A stretch of DNA of 64,000 nucleotides from Bdellovibrionales bacterium. Its GTDB lineage: Bacteria > Bdellovibrionota > Bdellovibrionia > Bdellovibrionales > JAUICD01. Shown here piece after piece: positions 1 to 64,000 of this stretch. Within the stretch, counting starts at the first letter, position 1; each line of letters begins with the position of its first letter. Below the pieces are notes generated by a model. That model worked only from the letters and a program-made list of their open reading frames with translations. It had not been told where the DNA came from and did no database searches. A program made the translations under genes and the position numbers. The stretch is taken from the NCBI GenBank assembly GCA_965203275.1, contig OZ241865.1:1312001-1376000 (forward strand), given 5' to 3'.

Positions 1-388
1 TAGCTCGATTAGCAATCACCTCATTGGCATTCATGTTTGTTTGAGTGCCACTACCTGTTTGCCAAACCACTAAAGGAAAGTGGGCATCTAATTGGCCTGA
101 GATCACTTCATCTGCTGCTTGACAGATGGCTTGAGATTTTTTTAAGTCCATAAGTTTTAGTTTTTGATGGGCTAATGCTGTTGCTTTTTTAAGAAGACCC
201 AATGCCCGAATAAATTCTCTTGGAAAATGATCTTGACCAATCTTAAAATTTTCTAAGGACCTTTGTGTTTGAGGACCCCAATACTTATCTTGAGGGACAG
301 AAACCTCACCTAAAGTGTCTTTTTCTACACGATATGCTATTTGCTGATCAGCCTTAAGTTTATTATTTGTTGTAATATCTTTATGCAT
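1..388 (-). CDS. fumC: Class II fumarate hydratase, N-terminal part (runs off window)
   Basis: Manual translation from ATG at 388: ...[30 protein letters not shown]...[33 protein letters not shown] upstream. Confidence 0.95.
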
Positions 389-426
389 ATTGTTTTACTC
401 CTGCAACTATCAAAATCATACAAAGT

Positions 427-2244
427 CTACTTACCATCAACAAAACAATAAAGACGATCACCAGGTGTTGGCTTTAAAGGCTTCTCTGCCATTTCAAAGA
501 TTAACTTCCCTGTTTTAGAAATTATAAAAAGAGGATATGCTTTGTCTTTATAAATTTTTAAAAAGTTACTGAATTTAAATTTTTCATCCACAAGGGTCTC
601 TTGAAAATGCCATCCTTTAAAGTATTTTTCTATAATTTGTTCATATTTAAGATGTTTTCCAAACAATATTTGACCACAGCTTGTACTTTTAATGATATCT
701 GATTCTGTTTGTTCATCTTCATCCAATGTTAATTTCATAGAATGCATGGGTAACTGGAAAACATGATCAGGACCAAAGTCTCTTTTGAAAGCATTGCAAA
801 CCAGTGCATTATAAGCATCATTATCTGTGGTAGCTAGGATGTCATTTATTTCTGCAAGATTAAGTGATTGTTCAGTTGCATCTGATAAAATTTCTCCTTC
901 AAATACAGGTATATCTTTTGCTTTGGCTTCTTGCAGTTTGTGCCAAGCATGATCAACTAATAAAACAGGAAATTTATGCTTTTTTAAGAGAGCTGCCATT
1001 TCTATTGTCCAAGGAGAAACCCCTATAATTAAAACTCCTTTTGGCCTTTGAGCTATTAAGCCAAGTCTTTTAGCAATTGTACTTAAAGATAATCCATGAA
1101 TGACCACTGTTAAAAAAACAACAGCAAAAATCAATGGAGTGAGCATTTCTGCCCCTTCATACCCTCTGTCTATAAGAGTTGGAGCAAAAAGCCCTGCAAC
1201 TGAAACAGCCACAACACCCCTCGGTGCAATCCAACCTAAAAGCAGTCGTTCTTTCCAAGTGAGATCTCCTCCAATGGTGGCAAGCCATACAGCAAGAGGT
1301 CTGACAACAAACAAAATCGAACCTAAAAATGCCAAACTTCGCCAATCAAGAGCATGAATATGTTCCATCTTCAAACTAGCTGTTAAAACAATAAAAACTG
1401 TAGAAATAAGAAAGATGGAAATATATTCTTTGAATCGTCTTAATTCATGGATGATACCTAAGCCCACATTACAGAGGGTAAAACCAAAAGCTGTAACAGC
1501 TAAGAGACCTGCTTCTTCTTGAATTAAATTAGCAGCTCCATAAATAAGCATAATAAAACAAAGGATCACAGGTACTTTTAAAAACTCAGGACACATTCTC
1601 CATCGGAATGTATATTTAATGAAAAAGCCACTACCGACACCAATAAGCATAGAGATCAAAATAGGGCTACCAATATTCAGAACAATATCTAATGGTGGTG
1701 TGGATTTTGTGGTTGTGATATAATATTCAAAAATAAACACCGCAAGTAAAACACCTAGAGGATCATTGACAACACCTTCCCACTTCATTAAAGAAGCTAC
1801 TCTAGGTGTCAACCTATTTTGACGTAAAAGAGGTATGATCACAGTAGGACCTGTCACCACTAAAATAGCTCCAATAATAGAAGAAACAGGCATAGACAAA
1901 CCTGCCACAAAATAAGCAAAAGCTGTGGCTATCATCCAAGAAATAGGCAAACCCAATAAGACCAACCGCCTTACTCCAGGGCCTGCTTGTTTGAGTTCAG
2001 AAACTTTAAGATTTAACCCCCCTTCAAACAAAATAATGGCCACAGCTAATTTGATCATGACTTCCATGACCTGACCAAAATCCTTATCCGGCTCTAGCCA
2101 TCCAAAAATAGGACCCGCCAAAAGACCAATGATAGAAAGTAAAACAATAGCAGGCATACGTATTCGCCATGCAATCCATTGGGCTGCAATTCCTAGAACA
2201 ATTAAAAGAATAGCTTTTTGAAGCAACACAGATAAAGTAATCAA
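427..2244 (-). CDS. Cation:proton antiporter (CPA1/NhaP family) with C-terminal Rossmann-like domain
   Basis: Many TM segments; motifs ILFEGGL, VTGPTV, EGVVND, IAPRGVVA. Confidence 0.9.
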   Translation of the reverse strand: MITLSVLLQKAILLIVLGIAAQWIAWRIRMPAIVLLSIIGLLAGPIFGWLEPDKDFGQVMEVMIKLAVAIILFEGGLNLKVSELKQAGPGVRRLVLLGLPISWMIATAFAYFVAGLSMPVSSIIGAILVVTGPTVIIPLLRQNRLTPRVASLMKWEGVVNDPLGVLLAVFIFEYYITTTKSTPPLDIVLNIGSPILISMLIGVGSGFFIKYTFRWRMCPEFLKVPVILCFIMLIYGAANLIQEEAGLLAVTAFGFTLCNVGLGIIHELRRFKEYISIFLISTVFIVLTASLKMEHIHALDWRSLAFLGSILFVVRPLAVWLATIGGDLTWKERLLLGWIAPRGVVAVSVAGLFAPTLIDRGYEGAEMLTPLIFAVVFLTVVIHGLSLSTIAKRLGLIAQRPKGVLIIGVSPWTIEMAALLKKHKFPVLLVDHAWHKLQEAKAKDIPVFEGEILSDATEQSLNLAEINDILATTDNDAYNALVCNAFKRDFGPDHVFQLPMHSMKLTLDEDEQTESDIIKSTSCGQILFGKHLKYEQIIEKYFKGWHFQETLVDEKFKFSNFLKIYKDKAYPLFIISKTGKLIFEMAEKPLKPTPGDRLYCFVDGK

Positions 2245-2843
2245 GATGTACGCTCTTGGGGTTGTTTAGACTTTTGCACCCATCCCGTTAGGGTTTGTGA
2301 TAAAGCCTTATCTACAGGAATATTTATTTCTTCTACCTGGTTTTTAGACATAAAAATTGTAAAACCACCTAACTGATAACTCATAGGCATATAAACAGAT
2401 ACAAGATTTTTCTTATCAAGCTCTTTTTCATCCTGAAAATTCTCACGGGTCACAAGTCCTAAGATTTTCCTACCTCCTCCTATATCAACTAAAACAACGG
2501 AATTCATTCCATTTGTGTTTTTAGCAGAAAAGAAACCAACAAGATCTTTCATAGAGGCATAAACAGTTTTAATAAAAGGAATTTTATTTAAAATATCTTC
2601 GCCAAACTTAAGTAATCTTCGGGTAATCCATGCATTTAAAGCCAATCCAATAACAAATATAAGTAGAAAGGCAAAGAGTACCCCCATACCAGGTAAGTAA
2701 GAAACATCTGGAAGTAAATACTTGAGGATTTGACCAGCTAGTTTTTCTGTAAAAGTTACAAACCAAACAAAAAGACCAATAGTAGCAGCAATAGGAATCA
2801 CTGTGATCAGTCCCTTTAAAAAAGTGCTTTTAATGTGTTTCAT
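2241..2843 (-). CDS. DUF502 family membrane protein
   Basis: FLKGL..VIP N-terminus, two TM segments, KIPFIKTVY and VYMPMS..GGF motifs. Confidence 0.85.
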   Translation of the reverse strand: MKHIKSTFLKGLITVIPIAATIGLFVWFVTFTEKLAGQILKYLLPDVSYLPGMGVLFAFLLIFVIGLALNAWITRRLLKFGEDILNKIPFIKTVYASMKDLVGFFSAKNTNGMNSVVLVDIGGGRKILGLVTRENFQDEKELDKKNLVSVYMPMSYQLGGFTIFMSKNQVEEINIPVDKALSQTLTGWVQKSKQPQERTS

Positions 2844-3246
2844 ATATTGAGTCCCCTTTTGATTAAGTTGTAATAAATTCTATTTATTATTTTAGATTTT
2901 TTACATTTTATCAAGTCTTTATATTTGAGCCTGTTATGATATATGCCATTTTTGTTGATTTTTTCAGAAGTATACACCTACAACTGACCTGAAAAATCAT
3001 AATGCACGGCGTCAATTTGTAAGTTATTGAAATTATTTTTATTTATGATGTTTTTTAAAGTACTTAAGAGATTTGCTTTGAAAATAACATTTTTTATTGT
3101 ATTTAATTAAGGTTAAGATTGCTAATAGAGTAAAGAGACAGAACTTATTATTGATTAAAGGGGAATTGATTAAAGGGGATAGTAGAAGTGGTTTTATTTT
3201 AAAATTTTATTTAAATAAACATAATTTAACCAAAGAGGTGATTATT

Positions 3247-4419
3247 ATGAAACAAAATCAAGTAAAAAAATTAATAAAATTAAAATTAATTAATTTAGTG
3301 AGCTTTCTTTTAACTTTAATATTGAGTATGACACTCAATGCACAATATGCACAATCACAAGGCTTTTCTCATCTAGATCAAGCTATCGCTGAACAAGAAC
3401 TACTTGAACGTTTAATGAACATAGATCAAATGAGTTTAGAAAACTTAAGAGCTAAATTACTAGCAGCAGAAGAAGATAATGAAGGAGCTATGGCAGAAGA
3501 TGGAACTTACATCACAGAAAATGGAACATACTTCATAGAGCTATCAGAGGAAGAAGCCAATATAATAACTTTATTTCAAGATGTAGCTGATGTTTTTCAA
3601 TATGAAAATGCTGTTTCCACATTACCTTTATCCATTAGTCATTTAAGTAGTGTAAACGACCCTGATTCTACTACGAATGCTGATGTTGCAATATCACAAC
3701 AACCACAACAAGCTAACGTGCAACAAGCACCTCCACCTGTAGCCCCTCCCCCTGTAGCGGTCAAAAAAAATGGGGTGCTTAAACGTACTTTTAGTGGGCT
3801 TGGATATACATTTAAGATACTAACACCAAAACCAGTAAGAACAGCCTTTATGATAACGGCATCGGTTATTATGGGAGTATCTACCTATAAATACTTAGAA
3901 GAAAATCCTGATATAGATGGAGCTATACCTGCAAGAATTGCAATCAATGTTTCAAAAGAAGTTATAGTATTTGTATTGAAAATGACTAATGCTGCTATAG
4001 AGTTTCTTGCGAGCTTTGCCCCTGACCTCGGTGAAAATCAATCTTATCAAACCCCAACAGAGGTACCAGCACCAGCACCAGGAGGAGATACAACGCTTCA
4101 GCAAAGTCATGATGGGACTACTGCTGCCACTAGAAGCGAAATGATACTCACCGGCGGAGAAACAACACCTCCAGATCATGATGAAACTGTTGCTACTTTT
4201 GACCGCAACACACAACAAGGTGTAGAACATGTAGAACAACAACCTCCTCTGCCATCAGTTACTGAAACAGAAGTTCAAGTCCATGAACCGCATTGGATCT
4301 TGACAGTGCCGGGGCATTTGAAAGCTGTTAGAAAAGAAGTTGATGTTACTACCAATGACAGTGAACCTGCTGATTCTCTACTTACACGTATTCCTCCTAC
4401 ACGTCCTCCTTCTCAATAA
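3247..4419 (+). CDS. Hypothetical secreted protein with Pro/Gln/Thr-rich low-complexity regions
   Basis: Long ORF (track start 3097); likely start ATG 3247 after GAGGTG; signal-peptide-like N-terminus; no recognised domain. Confidence 0.6.
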   Translation: MKQNQVKKLIKLKLINLVSFLLTLILSMTLNAQYAQSQGFSHLDQAIAEQELLERLMNIDQMSLENLRAKLLAAEEDNEGAMAEDGTYITENGTYFIELSEEEANIITLFQDVADVFQYENAVSTLPLSISHLSSVNDPDSTTNADVAISQQPQQANVQQAPPPVAPPPVAVKKNGVLKRTFSGLGYTFKILTPKPVRTAFMITASVIMGVSTYKYLEENPDIDGAIPARIAINVSKEVIVFVLKMTNAAIEFLASFAPDLGENQSYQTPTEVPAPAPGGDTTLQQSHDGTTAATRSEMILTGGETTPPDHDETVATFDRNTQQGVEHVEQQPPLPSVTETEVQVHEPHWILTVPGHLKAVRKEVDVTTNDSEPADSLLTRIPPTRPPSQ

Positions 4420-4501
4420 AAATGGTCAGGCTTTCTAGGCGATGACCATTTTATCGATGGCGAAAGCCCATCGTGGTCATCTAGACCACTTTTAGTGAGA
4501 C
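4417..4501 (+). repeat. Internally deleted copy of structured repeat module A
   Basis: TAAAAATGGTC...GATGACC..CGATGGC-GAAA-GCCCATCG..GGTCAT..GACCACTTTTAGTGAGAC matches the family at 22-33 kb. Confidence 0.85.
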
Positions 4502-4572
4502 AAAAGAAGTGAAACTTTATCTTTCCGCTCTTGTATATCTTTCTTATTCTGCTATTTTTTTTAAGCAAAAAA

Positions 4573-6885
4573 TCATACAGTTAAAAGTTTTTCTATAATA
4601 ATATTAAAAGTTGCGCTTGGTCTCATAGCTTTTGTGACAGCCTTTTCATCAGGATGGTAATAGCCTTTCAGATCCACAGGTTGTCCTTGAACATTGTTTA
4701 TTTCTTCTAATATTTGTTTTTGTTTCGCCTTTAACTGACAAGCTACTTGATGATATTGTGATTTTATTTCCTCAAGCTTTTGTTTTTCTTCTGCTGTTTC
4801 ATCCCTTATCTCCTTGTTTAATTCCTCCACAAGGGCTTCTGTCAAATACAATGTCCAATAAAAATGACTACCTCTTGTATCTAATTGATACACTTTTCTT
4901 TTTGGTGATTTTTCTTCTTTTAAAAACCTCTCATTGGCTTTGTTTAAAGCATTAGCTAAAATGGAAGCCCCTTTATGAAGGTTTTTTTCAGATAAGTCTT
5001 CTAAGGCTACGGCAAAGGCTAAAAACTCACCTAAAGAATCCCACCTGAGATGGTTTTCTTTTAAAAACTGATCGACATGTCGGGGAGCTGTACCACCAGC
5101 CCCTGTTTCATAAAGCCCTCCCCCTTTTAACAAAGGCACAATAGATAACATTTTAGAACTTGTACCTACTTCTAAAATCGGGAAAAGATCTGTCAAATAA
5201 TCTCTTAAAACATTACCTGTGACAGAAATAACATTATCCCCTCTAGTAGTGGTTTCAAGAGTTAGCTTCATCGCCTCTCTAGGTGATAAAATATGAATAT
5301 CTAAATTTTTTGCATCTTGTTGCTCTGCATCTTGTTGCTCTGCATCTTGTTGCTTTAAATATTGTTCTACCCTTTCAATCAAGCATCTATCATGGCTCCG
5401 ATGACGATCCAACCAAAAGATAGTCTTCTGCTTTGTAACCCTAGCTCTTTTCACAGCTAATTGGATCCAATCCCTTATAGCTTTGTCTTTTGTTTGACAC
5501 ATTCTCCAGATATCCCCTTGTTTGACCTGATGTTTTAAAAGAATTTTTTGTGAAGATTTGTCTACGACTTGAATGATTCCATCATAAGGAGCTTGAAAAG
5601 TTTTATCATGGGAGCCATATTCTTCAGCCTTTTGAGCCATTAACCCTATATTAGACACACTGCCCATTGTTTGAGGGTTGATAGCTCCATGCTCCTTACA
5701 AAAAGCTATAACTTCTGTGTAAATACCAGCATAACTTCTATCAGGAATAAGAGCTTTTGTAGGGTAAAGTTTGCCATCAGGTCCCCACAATTTTCCTGCT
5801 GAACGAATTAAAAAAGGTATGGATGAATCAATGATCACATTGTGAGGGCTATGTAGATGTGTAATACCTTTATGTGAATCCACCATTGCCAAAGCAGGTC
5901 GATTTGCATAGCACTGATCAAAGGCTTTGATGATCTCTTTTTGTAGAGGAGAAGACTTTATCTTGGCAAATAAGTCATTAAGACCACTGCGAAAATTAAC
6001 AGATAGCCTTTGGATGTCACTTTCATACTGCTCAATAGCTTTTTTAAAATATACTTCGATAGCTTTGGCAAAAATAATAGGATCAGAGATTTTCATCATA
6101 GTAGATTTAAGATGTAAAGAAAGTAAAAGCTTTTGATGATAGCTTTGTGTTATTTCTTTCTCAAAAAACTGCTGTAAAGCCTCTATACTCATCATTGATG
6201 TATCTATAATCTCGTCTTTTAAAATAGACAAATGTGGTTTCAAAATATGCTCATGGCCTTGTTGATCGACAAATTTCACAGCCACATCCACAGCTTGAGA
6301 TATAGTTAAAGATTGTTCATTGCTATAAAAGTCACCTTTTGTCATAGAGGCTATGTGAGACAGGCTATCTTTGTCCCATTTTTCCATAAAGGAAGGATTT
6401 TTTTGAGCGTACTGTTTGACAGGTTGAGGCACACGACGATCTGAATTGCCTTCACGCAAAACAGGATTGACAGCACTGCCTAAGATTTTTTTGTATTTTT
6501 TTAAAATCTCTTGTTGTTCACCTAATAAGTTAGAGCCTTCTGGATAAGAGGGAAGATCAAAGCCTTGTTTTTGAAGTTCGCTAATGGTAGCTTTCAGTTG
6601 AGGTATAGAAGCACTGATATTTGGTAACTTGATAATATAAGCTGTAGGCATTTGAACAAGCTTTGATAATGCTAAGAGGTCATCCGGCACTTTTGACTTG
6701 AGGGAGGGTTGATGAGGGAAAGTAGCTAAGATACGTCCTGCTAAAGAAATATCTTTCATCTCAATAGAAATTTTCATCACGGATAAAATGGCTTGAATGA
6801 TAGGGAATAAAGAATAAGTCGCCAGAGCAGGTGCTTCATCTGTTTTTGTATAGATCATCTTAAGAGAAGAAATTTGATCAGCCAT
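4573..6885 (-). CDS. icd: Monomeric NADP-dependent isocitrate dehydrogenase
   Basis: YTKTDEAPALAT, GSAVNPVLREGNSDRR, AEEYGSHDKTF, TGNVLRDYLTDLFP, NHLRWDSLGEF. Confidence 0.95.
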   Translation of the reverse strand: MADQISSLKMIYTKTDEAPALATYSLFPIIQAILSVMKISIEMKDISLAGRILATFPHQPSLKSKVPDDLLALSKLVQMPTAYIIKLPNISASIPQLKATISELQKQGFDLPSYPEGSNLLGEQQEILKKYKKILGSAVNPVLREGNSDRRVPQPVKQYAQKNPSFMEKWDKDSLSHIASMTKGDFYSNEQSLTISQAVDVAVKFVDQQGHEHILKPHLSILKDEIIDTSMMSIEALQQFFEKEITQSYHQKLLLSLHLKSTMMKISDPIIFAKAIEVYFKKAIEQYESDIQRLSVNFRSGLNDLFAKIKSSPLQKEIIKAFDQCYANRPALAMVDSHKGITHLHSPHNVIIDSSIPFLIRSAGKLWGPDGKLYPTKALIPDRSYAGIYTEVIAFCKEHGAINPQTMGSVSNIGLMAQKAEEYGSHDKTFQAPYDGIIQVVDKSSQKILLKHQVKQGDIWRMCQTKDKAIRDWIQLAVKRARVTKQKTIFWLDRHRSHDRCLIERVEQYLKQQDAEQQDAEQQDAKNLDIHILSPREAMKLTLETTTRGDNVISVTGNVLRDYLTDLFPILEVGTSSKMLSIVPLLKGGGLYETGAGGTAPRHVDQFLKENHLRWDSLGEFLAFAVALEDLSEKNLHKGASILANALNKANERFLKEEKSPKRKVYQLDTRGSHFYWTLYLTEALVEELNKEIRDETAEEKQKLEEIKSQYHQVACQLKAKQKQILEEINNVQGQPVDLKGYYHPDEKAVTKAMRPSATFNIIIEKLLTV
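5311..5354. repeat. 15-bp tandem repeat x3 inside icd (QQDAE)
   Basis: TGCATCTTGTTGCTC at 5311, 5326 and 5341. Confidence 0.9.
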
Positions 6886-6903
6886 ATTTCATTTCACAAT
6901 GTA

Positions 6904-7380
6904 TTATCCCAGTGAGCTTTTAAGCATCCATGCCGTTTTTTCATGGTACTCGATCCTTTCGCCCAGCAAACTCACTGTACCTTCATCGTTAGCATGATCT
7001 AATACAGTGAGGATATGCTTTGCTGTCTTGACAACTTGTTCATGGTCTTTGAGGAGATGAGCCAACATGGCTTGGCTGTCAGTTTCTAATTGAGGGTCTT
7101 CCTTAACTGCACTTAATTTAGCAAACTCTGTGTAGGAACCTGGCGATTTGACACCCATCACTCGAATACGTTCTGCAATTTCATCCACAGCTAAAGCCAA
7201 AGCCGTGTATTGTGTTTCAAAAAGTGTGTGCAGAGGTTGAAACATTGGCCCTGTGACATTCCAGTGGTATTTGTGTGTTTTCAAATAAAGTGTATACGTT
7301 TCGGCTAGTAGTTTTGATAAACCTTGAGCGATTTCAATACACTTATCACTTGCAATCCCAATATCTAAGTTTTTTGTCAT
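6904..7380 (-). CDS. dps: DNA starvation/stationary-phase protection protein Dps
   Basis: KTHKYHWNVTGPMF.PLH.LFE.QY, DEIAERI and HEKTAWML. Confidence 0.95.
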   Translation of the reverse strand: MTKNLDIGIASDKCIEIAQGLSKLLAETYTLYLKTHKYHWNVTGPMFQPLHTLFETQYTALALAVDEIAERIRVMGVKSPGSYTEFAKLSAVKEDPQLETDSQAMLAHLLKDHEQVVKTAKHILTVLDHANDEGTVSLLGERIEYHEKTAWMLKSSLG

Positions 7381-7485
7381 TATATCTGTCCTCTTTGTAA
7401 AGTGGTGAATATTTTTATTTCTTTAAATAGCTTTAAGCCTCTATTATATAAGCTCTTTGGTATTAGCTCAACAGTATATTGTAAA

Positions 7486-8229
7486 CTAACCTCCAAAAGA
7501 AAAGCCAATGCCTGCAAGAATATAAAAGCTATTTAGCTTTATGTGTCCAGGCATATCTACTGTTACTGGCGAAATTTCTGTTTCTCCTTCCTCTGGAAGT
7601 TTAGCATTCTGCTTAAGATCATCAAAGGAAGACAAATCATAACCTCCTTCTACTTTAACAAGTAATTGAGGGGTAAAATGCAATCCTATTTCTAAACCTA
7701 ATTGGCCGGTGATCCGTTGCCATAAAAACTGATTACTTGATATAGATTCTAAAGCATTTGCATCAGTACCAGATGTACTTTCTTCTTGAGATGTAGGTGG
7801 TAGATCAAAAGAGATCTTTAAATTTTTCCAAATATCAATCCCTGCTACAACACCTACAAAAAATGAACTGACATGAAATCTATAATTAGCTGAAAGAGCT
7901 ACGCGGTGGGTTCTTATTTTGTGGTCAAATTGGAATATACTTTCAATAGTACCTTCAGAATCTTTTTTCTCTGGATACCAACCATAGCCATATCGCACTC
8001 CTAAAGCCATACTACCTTGATTGTTAATAAAATGCCTATAGAGAAACTCTGCTCCTAAACCATAGCCTCTTTTTGAATCTATGTCTTGTGGCTCTTGCTC
8101 TTGAAGTTGCATTTTGATTTTTTTATTAAGGTTCATCCTTCCATGAATAGAAAGCTCTGGACTAGCTTGTGTTTGAAAAAAGCTTAAAATACCTAAAGCG
8201 AAAATAGCTAAATGAATAAAACTTTTCAT
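7486..8229 (-). CDS. Putative outer-membrane beta-barrel protein
   Basis: Signal peptide; alternating amphipathic strands; C-terminal GIGFSF. Confidence 0.65.
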   Translation of the reverse strand: MKSFIHLAIFALGILSFFQTQASPELSIHGRMNLNKKIKMQLQEQEPQDIDSKRGYGLGAEFLYRHFINNQGSMALGVRYGYGWYPEKKDSEGTIESIFQFDHKIRTHRVALSANYRFHVSSFFVGVVAGIDIWKNLKISFDLPPTSQEESTSGTDANALESISSNQFLWQRITGQLGLEIGLHFTPQLLVKVEGGYDLSSFDDLKQNAKLPEEGETEISPVTVDMPGHIKLNSFYILAGIGFSFGG

Positions 8230-8497
8230 AATAAACCCCTCCTTTTTTGAGTGTTAAAATATGAAACAAATGAAACCTATTTTGAATATAGTCCAACAAA
8301 ATGAAAAAAACAACACTAACACACTTAAAAACTGTCAAAAAGTCATTCAAAAAAGAAGGAATTTAAAAAAATATACAAATAAATTATGATATTTAATAAA
8401 ATAGTGATATGATAAATATATGCATTTAAAAATAAATCAACAGGTAGTCTTAAATATATGATTTTATTAACTTAATTATTAAAAGTGAGGGGATATT

Positions 8498-9859
8498 ATG
8501 AATAAAGTATTATGGTCTTTTTGTTTGTTTGCTATGACTTTTTTATTAATGATAGGCTGTCAGACTGCACCGGATAAGAGAGTAGAAAATTTATTTCCAG
8601 AAGGTCCAGATGTTTCTGCTTTCAATGAAGAATCTTTTACTTCTCAGAATGCTCAAAATCAAGAAGACTTAAAGCTGACCCAGCCTGTCTTCAAGCCTAT
8701 ACCTGAAGTTATGAATACTTTTGTACAGAAATGGCTAGATTATTTCCAAGGACGTGGCCGTAAGTATATGGAGCTTTATTTAAGTCGATCGAGTAAATAT
8801 AAACCCTTAATGATGACCTTATTAAAAGAATCAGGGTTACCGGAGGATTTAATTTATGTGGTCTTTATTGAATCAGGCTTTAGTAGTACAGCAAGGAGCC
8901 ATGCTTCTGCTGTGGGATATTGGCAGTTTATCAAAGGGACTGGCCGTCACTACAATCTCAAAATTAATCATTTTGTAGATGAACGTAGGGATCCAGAGCT
9001 ATCAACCCTTGCTGCAATAGATTATTTTAAGAGCTTGTATAGTTTGTTTGGTTCCTGGTATTTAAGCCTTGCTGCTTACAATGCAGGGGAAAATCGAATT
9101 AAAAGTGCTGTTATGAGAAATCAAACAAGAGACTTTTGGCAATTAGCTTATCAAAGACAATTACCTGTTGAGACTATTAATTATATTCCTAAATTTTTAG
9201 CAGCTCGTTTAATTGCAAAAAATCCTCAAAAATATGGCTTTACTGAAGTGGCTTATGAGCCTGCATTAGAATATATCAAATGGCCTATAGAGCAACCCGT
9301 AGATCTCTCATTGATGGCAAAGCATAGTGATATTGCTTATACAGATATTAAAAGCCTTAATGCAAGTGCTTTGGATCGCTATCTCCCTGTTTTTTCAGAT
9401 AAACAACAATATATAAAATTACCTGTACAACAAGAAGATATATTGCAAGCAGCTCTGTCTAATAGTTATGTCAGTCATAAAAAATTGCGTATTAATTCTA
9501 TTCGATATCATCGGGTGAGAAGAGGAGAAACAGTCTCTCACATTGCTAGAAGATTCGGCACGACAGCATATAAAATTAAAAGTATCAATTCACTGGGAAG
9601 GAGGTATCATATCAGAGCAGGACAGGTGCTTAAAATTCCAACTCGTCACTATCAATCACCTCGCAGGCCAGCCAGTGGTACTTTAAAAAAATCTAAAAAA
9701 AAAAATAATCGAAAAAATATACATATTGTAAAGAGAGGGGAAACTCTGTTTGGTATTTCTAGAAAATATCGAGTTTCTGTAGCTCAGATAGCTAATGTGA
9801 ATGCTTTAAAAAATAGGTCTTTAATTCATGTTGGTAAACGGCTTGTCATCCCTGATTGA
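8498..9859 (+). CDS. mltD: MltD-like lytic murein transglycosylase lipoprotein with two LysM domains
   Basis: Lipobox IGC; IESGF, AVGYWQF, DERRDP, LAAYNAGE; two H.V.RGET LysM repeats. Confidence 0.88.
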   Translation: MNKVLWSFCLFAMTFLLMIGCQTAPDKRVENLFPEGPDVSAFNEESFTSQNAQNQEDLKLTQPVFKPIPEVMNTFVQKWLDYFQGRGRKYMELYLSRSSKYKPLMMTLLKESGLPEDLIYVVFIESGFSSTARSHASAVGYWQFIKGTGRHYNLKINHFVDERRDPELSTLAAIDYFKSLYSLFGSWYLSLAAYNAGENRIKSAVMRNQTRDFWQLAYQRQLPVETINYIPKFLAARLIAKNPQKYGFTEVAYEPALEYIKWPIEQPVDLSLMAKHSDIAYTDIKSLNASALDRYLPVFSDKQQYIKLPVQQEDILQAALSNSYVSHKKLRINSIRYHRVRRGETVSHIARRFGTTAYKIKSINSLGRRYHIRAGQVLKIPTRHYQSPRRPASGTLKKSKKKNNRKNIHIVKRGETLFGISRKYRVSVAQIANVNALKNRSLIHVGKRLVIPD

Positions 9860-9933
9860 TTTTCATTGATTGATTTTCATTCAACATTCAAAGTGAGTAG
9901 AATTTCAGAAACAATATACTTTCAAAAAGATTT

Positions 9934-11406
9934 TTATACTTTCACTTCTAAAGACTTTCCTGAAAGGAGTGTGGCAGCATCCACTCCAGAAAGGGCTTGT
10001 GAAACAAACAAAGGGCCTCTTTGGATATGTTGCACAACACCTGCTTGATTGATAAAAGTACCTGATTTTTCTACGAAAGACCTTAAAGGCACTTGCCACT
10101 GAAAGTCTTCAAAAAGATTATTCTTTGTTGGAGCAAACCATGCCACATTTTGAGCTTTTGAGAACAACTTAACTTTGTCTTTTAGATCAGGATAAACGGC
10201 TTGATTTTCTGGTCCTAGAACCACCAAATAATCTAAACCTGCTTTTAATGCATTTTCTAAATCAACCCATTTTGTTTTGATTTTAAAGTTTTTAAGGACT
10301 TCTTGTAGTCCTTGGGTGTTGGGATTTTTATCCCCTCTAATCAAAAGTCCATCAAAGTCATCAAGGGTTTCAGGGTTATTGATCCAATGAAATATTTGAG
10401 TGCTATTAAAGTTTTCTATAAAGGTTTTAACAAAGGCATTATATTCTTCCGTTGTGTACTGCCCTGTTAAAACCAAGGCTATTTTATCAGATTTGAGGGC
10501 TTTGAGTTCCTTACCAATTTCTATGGCAGCTTGACCAGGAGGAAGTGTAGCAAGCTCTTTGTTGGTTTTGTGATAACCTTGTGTGATACGATGTTCAAGG
10601 TTGACAAATTTATACACGTCACGTCCCTCATCACACATCCAATGCCCATTGACTTTTTCATTGTAAAGGGGGGTGACTCGATAAAGGCCATTTTCGTTAA
10701 AGTAAATTTTAATGTTACAACCAGTGGAGCAACCCTGGCAGACTGTATTGAAGTTTTTTAAAAACCAAACTCGTTGTTGAAAGCGAAAATCCTTAGAGGT
10801 CAAAGCTCCTACAGGGCAAATATCCACTACATTTAATGAATATTGGTTATTGAGAGGCTTGTCTTGAAATGTACCAATTTCACTATGGTCTCCTCTGTTG
10901 AAAATACCTAGTTCATGTGTTTGAGAAACTTCATCAGTAAAGCGAACACAACGAGAACATAAAATGCATCTTTCTGTATCTAAGACAACTTGAGGACCTA
11001 GATCAACGACTTTACGTTTTTTGACTTTTCGCTCTGCCATTTGAGAGTCATAATTGCCATGAGCCATAAAGTATTCTTGCAATCCACATTCACCAGCTTG
11101 ATCGCAAATAGGACAATCAAGAGGATGATTGATCAAGTGAAACTCTAAACCCCATTTAACAGCTTCTTTGACTTTTTCAGAATTATTAGAAACCACCATA
11201 CCATCTTGTACAGGGATATTGCAGGCAATTTCTAATTTAGGACGGCCTTCAATCTCCACAAGGCACATACGGCACACACCAGCGACACTAAGGCCCGGAT
11301 GCCAACAGTAGTGGGCTATGTCGGTGGACGTCTGCATAAAGGCTTCAATGAGTTTGGAACCCTCTTTAAGTTGACATGTTTTACCATTAACTGTCAGCTT
11401 GGGCAT
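9934..11406 (-). CDS. nuoG: NADH-quinone oxidoreductase subunit G-like (short form)
   Basis: HYCWHPGLSVAGVCRMC, NHPLDCPICDQAGEC, RCILCSRCVRF, DICPVGAL. Confidence 0.9.
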   Translation of the reverse strand: MPKLTVNGKTCQLKEGSKLIEAFMQTSTDIAHYCWHPGLSVAGVCRMCLVEIEGRPKLEIACNIPVQDGMVVSNNSEKVKEAVKWGLEFHLINHPLDCPICDQAGECGLQEYFMAHGNYDSQMAERKVKKRKVVDLGPQVVLDTERCILCSRCVRFTDEVSQTHELGIFNRGDHSEIGTFQDKPLNNQYSLNVVDICPVGALTSKDFRFQQRVWFLKNFNTVCQGCSTGCNIKIYFNENGLYRVTPLYNEKVNGHWMCDEGRDVYKFVNLEHRITQGYHKTNKELATLPPGQAAIEIGKELKALKSDKIALVLTGQYTTEEYNAFVKTFIENFNSTQIFHWINNPETLDDFDGLLIRGDKNPNTQGLQEVLKNFKIKTKWVDLENALKAGLDYLVVLGPENQAVYPDLKDKVKLFSKAQNVAWFAPTKNNLFEDFQWQVPLRSFVEKSGTFINQAGVVQHIQRGPLFVSQALSGVDAATLLSGKSLEVKV

Positions 11407-11427
11407 ATTCTATCCTTTTTTTAAAAG

Positions 11428-11958
11428 TCAGGTTTTTATATTTAATGGATCCATACGCTCGCTTAAAAATTCTTTCAAAACAACTTCAAACTTATTTATT
11501 GGTTGCAATTCAGAAATACATTTTGTAAGTTTGAATGAAGCATTTGCTCCTTTTTCCATAGAAACCAATTTTCCAACTTTTTCAGTAGCTATGTCTGCCT
11601 TAGAGTATATATTGAAATAAATATTATTGGGAGCTATTCCAATACAAATCACAGCATCATAACTTCTATGATGTCTAATGTGGTTGAATTGAAATTTGCC
11701 ATGGGTGTCTTCTGTAGCTGTTTTTATTTCAATTCTGCTTTTTGTAATTTCAATATCCCAAGACGTTTGTTGTGTTGGTATATTAAAATTGAGATTTAAG
11801 TTTTCTAAAATCTTACGTACAAATTTTTCTCCAACTGTTCCAACGGCCCTATTATTTATTAACTTAATCTTTCTAAAATGACACTGATCCCATTTCTTCT
11901 GGTTATTTTCTTTGTCTAAAATATGTTGAAGTATTTTGTTATAATTCATTACTATCAC
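11428..11958 (-). CDS. Putative type II restriction endonuclease (PD-(D/E)XK fold)
   Basis: GTVGEKFV...WDIEITKSRIEIKTAT catalytic-like pattern; overlaps the upstream methyltransferase gene. Confidence 0.65.
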   Translation of the reverse strand: MIVMNYNKILQHILDKENNQKKWDQCHFRKIKLINNRAVGTVGEKFVRKILENLNLNFNIPTQQTSWDIEITKSRIEIKTATEDTHGKFQFNHIRHHRSYDAVICIGIAPNNIYFNIYSKADIATEKVGKLVSMEKGANASFKLTKCISELQPINKFEVVLKEFLSERMDPLNIKT

Positions 11959-12892
11959 ACAGCCTTTTTTGTATATGAAATATACTTATATGATGACAAT
12001 TATGAGTTGTTAAATTGCTATATTTTATCCAATTTGTATTTTCAATAATTCTTTTTATTTTTGCCTTATCCCTTTTTATAATAAAACCATAACCGCAAGT
12101 ATATTTGACTTTAGAAAAACAATGCACAATAGAAGGTGGGACATCATAAAATGTTCTTTGTAGAAAAAAATCAGCCTTTTTCATTTTTGTTTGACCACAA
12201 AGTCTTTCTTTTCTGTTATCAACAGTAAATATATCGACAAATGTAGAGAGGTCTTTTAATTTGACCTTTTGGTTTTCTCCTTTTTTCCAAATTTGCCATA
12301 ATGTGTTCATTTTCATCGTCTGTCCTTGAGCATTTGCAAAAGAACCCATGGGTAGTTTTTCAGAATGTATTAATTGCATTTCTTTTATTCTTAACTTAGG
12401 AGAACCTCTGACCTCACTTTGAAAAGACATAGGAAGGATAAACCCAACATAATCTGAGAATATAGCACAATGATTTAAAAACTTTATAGCAAGCCATGCA
12501 CGGTAACCAAACGGTGGATTTCCGATACATATATATTTTTCACCTTGAGGTTGCCATGACAAAAAATCTTGCTTTATAACCCCTTCTGCTTTAGGGTCTA
12601 TGTCTAAGCCTATTCTTTTTTTAGGAAGTATTTTAAAAAAACTTCCGTTTCCTGCACTTGGTTCAATAAATGTGTATTCATCTAATTTTACATTTTTATT
12701 TTTTAAAATTGTAATGAAAGAGGCAAGACAATATCTTGCTATTTTAGGTTTTGTATAAAATTGATCTAAATCAAAATTTTTTAAAGCCCATGTAGGAATG
12801 ATTTTTCTCTTTTTCCAAGAAATTAAAAGATTTCTCTCTTTTAAAGAATGATAATTATTTAAAATATAGGAATCAAATCCATCCATTTTCAA
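11939..12892 (-). CDS. SAM-dependent DNA amino-methyltransferase (m6A/m4C type)
   Basis: DQFYT, motif I IEPSAGNGSF, motif IV IGNPPFG. Confidence 0.85.
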   Translation of the reverse strand: MKMDGFDSYILNNYHSLKERNLLISWKKRKIIPTWALKNFDLDQFYTKPKIARYCLASFITILKNKNVKLDEYTFIEPSAGNGSFFKILPKKRIGLDIDPKAEGVIKQDFLSWQPQGEKYICIGNPPFGYRAWLAIKFLNHCAIFSDYVGFILPMSFQSEVRGSPKLRIKEMQLIHSEKLPMGSFANAQGQTMKMNTLWQIWKKGENQKVKLKDLSTFVDIFTVDNRKERLCGQTKMKKADFFLQRTFYDVPPSIVHCFSKVKYTCGYGFIIKRDKAKIKRIIENTNWIKYSNLTTHNCHHISIFHIQKRLCDSNEL

Positions 12893-12965
12893 AAGGTCTT
12901 CCCCCTAACTCAAATGTCTATCAATCTACATAATTTAAAAACAAATCCAAATATCCTTTTAGGAT

Positions 12966-13385
12966 TTAGTTACTTTTAAAGATATTTAATACTATAGCCC
13001 TACCAAATGTAAGAAGACTTGCAACCATGCTACCTAAAATGGCTATAAATTCATATTCTTTAAAAAAGAACTTCCCATCACCAAGAAAATTCATATATCC
13101 CTGCAAGAAGATACAAACCAAAGCAACAACTATCCATCCAATGCTTACGTAATAAAACAAATCTGCATATTTTTTATTATAATTTCTACTAGATTCTGAT
13201 GTTTTGATCTGTTCTTCTATTGTTTTTAGTTTAAGCTCATCGAGCTTTCTTTTCATTTCAAAGGAATGCCCCCTATATTTATTGATTTGAGTTTGTGTTT
13301 TTATTGCTTCTAAGGATTCTTCTTTCTCTTCTTGAGACATCCTATCGAGAATGGTTTTATCTATGTTTGACATTGAATCTCTCAT
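12966..13385 (-). CDS. Two-TM membrane protein; putative toxin partner of the Panacea antitoxin
   Basis: Charged N-terminal helix, two C-terminal hydrophobic helices; ATGA overlap with the upstream DUF4065 gene. Confidence 0.6.
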   Translation of the reverse strand: MRDSMSNIDKTILDRMSQEEKEESLEAIKTQTQINKYRGHSFEMKRKLDELKLKTIEEQIKTSESSRNYNKKYADLFYYVSIGWIVVALVCIFLQGYMNFLGDGKFFFKEYEFIAILGSMVASLLTFGRAIVLNIFKSN

Positions 13386-13870
13386 TCAGCTTGTTTTTTG
13401 AATTTTAAATAATACGTCTTGATCATTTCATTATCTATTGACATACCTTCAATTTCATTGCTTTTTTCTATTGTTTGAGACCAAGGACTTCCTTCAACAT
13501 GAGTTAAAGCTGATAATTCCCACGCTGCCATATTACCGTATTTGTTTAAAATAAAGTCCATGATAGCCATTTCATTTTCTGTAAAATCAGATTGACACTC
13601 TCTTAAATTTTCACCCATATCATCAAATTCTCTCGCTTTTTGGCTTTTTGTAATCTGACTTAATTTTTTAAACTCGTGGTATATGGAAGGGAAAACAGGA
13701 CCATATTTCCAAGCCAAGGCATATTCATTAACTAAAGGTTGATTTGTAATGGCTAAAGTGTACCCATGAGCTATATACACAAGCTTAATTAGCTTTGTAC
13801 AAGTCAATCTATCATCACTTTGTTCAATAAAATAATTTGCCACAGCTAAGGGATTATGTCCTTTGTCCAT
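13382..13870 (-). CDS. Panacea (DUF4065/SocA/GepA-like) antitoxin domain protein
   Basis: AVANYFI, KLIKLVYIAHG, AWKYGPV..IY, LSALTH..GSPW; likely start ATG 13870 after GAGGAG. Confidence 0.9.
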   Translation of the reverse strand: MDKGHNPLAVANYFIEQSDDRLTCTKLIKLVYIAHGYTLAITNQPLVNEYALAWKYGPVFPSIYHEFKKLSQITKSQKAREFDDMGENLRECQSDFTENEMAIMDFILNKYGNMAAWELSALTHVEGSPWSQTIEKSNEIEGMSIDNEMIKTYYLKFKKQAE

Positions 13871-14027
13871 CTTTTCTCCTCTCATATAAATATATCATTT
13901 AAGTCTATAAATTTGAAGTTTATTGTTCGGATAAGGTTCAACAAATATTACTTTTTTATACCTGTGTCAATAATATACCTTGTGCAGTTATGGCATGGTA
14001 GAGTGTAGTGCAGTAAATAGTCCTCTA

Positions 14028-15293
14028 TTATTTGATCACTTTTGATCGGCCTTCCTTAATAAAGAATTCAAATTCATCTCTAAATTTTGTAATAAAACCA
14101 ATGGTGGGCATAGCAGCAGCATCAGACAAGGCACATATAGTCCGTCCTTGCATATTATTAGAAATCCTCTCTAATAAATCAATATCTTGTAATCGACCTC
14201 TGCCTTCCATAATCCCTTGAACAATTTTTTCTGTCCATCCTGTGCCTTCCCTACAAGGCGTACATTGGCCACAAGATTCATGGTGATAAAAATGCAATGT
14301 GATCTTAAGCATATCCACCATACATCGCGTTTCATCTAAAATGATCACAGCCCCAGAACCTAACATCGACCCCATCTCTGCTAAACACTCATAATCCATT
14401 GTAGCTTTTTGGCATTCAGCATAAGTCAGAATAGGAGCAGAACTTCCTCCCGGAATACAACCTTTAAGTTTATGACCATCTCTCATCCCTTGGCATTCCT
14501 TCTCGATCAAATCCATTAAAGGATAACCTAATGGCACTTCATAGTTACCAGGCCTGACCACATCACCACTGACAGAAAATAACTTAGTACCAGATGACTT
14601 TTCTGTTCCATACTTACGGTAACCCTTAGCCCCTATCTTTAAAATATACACCACAGTAGCTAGAGTCTCTACATTATTGACAATAGTGGGCTTACCTAAA
14701 TACCCTTCTACAGCAGGAAAGGGAGGTTTTAACTTTGGTTGGCCTTTTTTGCCTTCAAGAGAAGAAATCATCCCTGTCTCTTCCCCACAAATATATGCAC
14801 CTGCTCCTCGATACACATCTAAATCAAAATGAAATTTACTGCCTAAAATATTACGACCCAACAAATTAGCTTTGTAAGCTTCAGAAATAGCCTTCATCAA
14901 AATATTGTAGGCGTCTGAATATTCCCCCCGAATATAAATATATCCTTTATGAGAAGATATGGCATAAGCAGAAATAAGCATCCCTTCTATCAATTGATGA
15001 GGAGCCTTTTCCATCATTAAGCGATCTTTAAAAGTCCCCGGCTCCCCTTCATCTGCATTGCACAGTAAATAACGAGGTTCAGAGTTTTTAGGTAAGAAAC
15101 TCCACTTTAACCCCGTAGGAAAACCAGCTCCACCTCTTCCTCGGAGGCCTGATTGCTTGACCTCCTCTATAATAGATTGAGGTTTCATTGTAAAGGCTTT
15201 GTTCAACATCTCATAACCACCATGTTTTTGATAGCCTTTGAGTGTTTGAAATTCCTTTTTATCGTAATGTTCTGTCAACAGTGGCTTTTTCAT
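14028..15293 (-). CDS. nuoF: NADH-quinone oxidoreductase subunit F
   Basis: [52 protein letters not shown]. Confidence 0.97.
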
Positions 15294-15295
15294 TT

Positions 15296-15793
15296 TTATT
15301 TCAGTGATTTTAAAAGTTTATTCATTTTGTCTTTATTTATTCTATCGTAGTATTTATCATTGATTTGCACAGCAGGAGCTTGATCACAAGAGCCTAAACA
15401 TTCAACCCTCGTAATTGTAAAACGTCCATCTTTAGCCATTTCACCTTCTTTGACTTTTAACTGTTTGCAAGTGTATTTGAGCAATTCTCTGGCTTGGAAC
15501 ATGCAACAAGTAAGGTTGCAACAAATTTGTATATGGTATTTGCCAACTGGCTTTTTATTAAACATGGTGTAAAAGTGTAGAACCTCATTGATATGAGCTT
15601 CTGGAATCTCCATAAATGCACTCAAGCTACTGACAGTGTCTGGACTAATCCAGCCATCTTCTTTCTGAACTCGGTAGAGAACAGGCAATATAGCAGAACG
15701 TTTATCTTCATACCTTGTCAGTTCCTTTTTGATAAAGGTTTTGGCTTGTGCAGAGAGTTTATAATTTGTTGATTTTTGAGATTGACGTTTCAA
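15296..15793 (-). CDS. nuoE: NADH-quinone oxidoreductase subunit E
   Basis: FYTMF, C.NLTC and ECLGSCDQAP 2Fe-2S ligands. Confidence 0.93.
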   Translation of the reverse strand: MKRQSQKSTNYKLSAQAKTFIKKELTRYEDKRSAILPVLYRVQKEDGWISPDTVSSLSAFMEIPEAHINEVLHFYTMFNKKPVGKYHIQICCNLTCCMFQARELLKYTCKQLKVKEGEMAKDGRFTITRVECLGSCDQAPAVQINDKYYDRINKDKMNKLLKSLK

Positions 15794-16393
15794 AATAAAC
15801 TAAGTCCTCATTTAAAATGCCATTTTGGATTTCTCCCGAAGCTGTAAAAAATAACCTGCCATATTGGCCCTTATCTTTTACTTTAAGCCGGGTACTATTT
15901 CTGTAAAAACATCAGGTGAGTACAAGAAATAATCTCATAATACTTGAAATTAAAAGTGATTAGAGCAACATAACTACCAGTTAAAATCTTACTATTTTGA
16001 ATTTCTTGTTCCCCTTTTTTACTAAATTACTAACACCTGTGTCAAAAAGTTTAAAAGCATCTAATGGCACAGTGTGCTATCATTTAACTTTACTTAGAAC
16101 AAATTCATAAGTCTATATTTGTTTTTCCCGGTACTCTTAAAAAACATTACCGAAAAATAAACCTTTTTAAATGTATAAGGTTTTATCTCAATAGTTTTTG
16201 TCAATTATTGTCAATTATTTAAATACATCTTAAAATTGCAGAACCATTGAAAGACTGTAAGTGCAGAAAAACCATACCTAAGTTCGACAATGAATTTTAT
16301 TTTTAAACAGAGTAACTGATGTCATTTGATAAGGCTTTGATATTCATCAAAATGATGTTATTATAATAATAAACTAACCATAGGACTTGATCT

Positions 16394-17152
16394 ATGAGAC
16401 AGGTACCGCTAAAAACACCAAAAGACACATCTTATTTAAAAGCTTTTTCTTGCTATGGACTTGTGGGTTCAGGCAAACTAGCTAAGCATTTTGCTCATTA
16501 TTTAAAATTACTCAACCTGCCATTTAAAACTTGGTCTCGCCGTAACAAAACCTTTATCAACAAAGCCCTTAAAGATTGTTCTCACGTACTCATTCTGATC
16601 AAAGACTCTGAAATTCACCCCTTCCTTCAAAACCATCAAAGCTTACTCCATAACAAAATATGCTTACATTGTTCAGGTGCTATTTTCACACCTCTTGCCA
16701 TTGGAGTTCATCCTTTAATGACCTTCAGTCAAAAGCTCTATGACTTAAAAGTTTATAAACAAATGCATTTTGTTATGGATCACCCATCCCCGTTTAGAAC
16801 AATCTTACCTGGATTACCTAACTCCCACAGCATTATTGATCCTGCACAAAAGGCTAAATATCATGCTCTCTGTGTGATAGCAGGTCATTTTTCTTCTTTG
16901 CTCTGGCAAATATTTTTCCATCAAATGACAAAACATTTTGGTATTTCTAAATCACAAGCTTTGGTTTATTTCAATCAAGTTTTTGCTAATATTTCTCACT
17001 TAGATCACCACTTTACAGGTCCTTTGCAACGCAAAGACTATCAAACTGTCAAGCTCAACCTGCAAGCATTAAAAAATGAGCCGTTACTTTATGAAACTTA
17101 TCAAACATTTATTAAATTAAACAGCATAGAAAATTTTCAAGGAGGGGTATGA
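16394..17152 (+). CDS. Rossmann-like/DUF2520 protein (PanG-like ketopantoate reductase candidate)
   Basis: GSGKLA, LHCSGA, VHPLMTF, KYHALC, TGPLQRKD; first gene of the panBC operon. Confidence 0.8.
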   Translation: MRQVPLKTPKDTSYLKAFSCYGLVGSGKLAKHFAHYLKLLNLPFKTWSRRNKTFINKALKDCSHVLILIKDSEIHPFLQNHQSLLHNKICLHCSGAIFTPLAIGVHPLMTFSQKLYDLKVYKQMHFVMDHPSPFRTILPGLPNSHSIIDPAQKAKYHALCVIAGHFSSLLWQIFFHQMTKHFGISKSQALVYFNQVFANISHLDHHFTGPLQRKDYQTVKLNLQALKNEPLLYETYQTFIKLNSIENFQGGV

Positions 17153-17937
17153 GTCCGCTCACTTTTAAAGACAAAAAAAACAAAAAACAAAAAATCTCCA
17201 TGATCTCTTGTTATGATACATGGAGTGCAAAAATTCTCTCTAAGACAAACATAGATATTCTGCTTGTGGGGGATAGTTTAGCCATGGTCATTTATGGCCA
17301 TGATTCCACTCTACCTGCGGATGTATCTACAATGGTTTTACATACTCAAGCCGTTAAAAAAGGAGCAAATAAAAAATTTATAATAGCAGATATGCCCTTT
17401 ATGGGTGTGCATAAAGGCTTATATCGATCCATGCAGAATATAGAAAGACTTATAAAAGCAGGGGCTAATGCTGTTAAAATAGAAGGTTGCTTTGGCATTG
17501 AGCTTGTTATTCAAAAAGCTGTGCAAGCTGGTGTACCTGTCATGGGACATCTAGGACTCACTCCGCAGTTTATTAATCAAATAGGTGGCTTTAAAGTTCA
17601 AGGGACAACATTGACTGAAAGAGAAAGCATTATAGAACAAGCCAAACAGCTTGAAAATTTAGGATGCTTTGCTGTGGTGTTAGAATGTGTACCTGCTTCT
17701 TTAGCAAAAACAGTAACTTCTTTATTGAAGATTCCTACTATTGGCATTGGAGCGGGTGGGGATGTCGATGGCCAAGTGCTTGTTCTACATGACCTTTTAG
17801 GAGTAAACAAAGACTTTGTACCCCAATATTTAAGAACTTATATGAAGGGACACGATTTAATCCTTCAAGCTGTTGCTCAATTTGACCAGGATGTTAAAAA
17901 TAAAAAATATCCTGATCATAATGAAAAATACGAATAA
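17149..17937 (+). CDS. panB: 3-methyl-2-oxobutanoate hydroxymethyltransferase
   Basis: LLVGDSLAM, ADMPF, AVKIEG, MGHLGLTPQ, PTIGIGAG. Confidence 0.97.
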   Translation: MSPLTFKDKKNKKQKISMISCYDTWSAKILSKTNIDILLVGDSLAMVIYGHDSTLPADVSTMVLHTQAVKKGANKKFIIADMPFMGVHKGLYRSMQNIERLIKAGANAVKIEGCFGIELVIQKAVQAGVPVMGHLGLTPQFINQIGGFKVQGTTLTERESIIEQAKQLENLGCFAVVLECVPASLAKTVTSLLKIPTIGIGAGGDVDGQVLVLHDLLGVNKDFVPQYLRTYMKGHDLILQAVAQFDQDVKNKKYPDHNEKYE

Positions 17938-17953
17938 AGAGAAATGGTTTGTG

Positions 17954-18712
17954 ATGAAAGTTTTAAAAACACCTCTTGAGGTCACCCATTGGAAAAACTC
18001 ACTTTCTCAATGTCGTTTGGGCTTTGTTCCCACAATGGGAGGGATACATGAGGGTCATCTTTCTCTAGTAAAACAATCATTATCAGAAAATACACATACT
18101 CTTGTGAGCATTTTTCTTAACCCGAAGCAATTTAATAATAAGGTAGACCTTAAAACATATCCTCAAAATATTTCATTAGATATTCAAAAATTAAAAGAGC
18201 TTAACGTGGATGCTGTTTTGACTCCTACTCAAAGAGATATTTACCCTGATCATGACAAATACACTGTGACAGAAGCACCTTTAAGTCAAACACTTTGCGG
18301 ACAATCTAGGAAAGGTCATTTTGATGGTGTACTCACTGTAGTTTTAAAATTATTTCTTATAGTGCAACCTCATCAAGCTTACTTTGGTCAAAAAGACTAC
18401 CAACAATTAGAGTTGGTACAAGGATTGGTCCAGTCGTTTTTTTTAAATATAAAAATTATTGCTTGTCCTACAGTGCGAGAGGCATCAGGACTTGCTTTGA
18501 GTTCCCGCAATGAACTTTTATCTTCAGCAGGTAGACAGCACGCAAGTAAGTTTTTTCAAATTTTAAAATCAGCACCTACAGTGCAGTTAGCTAAAGACCA
18601 GCTTCAAGAACAAAACTTTAAGGTAGATTATGTGGAAGAAAAAGCTGGTCGAAGATATGGTGCTGTGTTTTATGAAAATGTCAGGCTCATTGATAATTGT
18701 TCCATTATTTGA
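17954..18712 (+). CDS. panC: Pantoate--beta-alanine ligase
   Basis: GFVPTMG.IHEGH, FGQKDYQQ, REASGLALSSRN, RLIDN; start moved to ATG 17954. Confidence 0.95.
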   Translation: MKVLKTPLEVTHWKNSLSQCRLGFVPTMGGIHEGHLSLVKQSLSENTHTLVSIFLNPKQFNNKVDLKTYPQNISLDIQKLKELNVDAVLTPTQRDIYPDHDKYTVTEAPLSQTLCGQSRKGHFDGVLTVVLKLFLIVQPHQAYFGQKDYQQLELVQGLVQSFFLNIKIIACPTVREASGLALSSRNELLSSAGRQHASKFFQILKSAPTVQLAKDQLQEQNFKVDYVEEKAGRRYGAVFYENVRLIDNCSII

Positions 18713-18764
18713 TTTTGATCACTATTAGTGTCAATATCTCTCAACGTGCAGTTGAGGTTTTAAG

Positions 18765-19721
18765 ATGCCATCAAATATATTTTTAGAAAGTGGGATTCTT
18801 TTGATCAACAAGCCTGGCGGTATGACAAGCCATGACGTTGTTGAAAAAGTGCGTCAAATATTAGGTACTAAAAAAGTAGGGCATTCAGGGACTTTGGATC
18901 CTTTGGCTTCTGGTCTGATGATTTTGTTAATTAATCAAGGGACTAAGTTGTCTTCTTATTTGCTCAATGCTCATAAAACATATAGGGTTTTTGTTAAGTT
19001 AGGTATACGAACTGATACATGGGATCAGGATGGACGGACCATTACAGAGCAGAAAACAGAGCATTTATCTTGTGAAAAAATCAAACAAGTAATAGAAAAA
19101 CACACAGGGGTATTATCTTTAAGAGTACCTGATTATTCGGCTGTGAAATTTCAAGGGAAAAAACTTTACGAGTATGCTAGACAACATACTCAAAATAAAA
19201 AAATTAAAGTACCAGAAATTTATAGAGATATGTCTTTCGACCAACTAGAAATTATAGAAATTCAACCTTCCTGCTTTAAAGCTTCTGTTAGGGCATCTAA
19301 AGGCTCTTTTATCCGCTCTTGGGCTAGTCACATTGGTGAAGAATTAGGTGTAGGAGCTGTTGTTTCTGCTATTGAAAGAATAACTTCTGAGCCTTACACT
19401 CTAAAACAAGCCATCAGTTTAGATACTTTGAAGGTCTGGCCTATAGAGCAGAGGCCAGGCTTTATTCCTTTAGAAGAAACTTTGCCTAATTGGCCTAGGT
19501 ATGTTGTACGTGGACGATGGGAAAAATATATTCTCAACGGAATATTGCCAGAAGAAATGCAATGGGATATAAAAAATAGACTTTCTCAAATTCAAGAAGA
19601 GCAGGGGATTAAAGTTTACAGTGCAACAAATAAGCATTTACTGGTTCTACTCAAATATAATTCTACAAAAAGTAGGGCAAAAATAGCTTGTGTTTTCAGT
19701 CAAAATGCTTTATCAAAATAA
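18765..19721 (+). CDS. truB: tRNA pseudouridine(55) synthase
   Basis: KPGGMTSHD, VGHSGTLDPLASG, YSAVKFQGKKLYEYAR, SKGSFIRS. Confidence 0.95.
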   Translation: MPSNIFLESGILLINKPGGMTSHDVVEKVRQILGTKKVGHSGTLDPLASGLMILLINQGTKLSSYLLNAHKTYRVFVKLGIRTDTWDQDGRTITEQKTEHLSCEKIKQVIEKHTGVLSLRVPDYSAVKFQGKKLYEYARQHTQNKKIKVPEIYRDMSFDQLEIIEIQPSCFKASVRASKGSFIRSWASHIGEELGVGAVVSAIERITSEPYTLKQAISLDTLKVWPIEQRPGFIPLEETLPNWPRYVVRGRWEKYILNGILPEEMQWDIKNRLSQIQEEQGIKVYSATNKHLLVLLKYNSTKSRAKIACVFSQNALSK

Positions 19722-19776
19722 GGTTGATTAAAATATAGATTGATTTTAAACTTTTATGGTAAGGAGATCATTCATT

Positions 19777-20073
19777 ATGAAATTTCAAAAAGAAGAAAAA
19801 CTTAATATGATTAAAAAGTTTCAAGCAATGGGACATTCATCAAGCAACCCACCTAAAGTCTTAAACACAGGATGTTTAGAGGTTCAAATTGCTTTATGGA
19901 CACATTCCATTGTGCATCTGACCGAACACTTTAAAATTCACAAAAAAGACCACCACGGTCGTAGAGGTCTCATTCGTTTGGTCAATAAACGACGTAACTT
20001 GCTTTCTTATTTAAAAAGAAACAACTTTAAAAGATATAAAGCTTTGATTACTGAACTTAATATTCGCAAATGA
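19777..20073 (+). CDS. rpsO: 30S ribosomal protein S15
   Basis: [32 protein letters not shown] before ATG 19777. Confidence 0.95.
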
Positions 20074-20228
20074 TTATTTCACTCAAAATACATCATTGAT
20101 TGACTCAAGATCAGCATTCATTATATCTACTTGTCTTTCGACCTTAGAATAAAATACTAGTAATTAGAAAATACAGTGTTAGAATAAAAAAGTCTGAGAA
20201 ATATAACAAAGGTTAAAAAGGAGTAAGG

Positions 20229-22331
20229 ATGTCTAAAACAATAACAGAATGTAAAGTAGGGCAGAACACTATTTGTCTTGAAACAGGGGTCATGGCCAAG
20301 CAAGCTGACGGGGCGGTGGTAGCAAAGTGTGGCAACAACATTGTGTTGGCCACAGTGGTTTCATCTAAACAGCCTTCATCATTTGATTTTTTCCCTTTGA
20401 CGGTGGAATACCAAGAGAGGCTTTATGCCTCTGGGAAGATCCCTGGAGGTTATTTTAAAAGGGAGGGTAGGCCAACAGAATTAAATACTCTTAACTGTCG
20501 ATTGATCGATCGTCCTTTAAGGCCTCTTTTCCCTGAAGGTTACAATCATGAAACACAAATCATTACCTCAGTGTTGAGTTTTGATGGGCTTTTCCCTGTT
20601 CATATTTTAGCTGGCATAGCTTCTTCAACAGCACTTCATATTAGTGATATTCCTTTCCATGGACCTGCTTGCTCTATTCAGCTAGCAAGGGTCAACAAGG
20701 AGTTCATTGTCAATCCTGATTCTAAGCAAATAGAGGAATCTGATATGAATATGGTGATTGCAGGGACAACAAAAGGGCTTTTGATGGTGGAAGGAGAATC
20801 TCAATTTTTAACAGAAAATGAAATTTTAGAGGCACTCAAATTTGCACATCAGTCTTTTCTTCCTTTAATTGAAGCACAAGAAGATTTACGATCTAAAGTA
20901 GGGCATACCAAGAGAGATTTTACACCTGTCAGTATTGATCCTTCTATTAGAGAAAAATTAGAACAAAAATTTAAAAGCCAAATTGTGACAGGACTTAAAA
21001 TTAAAACCAAGCAAGAAAGATATGCCCATCTTGCAGACCTTCAGGTAGAAGCTACTGAGAATATCACAGAAGAGATATTAGATGAGTCTGCAACAGAGCA
21101 AGAAAAAGAGGCTACTCAACAAACAGTACAGACAGTATACAATCAGTTAAAGTATGAGATTGTCCGCAATATGATTTTAAATGAAGGTGTACGTATTGAT
21201 GGAAGGAACAGCACAGATGTACGTCCTATTGAATGTGAAGTGGGTGTATTACCTAGAACACATGGTTCAGGACTTTTTACAAGAGGTGAGACCCAAGTGC
21301 TAGGTACGATCACTTTAGGCACATCTGATGACGCACAAAGTATTGATACTCTGTATGGTCCTTTAAGTAAAAGGTTTCTTTTACATTATAATTTCCCTCC
21401 TTTTTGTGTAGGAGAGACAGGACGTGTAGGAGGTCGAAGTCGTAGAGAAATTGGCCATGGCTTTTTAGCAGAAAGAGCCTTATCTGCTATTTTACCTCAA
21501 GAGGAAACCTTTCCTTACATTATTAGATTGGTTGGCGAAGTATTAGAATCAAATGGCTCAAGTTCTATGGGAACAGTGTGTTCTGGTATGTTAGCTCTTT
21601 TAGATGCAGGAGTGCCAGTGCAGAAAAATGTAGCAGGTATTGCTATGGGATTGATTAAGGAAGGGGAACAAGTAGCTATTTTATCTGATATTTTAGGTGA
21701 CGAAGATCATTTAGGGGATATGGATTTTAAGGTAGCTGGTGCAAGAGATGGTATCACAGCACTGCAAATGGATATTAAGATTGATAATATTGACTTTGAT
21801 ACAATTGAAAAGGCCTTGATGCAGGCCAAGCAAGGTCGTAATGAAATTTTAGACAAAATGGAGCAGGTTATATCTCAACCTCGGGCTGATTTATCTCCAT
21901 TTGCACCTCGCATTGAGACCATTAAAATCAATCCAGATAAGGTAAGAGATGTCATAGGTCCAAATGGTCGAACCATTAAAGATATTATTGCCACAACAGG
22001 TGTTAAAATTGACATTATGGATGATGGCACGATCAATGTGGTATCTTTAGAACCTGAAACCAGACAGCAAGCCTTAGATATGATTAAGAATATTATAGCT
22101 GATCCAGAAGTAGGAAAAGTATATAAAGGAACAGTGGTCAAGATCGCTGACTTTGGTGCTTTTGTAGAAATTTTATCAAATACAACAGGTCTATTGCATA
22201 TTTCTGAGATAGCAAGAGAGCGTGTGACGAATGTATCAGATTACCTGAAAGAAGGCGATCAGATTGATGTAAAGGTATTAGATATGGATCGCACGGGTCG
22301 TATCAAACTATCCCGCAAAGTTTTATTGTGA
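20229..22331 (+). CDS. pnp: Polyribonucleotide nucleotidyltransferase
   Basis: FFPLTVEY, RLIDRPLRP, ESNGSSSM, DHLGDMDFKVAG; KH and S1 domains. Confidence 0.98.
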   Translation: MSKTITECKVGQNTICLETGVMAKQADGAVVAKCGNNIVLATVVSSKQPSSFDFFPLTVEYQERLYASGKIPGGYFKREGRPTELNTLNCRLIDRPLRPLFPEGYNHETQIITSVLSFDGLFPVHILAGIASSTALHISDIPFHGPACSIQLARVNKEFIVNPDSKQIEESDMNMVIAGTTKGLLMVEGESQFLTENEILEALKFAHQSFLPLIEAQEDLRSKVGHTKRDFTPVSIDPSIREKLEQKFKSQIVTGLKIKTKQERYAHLADLQVEATENITEEILDESATEQEKEATQQTVQTVYNQLKYEIVRNMILNEGVRIDGRNSTDVRPIECEVGVLPRTHGSGLFTRGETQVLGTITLGTSDDAQSIDTLYGPLSKRFLLHYNFPPFCVGETGRVGGRSRREIGHGFLAERALSAILPQEETFPYIIRLVGEVLESNGSSSMGTVCSGMLALLDAGVPVQKNVAGIAMGLIKEGEQVAILSDILGDEDHLGDMDFKVAGARDGITALQMDIKIDNIDFDTIEKALMQAKQGRNEILDKMEQVISQPRADLSPFAPRIETIKINPDKVRDVIGPNGRTIKDIIATTGVKIDIMDDGTINVVSLEPETRQQALDMIKNIIADPEVGKVYKGTVVKIADFGAFVEILSNTTGLLHISEIARERVTNVSDYLKEGDQIDVKVLDMDRTGRIKLSRKVLL

Positions 22332-22342
22332 CTTTTGTTTCC

Positions 22343-23233
22343 CTTTCACTCAAAATGAGCCACATCTCTGTTTCACTAAAAGTGGTCTGACCTCTGGTCA
22401 CTTTCTGGTTGCCAGCCGAAGGCTATTCGCCTTCTTAAATGCTGGCAACCTAGAAAGCTTGACCACTTTTAGTAAGGAGGATCCATTTCTCATTTAACAC
22501 CATGTTAAGGAAAAAGTTCTTTCTTACACCTTTTGACCACGATGGCTTTCGCCATCGGTAAAATGGTCATCACCTAGAAAGCCTGACCACTTTTAGTAAG
22601 GAGGATCTCTTCGTTTCTTAACACCATGTTAAGGATTTGTTTCACTCAAAATGCATCATGCCTCTGGCATGTTTTCTGGCAGTTAGCCCAACGGCTTATC
22701 GCCGTTGATCAAAGGCTAACTGCCTAGAAAATCCATTTATTTTGAGTAGGGAAGGATCTTCTCGTCTCTTAACATGATGTTAAGGAAACAGTTCCTTCTT
22801 ACACCTGCTTGCCTGATGCCGGATCCCGGGATCCCGGATCCCGGAAAAAATCAATTTTAACTTTAAGTGTTTTTACACAACTTGTATAAATAAGCTCCTA
22901 ATTGATCAGCTTGTTTTGCTAATTCCATACAGCCACTAAATTCCAAGTCTAGTATTGCCTGAACTGTTTTTCACTAAAAGTAAACTAGCCGTCTTTTGCA
23001 CTAAAAGTAAACTGACCTCTGGTCACTTTTGGGTTGCCAGCCGAAGGCTATTCGCCTTCTTAAATGCTGGCAACCTCAAAAGTCCGTTTACTTTTAGTAG
23101 AGGAGGATCTCTTCGTTTTTTGACTACATGTTAAGGAAAATGTCCTTCTAATGGCAGTTAGTCCGACGGCTTATCGCCGCCGATCAAAGGCTAAGCTGTT
23201 TCACAGTGGTCTAGCCTCTGGCTACTTTTTGGT
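22343..23233. repeat. Mosaic array of structured repeats (module A copies at ~22366-22515, 22534-22635, 22639-22790, 22999-23140; fragments; GGATCCC tandem at 22817-22844)
   Basis: Recurring TTTCACT(A/C)AAA, CCTCTGG, GGAGGATC and TTAACA-N3-TGTTAAGG motifs with nested inverted repeats. Confidence 0.9.
22863..22964 (-). pseudogene. 3' fragment of a probable four-helix-bundle protein gene
   Basis: Minus strand reads VQAILDLEFSGCMELAKQADQLGAYLYKLCKNT*; truncated at its 5' end by a repeat; family assignment is from memory of the C-terminal pattern. Confidence 0.55.
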
Positions 23234-23342
23234 TGGTTTTTTGACTAAGTTATAATATAATGTTTCATTAGTTAGACAGATGATTAGAAATTAAGTTATT
23301 ATTAAGTATTATGTTTAAAGATATAAAGGGAGGTTCAAAGTT

Positions 23343-24416
23343 ATGACAGAGAGAATTTTATTACAATTAACAATAGATGCTATTTTCAAGGCTTTTTTTG
23401 AAAATAGAAAAGATCTTTTAATTTCACTGGTAGAGAATTTTGTACCTTTGCCTAAGGGTTCTGTGATAGAGGATGTTTCATTATTAAACACAGAGCTTCT
23501 TCCCGATAAGGTTCCAGACGAATACAAATCCTTTACTTTAGATTTGCGTGTGAAATTAAGAAGACAGGTCAGAGGCGTTCTTCAAGATACAGATATTGTC
23601 CATGTAGAAGTTCAAACAACAAGTCAAAAATTTTTTACAGATCGGATATTAGTTTATGCTTCTAGGGCTTATTCTGGTCAGATAAAGAAAGGCGAAGATT
23701 TTAATCAATTACTTCCTGTGTATTCACTTGTTTTTACAACAGCTAATTTAAAAGAATTTGCAGGGATAAAGGATTACTATCATATCTGCAATATCCGTCG
23801 GACAAAACCACCAGAAGTGATTATGTCTCGTGGATTGTGTTTTGTCATTGTGGAATTAGGCAAGTTTCAGTCAAGTTTGCATGAATTATTTGACAAAAAG
23901 GCAGATTGGTGTTATCTTTTAAAGAACTCTGGTAATATGGATTTAAAGGAGTATACCAATTTTCAAAACAAGGGAGGTATTATGGCAGAAGCAGCAAAGC
24001 ACTTATGGATATTATCAAAAGATGAGACATTACAGGAACTTGCAATGGTGAAAGAGAGAGACAGAAAAGATCAAGCAGCCAGAGAAGAGGGTGCTTATGA
24101 AGAAGGAATGAAGAAAGGGATGAAGAAAGGTCGTAAGGAAGGAATGGAGGAAGGAATGGAGAAAGGAATGGAGAAAGGAATGGAGGAAGGAATGGAGAAA
24201 GGAATGGAGAAAGGAATGGAGAAAGGAATGGAGAAAGGAATGGAGAAAGGAATGGAGAAAGGAATGGAGAAAGGGATGGAGAAAGGGATGAAGAAAGGTC
24301 GTAAGGAAGGAATGGAGAAAGTGGCACAAAATATGTTGAAAGAAAATCTCAATATTTCATTGATTTCTACAATGACAGGTTTATCCAAAGATGACATTCT
24401 CAAGCTGAAAAAATAA
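23343..24416 (+). CDS. Rpn family recombination-promoting nuclease / PD-(D/E)XK putative transposase
   Basis: D.IFKAFF, LDLRV..HVEVQ, R..VYASR.Y..QI.KGE, FVIVELGKF; G(M)EK repeat tail; VAQNMLK...ISTMTGLS end. Confidence 0.92.
   Translation: MTERILLQLTIDAIFKAFFENRKDLLISLVENFVPLPKGSVIEDVSLLNTELLPDKVPDEYKSFTLDLRVKLRRQVRGVLQDTDIVHVEVQTTSQKFFTDRILVYASRAYSGQIKKGEDFNQLLPVYSLVFTTANLKEFAGIKDYYHICNIRRTKPPEVIMSRGLCFVIVELGKFQSSLHELFDKKADWCYLLKNSGNMDLKEYTNFQNKGGIMAEAAKHLWILSKDETLQELAMVKERDRKDQAAREEGAYEEGMKKGMKKGRKEGMEEGMEKGMEKGMEEGMEKGMEKGMEKGMEKGMEKGMEKGMEKGMEKGMKKGRKEGMEKVAQNMLKENLNISLISTMTGLSKDDILKLKK
23973..23984 (+). promoter_or_regulatory. Internal in-frame SD (GGAGG) and ATG for a short Rpn C-terminal product (23982-24416)
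   Basis: GGAGGtattATG, in frame with the gene; the same signal is present in the second Rpn gene and at the start of the free-standing copy. Confidence 0.75.
24100..24320 (+). repeat. 12-bp coding tandem repeat (GGAATGGAGAAA; GMEK/GMEE/GMKK)
   Basis: Directly visible in DNA and protein. Confidence 0.95.
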
Positions 24417-24418
24417 TT

Positions 24419-24835
24419 TGCTCAAAAGTAGCCAGAGGATTATCCCTAACCCCACCCCCCACCCTTTGATTGCTTTTTTCACTCAAAATGAACTGGCCTC
24501 TGGCCACTTTTGGGTAGCCAGCCCGACTGCTCACGCCGTCGTAAAAAGCTGGCTACCTCAAAAGCTTGTTCATTTTGAGTAGAGAAGGATCTCCTCATTC
24601 CTCTACACCATGTTAGGGAAAAAGTGCTTTTATTACCTTAAGAGCAAGCGGTTTACAAATGAGGGACTTTTTCCTTAACATGTAGTTAAAAAACGAGGAG
24701 ATCCTCCTTACTAAAAGTAAACGGATTTTTGAGGCATTGCTCTTTTTGGACAGCGATAGCTGTCAGAGCAATGCCCAAAAACAGCCAGAGGCTGGTTTAC
24801 TTTTAGTGAAACAGAGGCTGGTTTATTTTTAGTGA
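24419..24835. repeat. Inverted pair of module A repeats (24477-24622 and 24668-24817) with linker and fragments
   Basis: Two family copies in opposite orientation joined by a ~45-bp linker. Confidence 0.88.
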
Positions 24836-24852
24836 GAATAAAAGGAGGCGTT

Positions 24853-25167
24853 ATGGCAGAGGCAGCAAAGCACTTATGGATATTATCAAAAGATGAGACA
24901 TTACAGGAACTTGCAATGGTGAAAGAGAGAGACAGAAAAGATCAAGCAGCCAGAGAAGAGGGTGCTTATGAAGAAGGAATGAAGAAAGGAATGAAGAAAG
25001 GAATGGAAAAAGGGATGGAGAAAGGGATGGAGAAAGGTCGTAAGGAAGGAATGGAGGAAGGGATGGAGAAAGTAGCACAAAATATGTTGAAAGAAAATCT
25101 CAATATTTCATTGATCTCTACAATGACAGGTTTATCCAAAGATGACATTCTCAAGCTGAAAAAATAA
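24853..25167 (+). CDS. Free-standing Rpn C-terminal domain (RpnS-like putative antitoxin)
   Basis: AAAGGAGG-ATG; near-identical to 23982-24416 except for fewer GMEK units. Confidence 0.8.
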   Translation: MAEAAKHLWILSKDETLQELAMVKERDRKDQAAREEGAYEEGMKKGMKKGMEKGMEKGMEKGRKEGMEEGMEKVAQNMLKENLNISLISTMTGLSKDDILKLKK

Positions 25168-25169
25168 AC

Positions 25170-25940
25170 TGCTCAAAAGTGACCAGAGGTCAGTTTACTT
25201 TTAGTGAAACAACTATCCCTAACCCCACCCGCCACCCTTCGATTCTGCTTTCTCATTTTGTTTTTACTTGAGGATGAGGGCAGAGGGAGCCTTCCGAAGT
25301 CCTCAATTGAGCTTGCTTTTAAGGAGCAAGCTCAATTTGCGGAAGATCTCCAGTCTCCCTCTGCCCCCATCCTCCCCTAAATGATTTTTTATTTGAGAGT
25401 TACGCAGAATCTAAAAAAAATAAAAAAACAAAAAATACTTCCTCCGGGATACGGAATCCCGGGATCCGGGATCTGGGATCCGGGATCTGGCAAGCCGGCA
25501 TCAGATCCCGGGATGCCAGATTGCTTGATCCCGGATCCCGGGAGTAAATGTTTTGTTTCCTTAACATGGTGTTAAGAGAAAAAAGGATCCTCCTCTACTC
25601 AAAATAAATGAATTTTCTAGGCAGTTAGCTTTTGATCGACGGCGGTAGCCGTCGGGCTAACTATTAGAAGAATGTTTTCCTTAACATGGTGTTAAGAAAC
25701 GAAGAGATCCTCCCTACTCAAAGTGAACAGGCTTTTGAGACAATGACCATTTTGTCAAAGGCGAAAGCCTTTGCGGTCATTGTCCAAAAGTGGCCAGAGG
25801 CCAGTTCACTTTGAGTGAAACAGAGGTCAGTTCATTTTGAGTGAAAAAAATTGAGGACTTCGGAAGGCTCACACTGCCCTATCCTCAAATAAAAATAAAA
25901 TGGAAAAGCAGAATTGAAGGGCGATGGGTGAGGTTAGGGA
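25170..25940. repeat. Mosaic repeat array: module B (25216-25445), GGATCCC tandem (25444-25543), module A copies (25556-25672, 25675-25826), inverted module B half (25849-25940)
   Basis: Direct comparison with the other arrays. Confidence 0.88.
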
Positions 25941-25978
25941 TTGGGGGTTTGGATAGAGGGGCAGGGGTAGATCCAGAG

Positions 25979-28147
25979 TTAGGGGGTGGGGCCGGGAAGT
26001 AAATCTTGTCTATCTTGAGGATGCCAACCTTTACTATCATACGGAAGTTGTCTATTATGATTTTGACTCCCTCTTATACAACAATGATGGTCACTTTCTG
26101 TTTTTACCTCATACACATCTGTAGTATTGCTTGACAGCTTAAATTTGAAAGGGTCATAAAAAGTAAAGTCATGCCAGTCCGTTCTACCATAGTGGTCTAA
26201 ATCCTCACAATCTTTTGTATAACAAGCATCGAGACGGCTTGGACACATATTATTGTGAAGATCGTCATTGTCTTCAAGATACTGTTGTTGACCTGTCCAA
26301 CCTGCTAATTTAGCAGCAGTGGCACAAGTAGGGTAACATTCACCAGCACTAGATACATATTTATATCCAGGAGGACAATCTCTTTTGTAAGCTCGTCTGC
26401 AACATTTATCTTCTACAGCACCTTTAATTTCCAAAACATTCCAGGTCTGTCTATCAACATCGCAATAATCCCCAGTTTGTGTTTCAACTAAGAGAGCTTT
26501 TGCAGTTGTTTTCTCAAACACCATACAACGTGGAAGGCATTGACTCCCACCTACAGGTGTAGCATAGCCTGCAAGTATTTGCTCCTGAGTACAAGTAGCA
26601 TTCACATCTTCCTCTCCCTCCTCAGATGATGATGCAGTGGAGGTGGGGCTAGATGAAGAAACGGGTACACAACCATTAGCAGCACTTGTTCCACATCCAG
26701 GGTAGTAAGGTATTGACGGTTGACCAGGAGGTCTTGGACGGGTATATATCCATCCATATTTATTTACAGAAGCTTGAGGTGTTGCACCTGATGAAGAACT
26801 TTGCATAAAGAAGGCATCCTCAACTCCCCTAACCCCTGTGCCTACTTCAGAAGATTCATCGTTACTTCCAGATCTTCCAGTGGTCGTAGATGTTGTTGAA
26901 TCTGTGCTAGATTCTGCCGGGTCAGGACTGGCCTGCCATGTTGTTGTACCTTTACCATGAATGATTTGAACTGTTCTTACGATAGCTTGATTATTAATTA
27001 AGCATTTATATGCAATGCGATCGGTCTCAACCTCTTCGACAGTTGCACAGTTACCAGTGCATGCATACCCCCAATTAGGGTCTCCACCTGAGCCTTTTTG
27101 TAAAATTTGTACAACACGATCCATAAATCTCCAGTTTTCATTTGTGTGTTGAGCTTGATCTGTTATAGTGTTTTGATGATGTTTAAAAAATGTATTAAAC
27201 TCTTCTTCATACTGCTGTCTTGTCATATCTACAACCCTCTCCTGCTCATTAGGGATATTACATCTGCCTGGGCAAGCTTCACTGTTAGGATCCTCAGAAC
27301 ATGACCTAACAATTTCACAACAACAGTTCTCTTTACAATTCTCATCCTGTGAACATTCACTACCATCAAAGTTATCTGAAGCCTCAAAATTGAAAACACA
27401 ACCATTCCCCTTTGTGCTAGGTAATTTGACTAACACCAGCTCAGATCTTTCTCTTATATTGCCTGCATGACCAGCAGGAAGTCTCTTTTTAACAAGACCT
27501 GACACCATTAAGCCAATCACATCTCCAGAGCGAAGCACTAAATTTTCTAGTTTTGAAGCCTCTGTACGTCGACCCAATGATAATCTTTTATTTGGTACCC
27601 ATCGATAATCATATAAATTTTTGATATTCTCAGCATCTAATGTGTGACAAGCCTCACCCTCTCTCATATAATCATAAGTAGCAGCAACAGACTCATCGTC
27701 ATTTAGCTTTACTAAAATCCATGGATTGCCTTCGACTTTTACATCCATATTAGGAAGTGATAAAGACGGCCATTGACCTAATTGAGTATGATCAATGCAA
27801 ATTTGTCCATTTTTTTTAATCTCTATTTTTGTTATTTTAGATGTTTCAGGCCACTTTCCTACAATTGGTTCGCCTCCCGGCGGTCCCTCATCCCCTGGAG
27901 GGACTTCAACACCAGGATCGTCTATATCTTTATCAGGGTCAGGAGGATCAGGGTCAGGGAGAACAGTATCACCGGGGCGATCTGCGGCACGATTAGAAGG
28001 ATATTCAGACGATTCTTCCCCTCCTAAAAAAGAACAGTTCATAAACATCAAAAGGCTTGCAATACTTGTTAGGCTAAGAGCCATTAATACTTTTTCTTTT
28101 TGATGATTACGTTTGACTGGAATTTTCATTTTAAATAACAACCTCAT
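25979..28147 (-). CDS. Cys-rich secreted lipoprotein, function unknown
   Basis: Hydrophobic N-region ending FMNC; Pro/Asp and Ser/Thr linkers; many Cys pairs. Confidence 0.7.
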   Translation of the reverse strand: MRLLFKMKIPVKRNHQKEKVLMALSLTSIASLLMFMNCSFLGGEESSEYPSNRAADRPGDTVLPDPDPPDPDKDIDDPGVEVPPGDEGPPGGEPIVGKWPETSKITKIEIKKNGQICIDHTQLGQWPSLSLPNMDVKVEGNPWILVKLNDDESVAATYDYMREGEACHTLDAENIKNLYDYRWVPNKRLSLGRRTEASKLENLVLRSGDVIGLMVSGLVKKRLPAGHAGNIRERSELVLVKLPSTKGNGCVFNFEASDNFDGSECSQDENCKENCCCEIVRSCSEDPNSEACPGRCNIPNEQERVVDMTRQQYEEEFNTFFKHHQNTITDQAQHTNENWRFMDRVVQILQKGSGGDPNWGYACTGNCATVEEVETDRIAYKCLINNQAIVRTVQIIHGKGTTTWQASPDPAESSTDSTTSTTTGRSGSNDESSEVGTGVRGVEDAFFMQSSSSGATPQASVNKYGWIYTRPRPPGQPSIPYYPGCGTSAANGCVPVSSSSPTSTASSSEEGEEDVNATCTQEQILAGYATPVGGSQCLPRCMVFEKTTAKALLVETQTGDYCDVDRQTWNVLEIKGAVEDKCCRRAYKRDCPPGYKYVSSAGECYPTCATAAKLAGWTGQQQYLEDNDDLHNNMCPSRLDACYTKDCEDLDHYGRTDWHDFTFYDPFKFKLSSNTTDVYEVKTESDHHCCIRGSQNHNRQLPYDSKGWHPQDRQDLLPGPTP

Positions 28148-28285
28148 AATCTTTTATCGGCAAAATATTGTCTTAATTTGAGTCTTTTTTTCTTAAAACC
28201 TCTTTTTTATTGTTTGATTAAAAATTTGGCTTATCTTTATATTAAAAATTGACTTATCTTTTAAAAATAATTCACAATAACCCTT

Positions 28286-28843
28286 ATGGAACAAAACCTT
28301 TCTGACCACAAATCTCAAATTATAGCTATTATAAAAAAGCGATCACTTCAAAAAGGACCTATTCGCTTAGCTTCTGGTAAGGTCAGCAATTTCTATATCG
28401 ATCTCAAACAAACTATCCTTGACCCTCAAGGACTTGACCTCTTATCAGACTTGATTTTAGAGTTCTTAAACAAAAAAAATCTTGTTGGTGTGGCAGGCTC
28501 TGGTATAGGAGCATTGCCTCTCACAACGGCTGTCACCCTAAAATCGCTAAATACTCCTAAACCCTTTCTGCATCTTTATATACGATCTCAAGTAAAGGAG
28601 TGGGGGACTAAACAAGTGATAGAAGGCACTCACAGCTTCCAACCTAAAGATAAAGTTTGGATTTTAGAAGATGTTGTCACAACAGGCGGTTCTAGCCTCT
28701 ATGCTACTCAAAAGTGTCAAGAGTTTGGTCTCCAGGTAGAAGGCATTCTCACCTGTGTTGACCGACAAGAGGGAGGGAGAGAAAAGATTGAAAATAAAGG
28801 CATTCACTTTCACAGCTTAATCCATATGTTTGATTTACACTAA
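28286..28843 (+). CDS. pyrE: Orotate phosphoribosyltransferase
   Basis: LASGKVSNFYID, EDVVTTGGS, CVDRQEGG. Confidence 0.93.
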   Translation: MEQNLSDHKSQIIAIIKKRSLQKGPIRLASGKVSNFYIDLKQTILDPQGLDLLSDLILEFLNKKNLVGVAGSGIGALPLTTAVTLKSLNTPKPFLHLYIRSQVKEWGTKQVIEGTHSFQPKDKVWILEDVVTTGGSSLYATQKCQEFGLQVEGILTCVDRQEGGREKIENKGIHFHSLIHMFDLH

Positions 28844-29811
28844 AAGTAAACTGACCTCTGGTCACTTTTGGACATTGCTCTGACAGCTATCGCTGTCCAA
28901 AAAGAGCAATGTCGTTGGTTCACTAAAAGTGGTCTGACCTCTGGTCACTTTCTGATTGCCAGCCGAAGGCTATTCGCCTTCTTAAATGCTGGCAACCTAG
29001 AAAGCATAACCACTTTTAGTAGGAGGATCCTTTCCTCTTTTAACATCATGTTAAGGAAACAGAACTTTATTCGCAAACCGCTTGCTTCTGAGGTAATAAA
29101 AGAAATTTTCCTTAACATGGTGTAAAAGAATAAAAGGGTCCTCCTCTACTCAAAATGCATAGATTTTTGAGGCAATGACCATTTTGCCAACGGCGTAAGC
29201 CGTTGCGGTCATTGCCCAAAAACATGCCAGAGGCATGATGCATTTTGAGTGAAATGTTAAGGAAAAAGTCCTTTCTGATGCCGGGTTGCCAGATCCCGGA
29301 TCCCGGGTGAACACAATGTTAAGGGTTTGTTTCACTCAAAATGCATCATGCCTCTGGTTCACTAAAAGTAAACTAGCCTCTGGCTACTTTTGGGTAGCCA
29401 GCCCGACGGCTCTCGCCGTCGATCAAAGGCTGACTACCTCAAAAGCTTGTTCAATTTTAGGAAGAAGGATCACCTTGCTTTTTAACATGATGTTAAGGAA
29501 AAAAGATTTCCTTTTTTTTGTTTTTTTTATTCTTTTTTAGATTCTGCGTAATTTTCAAAAAAACATAAAATTTATGAGTGGGAGGCGGGGGCAGGCTGAA
29601 GATCTTCCGCAAATTGAGCTTGCTTTTAAGGAGCAAGCTCAATTGAGGACTTCGGAAGCCTGACCCCGCATTCCACTCATAAAAAACATACAAATGGAAA
29701 GGCAGAATCAAAAGGGTGGCGGGTGGGGTTAGGGAGTTTGTTTCACTAAAAATAAACCAGCCGTCATTTTCACTCAAAATGAATTGACCTCTGGACGCTT
29801 TTAGTGAAACA
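28838..29811. repeat. Mosaic repeat array: module A (28838-28912, 28918-29060, 29106-29254, 29357-29503), GGATCCC tandem, module B (29507-29735), fragments
   Basis: Direct comparison with the other arrays. Confidence 0.88.
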
Positions 29812-29813
29812 AC

Positions 29814-29926
29814 ATAGATTGTCTAAAATTCTGCCACAAAAACAAAAACCTAGTGGCACAAAATCTCTTTCGACTCATAACCTACTGATTTTACTCAACT
29901 TTATTTTGCAGGCTATCAAACTCAGG
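29814..29926 (+). mobile_element. Isolated downstream end of the IS1634-family element
   Basis: Reverse-complement match, with a few substitutions, to 57236-57348; ends in TCAAACTCAGG. Confidence 0.9.
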
Positions 29927-29948
29927 AATCAAAAAAAGATTAAACACG

Positions 29949-32900
29949 TTAATTGTTGCTTAAGTGAATATCTGATATTCTTCTCTGAATTCCATTGCGG
30001 TCAACAGATATTTCTCCATTATCTTTAATGTTAATAACTATTTTACCATTTTCAACCTGCCAATTAAATATAATATTTCCATCCTGCAGTTGGCTTTTGT
30101 TTACTTTTACCCAAGCTTTATTATTCTCATTCTCAATTCTTGATCTAATATCACTAAAACCACTTGCTCTATCTTGCATTTGCAAATATTCTTCAACTAA
30201 GAAATCTATAACCGCAGGGTCTACAACATATCTTATTGTTTTTTGACTGCTTTCCATCATGTCCAACTCAGACTGTACTACTTCCATCAAGGCATCTCTA
30301 CTTAAAAATCCCATCCAAAAAGTATGATCAATTCTTCGATAAAAGGCAGCTGGACCTCCTGAATTACGGTTGCTCATTATAGAATCTGTACCAGAAAATT
30401 CTTTTCTTAGCTGAGCAATTGCTTCTGACTTAAGCTCCGCAGGGAGTTCTAATAAATCTTCTGCTGGATATCGTCTTTTGAAATTTTCTACAGCTCTACT
30501 TAGATCTTCTGGAGTTATTTCTTCTTCTGTACGCTTACCATTGATCACTGCTATTATCTCTCTCTGTGTAGGTGCCAGTTCGTTTGGATTTAAATCATTT
30601 AGCTGATTGTTTCTTATTTTCATAATAAAATCCAAATCTTCTTTTGATCTTTCATTGATTCTCAGTTCTTCCATTTGTTCTGCATTAAACCCATACTTCA
30701 AAAGACTAAAATCTGGGTTTAAATCTAAGAAGATCATTGTATTTTGAAAAGACACAAGCCGACCTTTTGAATCTTCTATCACTCCATCTTCAAAAATATT
30801 CATCAAAATATTTAAAATACTAGATGGCATCTGATTGACCTCATTGATATAGATGACAGCACGAGGATTATTAATCACTTTTGCAGTAAGAGATTGATTA
30901 TCTGCTAAGGAATCATTGTCTCTATTTAGAAGATCCTTATTTCCTAATAAGCTTTCTATAGTGGCAGTAGAACCTCTCACTTTGATAATAGCGTCTTCTT
31001 TTTGCTTTCCTGGATGAAAGAATTTCCCTATTGTTTCAACTAATATGGTTTTACCAATGCCTGGTGGACCAAGAAGAAGTATAACTCTAGTAGGTCTTTC
31101 TGGTTTAGAAGTCATTTTGGATGCAGCACCTAGTAGCATATTACCAATGTCTTCAACGAGAGAACCATAGCCTTTGAATCTAGCCCTTACAGATTGTACA
31201 AAGTTCTCTAAACTGTGATATAATTCTGGCCCTGCGTATGTTTCCACAGGCATTCCCAATGCTTCCCCTACAATAATATCTATATCTTGAATAGTTATGG
31301 AAGTTTGTAAATTTTCAATACGTTCTTGGATTATATCTAAAGAAAGACCCTCTTTTATGTCTCTTTGTAGTTGATGAAATGAATCTTTTTGAGTTTCATT
31401 TAGATTATTTTCTGCATAATCAAAAATGTTATCGAGAAGTGTTTTTCTGCTCTTGAAATATTCAGATCCAAAGTGATAGTATTTATTCGCAAGAAATAAA
31501 GCTCGATCCATAATAAGTGTCTTTTGTGTTGATGTGAAAAGAGGTTTATTGAGATTGTTTTGATCAAATAAATAGTTTGAGACAGATTCTATCTGCCTTT
31601 GATCAGGTGTAGGCATGTCTACCGTGGTAAATCCTTGACCTATCTGACTGCCCATAAAATTTCTGGATTGTCCTTGTCTTAATCTACCAACAATCCTTAA
31701 TCCACCACTATGTGGGTCTTCAGCAGCTTTTTTCATGATACCTAGTAAACTCGATCCAATATTATCATTTGGAGAGCCTTCTGTTGGTCCTTTTTCAAAT
31801 AAGTCTCTGACTAAATCATCTACTACCAAAATACACTGGCCATTACAATTTGCAATTGCATCTTTCATTTTCAGCATATTTTTTTCTAGGTCACCAGAAT
31901 ATCTAGTCCCTGCTACTGCATGTTCAGAATTTAATCGAAAAAATCCTATATTTACTAAACGCGGATCTATCTTACCATGATAGGGGCTATTAGGATCCTT
32001 TGATTCCATAATGGCATGAATAGTATCATGTATTAATGTTTCGCGACCTGTTCCTGGAAGTCCTGTCACGGCTACAGAAGAGTTACCTATATTAGTAAGG
32101 GCTTGTGCCACTTTTATAATCAAATTGGGATCAGAAACACCTTTAGATAACTTACCTTCTTCAGCTTTACGTGTTAAGTTTTCTGTAGTATAAGGGATAG
32201 AGGCATTTTGGACAGATGCACTGGATGAAGCAGGAGGGTTATAATTTGAATTTGCATACTGCTGAGTATCTGTAAAACTTGTTCTTTCTTCTCCTCTGAC
32301 ATAGTGAATACTTTGATAAAGCTTATCTGTTACTTCGGCAGTTTTTCTATCTATTTCTCTTTGAGGTTTTAGTCCTCCCCAAGTTCTTGTGAACCTTTGC
32401 CACCATGTAGATTGAGTAGTTAAGTTAGTGAACAAAAAATCACGAATAGCATGATCCGCGTTTAAAATGCCTAAAAGAAAGTGTTCAGGGGCAGGCGTGT
32501 TAAAAAATGCTTTGTTATTCCTTTGTCGGAAAAGTTCTTCTTTTGTTGCGGCATTTTCAGCTAATGCAATCAGGTCTTCATCTTCTTTTATTTTAAGGTG
32601 ATCACGATTAAGAATAGATTGAGTATTTTCAGATATTTCCTCTAAATTTAATCTCAAATCTCCATTTTCATTTCTTTCAAAAGGAGGTTCTGGAGTATTA
32701 TTTCCATGTTGAAAATATCCCAGTCTGTTCAAAAGAAAGTCTTGAAAAGACTTTACATCAAAGCCTGCATTTTTCAAGATAGCAGGCAAGGTACCATTAG
32801 TAAAATTCCAGCCTTGGTAAGTAGAATAGACAGCTTGTGCATCATTATTATTTTTATTAGGTTCTTTAGATCGAACCTCCAATGTGAGTGCAAGCAAGAC

Positions 32901-33110
32901 ATGTTCTGGTAGGACAATAGAACTTCCTAAGGCATGAGCTATGTGGGTAGCTGCCCCTATAGCTTCTTGAACCTCTCGAGTCATTTTTTTGACTCTACCA
33001 TCAGAAGGACACATTGCATACACAGAAACACTTTGCACTTGAACAAATATCACAAAATAACATATTAAATAAGTTTTTAACTTTAACATAATGTATGACT
33101 TATATACCAC
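29949..33110 (-). CDS. Divergent ClpA/ClpB-like double AAA+ protein with signal-peptide-like N-terminus
   Basis: Clp-N repeats (PEHVLLAL, PEHFLLGIL), AGTRYSGDLE, GPPGIGKT, EDSKGRLVSFQNTMI, AFYRRID; true start may be ATG 33089. Confidence 0.8.
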   Translation of the reverse strand: MVYKSYIMLKLKTYLICYFVIFVQVQSVSVYAMCPSDGRVKKMTREVQEAIGAATHIAHALGSSIVLPEHVLLALTLEVRSKEPNKNNNDAQAVYSTYQGWNFTNGTLPAILKNAGFDVKSFQDFLLNRLGYFQHGNNTPEPPFERNENGDLRLNLEEISENTQSILNRDHLKIKEDEDLIALAENAATKEELFRQRNNKAFFNTPAPEHFLLGILNADHAIRDFLFTNLTTQSTWWQRFTRTWGGLKPQREIDRKTAEVTDKLYQSIHYVRGEERTSFTDTQQYANSNYNPPASSSASVQNASIPYTTENLTRKAEEGKLSKGVSDPNLIIKVAQALTNIGNSSVAVTGLPGTGRETLIHDTIHAIMESKDPNSPYHGKIDPRLVNIGFFRLNSEHAVAGTRYSGDLEKNMLKMKDAIANCNGQCILVVDDLVRDLFEKGPTEGSPNDNIGSSLLGIMKKAAEDPHSGGLRIVGRLRQGQSRNFMGSQIGQGFTTVDMPTPDQRQIESVSNYLFDQNNLNKPLFTSTQKTLIMDRALFLANKYYHFGSEYFKSRKTLLDNIFDYAENNLNETQKDSFHQLQRDIKEGLSLDIIQERIENLQTSITIQDIDIIVGEALGMPVETYAGPELYHSLENFVQSVRARFKGYGSLVEDIGNMLLGAASKMTSKPERPTRVILLLGPPGIGKTILVETIGKFFHPGKQKEDAIIKVRGSTATIESLLGNKDLLNRDNDSLADNQSLTAKVINNPRAVIYINEVNQMPSSILNILMNIFEDGVIEDSKGRLVSFQNTMIFLDLNPDFSLLKYGFNAEQMEELRINERSKEDLDFIMKIRNNQLNDLNPNELAPTQREIIAVINGKRTEEEITPEDLSRAVENFKRRYPAEDLLELPAELKSEAIAQLRKEFSGTDSIMSNRNSGGPAAFYRRIDHTFWMGFLSRDALMEVVQSELDMMESSQKTIRYVVDPAVIDFLVEEYLQMQDRASGFSDIRSRIENENNKAWVKVNKSQLQDGNIIFNWQVENGKIVINIKDNGEISVDRNGIQRRISDIHLSNN

Positions 33111-33171
33111 AATTAAATAAATTGCAAGGTTAAATTAAAAATTAATTGTTAAATGCAAAAACCATGTAAAC

Positions 33172-33397
33172 TTTTCACTAAAAGTAAACTGACCTCTGGT
33201 CACTTTCTGGTTGCCAGCCGAAGGCTACCGCCTTCTCAAAAGCTGGCAACCTAGAAAGCCTGTTCACTTTGAGTAGGGAGGATCCCTTCACTTTTTTACT
33301 TCATGTTAAGGAAACAAAATGCTTTCAAAATTATATTAAAAGAGCAATGTCTCAAAAGTGGCCAGAGGCCAGACCACTTTTAGTGAAACAGAGGTCA
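33172..33397. repeat. Module A copy (33172-33315) and opposite-strand fragment (33341-33397)
   Basis: Same motifs and stems as the other copies. Confidence 0.88.
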
Positions 33398-34336
33398 CTT
33401 TACTTTTAGTGGAAACGACTGGCGAATTTTTTTGATTTCTGCTTCTGATAGGCCAGTGATTTCACAGATATCTTGTAATTTTGCATTTCTCTCAATTAGC
33501 TTAAGTGCAATCTCTTTTTGTTTCTTCTCAATACCTTCTTCACGACCCTTCTCAAGACCTTCTTCACGACCCTCGTCACGAACAAATTCTTCTCTGTCTA
33601 CTTGATCCCTCCTAGCTCTCTCTTTCACCATATCAAGCTCTTGTAATGTCTCATCTTTTGATAATATCCATAAATGCTCAGCTGCTTCTGCCATGATTCC
33701 TCCTTTATCTTTGAAATATAAATATTCCTTTTGGTCCATCTGACCCGACCTCTTTAAAAAATAACACCAATTCTCTTTTATGTCAAATAATTCTCCTAAT
33801 TGGGACTGAAATTTATCTAATTCTACTATCACAAAACTCATACCCCGCGACATCACTACTTCTGGATGCTCTGTCCGACGAATATTGCAAACATGGTAAT
33901 AGTCCTTTATTCCTTCAAATTCTTTTAAATTTACAGTTGTGAAAACCAATGAATACACTGGAAGTAACTTATCAATATTCTCACCTTTCCTAATTTGACC
34001 TGAATAGAGCCGAGATAGATACATCAGTAACCTATCCGTAAAATGCTTTTGAGCTGTCGTTTGGACTTCTACATTCGCTGTCTCTGTATTTTGAAGAATG
34101 CCATTAATCCTTCTCCTTAACAGCACTCGCAAATCTAAAACAAAAAATTTATACTCCTCCGGGAATTTATCCGATGGAAGTTCTGTATTTAATATATGAA
34201 TGTCTTCTATTACAGAACCCTCTGGCAATGGAAGAAAATTCTCCATTATCGAAATCAAAAGCTTTTTCTTCCTTGTAAAGAAGGCCTTGAAATTACGATC
34301 TTTTGTTAAACTTAAATTCTTGCTTGGTTTTTTCAT
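33395..34336 (-). CDS. Rpn family recombination-promoting nuclease / PD-(D/E)XK putative transposase (second paralog)
   Basis: D.NFKAFF, LDLRV..NVEVQ, FVIVELDKF, GREEG repeats, EITGLS; internal GGAGG-ATG at 33694. Confidence 0.92.
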   Translation of the reverse strand: MKKPSKNLSLTKDRNFKAFFTRKKKLLISIMENFLPLPEGSVIEDIHILNTELPSDKFPEEYKFFVLDLRVLLRRRINGILQNTETANVEVQTTAQKHFTDRLLMYLSRLYSGQIRKGENIDKLLPVYSLVFTTVNLKEFEGIKDYYHVCNIRRTEHPEVVMSRGMSFVIVELDKFQSQLGELFDIKENWCYFLKRSGQMDQKEYLYFKDKGGIMAEAAEHLWILSKDETLQELDMVKERARRDQVDREEFVRDEGREEGLEKGREEGIEKKQKEIALKLIERNAKLQDICEITGLSEAEIKKIRQSFPLKVK

Positions 34337-34486
34337 CTTGTATACCTCATTTTTATTATCTTAGTTTAATAGTAAAAAATCACTTAAGTCAAATATATTC
34401 TGTTTGTCATAACTTTTAACTGCCTTATAACTGCTCTAAGAATGATATGTATTATTCTGTGATCTTCTCTACAAAGATCATCCTTC

Positions 34487-34535
34487 TGGGATCCGGGATC
34501 CCAGATCCCGGATTGAAACGATGTTAAGGAAAAAG
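34487..34535. repeat. GGATCCC-type heptamer tandem plus TGTTAAGGAAAA fragment
   Basis: GGGATCCGGGATCCCAGATCCCGG followed by GATGTTAAGGAAAAAG. Confidence 0.75.
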
Positions 34536-34546
34536 CAATTCTTAAC

Positions 34547-35481
34547 TTAATATTCTACCTTAATATCAGCAATAGCTTGCTCATTCCGGTAAACTTGTAT
34601 TTGATTCATTTGTTCTTTTAGCCATCTGGTGTAAACTTTTTGTCCTTGGACAGCTATTAAATTATTTTGGATGATGCCCTTAACTTCTTCAAATGTTGAT
34701 AATCTTTTTGCTTTTCTATCTAAAACCCTGTAAATATGATAACCATAAGGAGATTGCAGTATGCTACTCCAAACTCCCTTCTGCATAAAAAAAGCATTTT
34801 CAAAAACATCAAAAGTCCCTTTTTCAATCCAAATCTTACTGTGTTGAAGGGGAATCATAGAAGATTCTACAATCCGTTCAACGTCCTTACTTTGCTTCTT
34901 GATCTCTTGATAAATAGTATGGGCATCACTTTTGTTTTCAATAAAAGCTGTTGAAGGTAAACCCTAGCCTTTTTATTAAATGAAGATTTATGAGTCGCAT
35001 AATGAGCTTTAAGGTCATCTAGTGTCGGTGGGGTTACATGTTGCTGACGAATGGTTTGAAATACTTTTTCTTCTAAAAGTCTAATGTGTAAATTTTTCTT
35101 AAAATCATTGAGATTTTGATTTGCTTCAACAAGACTTTTGCGAAAACTTATATCATCAGGGTAGCTTTGTTTTATTTGTTGGATTCTTTCTTGGATATCT
35201 CTTTCAGAAATAGTCAGATTATTTTGTTCTGCCCATTTTATAACAATAATTTCATGTATAAATTCATCAATCACTTGATTTTTAATACGAGCAATGTTTT
35301 GAGGTTCTTTAAGTTGAAGAACATTTAGTCTTTTAAGTTTATGAGAAAGCTTTTGAGCAAACAAGCCAGCAGTAAGGCGAGCTTTATTGACTTCTACAAT
35401 GACTACATCTTGAGTATTGTTTTGACGAAAGCAACCAGTACAAGAAAAAAGCAATAGGGTATATAAAATATATTTTTTCAT
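34547..35481 (-). pseudogene. SurA/PrsA-like parvulin PPIase lipoprotein, frameshifted
   Basis: SurA_N-like first ORF (34867-35481) and PPIase end (SILQSPYGYHIY, 34547-34858) join through a single frameshift near 34943-34946. Confidence 0.75.
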
Positions 35482-35607
35482 AAACTTAACTTATTGTTGA
35501 ATTTTCTTATACCAAACAAACAAGAAAAAAGCAACATGGATTATAAAAACGACAACCTACTACTAAAAAACTATAAAGAAACTTTCATTAGTAAATCAAG
35601 TGATCAG

Positions 35608-36768
35608 CTAAAGTGAGTTATAAATTTTCTCTAACATCACCCAGGTAACTCCTGATGGAAGATGTTTACCATTGATAAATAAACTAGGCGTACCTGTGAT
35701 CTTAGCATTCTCCCCTTCTCTTGCTTGAGCCTTGATAGCTTCTAAGGTGCTATTTGCATCCAGGCATTCAGAGAAGCTAGATTCATTTAAATTTATTTTT
35801 TGTGCGATTTTTGTAAGATCACTTCTTCTCACTTCAGTAACCTTTTCAAAAAGATAATCGTGCATTTGCCAACCTTTATCTTGTTGATCAGCACAGTAGG
35901 TAGCAAAAGCAAGCCAACAAGAACGACCATTGCTTGATCGAGGGATTGCTTCATTGCAAGCACCATCTAAAGGGAAAGACATAAAAGTGAGTTCCACATC
36001 ATCACGTGATTTGATAAATGTATGTAAAATACCAGAAGCTACCTGACAGTGAGGACATTGAAAATCTGCAAATTCAATAATGTTCATTTTAGCAGGTTGT
36101 GTATGAGAAGAATACACCAAAGCTCCTTCTGTTGTGATCTCAAGAGGAGGACTATCTTGCCAATCTAAAAAAAGGGCATCTAATTGTTTTAGCATCTGAC
36201 CTGCTAAATTAGATTTAATGATCTCATTAGCCATTAAAGTAATAGGAGCTATGAGTAAAATAGGCAAATATAATTTAAAGCTTTTGGAAAAATCTATGTC
36301 TGCTTTTGTTTTAAAAGATAATGTATTTTTCCATTTGAAAATAGCTCCTAAAGAAATAAAAGATAAGAGATATGCTAACAAACAGAAAAGACAATAAGCT
36401 TCTAAAACGAAGAAAGAAATCACTCCCAGTATAACAGAAGTCAAAGCAATGAGTCCTGCAAGTAGCAAAAGCAAAGAATAAATATGATATTTTTTGTTTT
36501 CTTTTTCCTCAATCAATATCCAAAAGCCCAATAACAAAAGTACAAGATTAGCAAAAAATCCCCAAAGACTTAAGGGAGTACCTAACAAAACAGCATAAGG
36601 ACTTAAATTGACAACATCACAATTGAATGTATCATTGATATTGCAAAGGCTTTTATCTCCTCTTATGCCAAATTTTAAATTATAATGCACAAATGAGAGA
36701 TACAGCATGTTGACAATAGCTAATAGTTGCGATCCTAAAAATATTTTAAACATAATGCCACCTATCAT
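35608..36768 (-). CDS. VKOR-family membrane domain fused to a DsbA-like thioredoxin domain
   Basis: CNIN..FNC..V..SPYA, YCLFC; EFADFQCPHC; ITGTPSLFING. Confidence 0.9.
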   Translation of the reverse strand: MIGGIMFKIFLGSQLLAIVNMLYLSFVHYNLKFGIRGDKSLCNINDTFNCDVVNLSPYAVLLGTPLSLWGFFANLVLLLLGFWILIEEKENKKYHIYSLLLLLAGLIALTSVILGVISFFVLEAYCLFCLLAYLLSFISLGAIFKWKNTLSFKTKADIDFSKSFKLYLPILLIAPITLMANEIIKSNLAGQMLKQLDALFLDWQDSPPLEITTEGALVYSSHTQPAKMNIIEFADFQCPHCQVASGILHTFIKSRDDVELTFMSFPLDGACNEAIPRSSNGRSCWLAFATYCADQQDKGWQMHDYLFEKVTEVRRSDLTKIAQKINLNESSFSECLDANSTLEAIKAQAREGENAKITGTPSLFINGKHLPSGVTWVMLEKIYNSL

Positions 36769-36841
36769 ATATAGTTATATTTGTTGTTTTGACCTTTATA
36801 GTTGCAAACGAATACATCAAAAGCTTTTAGCTAGCTTAACG

Positions 36842-37138
36842 TCACTCTTGTTCTTTTTCTCTTAACTCTTTTAATTCTTCCTTAAACATCAATCGATGCA
36901 TTCTTATTGAAAAATCTCTATATGACTCATCCTCTTTTTGAACCCCTTCTTCACCATAAAGCCTCTTAAGATCTTTTCGCCATTTTAAATCTTTTGCTAG
37001 ATCAATTTCCCTTTCTTCCCTTGTCATAAAAAATGACATTGGTTTTTCCTTTGAAAATAAAGCATCAAACATAAGATAAAAACAAAGCAGTACTATAAAA
37101 AGGCATAAAAAATCTATCGTTATTAATTTCATTTTCAT
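36842..37138 (-). CDS. Small membrane-anchored hypothetical protein
   Basis: One N-terminal TM segment and a charged tail; SD-like AGAGG upstream. Confidence 0.5.
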   Translation of the reverse strand: MKMKLITIDFLCLFIVLLCFYLMFDALFSKEKPMSFFMTREEREIDLAKDLKWRKDLKRLYGEEGVQKEDESYRDFSIRMHRLMFKEELKELREKEQE

Positions 37139-37551
37139 TGTTTATTAAACCTCTCTCTTGAATTTTTACTAAGTTATCTTTCTATTTATTGGTTTCTTCT
37201 TTATCTTTTAGTATGATCATTGACTTAATTTTCAATATGGATAAGCCTTTGATCAAGTTCTTTTATTTTTGTGTTAAAAAGAATCAAACTTTTTATTAAG
37301 TGAATCAAACAAGAATTTAGCATGATGGTCAATGTAGCACTCAGTAGCAAGAGAATCTCTATTTTCTAAAAGCCATTCCATTTTAATCTCCTATATTTTA
37401 CACCTTAGAGATTTTACTTAAGCTTACCACAATCACATTAGATTTCAACCCTAAATCTTTAATGCCTTTGTTTCTGTTGTTTAATGAATGCTTCCCTGCA
37501 AATCAGAAGCTATATGGGACAAAGCATCATTTTGTCAAACACAATCAATGG

Positions 37552-38844
37552 TTATAAAAATAAATCGTGAATCCATATTGTCTCTTGTCGGCTGGGTCCT
37601 ACACTCACTACATCTATTGGAACTTTTAATGTTTTTTCTAAAAAATTAAGGTAATTTTTTGCTTCTTGTGGCAAATCCTGAAGTGACTTAACTGTTGAGA
37701 TATCTTTCTGCCAACCAGGGAAAACTTTTAAAATAGGTTTTGCTGACTGTAATTGGGTCTCAGAAAGTGGAAATTCTTTAGCTTCTAAACCATTTATAAG
37801 GTAACCTGTCACCAATGCAATTTCTTTAAACCCTGTAAGAACATCAAGTTTCATTAAAGCTAGACTGCTGACCCCATTGATACGTATGGCATATTGCAAA
37901 GCTAAAAGATCAAGCCAGCCACATCGACGGGGCCGGCCTGTCGTAGCTCCATATTCTTTGCCACGTTTTTGTAAAAGGCTTCCTGTTTCTCCTTTTAATT
38001 CTGTAGGAAAGGGACCATTACCTACCCTTGTGCTGTAGGCTTTGGTAATGCCTATGACTTTTTTAATAGCAGTTGGCCCTACACCAGAGCCTACACAAGC
38101 TGAACCTGCTATTGTAGAAGAGCTGGTCACAAAAGGATAAGTGCCATGCAACAAGTCGAGAAGTGTGCCTTGAGCCCCTTCATGTAGAATTCTATGACCT
38201 TGCTGACGATGCATTTCAATGATGTAAGAAGTATCAGGGCATTTATAAACTTCTAACTCTTGAGCATACTTTAAAAGCTCTTTATAAATGGCATCTACTG
38301 AAAATGCATGAATACCATAATAATTAAGCAAATGATTTTTTTCTTCTAAATTTAATTTAAGTTTAGTTTTGAGAATATCTGGTTGGAAAATATCCCTTAA
38401 TAAAATAGCCCTTCTAGAAGCTCTATCTTCATAAGCAGGGCCTATACCTTTGCCTGTCGTGCCAATTTTATTATGTGTGAGCCTGGATTCTCTGGCTATG
38501 TCTAATGCCTTGTGGTAAGGCAAAATAAGGGTTGTGTTTTCTGATATTAAAAGTTGTTTCTCTTTTTTAAGAAGTCCTATTTTTTTAAGGTCTTGGATTT
38601 CTTCAATGATCACTTCTAAATCTAAGACAACACCTGCTGCAATCACACACACACAATTTTCATGTAATATGCCTGATGGAAGAAGGTGTAAAATAGTTTC
38701 TTTCCCGTCTACAACAAGAGTATGTCCTGCATTAGCTCCTCCCTGATAACGGATCACAACATCAGCTTTTGCAGAGAACAAATCTACGACCTTACCTTTC
38801 CCTTCATCGCCCCATTGACAACCTACAACAATAACATCTGACAT
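37552..38844 (-). CDS. purA: Adenylosuccinate synthetase
   Basis: QWGDEGKGK, GGANAGHT, IGTTGKGIGPAY, EYGATTGRPRRCGW. Confidence 0.98.
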   Translation of the reverse strand: MSDVIVVGCQWGDEGKGKVVDLFSAKADVVIRYQGGANAGHTLVVDGKETILHLLPSGILHENCVCVIAAGVVLDLEVIIEEIQDLKKIGLLKKEKQLLISENTTLILPYHKALDIARESRLTHNKIGTTGKGIGPAYEDRASRRAILLRDIFQPDILKTKLKLNLEEKNHLLNYYGIHAFSVDAIYKELLKYAQELEVYKCPDTSYIIEMHRQQGHRILHEGAQGTLLDLLHGTYPFVTSSSTIAGSACVGSGVGPTAIKKVIGITKAYSTRVGNGPFPTELKGETGSLLQKRGKEYGATTGRPRRCGWLDLLALQYAIRINGVSSLALMKLDVLTGFKEIALVTGYLINGLEAKEFPLSETQLQSAKPILKVFPGWQKDISTVKSLQDLPQEAKNYLNFLEKTLKVPIDVVSVGPSRQETIWIHDLFL

Positions 38845-39063
38845 GCATACCCCTTTTGAGATTAGGTAAATTTTACAAAGACCTTATATTAGATTTTTTC
38901 TTTAACTTTAGCAAGATTTTAGATAAGAATTTTTAGATAAAAAGAGAGATGATTTAAAGCTTCATAGTATCAATTCTTGACAATGATTGTTATTTCATGT
39001 ACAAGTCATGTACAAGTAAGATAAGAAATCTTTGCTAAAATATTTTAAGGAAATGCATTAAGT

Positions 39064-39963
39064 ATGAAACACACCATTGATTATACATTACAAGAATGTT
39101 TATCACTTTTAGCTTATCATTCTCAAGGGATGACAATAGAAGATTTTATCAAATATTCTGCTTGTCAAGTGATTGAAAAAACCTCTAGTTTATTGCTCGA
39201 GTTAGTTCCTAATGGCAAATTGCGTTCTTACCTTTTAAAACATCCTGATTGGTATCATCAAGCTTCAATGCAAATAAAACAGCTTAAGGAACAAAATATC
39301 CATATCCTTCATGTAGAACACCCTGATTATCCTAAAAACTTTTATAAATTACCTGATCCGCCACTTTTTTTAACATATCAAGGGCAACCTGTCTGGAAAA
39401 ATAACCAATGCTTAAGTGTTGTAGGAAGCCGAGAACCTACTACAAGAGCCTTACAATGGATGGAGACACATCTCAAGTCTGTTTTTGCAGAGGCTTGCTC
39501 TGTGAGTGGAGGAGCAAGAGGTATCGATCAAAAAGCCCATAATATTTCTCTTCGGCTTAAGAGACCTACTGTGGTTTTTCTCCCAAGCGGTTTGAAGACT
39601 ATTTATCCTCAAACATTAAGTCAATGGTCAAATGAAATTATTGAACAAGGAGGAGCCATTGTTTCAGAATATTTACCTGAAGTAGCTATGCAAAAGCATC
39701 ACTTTCATAGACGTAACCGCCTTATAGCAGCTATAGGAGATGTGCTTTTAGTGGTTGAGGCACGTATTAAAAGTGGGACTCTCCTGACTGCTAATTTAGC
39801 CTCTGCTATAGATCAATCCCTAGCTGTAGTGCCTACCTTTCCAGACGATGTCCGTAGCCAGGGCAACCTTAAGCTCTTGCTGGAAGGTGTGCAACCTGTA
39901 GCTTCCTCACAAGACTTATTGAGCTTGATCCATGTAGGGTATGAAAAACGCAAAATACTTTAG
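39064..39963 (+). CDS. dprA: DNA-processing protein DprA
   Basis: DPPLFL, VVGSR, VSGGARGIDQKAH, FHRRNRLI, VVEA..KSGTL.TA. Confidence 0.92.
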   Translation: MKHTIDYTLQECLSLLAYHSQGMTIEDFIKYSACQVIEKTSSLLLELVPNGKLRSYLLKHPDWYHQASMQIKQLKEQNIHILHVEHPDYPKNFYKLPDPPLFLTYQGQPVWKNNQCLSVVGSREPTTRALQWMETHLKSVFAEACSVSGGARGIDQKAHNISLRLKRPTVVFLPSGLKTIYPQTLSQWSNEIIEQGGAIVSEYLPEVAMQKHHFHRRNRLIAAIGDVLLVVEARIKSGTLLTANLASAIDQSLAVVPTFPDDVRSQGNLKLLLEGVQPVASSQDLLSLIHVGYEKRKIL

Positions 39964-40212
39964 TTACTCTAGAATTTCTAAAACACTGCGTTTATTGATT
40001 TTAGTACTGGCTGCATTCAATATAGACCGAATAGACTTTGCCGTACGGCCTTGTTTACCTATGACTTTGCCTAAGTCCTCTTTAGCGACCCTTAACTCAA
40101 TCACAGTTGTGTGTTCTCCAACCATCTCATTCACAACAACATCTTCTGGCCTATCTACTAATGATTTTGCCATAAATGCCACAAGTTCCTTTAAATTTGT
40201 TTCATTGCCCAT
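39964..40212 (-). CDS. khpA: KH-domain RNA-binding protein
   Basis: [18 protein letters not shown]; downstream of rpsP. Confidence 0.9.
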
Positions 40213-40379
40213 ATATATCACCTCTAGCTGTTAGCTTTTGTTATCAATAGTTAGTTATTCTTATCTTACTCGATATTCACAACAAAATAAATAGATTTTT
40301 GTTTTTTTTGTATTTTTTTTAACTTATGGCTTTATTTTATCCTTACAATAGCTGTTTTTGTTCCTTTTTGAGACGATAT

Positions 40380-41447
40380 CTATTGTGAAACATCATCATC
40401 CTTTTTGTGATCTTTCTGTGTTGTTTCTTTTAATTCTGGCTGAGTGTCCTTTGACTCATCTAGTTGATCTTCTTTAGATTCTAGCTGAGTGTCCTTTGAC
40501 TCATCTAGTTGATCTTCTTTAGATTCTAGCTGAGTGTCCTTTGACTCATCTAGTTGATCTTCTTTAGATTTTAGCTGAGTGTCCTTTGACTCATCTAGTT
40601 GATCTTCTTGAGATTTTAGTTGAGTGTCCTTTGACTCATCTAGTTGATCTTCTTTAGATTTTAGTTGAGTGTCCTTTGACTCATCTAGTTGATCTTCTTG
40701 AGATTTTAGTTGAGTGTCCTTTGACTCATCTAGTTGATCTTCTTTAGATTTTAGTTGAGTGTCCTTTGACTCATCTAGTTGATCTTCTTGAGATTTTAGT
40801 TGAGTGTCCTTTGACTCATCTAGTTGATCTTCTTTAGATTTTAGTTGAGTGTCCTTTGACTCATCTAGTTGATCTTCTTGAGATTTTAGTTGAGTGTCCT
40901 TTGACTCATCTAGTTGATCTTCTTGAGATTTTTTTGTTGTAGCCCTATCTTCTGAACTTGATTTAGATTTTTGAGACGATGTAGAATGACTCTCTTTTAC
41001 AACAGAGGCTTTTGCTACTTCTGCCTTTGCTGTTTTAGAAGCCTGTTTTGTTGTTGTTTCCTCTTGAGTGTCCTTTGGCATAGACTTTGCTTTCGAGTCC
41101 TGACCAGAAGATTTTGCACTTTGTTTCTCTGAAGAAGATGCTTTTTTATCTTTTTTGAGGTTTTTACCAGGACTCTTTTGAAGATATTGAGGAATATCTA
41201 ATGAAGGATTTTGCTGTTCAAAAATAAGTCTTTGAACCCTCAAAGAAGGCCTTGCCCCTCGATTAATCCATTGATTAGCTTTTTCTAAGTCAATGACAAA
41301 TTTCTTCTTAGCTCCTTTTTGCGAAGGAACATAATGACCTAAAACTTCAATGACATTGCTGTTTCTCCATCGCCTTTGATCTGCCACTGTAACGCGATAT
41401 TTAGCTGCTTTTTTTGCTCCATAGCGAGATAAACGGATAACTACCAT
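40380..41447 (-). CDS. rpsP: 30S ribosomal protein S16 with very long repetitive C-terminal tail
   Basis: MVVIRLSRYGAKK..YRVTVAD.R..R..IEVLGHY, W..RGARPS; followed by khpA. Confidence 0.9.
   Translation of the reverse strand: MVVIRLSRYGAKKAAKYRVTVADQRRWRNSNVIEVLGHYVPSQKGAKKKFVIDLEKANQWINRGARPSLRVQRLIFEQQNPSLDIPQYLQKSPGKNLKKDKKASSSEKQSAKSSGQDSKAKSMPKDTQEETTTKQASKTAKAEVAKASVVKESHSTSSQKSKSSSEDRATTKKSQEDQLDESKDTQLKSQEDQLDESKDTQLKSKEDQLDESKDTQLKSQEDQLDESKDTQLKSKEDQLDESKDTQLKSQEDQLDESKDTQLKSKEDQLDESKDTQLKSQEDQLDESKDTQLKSKEDQLDESKDTQLESKEDQLDESKDTQLESKEDQLDESKDTQPELKETTQKDHKKDDDVSQ
40441..40932. repeat. 45-bp tandem repeat x11 in rpsP (S[Q/K]EDQLDESKDTQL[K/E])
   Basis: Unit beginning TGAGTGTCCTTTGACTCATC recurs every 45 bp from 40441 to 40891. 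Confidence 0.95.
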
Positions 41448-41626
41448 ATTTCAAAACTCCTTCAAATGAAGTAAATCACAATTTCATCATAATATGCAAT
41501 AAAATATCATATCAAGTCAAGGCTAAAATACAAACACTCTTTATTTATTTTCAATTTCTGCCGAAAAGATTAATAGATAATCTTTAGATTGAAAAAGTCA
41601 CTTTTTGATATAGGTAATAATTCCCC

Positions 41627-42955
41627 ATGAAATCAGTAAATAAAAAAAGCTCAAATAGTTTATCAGTTACTGTTTTAATTCTTACTCTCACTGCCATGAT
41701 GATTGGATTTCAAAATTGCCGAGAACCCCTTATTGTCAGAGAAAACAAATCTCAAAGAACGGAGCCTAGTCCTGTTCCTAGAATATCTCCACTTGTTGAC
41801 AGTAGCGATCTTACTCTTAGAACTCCTACCTCGATAGGTCAAATTGTAGCTCATTGTCAACAAGATATTAATTACAATGCCTGTATTTACAAGAAAAACC
41901 CTGTGGCTCAAAAAGCAGGTAGTATTAGCAACTTAGACAACCCCGCAGCAGTATTACAACAACTTATTTCATTACAGACTTATGCTGTCAATATAACAGG
42001 CACACTTGAAGGGCTTCTGAAAAACAAGCATTTTGATATAAAAGTGGATTCTGCTTATACAAGAGCAAGGCTTTCGGGTGGTAAGTGGACTACAAATATT
42101 TCCCATCGTGATTTATCAGTGGAACAAGCTATGGCTTATTATTGGCTAATGTATCAGAAAGAATGGATGGAGCTTAATGCTAGAACTTGGCATGCTACCA
42201 ATAAAAAAGTAAATGTTGAAATCAGTGACGGTGTAGCTCCTACATTATTTTGTGCTTATTGGAGCATGTCGGAAAATAAAATACATTTTTGTGGGATTCA
42301 AGCGGCTTTAAGTGGAGAGATTATTGTACATGAAGCAGGTCATGCAAATTTCCATCATTCTAACAATCAACGCGTTCCGACAAATCTCTGTGATACTCAT
42401 GTCAAATGTTCCAATCGGCAATCTTTATGCTCTCTTTCTGAGGAAGATTTAAACGATCCTAATTTACATCAATGTTGCCTTTCTGAAAAAGGATGTTTAT
42501 TTGCTATCAATGAAGGGCAAGCAGATTTTCATGCATCTCTGTTGTTTTCAGATCAAACTCAAATAGGAGAATTTGTTGTTAATAAGCTGGAAGGCATTGG
42601 AAGTTGTGCTTCCAGTACTAGCCCTTTAAGGGACCCTCAGGCTAATAAAAGTCTCACAGTAAGTAAGGCATTTAATAGTTGCGAAAACCATCTCAATGGA
42701 AAGGGGGAAATCCATGTTATGGGCATACTTTATAATAGTATATGGTGGGAAATTTATAATCATCCCGATGTCAATAAAAAAGAGATTGTTATTTTATTTT
42801 CGGAACACTTACCGCTCTTGACTTACAGAGACAATTTTGAAACGGCTGGGCGTAAAATTATTAATTTAGCTAGGCAGTTATATAGAGGTGATAAAGGCCA
42901 AAACTATGCTAATATTATTAGGCAAGAATTTACTCGCAGAGGACTTAATTTATAA
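41627..42955 (+). CDS. Secreted lipoprotein zinc metalloprotease (gluzincin, M4/M36-like)
   Basis: FQNC lipobox; HEAGH; downstream NEGQADF; GEIH..G..Y..IWW. Confidence 0.75.
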   Translation: MKSVNKKSSNSLSVTVLILTLTAMMIGFQNCREPLIVRENKSQRTEPSPVPRISPLVDSSDLTLRTPTSIGQIVAHCQQDINYNACIYKKNPVAQKAGSISNLDNPAAVLQQLISLQTYAVNITGTLEGLLKNKHFDIKVDSAYTRARLSGGKWTTNISHRDLSVEQAMAYYWLMYQKEWMELNARTWHATNKKVNVEISDGVAPTLFCAYWSMSENKIHFCGIQAALSGEIIVHEAGHANFHHSNNQRVPTNLCDTHVKCSNRQSLCSLSEEDLNDPNLHQCCLSEKGCLFAINEGQADFHASLLFSDQTQIGEFVVNKLEGIGSCASSTSPLRDPQANKSLTVSKAFNSCENHLNGKGEIHVMGILYNSIWWEIYNHPDVNKKEIVILFSEHLPLLTYRDNFETAGRKIINLARQLYRGDKGQNYANIIRQEFTRRGLNL

Positions 42956-42967
42956 AAGCCTGTTGCT

Positions 42968-43056
42968 TTTTGTCAAAGGCGAAAGCCTTTGCGGTCATTG
43001 TCCAAAAGTGACCAGAGGTCAGTTTACTTTTAGTGAAATGGACCACTTTTAGTGAA
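42968..43056 (+). repeat. Partial module A copy with duplicated 3' end
   Basis: CAAAGGC-GAAA-GCCTTTG..GGTCATTGTCCAAAAGTGACCAGAGGTCAGTTTACTTTTAGTGAAA. Confidence 0.85.
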
Positions 43057-43074
43057 AAGGACTAAAGGACTATT

Positions 43075-43524
43075 ATGAAAAAAATACTATTAAAGGTTAA
43101 ATGTTTACCACATTATTCTGGAGCAATGCCTCATTATGAAAGCTCTATGGCAAGTGGCTTTGATGTAAGAGCTTGTCTTAAAGCAAGCATGACCATTCAG
43201 CCTGGTCAAAGAGTATTGATTCCTACAGGATTGAGTTTTGAAGTGGCTTCAGGTTATGAAATTCAAGTTCGTCCTCGCAGTGGGCTAGCCCTTAAAAAAG
43301 GAATAACCTTATTAAACTCACCAGGAACCATTGATGCAGACTATAGAGGAGAAGTTAAAATTATTGTTATTCATCATGGGCAGGAACCCGTTGTCATTCA
43401 TAATCAAGATCGTATAGCCCAGCTTGTGCTATGTCCTATTGTGCAGGCTGAATTTCAATTTGTTTCTCATCTCAGCACTACTCAAAGAGGTGAAGGAGGT
43501 TTTGGATCAACGGGTATAAAATAA
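43075..43524 (+). CDS. dut: dUTP diphosphatase
   Basis: QVRPRSGLA, PGTIDADYRGE, DRIAQLV, RGEGGFGSTG. Confidence 0.97.
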   Translation: MKKILLKVKCLPHYSGAMPHYESSMASGFDVRACLKASMTIQPGQRVLIPTGLSFEVASGYEIQVRPRSGLALKKGITLLNSPGTIDADYRGEVKIIVIHHGQEPVVIHNQDRIAQLVLCPIVQAEFQFVSHLSTTQRGEGGFGSTGIK

Positions 43525-43673
43525 AATATCTTAATGAAATTTCTAACTAAAATTTCTAACTAACAAAACATGTTAAATTATTAATTTTCAAATCCTTCTT
43601 GCTCATTATTGGCCCAAGGCCACAGTATAAATCACAAGTCGGGTCAATCTCTGGTAGGTTTTCAGAAAAGATA

Positions 43674-43868
43674 TTAAATATGATCTATAGGGATATCACG
43701 ATTTAAGATGGTTTTCCGTCTATCTGCTTTAGCATTTTGTATGCCTCTTTTACAAAGAATTTCAACAGCATGAGAAAGCTGGTCTATGCTTTTGCTTGAT
43801 GCATGCAAATCAGCTGTCTCCTTAACATATTTTTTAACTTTGCTTATTATAACAAATCCTGCCATCAT
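43674..43868 (-). CDS. Bacterial histone-fold protein (Bdellovibrio Bd0055/HBb-like)
   Basis: SKVKKYVKE...SIDQLSHAVEILC.RG..NAKAD.RKTILNRDI; RKT...RD histone-fold signature; strong SD GAGGAG. Confidence 0.88.
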   Translation of the reverse strand: MMAGFVIISKVKKYVKETADLHASSKSIDQLSHAVEILCKRGIQNAKADRRKTILNRDIPIDHI

Positions 43869-43976
43869 TTATCTCCTCTTCCTTCTGTTAAAGCCATACA
43901 CTATAATTATAACATCATAAAATGGACTTTTAGAAAAGTCATAATAAAGAGATATTTGATTTGTCTGGTCTTTAGT

Positions 43977-44681
43977 TTAAAAAGTGGTGTGCATACGTTC
44001 ATGATCTTTAGCAAAGCGATCTATCCCTATGTCCGTCAAAGGGTGTTCTACAAGCTGTTTCATTACTTTAAATGGCATGGTCACAACATCAGCAGCTAAT
44101 AACCCTGCTTCTAAGATATGCAATGGATGACGAGTACTAGCTACCAGTATTTTTGTTTTAAATTGATAATTCATAAAAAGAGTATGAATTTGTGAGACTA
44201 TATCCATACCTTTTGTAGAAATGTCATCTAGCCTCCCTACAAATGGGGAAACAAAAGTTGCTCCTGCTTTAGCACACATCAAAGCTTGAAGAGGATGAAA
44301 TATCAAAGTCATATTGGTCCCTATATTTTTCTGAGATAAGGCACGAGTGGCTTTGAGTCCTTCTATTGTCATAGGAATTTTGATCACGATATTGTCTTTT
44401 TTGTATTTGTTCATAATGGAAGTGCCTTCTGCAATCATATCCTCTGCTGTTTTAATTTGTGTGACTTCTATGCTGACAGGTCCTTTGACTGTGTCTGTGA
44501 TTCCATTGATTAATTGATCTTTAAACTCTTGGATATCTACATTAGAAGATGACTTCTGTGATTTGTATTTTTCAAATTGCTTGGCAATCAATGAAGGGTT
44601 TGTAGTGACACCATCCACCCATCCACATTTATAAGCCTCTTTGATTTCATCTATGTTAGCTGTATCAATAAAAAATTCCAT
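43977..44681 (-). CDS. tal: Transaldolase / fructose-6-phosphate aldolase family protein
   Basis: FFIDTAN, DGVTTNPSL, VIKIP, VSPFVGRLDD, HPLTD.G. Confidence 0.9.
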   Translation of the reverse strand: MEFFIDTANIDEIKEAYKCGWVDGVTTNPSLIAKQFEKYKSQKSSSNVDIQEFKDQLINGITDTVKGPVSIEVTQIKTAEDMIAEGTSIMNKYKKDNIVIKIPMTIEGLKATRALSQKNIGTNMTLIFHPLQALMCAKAGATFVSPFVGRLDDISTKGMDIVSQIHTLFMNYQFKTKILVASTRHPLHILEAGLLAADVVTMPFKVMKQLVEHPLTDIGIDRFAKDHERMHTTF

Positions 44682-44983
44682 AAAAAATCCCCTTGTTTCA
44701 AAAAGAGCTTAATTAGAATTTTATGACTAGATGATATTCATTTTTTGGTAAGCTCCCTAGCTTTATAAAAGTTTTAGACTTCAATCAATATCTTTTTAAA
44801 AATAACTCGCCGTCCTCTGACAGCTTGTGTCAACTTTATAAAAAGCTAGCCATCATCATTTAAGTCAAAACTTAAGTTTTAAGAAGATATAAAAAGACAG
44901 GGTACTTGATTTTCAAAAGATAATTTCTATAACTCTAATATTTATTTATCAAAAGAAACTTTAATGAACACAAATGATTAAAG

Positions 44984-46048
44984 TTATAAAGCATACATCA
45001 GACCAGCTTTTGCTCCAAAAAAGTGAGCTAAAACAGTACTTGAAGAGGAAATAGAAAAATTATAATCTATTTGTAGAGGTAAGTAAACTTTAGAGGTTAA
45101 GCTGATATTTGCACCAAGAGCAGCAGAGACACTTCCCATATTTTTCACTTCTTTTAAAGAATAATTGGTTCTTGTTTTCAAAACAAAATTAATACTTCCT
45201 CCTATTCCTATCCATGTCTGCATCATTTCGCTACCAGCTCCCATATAATATTGTAACTGTAAGCCAACAGTAAAAAGATCTAAAGTCAACTGACAATCTC
45301 TTTCTGATATTGAATCATAACACTCCATATAATCTGTATAAGCTCTTTGACTGTCTTTAGACGCAGCATGGAATCTCTGCAACCCTGTTAAAACACGTAT
45401 CCCTAAAATATCTGAAAAGTCATAATCCATAGCTACTAAGGCATCAAATCCCAAACCACTTGTAAGGATGTTTTTTCTTTCAGGTGTAGGTCCATTCGGA
45501 GAGCTATTAGGTAATTTAAGTGTTAAAATATTATAACTCATACCCCCTAAAAGCCCTATAGCAAAAGATTTGCTTGATGTAAGATATTCTTCATTATCAT
45601 ACTCTCCTGCTCCACTTGAGGGAGGGGGAGGACTACTATTGATGAGACCGTCATTCACATCATTTATATCATCGCTATAATCATCATCTTCTCCTGTTAT
45701 ATCATCATAATCATCTTCATCTTCATCTTCACCTTCATAATAATCTCCATCAGAAGCAAGTGTCCTTATAACAGGGTCTCGAGATGGGGACACTGTATCA
45801 CCTTCAAATACACGTCCTTTCATAATTTCGACCATGATATAAGCCTCTTTCACTTTAGTGACCTTCACTTCAGCTTTTTTTGACCTTCCTGAGTGGACGA
45901 TCAAGGTGTCTCCTGATGAAACACTCATACCATCTAATCGAACAATAGCTTTTTTACCTTTGGTTTTGAAAACTTCTGCTGCAAAAGTAACTTGAGAGGA
46001 GAGGGGAATAATTAAAATAAAAAACAAATATTTTATACAATTTGTCAT
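44984..46048 (-). CDS. Secreted protein with acidic linker and C-terminal beta-barrel-like domain
   Basis: Signal peptide, D/E-rich tract, amphipathic strands at the C-terminus. Confidence 0.6.
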   Translation of the reverse strand: MTNCIKYLFFILIIPLSSQVTFAAEVFKTKGKKAIVRLDGMSVSSGDTLIVHSGRSKKAEVKVTKVKEAYIMVEIMKGRVFEGDTVSPSRDPVIRTLASDGDYYEGEDEDEDDYDDITGEDDDYSDDINDVNDGLINSSPPPPSSGAGEYDNEEYLTSSKSFAIGLLGGMSYNILTLKLPNSSPNGPTPERKNILTSGLGFDALVAMDYDFSDILGIRVLTGLQRFHAASKDSQRAYTDYMECYDSISERDCQLTLDLFTVGLQLQYYMGAGSEMMQTWIGIGGSINFVLKTRTNYSLKEVKNMGSVSAALGANISLTSKVYLPLQIDYNFSISSSSTVLAHFFGAKAGLMYAL

Positions 46049-46322
46049 TATATCTCTTTAAATTTTACTTGTTTGTGATAAATTATTATAATAATATACT
46101 TTATTTTATTAGAAGGTGAATGGTGCAAAGATACAAGAAAAATGCTATGATTAGCCTTAAGATTAAAACGAAAGAAGTAAGACTTTAGTTTTTCTAAAGT
46201 CTTTCGTCCGGTAAAACCGATAACTATAATAACTGAAAGAAAGAAAACATTTAAATTTGCTATAGATTTGCAATAAATGTATCAATATGATACTTTAAGG
46301 TTTTGATGAAAAGGAGAAAACA

Positions 46323-48443
46323 ATGGACCAAAATCAAATAGAAGAATTAAAAAAAGTCAGGAACATTGGCATTTCTGCCCATATTGATTCTGGGAAGACA
46401 ACATTAACAGAACGCATTTTATTTTATACAGGACGTATCCATGCGATCCATGAGGTAAGAGGTAAAGATGGAGTAGGTGCTAAAATGGACTCTATGGATT
46501 TAGAGCGAGAGAAGGGTATTACCATCCAATCAGCTGCCACCTTTTGTCAGTGGAAAGATACCAACATTAATATCATTGATACCCCCGGGCATGTGGACTT
46601 TACTGTAGAAGTTGAGAGAGCCTTGCGGGTGTTAGATGGAGCTATTTTGATTCTTTCCGGTGTGGAAGGAGTTCAGTCACAATCCATCACAGTGGATAGA
46701 CAGATGAGGCGTTATGATGTCCCTCGCTTAGCCTTTATCAACAAACTAGACCGCACAGGTGCTAATCCAACTCGTGTTTTAGAGCAACTTCATGAAAAGC
46801 TTCGCCTTAATGCTCACTTTATTCAATTGCCTATAGGCTTAGAAGATCAACATAAAGGTATTATTGATCTTGTGGAAATGAAGCAAATAGAGTTTTTAGG
46901 TGAAAATGGAGAGGATATTAAAATCACAGATATTCCTGAAGATCGCTTAGAAGAGGCTAAAGTAGCAAGGCATGATCTGATTGGTGTTGTAGCCGATTTT
47001 GATGAGATCGTAGGGGAAAAGTTTTTAATGGAAGAAGACGTCACAGCAGAGGAACTTAAAGTGGCTATCCGAGCAGGTGTTTTAAGTCTAAAGTTTATCC
47101 CTGTACTGATGGGAAGTGCTTTTAAAAATAAAGGAGTTCAAACACTTTTAGACGCGGTGACTGATTATTTACCTAACCCTACAGAAGTGACAAATGAAGC
47201 TCTTGACCTAGACAAAAGTGAGGAAAAGTTTACAATTCAAGTCGATGCAGGTAAACCTTTGTTGATGTTGGCTTTTAAGCTAGAAGATGGTCGGTATGGA
47301 CAGCTAACCTATATGCGTATTTATCAGGGTTGTATTCAAAAAGGTGATACGATTATCAACACTACGACAGGTAAAAAGATCAAGGTCCCTCGTCTTGTAC
47401 GTATGCACTCTAATGAGATGGAAGATATCAATACAGCAAGTGCAGGTGATATTATTGCCATGTTTGGAGTAGATTGTGCTTCTGGTGATACTTTTACTGA
47501 TGGGAAACTCAATGCAGCTATGACCTCTATGCATGTGCCGGATCCTGTTATTTCTCTTTCTATTGCTCCTAATGATAAAGCCCTTGCTTCTAATTTTTCT
47601 AAAGCTCTTAATAAGTTTACAAAAGAAGACCCCACTTTTCGTGTGCATCGAGATGAGGAATCAGGACAAACAATTATTTCCGGGATGGGTGAACTTCATT
47701 TAGATATTTATGTGGAGCGTATGAAAAGGGAGTTTCGTGTAGACTGCACTATGGGTAAACCACAGGTAGCTTTTCGAGAGACCATTACCTCTCATATTGA
47801 TTTTGTACAAGTTCATAAAAAGCAAACAGGAGGTGCAGGACAGTTTGCTAAGATGGGTGGTTATATAGAACCTATTGAGCAGGACCCTGAAACTGGTGAA
47901 TACAAACATTATGAATTCATTAATAAAATTGTAGGAGGATCTATCCCTAAAGAATATATTCCTGCCTGTGATAAAGGTTTTCAACAGCAACTTGAAAAGG
48001 GTGTTTTGATAGGGTTTCCAATGATTGGCATACGTATTGAATTAAATGATGGAGATTTTCATTCTGTGGATTCCAGTGAAATGGCTTTTAAAATTTGTGC
48101 AATGACTACTATCCGAGAACACATCCCTCAGGCCCATCCTGTGATCTTAGAACCTATTATGAAAGTAGAAGTCTCTGCTCCTGATGAATTTCAAGGTTCT
48201 GTGATTGGACAGCTGAATCAACGGCGTGGACAGATCACAGGGACTCAAACTGTAGAAGGTTATGTGACTGTAGAATCTCTTGTCCCCTTGACAGAAATGT
48301 TTGGTTATTCTACTGATTTGAGATCAGCTACTCAAGGGAAAGGAGAGTTTACAATGGAATTTGCAGAATACAAAGCCGTCCCTCGTAGTATACAAGAGCA
48401 GTTAATAGAAGAACATAGAAAAAAGCTTAAAGAAAGTGCTTAA
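46323..48443 (+). CDS. fusA: Elongation factor G
   Basis: [53 protein letters not shown]. Confidence 0.97.
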
Positions 48444-48500
48444 GTTTTTAAGATGGAGTGAAGAATAATTAAATTAATTAAGGAGAGAGTTTAAGGCTAT

Positions 48501-49628
48501 ATGGGCCTGTTGGTTTTTTATTTTCTTTGTGTTTTAGCGATTTCTTTTGTTTGTTCTCTTTTAGAGTCTGTGATTTTATCAGTCAATGATTCTTTTATCG
48601 CTGGACTACAAAATAAAAAGACTCAAGCAGGTCATGTACTGCATACTCTTAAAAAAGATATTGACCGCCCCTTAGCAGCTATCTTAACTTTAAACACAGT
48701 TTCGAACACATTTGGAGCAGCCTTAATTAGTGCTACTGTGATGCATATTTATGGTAGTGAATTTGTAGCTATTGCCTCTGGCGTTCTCACATTGTCTATT
48801 TTGATATTTTCAGAGATTATTCCTAAAACTATTGGAGCTTTGTATTGGAGAAGAATAGCCTATCCAGCTGCTTATAGCATCAAATTTTTAATTATTTTAC
48901 TTTATCCTATTGTGAGAATGTGTGAGTTGATAGCTGATTTGATCACTTATGGAAGAAAACGCCCTCCTCTTTTTACAAGGGATGAACTCATTGCAACCGC
49001 AGAAATCAGTCAAGAAGAAGGTTTTATCCAATATCGAGAACGTGATGTGATTAAAAACTTATTGCATTTAGATAAAATTTTTGTAAAGGATGTGATGACT
49101 CCTCTGTCTGTGATTGTAGGACTTTCAGCAGATTCTTCTGTAGGTCAAATTGTGAAAAAGTATCCTTCTATTCCTTTTTCTCGTATTCCTATTTATAAAA
49201 AAGACATGCGTGATATTATGGGTGTGGTTTTACGTTATGAGCTTTTAGAAATGTATGCTCAGGCAGGGACAAGAAATACCTTATTAGGGGATATAGCTCT
49301 TTCTGTACATAAGGTGCCGGAGACACAATCAATAGGTACAACATTAAATGAGTTTCTCAAAGAGAAAGAACATATTTTCATAGCAGTGGATCACAAAGGT
49401 CAAACTATGGGATTAATTACATTAGAGGATGCTCTTGAGACACTATTGGGAGTAGAAATTATGGATGAGTTTGATTCTGTAGAAGATATGAGGAAGTTTG
49501 CTTTGGAACAATCTCAGAAACGTCATCATAAAAGAAGCACATCTCATTCTGTGCGATCTCTTATTCAAGAAATTTCTCGTATGAAAGATAATTCTTCATC
49601 TCATTTTACAGGTCAAGCGAACGAATAA
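48501..49628 (+). CDS. CNNM (DUF21) + CBS domain membrane protein (CorB/hemolysin-like)
   Basis: SFVCSLLESV, AILTLNT, IFSEIIPK, FSRIPIY, GLITLED. Confidence 0.9.
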   Translation: MGLLVFYFLCVLAISFVCSLLESVILSVNDSFIAGLQNKKTQAGHVLHTLKKDIDRPLAAILTLNTVSNTFGAALISATVMHIYGSEFVAIASGVLTLSILIFSEIIPKTIGALYWRRIAYPAAYSIKFLIILLYPIVRMCELIADLITYGRKRPPLFTRDELIATAEISQEEGFIQYRERDVIKNLLHLDKIFVKDVMTPLSVIVGLSADSSVGQIVKKYPSIPFSRIPIYKKDMRDIMGVVLRYELLEMYAQAGTRNTLLGDIALSVHKVPETQSIGTTLNEFLKEKEHIFIAVDHKGQTMGLITLEDALETLLGVEIMDEFDSVEDMRKFALEQSQKRHHKRSTSHSVRSLIQEISRMKDNSSSHFTGQANE

Positions 49629-49794
49629 TCTATTCATTCAGTTATAAAAGAAATCTTTATAAAGTTTTCAAAAAGAGGTTTTTAAGGGTGTAAATTGGTT
49701 AGATTGCTTAAAAACAGCTAGGGATTAGGTAACTTTTATGCCATTTAAGTGAAAAAAACCTTGTCAACACTTAAAATTATTGTTATGGATATTT

Positions 49795-49822
49795 AAAGGT
49801 GGGTGAATAGCCCACTTTTTTT
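49795..49822 (+). promoter_or_regulatory. rimP-leader-like hairpin/attenuator upstream of nusA
   Basis: GTGGG-tgaatag-CCCAC followed by a T7 tract, just before the nusA SD. Confidence 0.7.
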
Positions 49823-49874
49823 GTAAAGTTTTATCAAATAAAAATTCAACCTATATTAAAAAGGAGCGTTTACA

Positions 49875-51533
49875 ATGAGTGGAGAATTTTCTAGTTCTGG
49901 TATAGAAAAATTAATAGAAACTATTGTCAGAGATAAGGGAGTTGCACGGCAAGTAGTTGTAGATGCTATTGTGCAAGGTATGCTTTCAGCAGCTCGCAAA
50001 AAATATGGTACTTATAGAGAGATTGAAGCTAGCTATAACAAAGAATCAGGTGAGCTAGAACTTCATGAATTTAAAGAGGTGGTTGATCCCAAAGACTTTA
50101 TAGATGAAGAAGTTGAAATTAAGCAAGATGAAGCAAAAACCTTAGACCCTGACTGTAAAATTGGCGACTATATTGGACTTAAACTAGATTCGTCTGATTT
50201 GGGACGAATAGCTGTTCAAACAGCTAAACAAATTGTCGTGCAGAAAGTGCGTGATGCGGAGCATGAGATTATTTTTCAGGAATTTGAAAAGCGTAAAGGA
50301 GAAATTGCTTCTGGAATTGTCAGAAGAGTAGAACACAGAACCATTGTTGTGGATTTAGGACGAACAGAAGCTTATTTACCTCAAAATGAGCAAATCCCTG
50401 GAGAGCGATATAAGCAAGGAGATCGTGTCCAAGGTTATATTTTAGATGTCAAACAGACAAACCGTGGACCTCAAATCATTATGTCCCGAGCCCATGAAAA
50501 TTATATGGTCAAATTATTTGAAATAGAAGTTCCTGAGATTCATGACGGCATTGTCAAAATCCTAGCAGCAGCTAGAGAGCCTGGCTCTCGTGCTAAAATT
50601 GCTGTATTATCTAAAGATAGTCTTGTGGATCCTGTAGGAACATGCGTTGGAATGAAAGGCAGTCGTGTACAAAATGTTGTACAAGAGCTAAAAGGGGAAA
50701 AAATTGATATTGTTCCTTTTGAAGAAGACATTATTCGTTTTGCTTGTAACGCTATTAAACCTTCTGAAGTGACTAAAATTTTTATTAATGAGACAGATAA
50801 AGAAATGGAAGTTGTCGTTCCAGATTCACAGCTGAGCCTTGCTATAGGCAAAAAAGGTCAAAATGTGCGTTTAGCAACTCAACTGATCAAATGGCATATT
50901 AAAATTATCTCTGAATCTGAAATAGCTAAAAGACAGGCTGAAGCTATTTTTAACCTCTCACTTTTAGAGGGCATTTCTGATACGATGGCTCAAAATATTT
51001 ATCAGAGTCGTTTTAATAGTATTGCTGACTTAGCTAATGCTTCTGTAGAAGAAGTTAAAATAATTCCTGGCTATGAAGACAAAGAGAAAGCTTTAAAATT
51101 AATCAATGACTCAAAGGCCTTTCTCCAAAAATACAAAGACGAAGGTAAAGAAATGCCTACTTTAGCAAATACACAAAAAGGCAAAACAAAAAAGGATGCA
51201 TCACCTACCAAGGCTTCTGATCTTCCTCAAAAAACAAATGAAGCCTCGACCACAAAAGTAACGCCTGCTCCTCAAGAAAAATCTCAAACAAAAAAATCTA
51301 AGTTAGAAGAAGGGACTTTAGAAGAAGAACAAAAACCTACTTCTTCACCCAAAGACAAAGATATTATTTTAGAAAAAAGTCCAAAAGAAAAAGAAACAGA
51401 AATTGCAAAAGAAGAATCTGATGTTCAAGCACAAGCAGAGCAGAGGCTCAAAGAAGAATTATCTCAAATGCAATCTTCTGATTCTAAAAATAAGGATAAA
51501 CAAATAAAGGAAGAACTTGTAAATAAGGGTTAA
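49875..51533 (+). CDS. nusA: Transcription termination factor NusA with long charged C-terminal extension
   Basis: GRIAVQTAKQ, AREPGSRAKIAV, CVGMKGSRV, LSLAIGKKGQNVRLA. Confidence 0.97.
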   Translation: MSGEFSSSGIEKLIETIVRDKGVARQVVVDAIVQGMLSAARKKYGTYREIEASYNKESGELELHEFKEVVDPKDFIDEEVEIKQDEAKTLDPDCKIGDYIGLKLDSSDLGRIAVQTAKQIVVQKVRDAEHEIIFQEFEKRKGEIASGIVRRVEHRTIVVDLGRTEAYLPQNEQIPGERYKQGDRVQGYILDVKQTNRGPQIIMSRAHENYMVKLFEIEVPEIHDGIVKILAAAREPGSRAKIAVLSKDSLVDPVGTCVGMKGSRVQNVVQELKGEKIDIVPFEEDIIRFACNAIKPSEVTKIFINETDKEMEVVVPDSQLSLAIGKKGQNVRLATQLIKWHIKIISESEIAKRQAEAIFNLSLLEGISDTMAQNIYQSRFNSIADLANASVEEVKIIPGYEDKEKALKLINDSKAFLQKYKDEGKEMPTLANTQKGKTKKDASPTKASDLPQKTNEASTTKVTPAPQEKSQTKKSKLEEGTLEEEQKPTSSPKDKDIILEKSPKEKETEIAKEESDVQAQAEQRLKEELSQMQSSDSKNKDKQIKEELVNKG

Positions 51534-51591
51534 GGATTATTTATATATGTCATACAGTGGAAATTTGATTAGTAAAAGTAAAGGATAGGGG

Positions 51592-54171
51592 ATGTCGCAA
51601 CCTAGGGTATTTGAATTTGCAAAAGAAATAGGTATAGAAACCTTATCTTTGATGGATAAGCTAAGGCAATGGAAGATCCCTGTCAAAAATCACATGACAG
51701 AATTAGACGAAGAAACACTTAAAACCATTCGTTCTCATTTACTTTCAGAAACTCGTAAAGATAAAAAAAAACCGCAGAAAAAAAAGCCAGTCAAGAAGAA
51801 GGCAACAACATCAGGAACCAAAGCCAAAACGTCAGCTACTCTCAAAAAAACTACTAAAAAGAAAGTGATCAGAAGAAAGGCCAGTGACCTGCCTTCTGCT
51901 AAACAAACTTATGCTCGAGTTCAAAAGCAATTGAAAAAAGAGGCTAATAAAAAAGAGCTTGAAAAACAAAAAGCACTAGCAGAATCTCAGAAAACTTCAG
52001 GTAAGGACAAAAAAGCAAAGGGTTCAAAGCAGACTTCTAAAGCAGATGTATCTCAAAAGGATCAAGGATCTCCTTCACAACAAAAAAAAACTTCTGATGA
52101 AAAAATTACAGGCAAAGCTATTATCGGAGAGATGGACCTTGGTCAGACGGATGTTTTATCCAAAGACAAAGATCTTTTAGCTGATGCTTCAAAAATATCT
52201 ATTGCTACTAAAGAACATGAGGATAAAGAAAAAGTTGCTTTTGTTAAAACTCCTAAGATACAGAGGGATGATTCAAGCAATTTATTTTTAGGGTCTGAAT
52301 TTCGTAAGAGAGAAGTGATCTTCCAACCTAAAAAGAAAAACCTCACTTTAGATAGAACAGCTCAAAAGACTCAAATCACAACTCCTGCAGCACATAAAAG
52401 GGTAGTTAAATTACATGGACAAATTGCCGTAGGAGATTTTGCACATCAGATGCAAATTAAAACCAGTCAATTAATTAGCACTCTCATTAAAAATGGCGTG
52501 CAAGCTAATATTAATTCTGTATTAGATTATGAAACGGCCTCTTTAATAGCTTCGGAGTTTCAATATGAAACAGAAAATGTACAAAAAACCTTGCAAGAGT
52601 TACTAAATGAAGCCTGCTTTGGAGAATTAGATGCTAAAAAAACAATCAGAGCTCCTATAGTGACTGTAATGGGACACATTGACCATGGCAAAACCACTCT
52701 TTTAGATGCTGTAAGAAAAACGAATGTGGTTTCAGCTGAGGCAGGTGGAATTACTCAACACATTGGTGCTTATTCTGTCTCTTTAGATCAGGGTAAAAGT
52801 ATTACATTTATTGATACCCCCGGACATGAAGCTTTTACTGCCATGAGAGCCAGAGGAGCTAATATTACAGATATTGTGGTGATTGTGATTGCTGCTGATG
52901 ATGGTATTATGCCTCAAACAATAGAAGCAATAGACCATGCAAAAGCTGCTCAAATTCCTATTATTATAGCTGTCAGTAAGATAGACAAAACAGATGGTAA
53001 TATAGAAAAGATTCGCCAAGAAGCTACAAAATTTGATTTGGTTTCAGAAGAGTGGGGTGGCCAAACTATTTTTGTTCCCATATCTGCTCCTAAGAGACAG
53101 GGTATATCAGATCTTTTAGAAACTATTTTATTAGTATCAGAAATGCAAGATCTCAAAGCTAACTCTCATCGCTCTGGCACAGGTGTTGTTATTGAAGCAG
53201 AGATGAAAAAAGGCAGAGGTCATGTAGTAACTCTTTTGGTCCAGGATGGTACTATTTCTAAAGGACAGTATATTGTAGCAGGATATATGGGGGGTTGCAT
53301 TAAATCTATTATGAATGATAGAGGCCAAAGAATCCCATCTGCAGGTCCTAGCATGCCAGTTGAAGTTTCAGGCTTGGATGGCTCACCTGCAGCGGGAGAT
53401 CGATTTGATATTTGCAAAGCAGAATCACAAGTTAATGAAATCATCAAAAAAAGAAAAAGCATGCAAACAACTGGAATAGTTGCTCCTCATCCTCAGATGT
53501 CTTTAGAAGATTTATTCTCTAAAGTTAAAAAAGAAGATGTGAGCATTTTACCTTTAGTGATTAAGACAGATGTATCTGGAACAGGTGAAGCAATTAAAGG
53601 TGCTATCAAAGCTTTGTTTGATAAGCTGTCTACTAAAGAGGTGGATGTAAAGATTATCCATCAAGCTGTAGGTGGAATCAGTGAGTCTGATGTATTACTT
53701 GCTACTTCTGCTAAAGGCATGGTAGTAGGTTTTAATGTACGACCTGACATAGGGGCTAGCCAATTAGCTAAAAAAGAAAATGTTTCTATTAAAACATATA
53801 AGATTATTTATGATCTCATTAAAGATATAGAAATGGCTGTACATGGTTTACTCACACCCACACTTAAAGAAAGTATCGTAGGTCACCTAGAGGTTCGTAA
53901 TGTCTTTACCATATCTAAGGTAGGAACGATTGCAGGATGTTTTGTCACTGATGGGCAAATACACAGAAATTCTGATATTCGACTTTTAAGAGAAAGTCGT
54001 GTGATTTATGAAGGAAAAGTAGGAGGTTTAAAGCGGTTTAAAGATGATATTAAAGAAGTAGCTAGTGGATTTGAATGTGGATTAAGTGTTGAAAACTATA
54101 ATGATATTAAGGTTGGTGACGTGATTGAAGTATTCAAAATAGTAGAAGTTCCTAAGACCTTATCTAGTTGA
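51592..54171 (+). CDS. infB: Translation initiation factor IF-2
   Basis: MGHIDHGKTTLLD, GGITQHIGAY, DTPGHEAF, LKRFKDD.KEV..GFECG. Confidence 0.98.
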   Translation: MSQPRVFEFAKEIGIETLSLMDKLRQWKIPVKNHMTELDEETLKTIRSHLLSETRKDKKKPQKKKPVKKKATTSGTKAKTSATLKKTTKKKVIRRKASDLPSAKQTYARVQKQLKKEANKKELEKQKALAESQKTSGKDKKAKGSKQTSKADVSQKDQGSPSQQKKTSDEKITGKAIIGEMDLGQTDVLSKDKDLLADASKISIATKEHEDKEKVAFVKTPKIQRDDSSNLFLGSEFRKREVIFQPKKKNLTLDRTAQKTQITTPAAHKRVVKLHGQIAVGDFAHQMQIKTSQLISTLIKNGVQANINSVLDYETASLIASEFQYETENVQKTLQELLNEACFGELDAKKTIRAPIVTVMGHIDHGKTTLLDAVRKTNVVSAEAGGITQHIGAYSVSLDQGKSITFIDTPGHEAFTAMRARGANITDIVVIVIAADDGIMPQTIEAIDHAKAAQIPIIIAVSKIDKTDGNIEKIRQEATKFDLVSEEWGGQTIFVPISAPKRQGISDLLETILLVSEMQDLKANSHRSGTGVVIEAEMKKGRGHVVTLLVQDGTISKGQYIVAGYMGGCIKSIMNDRGQRIPSAGPSMPVEVSGLDGSPAAGDRFDICKAESQVNEIIKKRKSMQTTGIVAPHPQMSLEDLFSKVKKEDVSILPLVIKTDVSGTGEAIKGAIKALFDKLSTKEVDVKIIHQAVGGISESDVLLATSAKGMVVGFNVRPDIGASQLAKKENVSIKTYKIIYDLIKDIEMAVHGLLTPTLKESIVGHLEVRNVFTISKVGTIAGCFVTDGQIHRNSDIRLLRESRVIYEGKVGGLKRFKDDIKEVASGFECGLSVENYNDIKVGDVIEVFKIVEVPKTLSS

Positions 54172-54297
54172 TTTTGACAATTTGTATTTATCAAACAAAA
54201 TGTTTCGTAATGAAATATATTGATTTTAATTAAAAGTTATATTATTGTTAAAGATAAGTATTCATTAAATGCAACATAATAAAGGAGAAATAAATTT

Positions 54298-55716
54298 ATG
54301 AGTGACAAATCTATACCTACATTTGAAAGCATTATGAAAACTCTCAGTGAAATAGCGAAAAGTCAGAAAGAATCAGAGCGACAAAGCAGAGAAAGTGAGA
54401 AAAAACTACAAAAACTGCAAAAACAGCGAGCAGAAGATGAGAAAAAAATACAAAAACTACGAGAACAACGAGAGGAAGATGAGAGAAAAAGACAAAAGCA
54501 ACGAGAGGAAGATGAAAGAAAAAGACAAAAACAACGAGCAGAAGATGAGAAAAAGCGAGCAGAAGATGAGAAAAAAATACAAAAACTACGAGAACAACGA
54601 GAGGAAGATGAAAGAAAAAGACAAAAGCAACGAGAGGAAGATGAAAGAAAAAGACAAAAACAACGAGAGGAAGATGAGAAAAAACTACAAAAACTAAGAG
54701 AACAACGAGAGGAAGATGAAAGAAAAAGACAAAAACAACGAGAGGAAGATGAGAAAAAACTACAAAAACAACGAGAGGAAGATGAGAAAAAACTACAAAA
54801 ACAACGAGAGGAAGATGAGAAAAAACTACAAAAACTAAGAGAACAACGAGAGGAAGATGAGAGAAAAAGACAAAAACAACAAGAAGAAGATGAGAAAAAA
54901 CTACAAAAACAACGAGAGGAAGATGAGAAAAAACTACAAAAACAACGAGAGGAAGATGAGAAAAAACTACAAAAACTAAGAGAACAACGAGAGGAAGATG
55001 AGAGAAAAAGACAAAAACAACAAGAAGAAGATGAGAAAAAACTACAAAAACAACGAGAGGAAAATGAGAAAAAACTACAAAAACTAAGAGAACAACGAGA
55101 GGAAGATGAGAAAAAAATGAAAGAGAGAGAAAAAGAACATGAAAAAGCTAAAAAAGAAATGGCAGAAATAAGTCAGAAACTCAAAGATATTTCTGAACAG
55201 CAGATAATATCCGCAAATATCAGAGATAAAGAATATAAAAAAATTTCCAGACAATTTGGTAAGTGGGGTAACGAGTTAGGTTACATTGTAGAAAGTACAG
55301 TTGAAAGTAATTTAAAAGAAATTCTCAATAAAAGAAACATGAATATCATTAGAGTTATTAAAAATGTGGGTGGTAGAAGTTATGATGGGAGTGATGAAGA
55401 TTGGGAATTTGATTTTATTGCCCTTGGCAGAAAGGCCATTGTAGTGGTGGAAGCTAAATCAACTCTTGAGATTAAGGAGGTAAAACGTTTTCTACAAAAA
55501 TTAAGAAACATCAATAAATGGTGTCCTCATTATAGAGGTTTTAAAGTTTATGGTGGAGTGGCTTACTTAAAAGACAAAGAAAAGGCAGCTTTATTTGCTC
55601 AAGGGCAAGGTTTGTTTGTGATTCATGCAGTAGGAGATGCTGCAAAAATTAAGAATCCCAATCCATGGACACCAAAAGAAATTATCCAAGCTTCATTTAA
55701 TATGACTCCAGCTTAG
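54298..55716 (+). CDS. Long coiled-coil repeat protein with C-terminal PD-(D/E)XK nuclease-like domain (DUF3782/DUF1626-like architecture)
   Basis: QREEDEKKLQK-type repeats; WGNELGYIVE; EFDFIALG..IVVVEAKSTL; KVYGGVA. Confidence 0.75.
   Translation: MSDKSIPTFESIMKTLSEIAKSQKESERQSRESEKKLQKLQKQRAEDEKKIQKLREQREEDERKRQKQREEDERKRQKQRAEDEKKRAEDEKKIQKLREQREEDERKRQKQREEDERKRQKQREEDEKKLQKLREQREEDERKRQKQREEDEKKLQKQREEDEKKLQKQREEDEKKLQKLREQREEDERKRQKQQEEDEKKLQKQREEDEKKLQKQREEDEKKLQKLREQREEDERKRQKQQEEDEKKLQKQREENEKKLQKLREQREEDEKKMKEREKEHEKAKKEMAEISQKLKDISEQQIISANIRDKEYKKISRQFGKWGNELGYIVESTVESNLKEILNKRNMNIIRVIKNVGGRSYDGSDEDWEFDFIALGRKAIVVVEAKSTLEIKEVKRFLQKLRNINKWCPHYRGFKVYGGVAYLKDKEKAALFAQGQGLFVIHAVGDAAKIKNPNPWTPKEIIQASFNMTPA
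54397..55116 (+). repeat. Coding tandem repeats (30/39-bp units around CAACGAGAGGAAGATGAG)
   Basis: Directly visible in DNA and protein. Confidence 0.9.
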
Positions 55717-55740
55717 AAGAGTGATCTTGAATTATTTGTA

Positions 55741-56391
55741 ATGAAACTTAAAATAAATGAAATTTATAAAAGTATTCAAGGGGAGTCTACTTATGTAGGA
55801 CTTCCTACTATATTTATTCGGACTTCAGGATGTCCTTTAAGATGCTCTTTTTGCGATAGCTCTTTTGCTTTCTATGAAGGGTCTCAAATGTCTATAGATC
55901 AAATCCTACAAAAAGTCAGTCAATTAAAAACATCATATATTTGTGTCACAGGTGGTGAACCACTTATTCAAAAAAATATTTACAAACTTATGAATATTCT
56001 TTGTGATCAAAACTATCATGTTTCACTTGAAACTAGTGGAGCTAGGTCTTGTCAGAAAGTAGATCATAGAGTCAAAAAAATCATAGATGTGAAAACTCCA
56101 GATAGTGGTGCTAAAAATACTTTCTTATTAGAAAATCTTGATTACCTCAATAATAAAGATGAAATAAAATTTGTTATTTGTTCTCAAAAGGATTTTAACT
56201 GGTCCATAGATTTTTTAAAAAAACACCACCTGCCTGCTAAAATAGCTATATTATTTTCTCCTTCCCATGATGAGGTTACTGCTCAATGGCTTGCTGAAAA
56301 TATCCTATCTGCAAATTTTGATTCGGTTAATTTACGCATGCAAATACAAATACATAAGTATATATGGGATAAAAACACACGAAAAGTCTAG
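55741..56391 (+). CDS. queE: 7-carboxy-7-deazaguanine synthase (radical SAM)
   Basis: INEIYKSIQGES, GCPLRCSFCDS, VTGGEPL, DVKTPDSG, QIHKYIW. Confidence 0.85.
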   Translation: MKLKINEIYKSIQGESTYVGLPTIFIRTSGCPLRCSFCDSSFAFYEGSQMSIDQILQKVSQLKTSYICVTGGEPLIQKNIYKLMNILCDQNYHVSLETSGARSCQKVDHRVKKIIDVKTPDSGAKNTFLLENLDYLNNKDEIKFVICSQKDFNWSIDFLKKHHLPAKIAILFSPSHDEVTAQWLAENILSANFDSVNLRMQIQIHKYIWDKNTRKV

Positions 56392-56647
56392 CCTATACTT
56401 CAGACAAGATTCTCACCTTAATACACTATCAAAAGCCTCTTGCAAGTATTTAACACGCCTTGTCATAAATATAAGAGAAATGCTTGATGATTATTAAAAA
56501 AAGAAAGCACAATAAAAGTAAGTTTCGACTGTCTACGTTTAAATTGAAGGAATGTATTTTTATTACAGAAAACAGTAGCGGTTTAGTTCCTTACATCTTA
56601 AACTTTTTATTTTAAGTAAAGTGTTTTCCAAAGAGAGGAGGAACATT

Positions 56648-56986
56648 ATGAAGTCAACAACAACACAAACAATACATGTTCCGAAAGAGCGTTTAGAGCA
56701 AATCGAATATATACTTTCTCAATCAACCAAAGGTGTTCATCTTTTGTTTGATCGAGATACTTTAGTTAGTACTCTTCAAGAGCCTGTGGCTTCTAGAGAC
56801 TATTTTAATTGTGATAACCTCAATAAAGTTCAAAACATCCTTATAGAGATCATTAAGCAACCAACTATTGCAGAAAAAAGAAAATATTTAGCTACTTTAG
56901 AAGATGATGCTTATGAATTATTTCTAAGGACGTACTTTAATATTGTTGAAAACACAGTACTCACTTCCACACCAAACCATCATTAA
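56648..56986 (+). CDS. Hypothetical protein
   Basis: SD GAGGAGG before ATG 56648; no recognised domain. Confidence 0.7.
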   Translation: MKSTTTQTIHVPKERLEQIEYILSQSTKGVHLLFDRDTLVSTLQEPVASRDYFNCDNLNKVQNILIEIIKQPTIAEKRKYLATLEDDAYELFLRTYFNIVENTVLTSTPNHH

Positions 56987-57235
56987 TGGACATTGTCTTA
57001 AATAGGCTAAGTCTTACATTTATGACTCTTATACTGTTTATGCCTTGGAACATTTGAAAAGGGCAGTCACATTGTGTTTATACGGGATCTAGGATTTAGG
57101 ATCCGGCAGTCAGGCATCAGAAAGAACTTTTTCCTTAACATTTCACTCAAAAAGTGAAAAAATTTTAAACACACTTTATGCGAATCTAAACAAAAGTCAT
57201 AAAAATAAAACAATTATCGCTCTTTCATATCAAAT
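56929..57235 (+). repeat. 307-bp direct repeat, left copy (IS target duplication)
   Basis: Matches 59201-59507 by inspection. Confidence 0.93.
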
Positions 57236-59200
57236 CCTGAGTTTGACAGTTGGAAAAATAAAGTTGAGTAAAATCAGTAGGTTATGAGTCGAAAGGGATT
57301 TTGTGCCACTAGGTTTTTGTTTTTGTGGCAGAATTTTGAACAATCTATTAAGATTGTGATTGTGATGATTCTACTTTTAATTGTTTTGCTGGTATTTTGA
57401 CTCCTATTGCTTTAAATACATCTGTTGCATGACCTGTGATATCTGTTCTCATCCACAGAGTCTTATCTTTTAATGTGACAGGCACTGCTCTGACTTCTTT
57501 TAACTTTAACATTGCTTCTGAAACACTCAGTTGCCTTGGTTGTTTATTCTGACCTGTCATTAATTCTTCTCTACATTTAATACCTTTTTCATAAAGCTTC
57601 TTGCTTAAATAAGCTTCACAAAGATATGATATAAAACATAATACTAAGTGACCTAATATCCTCTTGTCTGTCCAATGAAACATCGGACGAGTCTTGAGAA
57701 AACCTTTTATATCTCTAAATGCTTTCTCTACCTTCCAAAGATGTTTATAATTTAATATAAGCTCCTTAGAGGATAAGTTTTTTGCATTTGTAATAATTCC
57801 AAAAAATCCATCTTGTTGTTCTGATGCTTTTATTGCATCTTCATTTAATTGAGGCTTGTCTTTTGAAGTAGGATGACTTATGTATTTTTTGTAATTCATA
57901 TTAGATATAAAGTCTTTGGGATTAATTGTCTTTTTAGATAATTTTGTTTGCAGTTTAGATAAAATATCTTCTCTTAATTTTTTATCTCTTTCTGCTCGCT
58001 TTCTTGACCAACCGATGATACAACGACGACCTTTATGCTCTGTCTCATAGATAGCTAAGTCATCATTAACCCATTTAAAATTCTTTAGATTATATATCTC
58101 CTTAAAACGATCTTTTAATAAACCTAACTTTAATCCTACTATAAACTCATGACCTTCTTCCTTAAATAAATTTAGATTTTCATTAGAAAATAATCCACGA
58201 TCTCCTACTAATATAAATCTTCTTATGTTAAACTTCTCTTTTAACTTTGAGATCGCTTCTGGCATTGTTTTACCTTCATAAGTATTACCAGGATAAACAT
58301 CAAAGCCTAACGGCATACCTTCCGTATCTACTAACAAGCCAAATACAACTTGTGTGCAATCACTTCTTTTTTCTTTACTGTAACCAAATCTTCGAAGATC
58401 GTCTAAATCTTCTCTTGTACTCTCAAATCTCAAGGTGGTTAGATCATATAAAACAACATCACATTGATTAAAAAGATTCATCTGAGCTTTATTTTTATTG
58501 TAGAGTTTCTTTTCTATATCTTCCTTATGTTCTGCTAGAATATCTAAAGAACGATAAATATCCTGAAGATGAAGTTCTTTTTCTAAAAAGTCCGGATAAA
58601 ATAACTTCTGCCAGTGTGAAAAAACTTGCAGTTTAGAACATGGCTCTACAAATCGACTTATAACCAATGTGAAAACAATCTTAACAAAATCAAATCGCAG
58701 TTTAGGATGTTTTTTCTTCAAATCTGCTAATAATTCATAGAGGTTTAACTGTTTAAAAATAGCATCTATAATAAGCAGAGGACCTAAGATAAATGTATTT
58801 TTTATATCAATTTTTTTAGCTAATTGATTCGCAGAGATGATATCTAAATGACGGCTGATCAGTTCAGATAAGTCTTCTAATCGATCATCTTTAGACTTTC
58901 CTAAAGACATAAGTGTTCTATGGTGACTTTTACCATTTTTCCAATAGCTTTCAGCTATTTGATAGTAAGTTTGTCCTCTAGAGTTTTTTGTTTTCTTTAT
59001 GAACATAAGAATATACTAGAACAAAAATACAAAAAATCAAGAAAAAAACGACTTTTTAACGCACTGCATTCGAATTTTGTGCCACTAGGATTTTTTACAA
59101 AATCCCAAAAATTCAAGCTTGCAAATCCCTCTAACACCTATAAATAAAGCATTCTTAAAAAAAAGATATCCACATTTGCAAATCAACTGTCAAACTCAGG
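57236..59200 (-). mobile_element. IS1634-family insertion sequence (1965 bp)
   Basis: 16-bp terminal IRs CCTGAGTTTGACAGTT (57236-57251) and AACTGTCAAACTCAGG (59185-59200); single transposase gene. Confidence 0.93.
57348..59006 (-). CDS. IS1634 family DDE transposase
   Basis: YDLTTLRFE, FGYSKEKRSD..QVV.GL, VGDRG, Y..LWKVEKAFR.IK..L.TRP.FH. Confidence 0.93.
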   Translation of the reverse strand: MFIKKTKNSRGQTYYQIAESYWKNGKSHHRTLMSLGKSKDDRLEDLSELISRHLDIISANQLAKKIDIKNTFILGPLLIIDAIFKQLNLYELLADLKKKHPKLRFDFVKIVFTLVISRFVEPCSKLQVFSHWQKLFYPDFLEKELHLQDIYRSLDILAEHKEDIEKKLYNKNKAQMNLFNQCDVVLYDLTTLRFESTREDLDDLRRFGYSKEKRSDCTQVVFGLLVDTEGMPLGFDVYPGNTYEGKTMPEAISKLKEKFNIRRFILVGDRGLFSNENLNLFKEEGHEFIVGLKLGLLKDRFKEIYNLKNFKWVNDDLAIYETEHKGRRCIIGWSRKRAERDKKLREDILSKLQTKLSKKTINPKDFISNMNYKKYISHPTSKDKPQLNEDAIKASEQQDGFFGIITNAKNLSSKELILNYKHLWKVEKAFRDIKGFLKTRPMFHWTDKRILGHLVLCFISYLCEAYLSKKLYEKGIKCREELMTGQNKQPRQLSVSEAMLKLKEVRAVPVTLKDKTLWMRTDITGHATDVFKAIGVKIPAKQLKVESSQSQS

Positions 59201-59507
59201 GACGTACTTTAATATTGTTGAAAACACAGTACTCACTTCCACACCAAACCATCATTAATGGACATTGTCTTAAATAGGCTAAGTCTTACATTTATGACTC
59301 TTATACTGTTTATGCCTTGGAACATTTGAAAAGGGCAGTCACATTGTGTTTATACGGGATCTAGGATTTAGGATCCGGCAGTCAGGCATCAGAAAGAACT
59401 TTTTCCTTAACATTTCACTCAAAAAGTGAAAAAATTTTAAACACACTTTATGCGAATCTAAACAAAAGTCATAAAAATAAAACAATTATCGCTCTTTCAT
59501 ATCAAAT
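59201..59507 (+). repeat. 307-bp direct repeat, right copy
   Basis: Matches 56929-57235 by inspection. Confidence 0.93.
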
Positions 59508-59878
59508 TGTGTAAAATAAAAGGTAAAAGAACATCAAAATTTACTAATAGACTTTCTTACATTAAAGGGACAGATAGGGGAAGTAGATGACACTTTAGAT
59601 AGCATGGAAAGAGTTTATGATAATGCATTATTAGGAAGTTATTTACAGGATAAAATAGGTCAACTATTAAACTCTCAGGTTATTTGTTCTGTTCAAAAAA
59701 GATGAGGAGAAGGTTCTATAGATCCTAAAGATATTCAAAAAGAGCTTTTTCCAACAAGCACTCGTACTAGAAGTGATTATCGAGAGAGGCTCCAAAGAAG
59801 AAGATCAAGAACAGGAACAAGATAAACATAATAGAGTGTAATTAGTAACAATGAGTATAGATAAATAAGGAGGTATGT

Positions 59879-60322
59879 ATGACAAGAATTATAAGCAAGG
59901 TTGTTTTTTTAGTGATCATGTTTTATTACCCAATTGTTTTAAGTCAAATTAATTGGGGTAACTGTAGAGCTCTTAATAATCAACAAAAAACAAAAGTTCT
60001 ATATGCTCAATTACCAAGCGATAAGATAACATATTTATGTGTTATGAATGCACAGAGTTGTGAGTACGCGGGTACAGGTATCAGAATGTATGCATCTGAA
60101 AGAACTCCTATTGAGGTTATGTGTCCTGCAGCAAATTGCGAAGGTTCAGTTTACGAAAAAATCTGTCAGTGTCCTAGAGATATTAATGAATGTGCTAGTC
60201 GCAAACTGGAAGAGGATAATGTAAATTATAATAATAATGTAGAAAGAATCTCTTGGGGTTCTGCTCCTGATCGTAGAATTCGTCAACGCAGGTCAGATCG
60301 TAATAATAAAGGAGTCAATTAA
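59879..60322 (+). CDS. Small secreted Cys-rich hypothetical protein
   Basis: SD AAGGAGG; signal peptide; eight Cys; Arg-rich tail. Confidence 0.7.
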   Translation: MTRIISKVVFLVIMFYYPIVLSQINWGNCRALNNQQKTKVLYAQLPSDKITYLCVMNAQSCEYAGTGIRMYASERTPIEVMCPAANCEGSVYEKICQCPRDINECASRKLEEDNVNYNNNVERISWGSAPDRRIRQRRSDRNNKGVN

Positions 60323-60352
60323 ATAAGATTATTTATAAAAGGAGTTAGAAAA

Positions 60353-60646
60353 ATGAAAGTATTGGCATTTGTTATAAGTATTTTTTTATTTTGGCCAGCT
60401 AAATCAGATTTAAAAAATGTTGAATTTTCTGGAGAGGTTTACACTTTGAATAAAGAGTATGTCAAACTCCGTGATCATCAAAGAGGATTGGAGATTACTA
60501 TTCCTCGCCATCTTGTTAAAAAAAAGGTTTTAGCTGGAAAGCCAGTTACATTGACACTGGATTCTGTGGAAGGTGTGGTTCTTAAAAAAACACCGAAGGG
60601 ACCAGAACAATCAAAACGCCAACCAGCGACAAAAAAGAAAAAGTAA
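60353..60646 (+). CDS. Small secreted hypothetical protein
   Basis: SD AAGGAG; signal peptide; beta-rich core. Confidence 0.65.
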   Translation: MKVLAFVISIFLFWPAKSDLKNVEFSGEVYTLNKEYVKLRDHQRGLEITIPRHLVKKKVLAGKPVTLTLDSVEGVVLKKTPKGPEQSKRQPATKKKK

Positions 60647-60773
60647 GCCATCTTGTTTATCTTCATAGAAGAAATTCTCTCTCTTTAACATCGTGTTAAG
60701 ATATGACTCTGTATAGTTTTGATTGTTTTCTCTTAGCATGGTGATTAAAGCTTTAATAGTTAGAGTATTGTAT

Positions 60774-60849
60774 TGGCTCAGAGGGAGGGACTCGAACCCC
60801 CGACCAATTGATTAACAGTCAACTGCTCTACCAACTGAGCTACCCCTGA
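60774..60849 (-). tRNA. tRNA-Asn (GTT)
   Basis: TCAGGGGTAGCTCAGTTGGTAGAGCAGTTGACT-GTT-AATCAATTGGTCGGGGGTTCGAGTCCCTCCCTCTGAGCCA; 76 nt, cloverleaf, encoded CCA. Confidence 0.97.
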
Positions 60850-60884
60850 ACTATCTTTTATGATATAAGGCTTTAATAGAAAAA

Positions 60885-61985
60885 TCAAGATTTGTTTTTT
60901 ACAATAAAAGGTGTCTTGACAACTTCTGCTTTGACCAAATGTTGTCGAATCACAACCCTTACCTGATGACTTATACTGGCAAACTGATTCGAAACATAAC
61001 CAATACCAATAGGGACACCTAAAGTAGGTGACAATATACCACTTGTTATGTCACCAATTTCAACCTTCTCATCATTTTGAATTTTATACCCTTGTCTAGG
61101 GATACCTCCACCTTCTAACATTTTTAAACCTACAAGTTTGCGAGAAATGCCCATTTCTTTTACTTTCCATATTGCATCTCGTCCTATAAAATCCCCTTTC
61201 TTGAACTTCACTACCCAACCTAACCCAGATTCTATCGGATTAATATCTTCATCGATCTCATGCCCATATAAAGGATATTTCATTTCTATTCGCAAAGAAT
61301 CTCTTGCTCCTAATCCAATAGCACCTACCTGTAAATCTTGACCTTCATCCAAGAGCCTCTGCCAAAGATCACAAACCTGCTCCACAGGCACAAAAACTTC
61401 CACCCCTTCTTCTCCTGTATAACCTGTTCGAGCAATCCAACAATCATGACAAAAAATACAATCAAAAGAGTTTAAACTTAAAATATTTTCACCAAAAATT
61501 AAAGAGGCTAATTGTAGAGCTTTTGGTCCTTGTATAGCAATCAAAGACCAATCATCACTCTCATCACTCACCTGCACATCTTCACGGATATTTCCCCTTT
61601 GATGCTCCTTAATCCATTCTAAATCTTTATCCTTATTAATAGCATTTACACACATCAAATAATCTTTGTCTTTTTCAATACAATAAATAATCACATCATC
61701 CACAATGCCTCCCTTAAAATTTGTAAGTAGTGAATACTGAGCTTTCCCAGTATCTAACTTACTGACATTATTACAAGTGACCCATTGTAAATGATCAGTA
61801 GCTTTCTGTCCCTTGATGCGTATTTGTCCCATGTGAGACACATCAAAAATCCCTACGTGATTCCTGACCCGGTTATGTTCTTTGCGAATACCCTCCTCAT
61901 ACTGTACAGGCAACAAAAAGCCAGCAAAAGGGATCATCCTAGCCTTTAAATTTAAATGACTATCATAAAGAGCTGTCTTTTTCAC
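60885..61985 (-). CDS. gcvT: Glycine cleavage system aminomethyltransferase T
   Basis: GIFDVSHMG, ARTGYTGEEG.E, GLGARDSLR.E, VKTPF. Confidence 0.96.
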   Translation of the reverse strand: MKKTALYDSHLNLKARMIPFAGFLLPVQYEEGIRKEHNRVRNHVGIFDVSHMGQIRIKGQKATDHLQWVTCNNVSKLDTGKAQYSLLTNFKGGIVDDVIIYCIEKDKDYLMCVNAINKDKDLEWIKEHQRGNIREDVQVSDESDDWSLIAIQGPKALQLASLIFGENILSLNSFDCIFCHDCWIARTGYTGEEGVEVFVPVEQVCDLWQRLLDEGQDLQVGAIGLGARDSLRIEMKYPLYGHEIDEDINPIESGLGWVVKFKKGDFIGRDAIWKVKEMGISRKLVGLKMLEGGGIPRQGYKIQNDEKVEIGDITSGILSPTLGVPIGIGYVSNQFASISHQVRVVIRQHLVKAEVVKTPFIVKNKS

Positions 61986-62851
61986 GGGTGTTTGCTCCTT
62001 TTTATATTTTCTTGTTGAATAGCAAGATTCAAAGTGTTTTGTAAAAGCATAGTCACTGTCATAGGACCAACGCCCCCCGGCACAGGAGTTGCTGCAAAAA
62101 CATGTCCATCTAACTCATCAAACCTTACATCACCACATAAACTGCCGTCCTTCCTGCGATGTATGCCTACATCAATCACTACAGCATCTTTTTTAAAATC
62201 TTTCTGTCCTAACATTTCGGCCTGTCCCGTAGCCACAACTACTAGATCAGCTTGTTGAGTAAAAGAAGAAATATTTACAGTTTTTGAATGGCACAAGGTC
62301 ACAGTAGCATTCGCTTTTGTGAGCATTTCAAATATAGGTTTTCCTACAATTTGACTTCGTCCAATCACAACAGCTTTTTGACCTGCCACTTTAATATTAT
62401 AATGCTTTAAAATAGCCATAATCCCTTGAGGTGTACAGGGTTCTATTCTTGCCTGTCCCGCAAACAGTCGTCCGATAGAATCAAAAGTTAGTCCATCTAC
62501 ATCTTTTAAAGGTGAAATCTTTTGCAATATCTTCAAACGATCAAACGATTTGGGCAAGGGTAGTTGCACCAATATACCATGAACAGAAGGATCATTATTT
62601 AACCAGTCTAACAGTGTCTCGAGCTTTTCTGATGTTTCATTTTGATCCACATTATATCTATGAAATATAATACCTGCTTTTTTACAAGCTACTTGCTTTT
62701 TGTTCACATAAATATGACTGGCTGGGTTTTTACCCACTAAAACAACAGCTAAGCTAGGAGAACAACCAAATTTTTGAGCAAATTGATCTACCTTCAAACT
62801 TATACGTTTTTTATAAATTTGAGCTACCTCTTGGCCATTTAATATTTGCAT
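61982..62851 (-). CDS. folD: Bifunctional methylenetetrahydrofolate dehydrogenase/cyclohydrolase
   Basis: HGILVQLPLP, KDVDG, PCTPQG, GRSQIVGKP, TPVPGGVGPMT; start moved to ATG 62851. Confidence 0.96.
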   Translation of the reverse strand: MQILNGQEVAQIYKKRISLKVDQFAQKFGCSPSLAVVLVGKNPASHIYVNKKQVACKKAGIIFHRYNVDQNETSEKLETLLDWLNNDPSVHGILVQLPLPKSFDRLKILQKISPLKDVDGLTFDSIGRLFAGQARIEPCTPQGIMAILKHYNIKVAGQKAVVIGRSQIVGKPIFEMLTKANATVTLCHSKTVNISSFTQQADLVVVATGQAEMLGQKDFKKDAVVIDVGIHRRKDGSLCGDVRFDELDGHVFAATPVPGGVGPMTVTMLLQNTLNLAIQQENIKRSKHP

Positions 62852-63321
62852 CAACACCTCTTTTGTTTTGATCACTCACATCGTCAATCACTCAACCATC
62901 TTAAGTCTGTGAATTTTAAACCTATAACATAATTTCAATTTGAAATCAAACCCTACCTTCAAGCTATTAAAGTCATAAACAAAACAACCTTTTCTCAAAA
63001 TATCATAATAAATAAACACTTAGGATACCTTTAATATAAAATCTTGTCAATAAAACCAAAAGAAATCATTTGTATACATCTGTGAGGGTTATAATCCCTT
63101 ACCAAAAAATTCTTTATGAATCCACTCAATTATGTTTAAGAAACCTGCCATCACCGATAGACAAAAGACCTATCAAAGGTCAAGTTAGGCAAAAGGATTT
63201 AAGAAGAAATAGATAATATTTGACTTTTGTAATGACAGCCTTTAAAGTTTTTCTTTAGAAGTTAGCCATTTATTTAAGCTTTTAAAAACCATTCAAACTA
63301 TTCTAAAAGGAGATATAATTT

Positions 63322-63528
63322 ATGGGAATTATTCAGTATTCTAAAGATAAGGGCATCATTATAAATACAAAAGATGTTCCTTTGCCTAAAAACATTAAAC
63401 AATTTCGACAGACTCCAGAACTTAAAAGCCTCTATAAGTTCATCCATGAAAACGACCTTAGACGAGAAGCCTTTCTTGTGATTCACAATATCTTTAAAAT
63501 TAGAAAGAACACATTAAAAGCAAAGTAA
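63322..63528 (+). CDS. Small hypothetical protein
   Basis: SD AAGGAG; LYKFIHENDLRREA helix. Confidence 0.65.
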   Translation: MGIIQYSKDKGIIINTKDVPLPKNIKQFRQTPELKSLYKFIHENDLRREAFLVIHNIFKIRKNTLKAK

Positions 63529-63829
63529 ATCTTAGCTTTCTTTGATCCTAAGATTTCCCCAAAAAATTATGTATTTGACCAAAAATTAAAGAAAGCAAAA
63601 TATTTTACTTATTGAAAAAGAAACTAGGGAATGCAAAAAGAATATAAAGAAAGCTAAAAAAGATTATGAAAATAGTAAAAAATTTAATATACTGGAGATG
63701 ACAAATGATAAACAAGGTATTTTTGTAATCAAAGTATAACCAAAAAACTTTGAATGGAAGAAGCACATATATTTGAAAAACACTAAAAAAGAAAATAACT
63801 ATATTACTATATTAATAGAGAGAACACGC

Positions 63830-64000
63830 ATGCACAATAAAATTTATATACTTTTATTTATAAGCTTTTTGGCAATCAGTATAGGATGTGAAAAATCAAA
63901 CTCACCTGATGCGACCTCACAAAGTCAGGAACACTATACCTGCCCTATGCATCTTGATGTCAAACAGGAAGGGCCTGGACAATGTCCTATTTGCAATATG
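63830..64000 (+). CDS. Lipoprotein with heavy-metal-binding domain (possible CusB-like efflux adaptor), partial
   Basis: Manual translation MHNKIYILFIISFLAISIGC...HYTCPMHLDVKQEGPGQCPICNM. Confidence 0.8.
   Translation, partial: MHNKIYILLFISFLAISIGCEKSNSPDATSQSQEHYTCPMHLDVKQEGPGQCPICNM

Follow-up and report, generated by a model that had tools for sequence, protein, structure and literature searches.

Among bacterial repeats that fold into hairpins, the best understood (REP/REPIN, derivatives of IS200/IS605 and attC sites) all need, to our knowledge, a known recombinase whose substrate is single-stranded DNA in folded form. The palindrome-associated elements derived from IS200/IS605 lack inverted terminal repeats, have structured, dissimilar ends and act as a folded single strand; elements of this type insert beside a fixed target of 4-5 bases, with a lagging-strand orientation bias. 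Integron attC sites are 60-150 bases long, contain extrahelical bases and are conserved in structure over sequence. ERIC, Correia, BOX and RUP are hairpin repeats that lie between genes; they measure 100-170 bases, have a modular or mosaic make-up and mostly lack a known enzyme, and we know of no covarying three-way junction among them.

The element described here was found in a window of 64,000 nucleotides (the whole stretch of DNA that was analysed) from the genome of an uncultured Bdellovibrio-like bacterium, 2.57 Mb in one contig. It is best explained as a mobile DNA repeat of REP/REPIN/MITE type that has no coding capacity and does not move autonomously, and is most likely selfish, of a broad class already familiar; it probably represents a new REP/MITE-like family whose spread depends on the fold and whose mobilising enzyme was not found. 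Like REP/REPIN (PMC3116915; PMC3337134), it is extragenic, hairpin-forming and non-coding, occurs in hundreds of copies and in arrays, persists in its lineage and keeps the complementarity between inverted halves. Unlike the 20-40-base palindrome or simple inverted doublet of REP/REPIN, it spans ~148 bases, branches at a three-way junction and has both a bulged A and a 5' tail of 45 unpaired bases, and its own genome has no Y1/RAYT gene. With IS200/IS605 derivatives (IS605 stem-loops are named in PMC2775950) it shares dissimilar structured ends without inverted terminal repeats, no detectable target duplication and, presumably, a folded single strand as substrate. It differs from them in that TnpA is lacking from two of its three carrier genomes, while the small hairpins of the IS200-type element in the third are of another kind. 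A strand bias along the chromosome was not found (p 0.73), in a genome with weak GC skew and uncertain replichores. The conservation of structure rather than sequence, the extrahelical bases and the length resemble attC, but the element is dispersed at 424 clusters, mostly without cassettes. Like ERIC, Correia, BOX and RUP, the element is an intergenic, mosaic hairpin repeat of similar length with no enzyme found; its density (6.4% of the genome) is far higher, and the inverted terminal repeats and the TA or similar duplications of those with known ends were not found.

The unit of ~148 bases has four helices and one branch point, its fold being a three-way junction of P1, a bulged long stem, an apical hairpin and a side hairpin. 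All helices named in the original prediction were present in the predicted fold of the model copy (25667-25828), with -66.2 kcal/mol for the plus strand (z -8.4, none of 200 shuffles as good) and -70.3 kcal/mol for the minus strand (z -9.7). The features of this copy are as follows.

25679 to 25687, plus strand: 5' terminal motif CCTTAACAT, conserved in sequence and not a kept helix (619 distinct copies)
25716 to 25728, plus strand: 5' arm of P1, partner 25804-25816 (fold, alignments, covariation)
25732 to 25748, plus strand: 5' arm of the long stem P2 with the bulged A at 25738, partner 25775-25790 (fold, covariation)
25756 to 25773, plus strand: apical hairpin P3 (6-7 predicted pairs in 692 of 698 copies)
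25791 to 25803, plus strand: side hairpin P4 with invariant AGA loop (fold, covariation)
25804 to 25821, plus strand: 3' arm of P1 and 3' terminal motif AGTGAAAC (fold, copy-edge comparison)

The ends of the unit are dissimilar in sequence, and there are no terminal inverted repeats. Each position of CCTTAACAT is at least 99% invariant among the 619 distinct copies, T17 excepted (553 copies). P1 pairing is perfect in 487 of them, whereas 79 have at least two unpaired P1 positions, as expected for the chimeric arms of mosaic copies; the apical hairpin occurs in 123 distinct segments. The bulged A, said to be fixed, was found in 590 of the 619 distinct copies and in 77 of 80 copies from other genomes, and the AGA loop of the side hairpin in at least 602 of the 619. 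The proposed palindrome TTAACA-N3-TGTTAA did not hold up, three of its seven pairs being Watson-Crick in only 53-71% of copies; its 5' arm CCTTAACAT is near-invariant and its 3' arm drifts without compensation, so that the region is a sequence motif and not a maintained helix. The helix in the GATCCTCC region is weak and poorly kept. The original view that structure rather than sequence is maintained applies to the helices, which are kept by complementarity in three genomes, but not to several unpaired motifs that are near-invariant (CCTTAACAT, the bulged A, the CCAGAGG loop and AGTGAAA).

A search of the window with nhmmer (10-copy seed) yielded 18 matches, 10 near-full and 8 fragments. The near-full matches, which nhmmer delimits at 22364-22522, 22637-22797, 22992-23148, 24474-24630, 24661-24814, 25667-25825, 28911-29068, 29099-29256, 29349-29510 and 33169-33318, lie at the same 10 places where near-complete copies had been claimed; regarding the fragments, also claimed, six lie within 22366-33397 and two elsewhere in the window. 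Bit scores are from cmsearch, and fragments are given with their model positions from nhmmer.

25667 to 25828, plus strand: full-length model copy (177.5 bits; predicted fold)
22363 to 22522, minus strand: full copy (179 bits)
22632 to 22797, minus strand: full copy (151.1 bits)
22988 to 23148, minus strand: full copy (172.7 bits)
24469 to 24630, minus strand: full copy (172.8 bits)
24661 to 24819, plus strand: full copy (162.2 bits)
28910 to 29068, minus strand: full copy (166.8 bits)
29098 to 29262, plus strand: full copy (157 bits)
29349 to 29510, minus strand: full copy (163 bits)
33165 to 33323, minus strand: full copy, P1 arms mismatched (chimeric alleles; 161.3 bits, alignment)
22535 to 22635, minus strand: fragment, positions 14-113
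25169 to 25212, plus strand: 3' terminal fragment, positions 115-158
25549 to 25668, plus strand: fragment, positions 5-122, abutting the model copy
28834 to 28909, minus strand: fragment, positions 79-156
29765 to 29805, minus strand: 3' terminal fragment, positions 118-158
33351 to 33394, plus strand: 3' terminal fragment, positions 118-161, abutting the stop of an Rpn-like gene
4407 to 4504, plus strand: fragment outside 22366-33397, positions 44-159
42965 to 43041, plus strand: fragment outside 22366-33397, positions 83-158

The copies at 24469-24630 (minus) and 24661-24819 (plus) form an inverted pair with a spacer of 30 bases.

The two arms of each stem had been said to change together, and strong covariation was indeed observed in this genome and in two related genomes. 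Among the 10 window copies (MAFFT, RNAalifold), 19 of 36 pairs still pair despite changes on both sides. In 125 copies of the own genome, aligned by fitting to the covariance model structure and with significance taken from shuffles that ignore kinship, 97.9% of 4129 cells were paired, compared with 80.5% in shuffles (reached by 0 of 500) and 36-48% when partners were slid by 1-3 columns; both-side changes occurred at 23 of 35 pairs. In 98 copies from the two other genomes, treated in the same way, 96.7% of cells were paired, both-side changes occurred at 26 of 35 pairs, and 62 further pair types were seen (52.1 in shuffles, reached by 0 of 500). Regarding 281 pairs of close copies, differences amounted to 2.10% at paired and 3.88% at unpaired sites, with 50 double compensating changes against 532 single ones; about 6 double changes is the rough expectation under independent change of sites. 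Normalised mutual information was 0.72-0.83 between the arms of one helix and mostly 0.46-0.74 between helices; the arms of P1 lie ~85 bases apart, yet are tightly associated. The fold of the element appears to be kept beyond shared descent.

Mismatches in 4008 cells were equally rare as G-T (38) and A-C (36), with no wobble signature; when all copies were aligned with hmmalign, which is less exact, G-T (362) exceeded A-C (243), and there may be a mild strand preference. Quasipalindrome correction, in which template switching inside the hairpin during replication or repair makes imperfect palindromes perfect, could produce such complementarity as a by-product of DNA mechanics with no function needed. 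The rare and symmetric mismatches agree with it, as do the many both-side transversions (e.g., G-C to C-G) with no wobble intermediates seen and the occurrence of the 50 double changes even among very close copies. Template switching should, however, also remove asymmetric loops and bulges, whereas the bulged A has been retained, and no correction whatever is seen in the 5' TTAACA/TGTTAA palindrome; spread to 424 clusters is also left unexplained, and this origin is considered quite improbable.

Genome-wide, nhmmer yielded 1447 matches (~800 near-full) in 424 clusters, covering 164,227 bases or 6.4% of the genome; bacterial genomes rarely carry so much repeat DNA. Of 795 full copies only 7 fall within called genes, in a genome that is 75% coding. 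Copies form head-to-tail arrays and also nest in one another. Among 1063 copy pairs at least 95% identical and more than 1.5 kb apart, the similarity stops at the 5' edge (positions 8-16) in 638 and at the 3' edge (151-161) in 786. The ~148-base unit, from TTTTTCCTTAACAT to AGTGAAAC, is thus copied as a unit into new intergenic places, and it also expands as head-to-tail arrays. Recent activity is indicated by 41 copies with an identical twin elsewhere and 66 with a twin one change away. In none of the three relatives examined is pnp followed by a counterpart of the array that comes directly after it here. The element is considered to move because near-identical copies share only the unit and sites differ between species; no empty sites were recovered, and insertion was not directly seen. 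None of the contigs of four public runs bridges a copy, and contigs end at arrays, e.g., at 22373, 28867 and 29894. A target-site duplication was not found, a flanking repeat being present in at most 13 of 698 copies at any offset; one composite insertion in an Rpn gene has an 11-base direct repeat. The 5' flank of copies is purine-rich and not fixed in sequence.

The element was detected in three of five genomes of the family and in none of 26 other genomes of the order; in one genus with two species, only one has it. Searches of Rfam gave no family at the gathering threshold on any copy (the only one reaching it in the window was a tRNA elsewhere), the best sub-threshold match on a copy being a microRNA hairpin model with 43 bits (100 needed). 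Literature on the motifs and on such repeats in the lineage gave nothing relevant (10 unrelated primer hits). The lack of an Rfam match at threshold and of any published description found supports the first view of the family as unrecognised. A 16-base pattern matched at least 67 loci in genome contigs, of which 63 were single chance-like matches in unrelated taxa and the other four came from one Bdellovibrionales bacterium MAG record; this pattern was too loose. A 27-base pattern, which catches 8 of the 10 window copies with 0 expected, matched no loci in metagenome or viral contigs, and the model copy had no blastn match among plasmids or phages.

A structured RNA, either a small RNA or a cis-acting mRNA element such as a processing or stabilising site, would have its fold kept for RNA function. 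The multi-helix fold, invariant loops and bulge suit such a function; in a related genome three copies in gene orientation lie between rpsQ and rplN in a ribosomal protein operon and are probably transcribed, and on the reverse strand small hairpins followed by T runs give 17 terminator-like matches (3.2 expected). Against it stand the lack of an Rfam family, G-T pairs no commoner than A-C, unbiased gene orientation (213 copies co-oriented, 204 opposed) and promoter-like sites that do not recur inside copies (9 in the region, 7.0 expected), so that the analogy to a structured ncRNA was not borne out. Head-to-tail arrays, nesting and ~800 copies are also unlike known RNA genes. None of the 17 public runs listed as containing the stretch is an RNA run. 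The element behaves as DNA and not as an RNA gene, and the RNA reading is unlikely.

Equally, a DNA structure that serves the host, as a site for a nucleoid, replication, repair or recombination protein selected on the host and not by spread, is judged improbable. Short invariant motifs and fixed geometry would fit it, as would the persistence in two species whose housekeeping genes are only ~70% identical in DNA (~67-73% in the sister species) and the highest density in divergent intergenic regions (217 copies in 314 regions, compared with 417 in 1110 tandem regions). The element was not found, however, in two of the five family genomes, including a congener of a carrier, its sites are not conserved, and its arrays, fragments and nested copies resemble uncontrolled growth.

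The mobilising protein appears not to be among the recognised hairpin-dependent transposases. Y1_Tnp (PF01797) had no match in the own genome, the control being positive in 6 of 14 genomes; TnpA of the sister species as query gave nothing in the own genome at E up to 1, and the third carrier has no Y1 gene. The single Y1 gene of the sister species is of IS200 type; the hairpins at its ends are its own and unrelated, and the copy closest to it is 3.5 kb away. Three Y1 hits occur in a relative that lacks the element. The analogy to REP sequences with an HUH/RAYT enzyme is not supported by these results, nor is that to attC: there are only two tyrosine-recombinase hits, no integron-type integrase expansion was found and the 424 dispersed clusters form no cassette array. 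The imperfect palindrome, attC-like length, fixed extrahelical base, lack of target duplication (as in Y1 elements) and small mobile-looking genes adjoining copies (Rpn, and 11 of 11 genes of the 23S_rRNA_IVP family) would suit an attC-like site used in integron-type recombination, or a sequence acted on by a Y1 enzyme (RAYT or IS200/IS605); this reading is nevertheless close to refuted and highly improbable.

The own genome has no IS110 and no reverse transcriptase gene, and its only match to PF07282 (TnpB-like) is Cas12a (PADLOC, E 3e-154); the partner gene that a guide-RNA scaffold of TnpB or IS110 would need was not found. A DDE-type MITE of a resident IS is not supported, as the ends of IS256 and of the IS4-like element are unrelated to those of the element and no duplication was found. 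No gene-bearing version of the unit (5' and 3' parts split by 400-6000 bases holding a gene) was found: 71 raw split pairs left 12 clean ones, with no recurrent gene shared. Copies lie within 250 bases on both sides of 69 genes, and 20 single- or two-copy ones were screened. Twelve were ordinary (e.g., CTP synthase, ThiI, TrmD, GAPDH and DivIVA); eight had no Pfam match and, apart from one sub-threshold NCBIfam hit, matched nothing, and one of these eight resembles a membrane subunit of a respiratory complex. Marker-gene completeness of the genome is 90.4%, so that a single gene could be missing.

Genes for Rpn/YhgA-like PD-(D/E)XK 'transposases' would be candidates for the enzymes that move the element. 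The 58 Rpn-like reading frames are the second largest paralogue family in the genome; 53 have a copy within 200 bases, 71% have one at most 150 bases downstream (13% of other genes), and several are interrupted by copies. One relative, however, gives 16 matches to Transposase_31 but lacks the element, and in another the 2-kb flanks of the 13 Rpn genes examined are unique and contain no copy. In the sister species, copies are missing from the 2 kb around three Rpn loci, and flanks of Rpn genes in the own genome are not constant. According to two abstracts (PMC5350276; 10.1101/2023.05.02.539157), Rpn proteins are recombination-promoting nucleases and act in phage defence as toxin-antitoxin systems. 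The link was rejected because the phyletic pattern across relatives does not match, and Rpn proteins as movers are very doubtful.

For the preferred reading, a mobile repeat of the REP/MITE kind, we infer that copying needs the unit folded as an extruded or single-stranded hairpin with its three-way junction. A trans-acting protein would recognise the junction by those unpaired motifs that do not vary, namely CCTTAACAT, AGTGAAAC, the bulged A and the loop CCAGAGG. If copies with pairing arms alone leave descendants, complementarity would be kept while stems drift into discrete variants, which recombination between copies would shuffle into mosaics. It is conceivable, though rather unlikely, that the element is the substrate of a previously unrecognised structure-specific DNA mobilisation system that works without Y1/HUH, IS110, TnpB or reverse transcriptase; candidate movers would be an unannotated protein that all three carriers have in common, an enzyme of host repair or recombination, or one Rpn PD-(D/E)XK subfamily.

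A fold more elaborate than that of the best-understood hairpin repeats is kept across species and is still multiplying, in a genome where none of the enzymes searched for (Y1, IS110, TnpB-type, reverse transcriptase) was found, so that either a known enzyme class is hidden or a new class is involved. Short-read assemblies of the symbiont break at these repeats, and copies interrupt Rpn-like genes, which according to two abstracts belong to a phage-defence nuclease family. If, despite the negative phyletic test, an Rpn subfamily were the mover, these 'putative transposases' would be real ones. The natural variants of the stems are a ready mutational scan of what the reader protein needs.

A profile search of the window placed the ten near-complete copies of module A (a dispersed repeat of about 148-150 bases with the helices P1, long stem P2, apical hairpin P3 and side hairpin P4) exactly at the positions given in the original prediction; the same region also contains six fragments, and another two occur outside it in the window. 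In the whole genome, a single contig of 2,567,810 bases with 35% G+C, a profile made from the ten copies yielded 1447 matches, about 800 of them near-full. Module A covers 164,227 bases (6.4% of the genome) in 424 clusters, with 7 of 795 full copies lying within called genes. Adjacent matches are mostly arranged head-to-tail (731 same-orientation pairs vs. 292 opposite pairs, part of the latter being double matches to both strands of one palindrome).

The model copy (window 25667-25828, + strand) folds with -66.2 and -70.3 kcal/mol on the two strands, corresponding to z-scores of -8.4 and -9.7 relative to shuffled sequence. When the ten copies were simply aligned with MAFFT, RNAalifold predicted 36 pairs, 19 of which showed changes on both sides. 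A covariance model (R1) built from the ten-copy alignment was used for gathering further copies. In alignments fitted to the structure of this model, and with statistics that ignore the tree of the copies, 97.9% of 4129 cells were paired among 125 copies from the window and ten 20-kb pieces of its genome, and 96.7% among 98 copies from a sister species and a third genome. Regarding the 125 copies, shuffles gave 80.5% (0 of 500 reached the observed value) and a slid-partner control 36-48%; both-side changes occurred in 23 of 35 pairs. Regarding the 98 copies, both-side changes occurred in 26 of 35 pairs and 62 further pair types were seen, vs. 52.1 in shuffles (0 of 500); numerous stem variants of this set were not seen in the window's genome. 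The strongly covarying multi-stem fold first proposed for the window is thus borne out in three genomes. The bulged A is kept in 590 of 619 distinct copies and the AGA loop of the side hairpin in at least 602; an apical hairpin of 6-7 pairs is kept in 692 of 698 copies, with 123 distinct sequences. The TTAACA/TGTTAA palindrome did not hold up as a kept helix: TGTTAAGG drifts uncompensated against a near-invariant CCTTAACAT, three of the seven pairs between them being only 53-71% Watson-Crick, and CCTTAACAT is a sequence motif. Pairing in the GATCCTCC region is weak.

The pairing exceeds what shared descent would leave, as judged from changes between close copies, the association of helix arms and the constancy of the fold in a diverged species. 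Comparison of 281 pairs of close copies, each with 1-6 differences, gave a divergence of 2.10% (621 of 29,530) at sites that are paired in at least one of the two copies and of 3.88% (335 of 8632) at unpaired sites; 50 double compensating changes were counted along with 532 single ones, where roughly six doubles are expected if sites were independent. Between the arms of a single helix, discrete variants share a normalised mutual information of 0.72, 0.83 and 0.78; between different helices the value is mostly lower (0.46-0.74), and the arms of P1 are about 85 bases apart, yet tightly associated. The fold geometry is also constant in a species where housekeeping genes, pnp among them, have a DNA identity of only 67-73%. 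That hairpin-templated correction by itself keeps the arms complementary is a rival reading of these values and is rather improbable. The partial association between helices, together with the 79 of 619 distinct copies that have two or more unpaired P1 positions, indicates mosaic copies arising from recombination; the window copy at 33165-33323 is one such chimera.

In the model-fitted alignment, 38 G-T/T-G cells were counted vs. 36 A-C/C-A cells, of 4008. A cruder alignment of all copies gave 362 G-T vs. 243 A-C, an excess mostly from one helix, in which indels misaligning the arms are suspected; minus that helix, the counts are 125 and 108. A wobble preference is at most mild, far below that of structured RNAs. 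No orientation bias was found relative to neighbouring genes (213 co-oriented vs. 204 opposed copies in tandem gene contexts) or along the chromosome (cumulative curve range 27 vs. 32 in permutations, p 0.73). The family had gone unrecognised in the original prediction, and the comparison with Rfam proposed there matched no described family, the best sub-threshold hit being a microRNA hairpin model (43 of 100 bits). Taken with these counts, a structured RNA is an unlikely identity for module A.

Among 1063 copy pairs with an identity of 95% or higher and a spacing above 1.5 kb, the likeness stops at the 5' edge of the unit in 638 and at the 3' edge in 786, so the unit itself is what is duplicated. 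An identical twin at another place exists for 41 copies. Directly behind pnp, the window's genome carries an array that the three relatives examined lack at this place. The element occurs in 3 of 5 genomes of the family, in one of two species in one genus, and was not found in 26 other genomes of the order. A DNA site serving the host, a rival reading of the element, is also unlikely. No target duplication was found: whichever pair of offsets is taken, no more than 13 of 698 copies carry one. The 5' flank is rich in purines and not fixed. Nested cases are untidy: the younger copy interrupts the apical loop of an older one, whose stem is in some cases partly lost.

The window's genome holds 58 Rpn/YhgA-like reading frames (PD-(D/E)XK nuclease family), in subfamilies that are 15-40% identical to each other and have sharp unit edges. 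Those of the window, with EKGM four-residue repeat runs (Pfam PDDEXK_2 / Transposase_31), are as follows.

Window 23343-24416 (+): Rpn/YhgA-like gene
Window 33395-34336 (-): Rpn/YhgA-like gene
Window 24832-25167 (+): 3' half of a split Rpn copy, interrupted by a composite insertion (another repeat module plus module A) with an 11-base direct repeat at both edges

A module A copy lies at most 150 bases downstream of 71% of Rpn frames vs. 13% of other genes. Rpn proteins have been described as recombination-promoting nucleases, and their genes as toxin-antitoxin defence genes (PMC5350276; 10.1101/2023.05.02.539157). Mobilisation of module A by these nucleases is nevertheless quite improbable, because the link fails outside the window's genome: one relative with 16 such genes has zero copies of the element, the 13 Rpn genes of another have unique flanks, and in the sister species the 2 kb around each of three Rpn loci is free of copies. 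The neighbourhood is read as co-accumulation in dispensable DNA plus insertions into Rpn genes.

A flanked Y1/RAYT or reverse transcriptase gene, which the original prediction had suggested looking for genome-wide, did not turn up: neither Y1/RAYT, IS110 nor reverse transcriptase genes were found in the window's genome, nor was a gene-bearing version of the module A unit. The sole TnpB-like zinc-ribbon match is Cas12a with adjacent cas genes. The resident IS256 makes an 8-base duplication, and the ends of IS256 and of an IS4-like element are unrelated to module A. Twenty further genes with copies on both sides were mostly housekeeping genes or gave no lead. The sister species has one IS200-type Y1 gene (locus L184, 3976-4416), whose two ends carry small GC-rich hairpins unrelated to module A; this element is 3.5 kb from the nearest module A copy. 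Three Y1 matches are present in a relative that lacks module A. An attC- or Y1-type substrate is highly improbable, as the window's genome has only two tyrosine-recombinase matches and no Y1.

Other repeats and loci were observed beside module A, in the window as follows.

Window 25256-25389, 29590-29680; 22800-22845, 25440-25545, 29280-29305: other repeat modules among module A copies
Window 29862-29931: remnant of the resident IS4-like element's right end, matching the final 70 bases of that element with the terminal CAAACTCAGGAAT

The modules comprise a long hairpin (about 110 bases, with sub-threshold microRNA-model matches) and GGGATCCCGG-like heptamer runs, and form composite arrays with module A. 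Another repeat, about 145 bases long and without a strong fold (-11 kcal/mol), occurs at 2043189-2043350 of the genome and 23 other places; all 24 near-full copies are located at one fixed point of module A, between long stem and side hairpin (…CCCA | … | AAAAG…), and the module A copies that harbour them differ in stem variants. A tandem array of ten such units spans 467079-468465. Two frames (245 and 91 residues) follow the gene for the type V-A CRISPR effector Cas12a (PADLOC E 3e-154; 239340-242780, or 340-3780 of locus L160), and a full module A copy (242887-243045) lies directly after this gene. Each of the 11 genes of a family of 101-residue proteins (Pfam 23S_rRNA_IVP; e.g., 1094149-1094454) has a module A copy within 200 bases. 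In the third carrier (locus L137, 2963-3662), three tandem copies in gene orientation lie between rpsQ and rplN. The unique genes of window 20229-34400 are found again, unchanged or almost unchanged, in contigs from three public runs belonging to three studies, and more diverged pieces in a run labelled sponge metagenome; contigs of all runs break at the repeat arrays. The public runs listed for this DNA include none of RNA.

Module A works like REP/REPIN or IS200/IS605-derived elements, yet the membership tests of both groups placed it in neither. Among the enzymes sought, none was recognised as its mover. Module A probably represents a new family of mobile DNA repeats that are non-autonomous and depend on their fold.

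Follow-up and report, generated by a model that had tools for sequence, protein, structure and literature searches.

The closest described systems are the Rpn toxin-antitoxin modules of Zhong et al. 2023 (PNAS, PMC10400941), from parts of which the following account is taken. In these modules the antitoxin RpnS is nested within the rpn gene, its four-residue repeats vary, and separate downstream genes of the rpnSs type occur, of which rpnESs (ypaA) and rpnCSs arose as independent local duplications. Experiments demonstrated internal initiation (iTIS) for five rpn genes of E. coli and one of C. difficile, and the neutralisation by RpnS, an RpnL2-RpnS2 complex and the RpnESs protein in E. coli were all observed. 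When the repeats of toxin and antitoxin in E. coli were mismatched by one unit, neutralisation was abolished in both directions (Fig. 4D). A commentary (PMC10400984) adds that a repeat mismatch keeps RpnL and RpnS from forming their complex. Among the matches listed, these two papers were the only literature on RpnS.

We analysed a window of 64,000 nucleotides from a Bdellovibrionales bacterium (contig OZ241865.1) that contains two full-length rpn genes, named rpn1 and rpn2 here, and a small stand-alone gene downstream of rpn1 (Table 1). The original prediction had described Rpn as a toxin inhibited by an internally translated RpnS, which agrees with the parts of PMC10400941 used here. We consider it likely that rpn1 and rpn2 each form an RpnL/RpnS toxin-antitoxin module of the gene-within-gene kind, as had been proposed, and that the small gene is an rpnSs-type copy. 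A stand-alone downstream RpnS gene is already known from rpnESs (ypaA) and rpnCSs. The window extends the nested design and its small downstream gene to a distant low-GC lineage. One point goes beyond the portions of the published account considered here, namely that the downstream copies, ypaA included, tend to differ in repeat number.

Table 1. Features of the rpn1 region and of rpn2 (coordinates of the window)
Feature	Position	Strand	Details	Basis
rpn1, full-length Rpn (RpnL)	23343-24416	+	357 aa	PF12784, TIGR01784 profile matches
Promoter-like site in rpn1	23890-23918	+	TTGACA-17-TATCTT with TG	consensus scan, 10/12 matches
Internal SD and start of rpn1	23973-23984	+	GGAGG (23973-23977), 4-nt spacer, in-frame ATG 23982 (M214)	
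Nested RpnS ORF of rpn1	23982-24416	+	144 aa	
Repeat tract of rpn1	24105-24320	+	18 tandem 12-nt units, GM(E/K)K / GRKE	TRF: 24103-24321, period 12, 18.2 copies
3' flank of rpn1 in the duplicated segment	24417-24471	+		alignment with copy
Interspersed repeat element, two copies	24475-24632, 24661-24838		~180 nt, filling the spacer	
Duplicated segment	24841-25244	+	SD, RpnS coding sequence, stop, 3' flank	repeat search and alignment
SD and start of the copy	24844-24855	+	GGAGG (24844-24848), 4-nt spacer, ATG 24853	
Stand-alone RpnS copy (rpnSs type)	24853-25167	+	104 aa	ORF, alignment, TIGR01784
Repeat tract of the copy	24976-25071	+	8 tandem 12-nt units	TRF: 24974-25072, 8.2 copies
rpn2, full-length Rpn	33395-34336	-	313 aa	PF12784, TIGR01784 profile matches
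Nested RpnS ORF of rpn2	33395-33694	-	99 aa	
Internal SD and start of rpn2	33692-33703	-	GGAGG, 4-nt spacer, in-frame ATG (M215)	
Promoter-like site in rpn2	33758-33786	-	TTGACA-17-TATTTT with TG	consensus match

The rpn genes and their internal starts

The assignment of both long genes to the Rpn family was borne out by the profile matches. With PF12784 (cut-off 27.4 bits), rpn1 scored 87.2 bits (E=1.8e-24) and rpn2 90.2 bits (E=2.2e-25); with TIGR01784 (cut-off 52.1 bits) the scores were 91.6 and 107 bits, respectively. We would place the two genes in the TIGR01784/PDDEXK_2 branch, which differs in Pfam terms from that of the E. coli Rpn proteins, presumably PF04754. Close relatives carry PF27070.1 in their precomputed annotation. 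In rpn1, an N-terminal PD-(D/E)XK domain is followed by a helical C-terminal domain. The AF2 model (mean pLDDT 81.5) has an alpha/beta core up to about residue 171 and helices from residue 185 on. A fold search with the full-length protein gave no match at E<=0.001 and weak restriction-endonuclease matches only. The residues K62, D67, E89 and Q91 are invariant in an alignment of 36 homologues and are the putative catalytic residues. By analogy to the E. coli homologues, RpnL would be a toxic PD-(D/E)XK DNA nuclease.

The rpn neighbourhood consists of housekeeping genes (truB-rpsO-pnp upstream) and is not a defence island. The immediate neighbours gave no defence-model matches, and PADLOC returned no Rpn model match; enrichment in defence islands is a statistical tendency and not a requirement. 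Mobile-looking repeat elements surround the rpn genes, and a copy of the interspersed element covers the last ~6 codons and the stop of rpn2.

The in-frame GGAGG-N4-ATG reported earlier was located in both genes, at 23982 in rpn1 and at 33694 in rpn2, where GGAGGAATCATG spans 33703-33692 on the minus strand and the ATG is in frame (M215). In either gene the start and its ribosome-binding site stand at the beginning of the C-terminal domain; in the rpn1 model this is the beginning of helix 212-225, past the nuclease core. The motif GGAGGNNNNATG was found five times in the window (both strands), compared to 1.02 +/- 1.03 times in shuffled sequences, and five or more sites occurred in 0/100 shuffles. 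Three of the five are the internal starts of rpn1 and rpn2 and the start of the copy. Since these three are homologous by descent, they provide no independent evidence of one another. Independent support for the internal start came from the relatives, in all of which the signal is conserved: each of the 45 related ORFs having both Rpn domains (45/45) has an ATG at the aligned position with a purine-rich SD. These ORFs represent 21 distinct sequence contexts from five Bdellovibrionales/Bacteriovoracaceae MAGs, the lineage of the nearest relatives of the window genes. Of the 36 aligned homologues, which are 35-68% identical with rpn1, at least 90% retain M214.

Ribosomes would also start at M214 and M215, producing the C-terminal helical domain alone as an RpnS of 144 or 99 aa. 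The long repeat-bearing helix of RpnS would pair with the same domain in RpnL, presumably keeping the nuclease inactive until phage infection. A promoter-like site ends 63 nt upstream of the internal ATG of rpn1, and the one in rpn2 is at an equal distance from its ATG. In both genes the site is no more than a consensus match, and its position and quality vary among the relatives. A short transcript from this candidate promoter may serve the internal start.

The stand-alone RpnS copy

The ORF at 24853-25167 starts, as had been noted, at the same SD and ATG as the nested RpnS of rpn1 and encodes only the C-terminal part, with 8 repeat units instead of 18. It is a local duplicate of the last 144 codons of rpn1, lies on the same strand 436 nt past the rpn1 stop and covers TIGR01784 model positions 196-272 only. 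The repeat search paired 23970-24201 with 24841-25072 (91%), 24223-24438 with 24974-25189 (90%) and 24441-24471 with 25214-25244 (94%). Outside the repeats, 216/219 coding nucleotides of the copy are identical to those of rpn1, while tblastn found 48% identity to the C-terminus of rpn2; the copy is therefore most closely related to the RpnS encoded in the gene upstream of it. The earlier term orphan does not apply in the sense of a gene without a parent, as this parent is present. The view that the breakpoint marks the internal start held, since the homology begins 12 nt upstream of the ATG, close to the 14 nt of ypaA.

The three coding differences outside the repeats are all synonymous, which has a probability of ~0.007 under random change, and 73/73 residues are identical. 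In the flanks 10/67 nt differ, compared to 3/219 in the coding part (Fisher p=4e-5); the 3' flank alone has 7 differences in 55 nt and a 22-nt indel. The SD was kept although 3/12 of the upstream bases changed. From this pattern of substitutions, the copy looks to be under constraint. It would be an rpnSs-type gene made by duplication of the rpn1 SD, the RpnS segment and the 3' flank, held by purifying selection and translated from the SD that was duplicated along with it.

The AF2 model of the copy (pLDDT 82.2) has helices at 2-80, 85-92 and 96-103. The copy gave no PF14261 (DUF4351) match even at E<=10, an annotation stated for the rpnSs of some species only. PADLOC returned a weak "putative invertase" match. 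A predicted complex between residues 214-357 of rpn1 and the 104-aa copy scored 0.04 against a mark of 0.32, with controls absent, and is neutral on binding.

The four-residue units, each with one hydrophobic residue and otherwise charged residues or Gly, number 18 in rpn1, 8 in the copy, 4 in rpn2 and 3-8 in close relatives. The count in the copy thus does not equal that of the neighbouring RpnL. The mismatch amounts to 10 units with rpn1, where the order of the units also differs, and to 4 units with rpn2, which also differs in sequence. Related loci were searched with a 12-sequence alignment as query. This gave 39 loci, of which the two Vibrio loci (L038, L039) matched the repeat tract only and were left out of all counts. 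Complete downstream copies follow rpn genes at L005, L012 and L035. The copy at L005 is one unit shorter than its neighbour, that at L035 falls short of its neighbour by 5 aa and ends differently, and L012 alone is equal in length; ypaA of E. coli K-12 is one unit longer. The repeat mismatch of downstream copies therefore looks common rather than accidental across these sequences.

Possible roles of the copy and other explanations

The original prediction regarded the copy as an extra antitoxin. It would bind Rpn1L or Rpn2L despite the mismatch and raise the antitoxin-to-toxin ratio. The full identity to the rpn1 RpnS outside the repeats, the strong SD, the constraint and the fact that its E. 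coli counterpart, the RpnESs protein, was detected speak for this. Against it stands the specificity rule: in the E. coli experiments of PMC10400941 one extra unit ended neutralisation both ways, and mismatch blocks complex formation (PMC10400984), whereas the copy is 10 units off rpn1 and 4 off rpn2. Applied to 8 versus 18 units, the published rule suggests that the copy probably inhibits the present Rpn1L poorly or not at all. The ypaA gene and the copy at L005 are one unit off their neighbours as well, and this recurrent mismatch, taken with the published rule in the form described there, argues against a simple extra-antitoxin role. We regard such a role as doubtful.

In our view, the copy most likely dimerises with itself and persists as an allele of the C-terminal module with an alternative length. 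We tentatively extend this to an idea that we would not yet favour, namely that downstream RpnS copies are a store of alternative C-terminal cassettes, within a cycle of duplication and deletion that alters the repeat number while toxin and antitoxin stay matched. The usual mismatch of the complete copies may point to cassettes rather than to spare antitoxins. The head segments 23982-24104 and 24853-24975 (123 nt each) differ in one base. If they recombined, the intervening DNA would be lost and the rpn1 nuclease domain would be fused to the 8-unit module, so that a single event would switch both RpnL and the RpnS nested in it. That modules are exchanged is shown by the database protein P0121, which shares 85% identity with rpn2 overall and hardly differs from it up to residue 268, but has an rpn1-type C-terminus and more units. 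With the repeat mismatch, the function of the downstream copies can be put to a direct test.

The stand-alone ORF could also be a dead remnant, the 3' part left of another rpn copy after its nuclease half was removed by the interspersed repeat element, either through insertion of the element or through recombination at it. Its intact look would then be due only to the short time since that event. The second element in the spacer ends (24838) 2 nt ahead of the duplicate (24841), and another element fragment lies downstream of the stop of the copy. In relatives, downstream copies are truncated at L004, L006 and L014 and lack the ATG in the L002 array, showing that such copies can decay, and RefSeq annotates ypaA as a pseudogene. 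However, a dead remnant does not fit with exclusively synonymous coding differences next to flanks that are about ten-fold more diverged, nor with an SD that was retained while its surroundings changed. Intact counterparts of the copy with different repeat numbers are present in other assemblies (P0002, P0003, P0005), and the breakpoint just 5' of the SD recurs independently in ypaA. We find a remnant improbable, though less so than the explanations that follow.

A further explanation denies internal translation altogether. The conserved K-G-G-x-M would then have a structural role at the boundary of a helix, and a nuclease or mobile-element protein would be the single product of each gene. The AF2 model does place the motif at a helix break, and mobile-looking elements are found around the genes. 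The amino acid conservation by itself also explains most of the SD strength. When the SD was recoded with synonymous codons, the mean duplex energy with the anti-SD was -8.5 kcal/mol, compared to -10.5 kcal/mol observed. The observed pairing was stronger than the recoded mean in 21/21 contexts and within the strongest 10% in 5/21 only. Since the K-G-G residues encode most of the SD, codon choice cannot separate a constraint on the SD from one on the protein. Other observations argue for initiation. The Met is invariant, and the energy at the internal start is -6 kcal/mol or lower in 21/21 distinct contexts, whereas 15% of the other in-frame ATGs of these genes (n=74; mean -2.9 kcal/mol) reach this value. 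Separate ORFs begin at the conserved ATG in the independent duplicate and in two natural frameshift splits: on one contig P0122 (227 aa) ends by a frameshift just upstream of the ATG and is followed by P0001 (104 aa), and L033 is split likewise. Together with the initiation demonstrated for the five E. coli genes and the C. difficile gene in PMC10400941, this makes a purely structural motif very unlikely.

An assembly artefact, for which the repeat-rich surroundings and the error-prone 12-nt tandem tract would be the reason, is very unlikely, since point substitutions, the order of the units, the 22-nt indel and unique flanks set the two copies apart, and two proteins from other assemblies, the 132-aa P0003 (on a 2.58-Mb contig) and P0005, read across the upstream junction of the copy.

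Comparison with known Rpn systems

The paralogues in the Bdellovibrionales/Bacteriovoracaceae MAGs (L001-L037), which do not include the species of the window, resemble the window genes with 34-54% identity over the best matching segment. They share the K-G-(G/E/R)-x-M start with its SD and are present in multiple copies per genome. With a maximum of 54% over the best segment, none of them is an orthologue. The Rpn of Clostridioides difficile is likewise from outside the enterobacteria, and its RpnS needs a predicted RBS and iTIS, according to the parts of PMC10400941 used here.

The RpnS of the window is longer than that of E. coli (104-144 aa versus 49-61 aa), and the repeats of rpn1 begin 41 residues after M214, outside the 8-20 residues past the initiating Met given in that paper for all RpnS examined. 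That range is a regularity of the described RpnS and does not define them; it would be reached if M235 (MVKER...) were the start. This second in-frame Met lies 20 residues ahead of the repeats, but it is preceded by no more than a weak AGGA, and the more distant of the aligned homologues do not conserve it.

The C-terminal part is homologous to E. coli RpnA-S, whose crystal structure is known (PDB 7TH0); a profile of the short homologues matched it with E=2.9e-7. The last ~40 residues align, comprising the last repeat unit and the helix-turn-helix-like end. Foldseek superimposed the model of the copy on 7th0 with a TM(target) of 0.84 and an rmsd of 0.8 A over 41 columns, at an E-value of 0.62, which is non-significant for so small a domain. 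In RpnA-S, as in the predicted window RpnS, a long first helix is followed by two short helices; in the window RpnS the first helix is predicted to have ~80 residues, and there is an extra head of ~40 residues (MAEAAKHLW...) that is absent from RpnA-S.

The arrangement of rpn1 and its copy corresponds to that of rpnE-ypaA and rpnC-rpnCSs in E. coli, where a small gene on the same strand duplicates the RpnS part downstream. The homology starts upstream of the ATG in both cases, 14 nt in ypaA and 12 nt in the window. The spacer between parent and copy measures 12 nt in rpnE-ypaA, in contrast to the 436 nt with repeat elements in the window, and ypaA has gained one unit over its parent, whereas the window copy has ten fewer.

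Two Rpn genes with a predicted internal start

Two long Rpn-family genes, rpn1 and rpn2, were found in the window, whose G+C content is 35%. Their products matched the nuclease family PF12784 (PDDEXK_2) of Pfam with E=1.8e-24 and E=2.2e-25, respectively, and scored 91.6 and 107 bits against TIGR01784 of NCBIfam, where the cut-off is 52.1. A Pfam search for PF14261 (DUF4351) gave no match, and in the precomputed annotations the accession PF27070.1 is assigned to many of the C-terminal part's relatives. The alpha/beta core stops near residue 171 in the AF2 model of Rpn1 (pLDDT 81.5). By its closest Rpn relatives the window points to Bdellovibrionota, and rpn genes move horizontally. The neighbours of the two genes are housekeeping genes (truB, rpsO and pnp upstream) and do not form a defence island.

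The original prediction had placed an in-frame GGAGG-N4-ATG within each gene, and both sites were found as written. The pattern GGAGGNNNNATG occurred 5 times on both strands of the window, compared with 1.02 +/- 1.03 times in shuffled sequences, none of 100 shuffles reaching 5. Three of the five sites are the putative starts of the C-terminal small proteins (RpnS) nested in rpn1 and rpn2 and of a stand-alone RpnS copy downstream of rpn1.

Features of the window and of the E. coli locus used for comparison
Feature	Position	Strand	Details
rpn1	23343-24416	+	357 aa, long Rpn-family ORF
rpn2	33395-34336	-	313 aa, long Rpn-family ORF
Internal SD+ATG of rpn1	GGAGG 23973-23977, ATG 23982	+	4-nt spacing, in frame
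Internal SD+ATG of rpn2	33703-33692, ATG 33694	-	arrangement as in rpn1
Stand-alone RpnS copy	24853-25167	+	ATG 24853, GGAGG 24844-24848, 104 aa
Repeat tract			twelve-base units: rpn1 18 (GMKK, GRKE, GMEE, GMEK...), copy 8, rpn2 4
Type II restriction enzyme	11431-11958	-	E=1.5e-13, in defence-like insert
Type II methyltransferase	11942-12892	-	PADLOC E=5.9e-58, in defence-like insert
Partner ORF	12969-13385	-	139 aa, in defence-like insert
SocA/Panacea-domain antitoxin	13385-13885	-	in defence-like insert
DDE transposase	57348-59006	-	552 aa, PF01609
E. coli K-12 rpnE	2356904-2357803
E. coli K-12 ypaA	2357816-2358001		12 nt after rpnE

The internal methionine of Rpn1, M214, opens the helix 212-225 of the AF2 model. 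It was kept in at least 90% of 36 aligned full-length homologues, which are 35-68% identical to Rpn1, and is directly preceded by K-G-G/E-x. A scan of genome contigs yielded 39 loci, from which two Vibrio loci were dropped because they matched the repeat tract only. The remaining 37, all Rpn loci, come from five Bdellovibrionales/Bacteriovoracaceae MAGs and show at most 54% identity over the best segment. When all stop-to-stop ORFs of the loci and the window were searched with HMMs for the two halves of the protein, 46 ORFs matched both, 36 only the C-terminal and 9 only the N-terminal half. In 45 both-domain ORFs the C-domain match (E <= 1e-5) starts at one of the first five profile positions, and all 45 have ATG as the codon aligned to M214. 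Many of these ORFs are paralogues, and together they give 21 distinct 21-nt contexts. The ATG is preceded, mostly at 4 nt, by AGGAGG, AGGAGA, AGGGGG, AGGAAG or GGGAGG. The predicted anti-SD pairing was -6 kcal/mol or stronger in all 21 contexts (mean -10.5), as against 15% of the 74 other in-frame ATGs of the same genes (mean -2.9). After synonymous recoding of the K-G-G codons the mean was still -8.5 kcal/mol, so that codon choice adds little, and constraint on the SD and on the protein are inseparable here.

A separate ORF starts at the equivalent of this ATG in three independent natural events: the copy, the locus L033 of the MAG set and a frameshifted rpn1 orthologue. The latter is split into the database proteins P0122 (227 aa, 90% identical) and P0001 (104 aa), both encoded on one 9.5-kb contig. 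Its frameshift sits just before the internal ATG and left P0001 as a separate RpnS ORF with 8 units. In rpn1 and rpn2 alike, the internal ATG follows, at a distance of 63 nt, a promoter-like TTGACA-17-TAT(C/T)TT that has an extended -10 TG. This site is a consensus match only and varies among relatives.

The stand-alone RpnS copy

The separate ORF, predicted to begin at the same SD and ATG and to carry a shorter repeat tract than rpn1, was recovered with both properties, and tblastn found no further copies in the window. At the DNA level, rpn1 and the copy are homologous from 23970/24841, 12 nt before the ATG with the SD included, past the stop codon and into the 3' flank, up to 24471/25244. 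Outside the repeat tract, the 73 shared codons show 3 differences in 219 bases, none of them changing an amino acid, whereas 3 of 12 bases differ in the upstream flank and 7 of 55 shared bases in the downstream flank, which also has a 22-nt indel (coding versus flank, Fisher p=4e-5). Only about 19.5% of the possible single changes in the shared codons are synonymous, so the probability of three out of three is about 0.007. The copy is an rpnSs gene under constraint and is probably translated.

Homology to the known antitoxin was detected with a profile of 29 short homologues, which matched PDB 7TH0, "Recombination-promoting nuclease RpnA" (49 aa), with E=2.9e-7, profile positions 65-102 pairing with chain residues 8-45. 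The full-length profile gave E=0.0044 against the same chain. In the AF2 model of the 104-aa copy (pLDDT 82.2), a first helix of some 80 residues leads into two short ones. Foldseek ranked 7th0 third, with a TM(target) of 0.84, an rmsd of 0.8 A over 41 columns and 29% identity. The other top matches were helix-turn-helix domains of serine recombinases, and with a domain of this small size none of the E-values reaches significance.

Repeat elements and other genes around the loci

An interspersed repeat element of about 180 nt with hairpin-forming ends (…CACTAAAAGT…CCTCTGG…) gave 20 blastn matches in the window with a 301-nt query. They lie at 22344-23260, 24475-24838, 25174-25848, 28834-29802, 33172-33429 and 43002-43058, clustering in intergenic stretches near rpn1, the copy and rpn2. 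Element copies in opposite orientation give rise to inverted repeats of 94 nt (22697-22790 / 25554-25647, 87% complementary) on either side of rpn1 plus the copy. G+C-rich stretches of 15-nt units resembling GGATCCCGG, partly inverted repeats, flank the rpn1 region at 22800-22845 and 25433-25556. Two elements make up the 436 nt that separate rpn1 from the copy, and one of them ends at 24838, 2 nt short of the duplicate.

At rpn2, the last ~6 codons and the stop (…FPLKVK*) lie within an element copy (33395-33429, minus strand), so that the inserted element has taken the place of the gene's original 3' end. The rpn2 orthologue P0121 shares 85% identity with rpn2 overall and is almost the same up to residue 268, yet has more units and ends with an rpn1-type C-terminus. 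This sequence pattern indicates an exchange of the C-terminal module.

Between rpn1 and rpn2 lie two ORFs on the minus strand (25979-28147 and 29949-33110). One encodes a Cys-rich protein of 722 aa without a Pfam match, the other a protein of 1053 aa that has a single AAA_2 ATPase domain and matches PADLOC models weakly (DolB, E=1.1e-7). A small defence-like insert (11431-13885, minus strand) separates a nuoG-like (9937-11406) from a nuoF-like gene (14031-15293).

Comparison with the E. coli Rpn system and related loci

In the published system, the toxic full-length nuclease RpnL is neutralised by RpnS in a 2+2 complex (Zhong et al. 2023, PMC10400941; commentary PMC10400984), and Rpn1 and Rpn2 would form RpnL/RpnS modules acting in the same way. 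These two papers describe the RpnA-S crystal structure as a dimer of three-helix bundles and a four-residue repeat whose number differs between strains. One extra repeat in RpnS leaves RpnL uncounteracted, unless RpnL has the same extra repeat. With 8 units against 18 and 4, the copy is under this rule probably not an efficient inhibitor of Rpn1 or Rpn2. The sequence observation behind the proposed extra antitoxin was confirmed and its interpretation found partial support; the role as an extra antitoxin is doubtful. The copy probably persists as an allele of the C-terminal module with a different length. A doubtful further possibility is that downstream RpnS copies are stored C-terminal cassettes for switching the repeat number with toxin and antitoxin kept matched. 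The 123-nt heads of the rpn1 RpnS segment and the copy differ by one base. Recombination between these heads would join the nuclease to the 8-unit module, so that toxin and nested antitoxin change in one step.

In L005, L012 and L035 of the MAG set, an rpn gene is followed by a complete downstream copy, which is one unit shorter in L005, equally long in L012 and 5 aa shorter, with a different C-terminal end, in L035. The downstream copies in L004, L006 and L014 are truncated. The breakpoints are ~14 nt or less from the ATG in L004/L006 and L005 and further upstream in L012 and L035. A tandem array of ~8 or more RpnS-like modules lies downstream of an rpn gene in adjacent parts of OZ253553.1 (L002 65-4314 and L003 15766-16828). 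Several of the modules share one frame as fusions, and in five of them ATA, ACA or GAT stands at the position of the start ATG.

The RpnS proteins of the window are 99-144 aa long, in contrast to the 49 aa of E. coli RpnA-S. Their repeats begin 41 residues after the methionine, and not 8-20 residues as reported for RpnS proteins in PMC10400941. A start at M235, the second in-frame methionine, would bring the repeats into that range, but its SD is weak and the residue is not conserved. The ypaA gene (7817-8002 of the E. coli locus L040) is a pseudogene in RefSeq, yet its tagged protein was detected by Zhong et al. (PMC10400941). Its homology to rpnE begins 14 nt before the ATG, SD included, and it has one 12-nt unit more than the nested RpnS of rpnE, an anatomy like that of the window, with the breakpoint just upstream of the SD and a mismatched repeat number. 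According to PMC10400941 and PMC10400984, separate downstream RpnS genes each arose independently from their own upstream gene and can disappear through deletion or by becoming fused to the N-terminal domain of rpn. A stand-alone duplicate like the one here is therefore a family feature already described there, and another example of the design known from E. coli.
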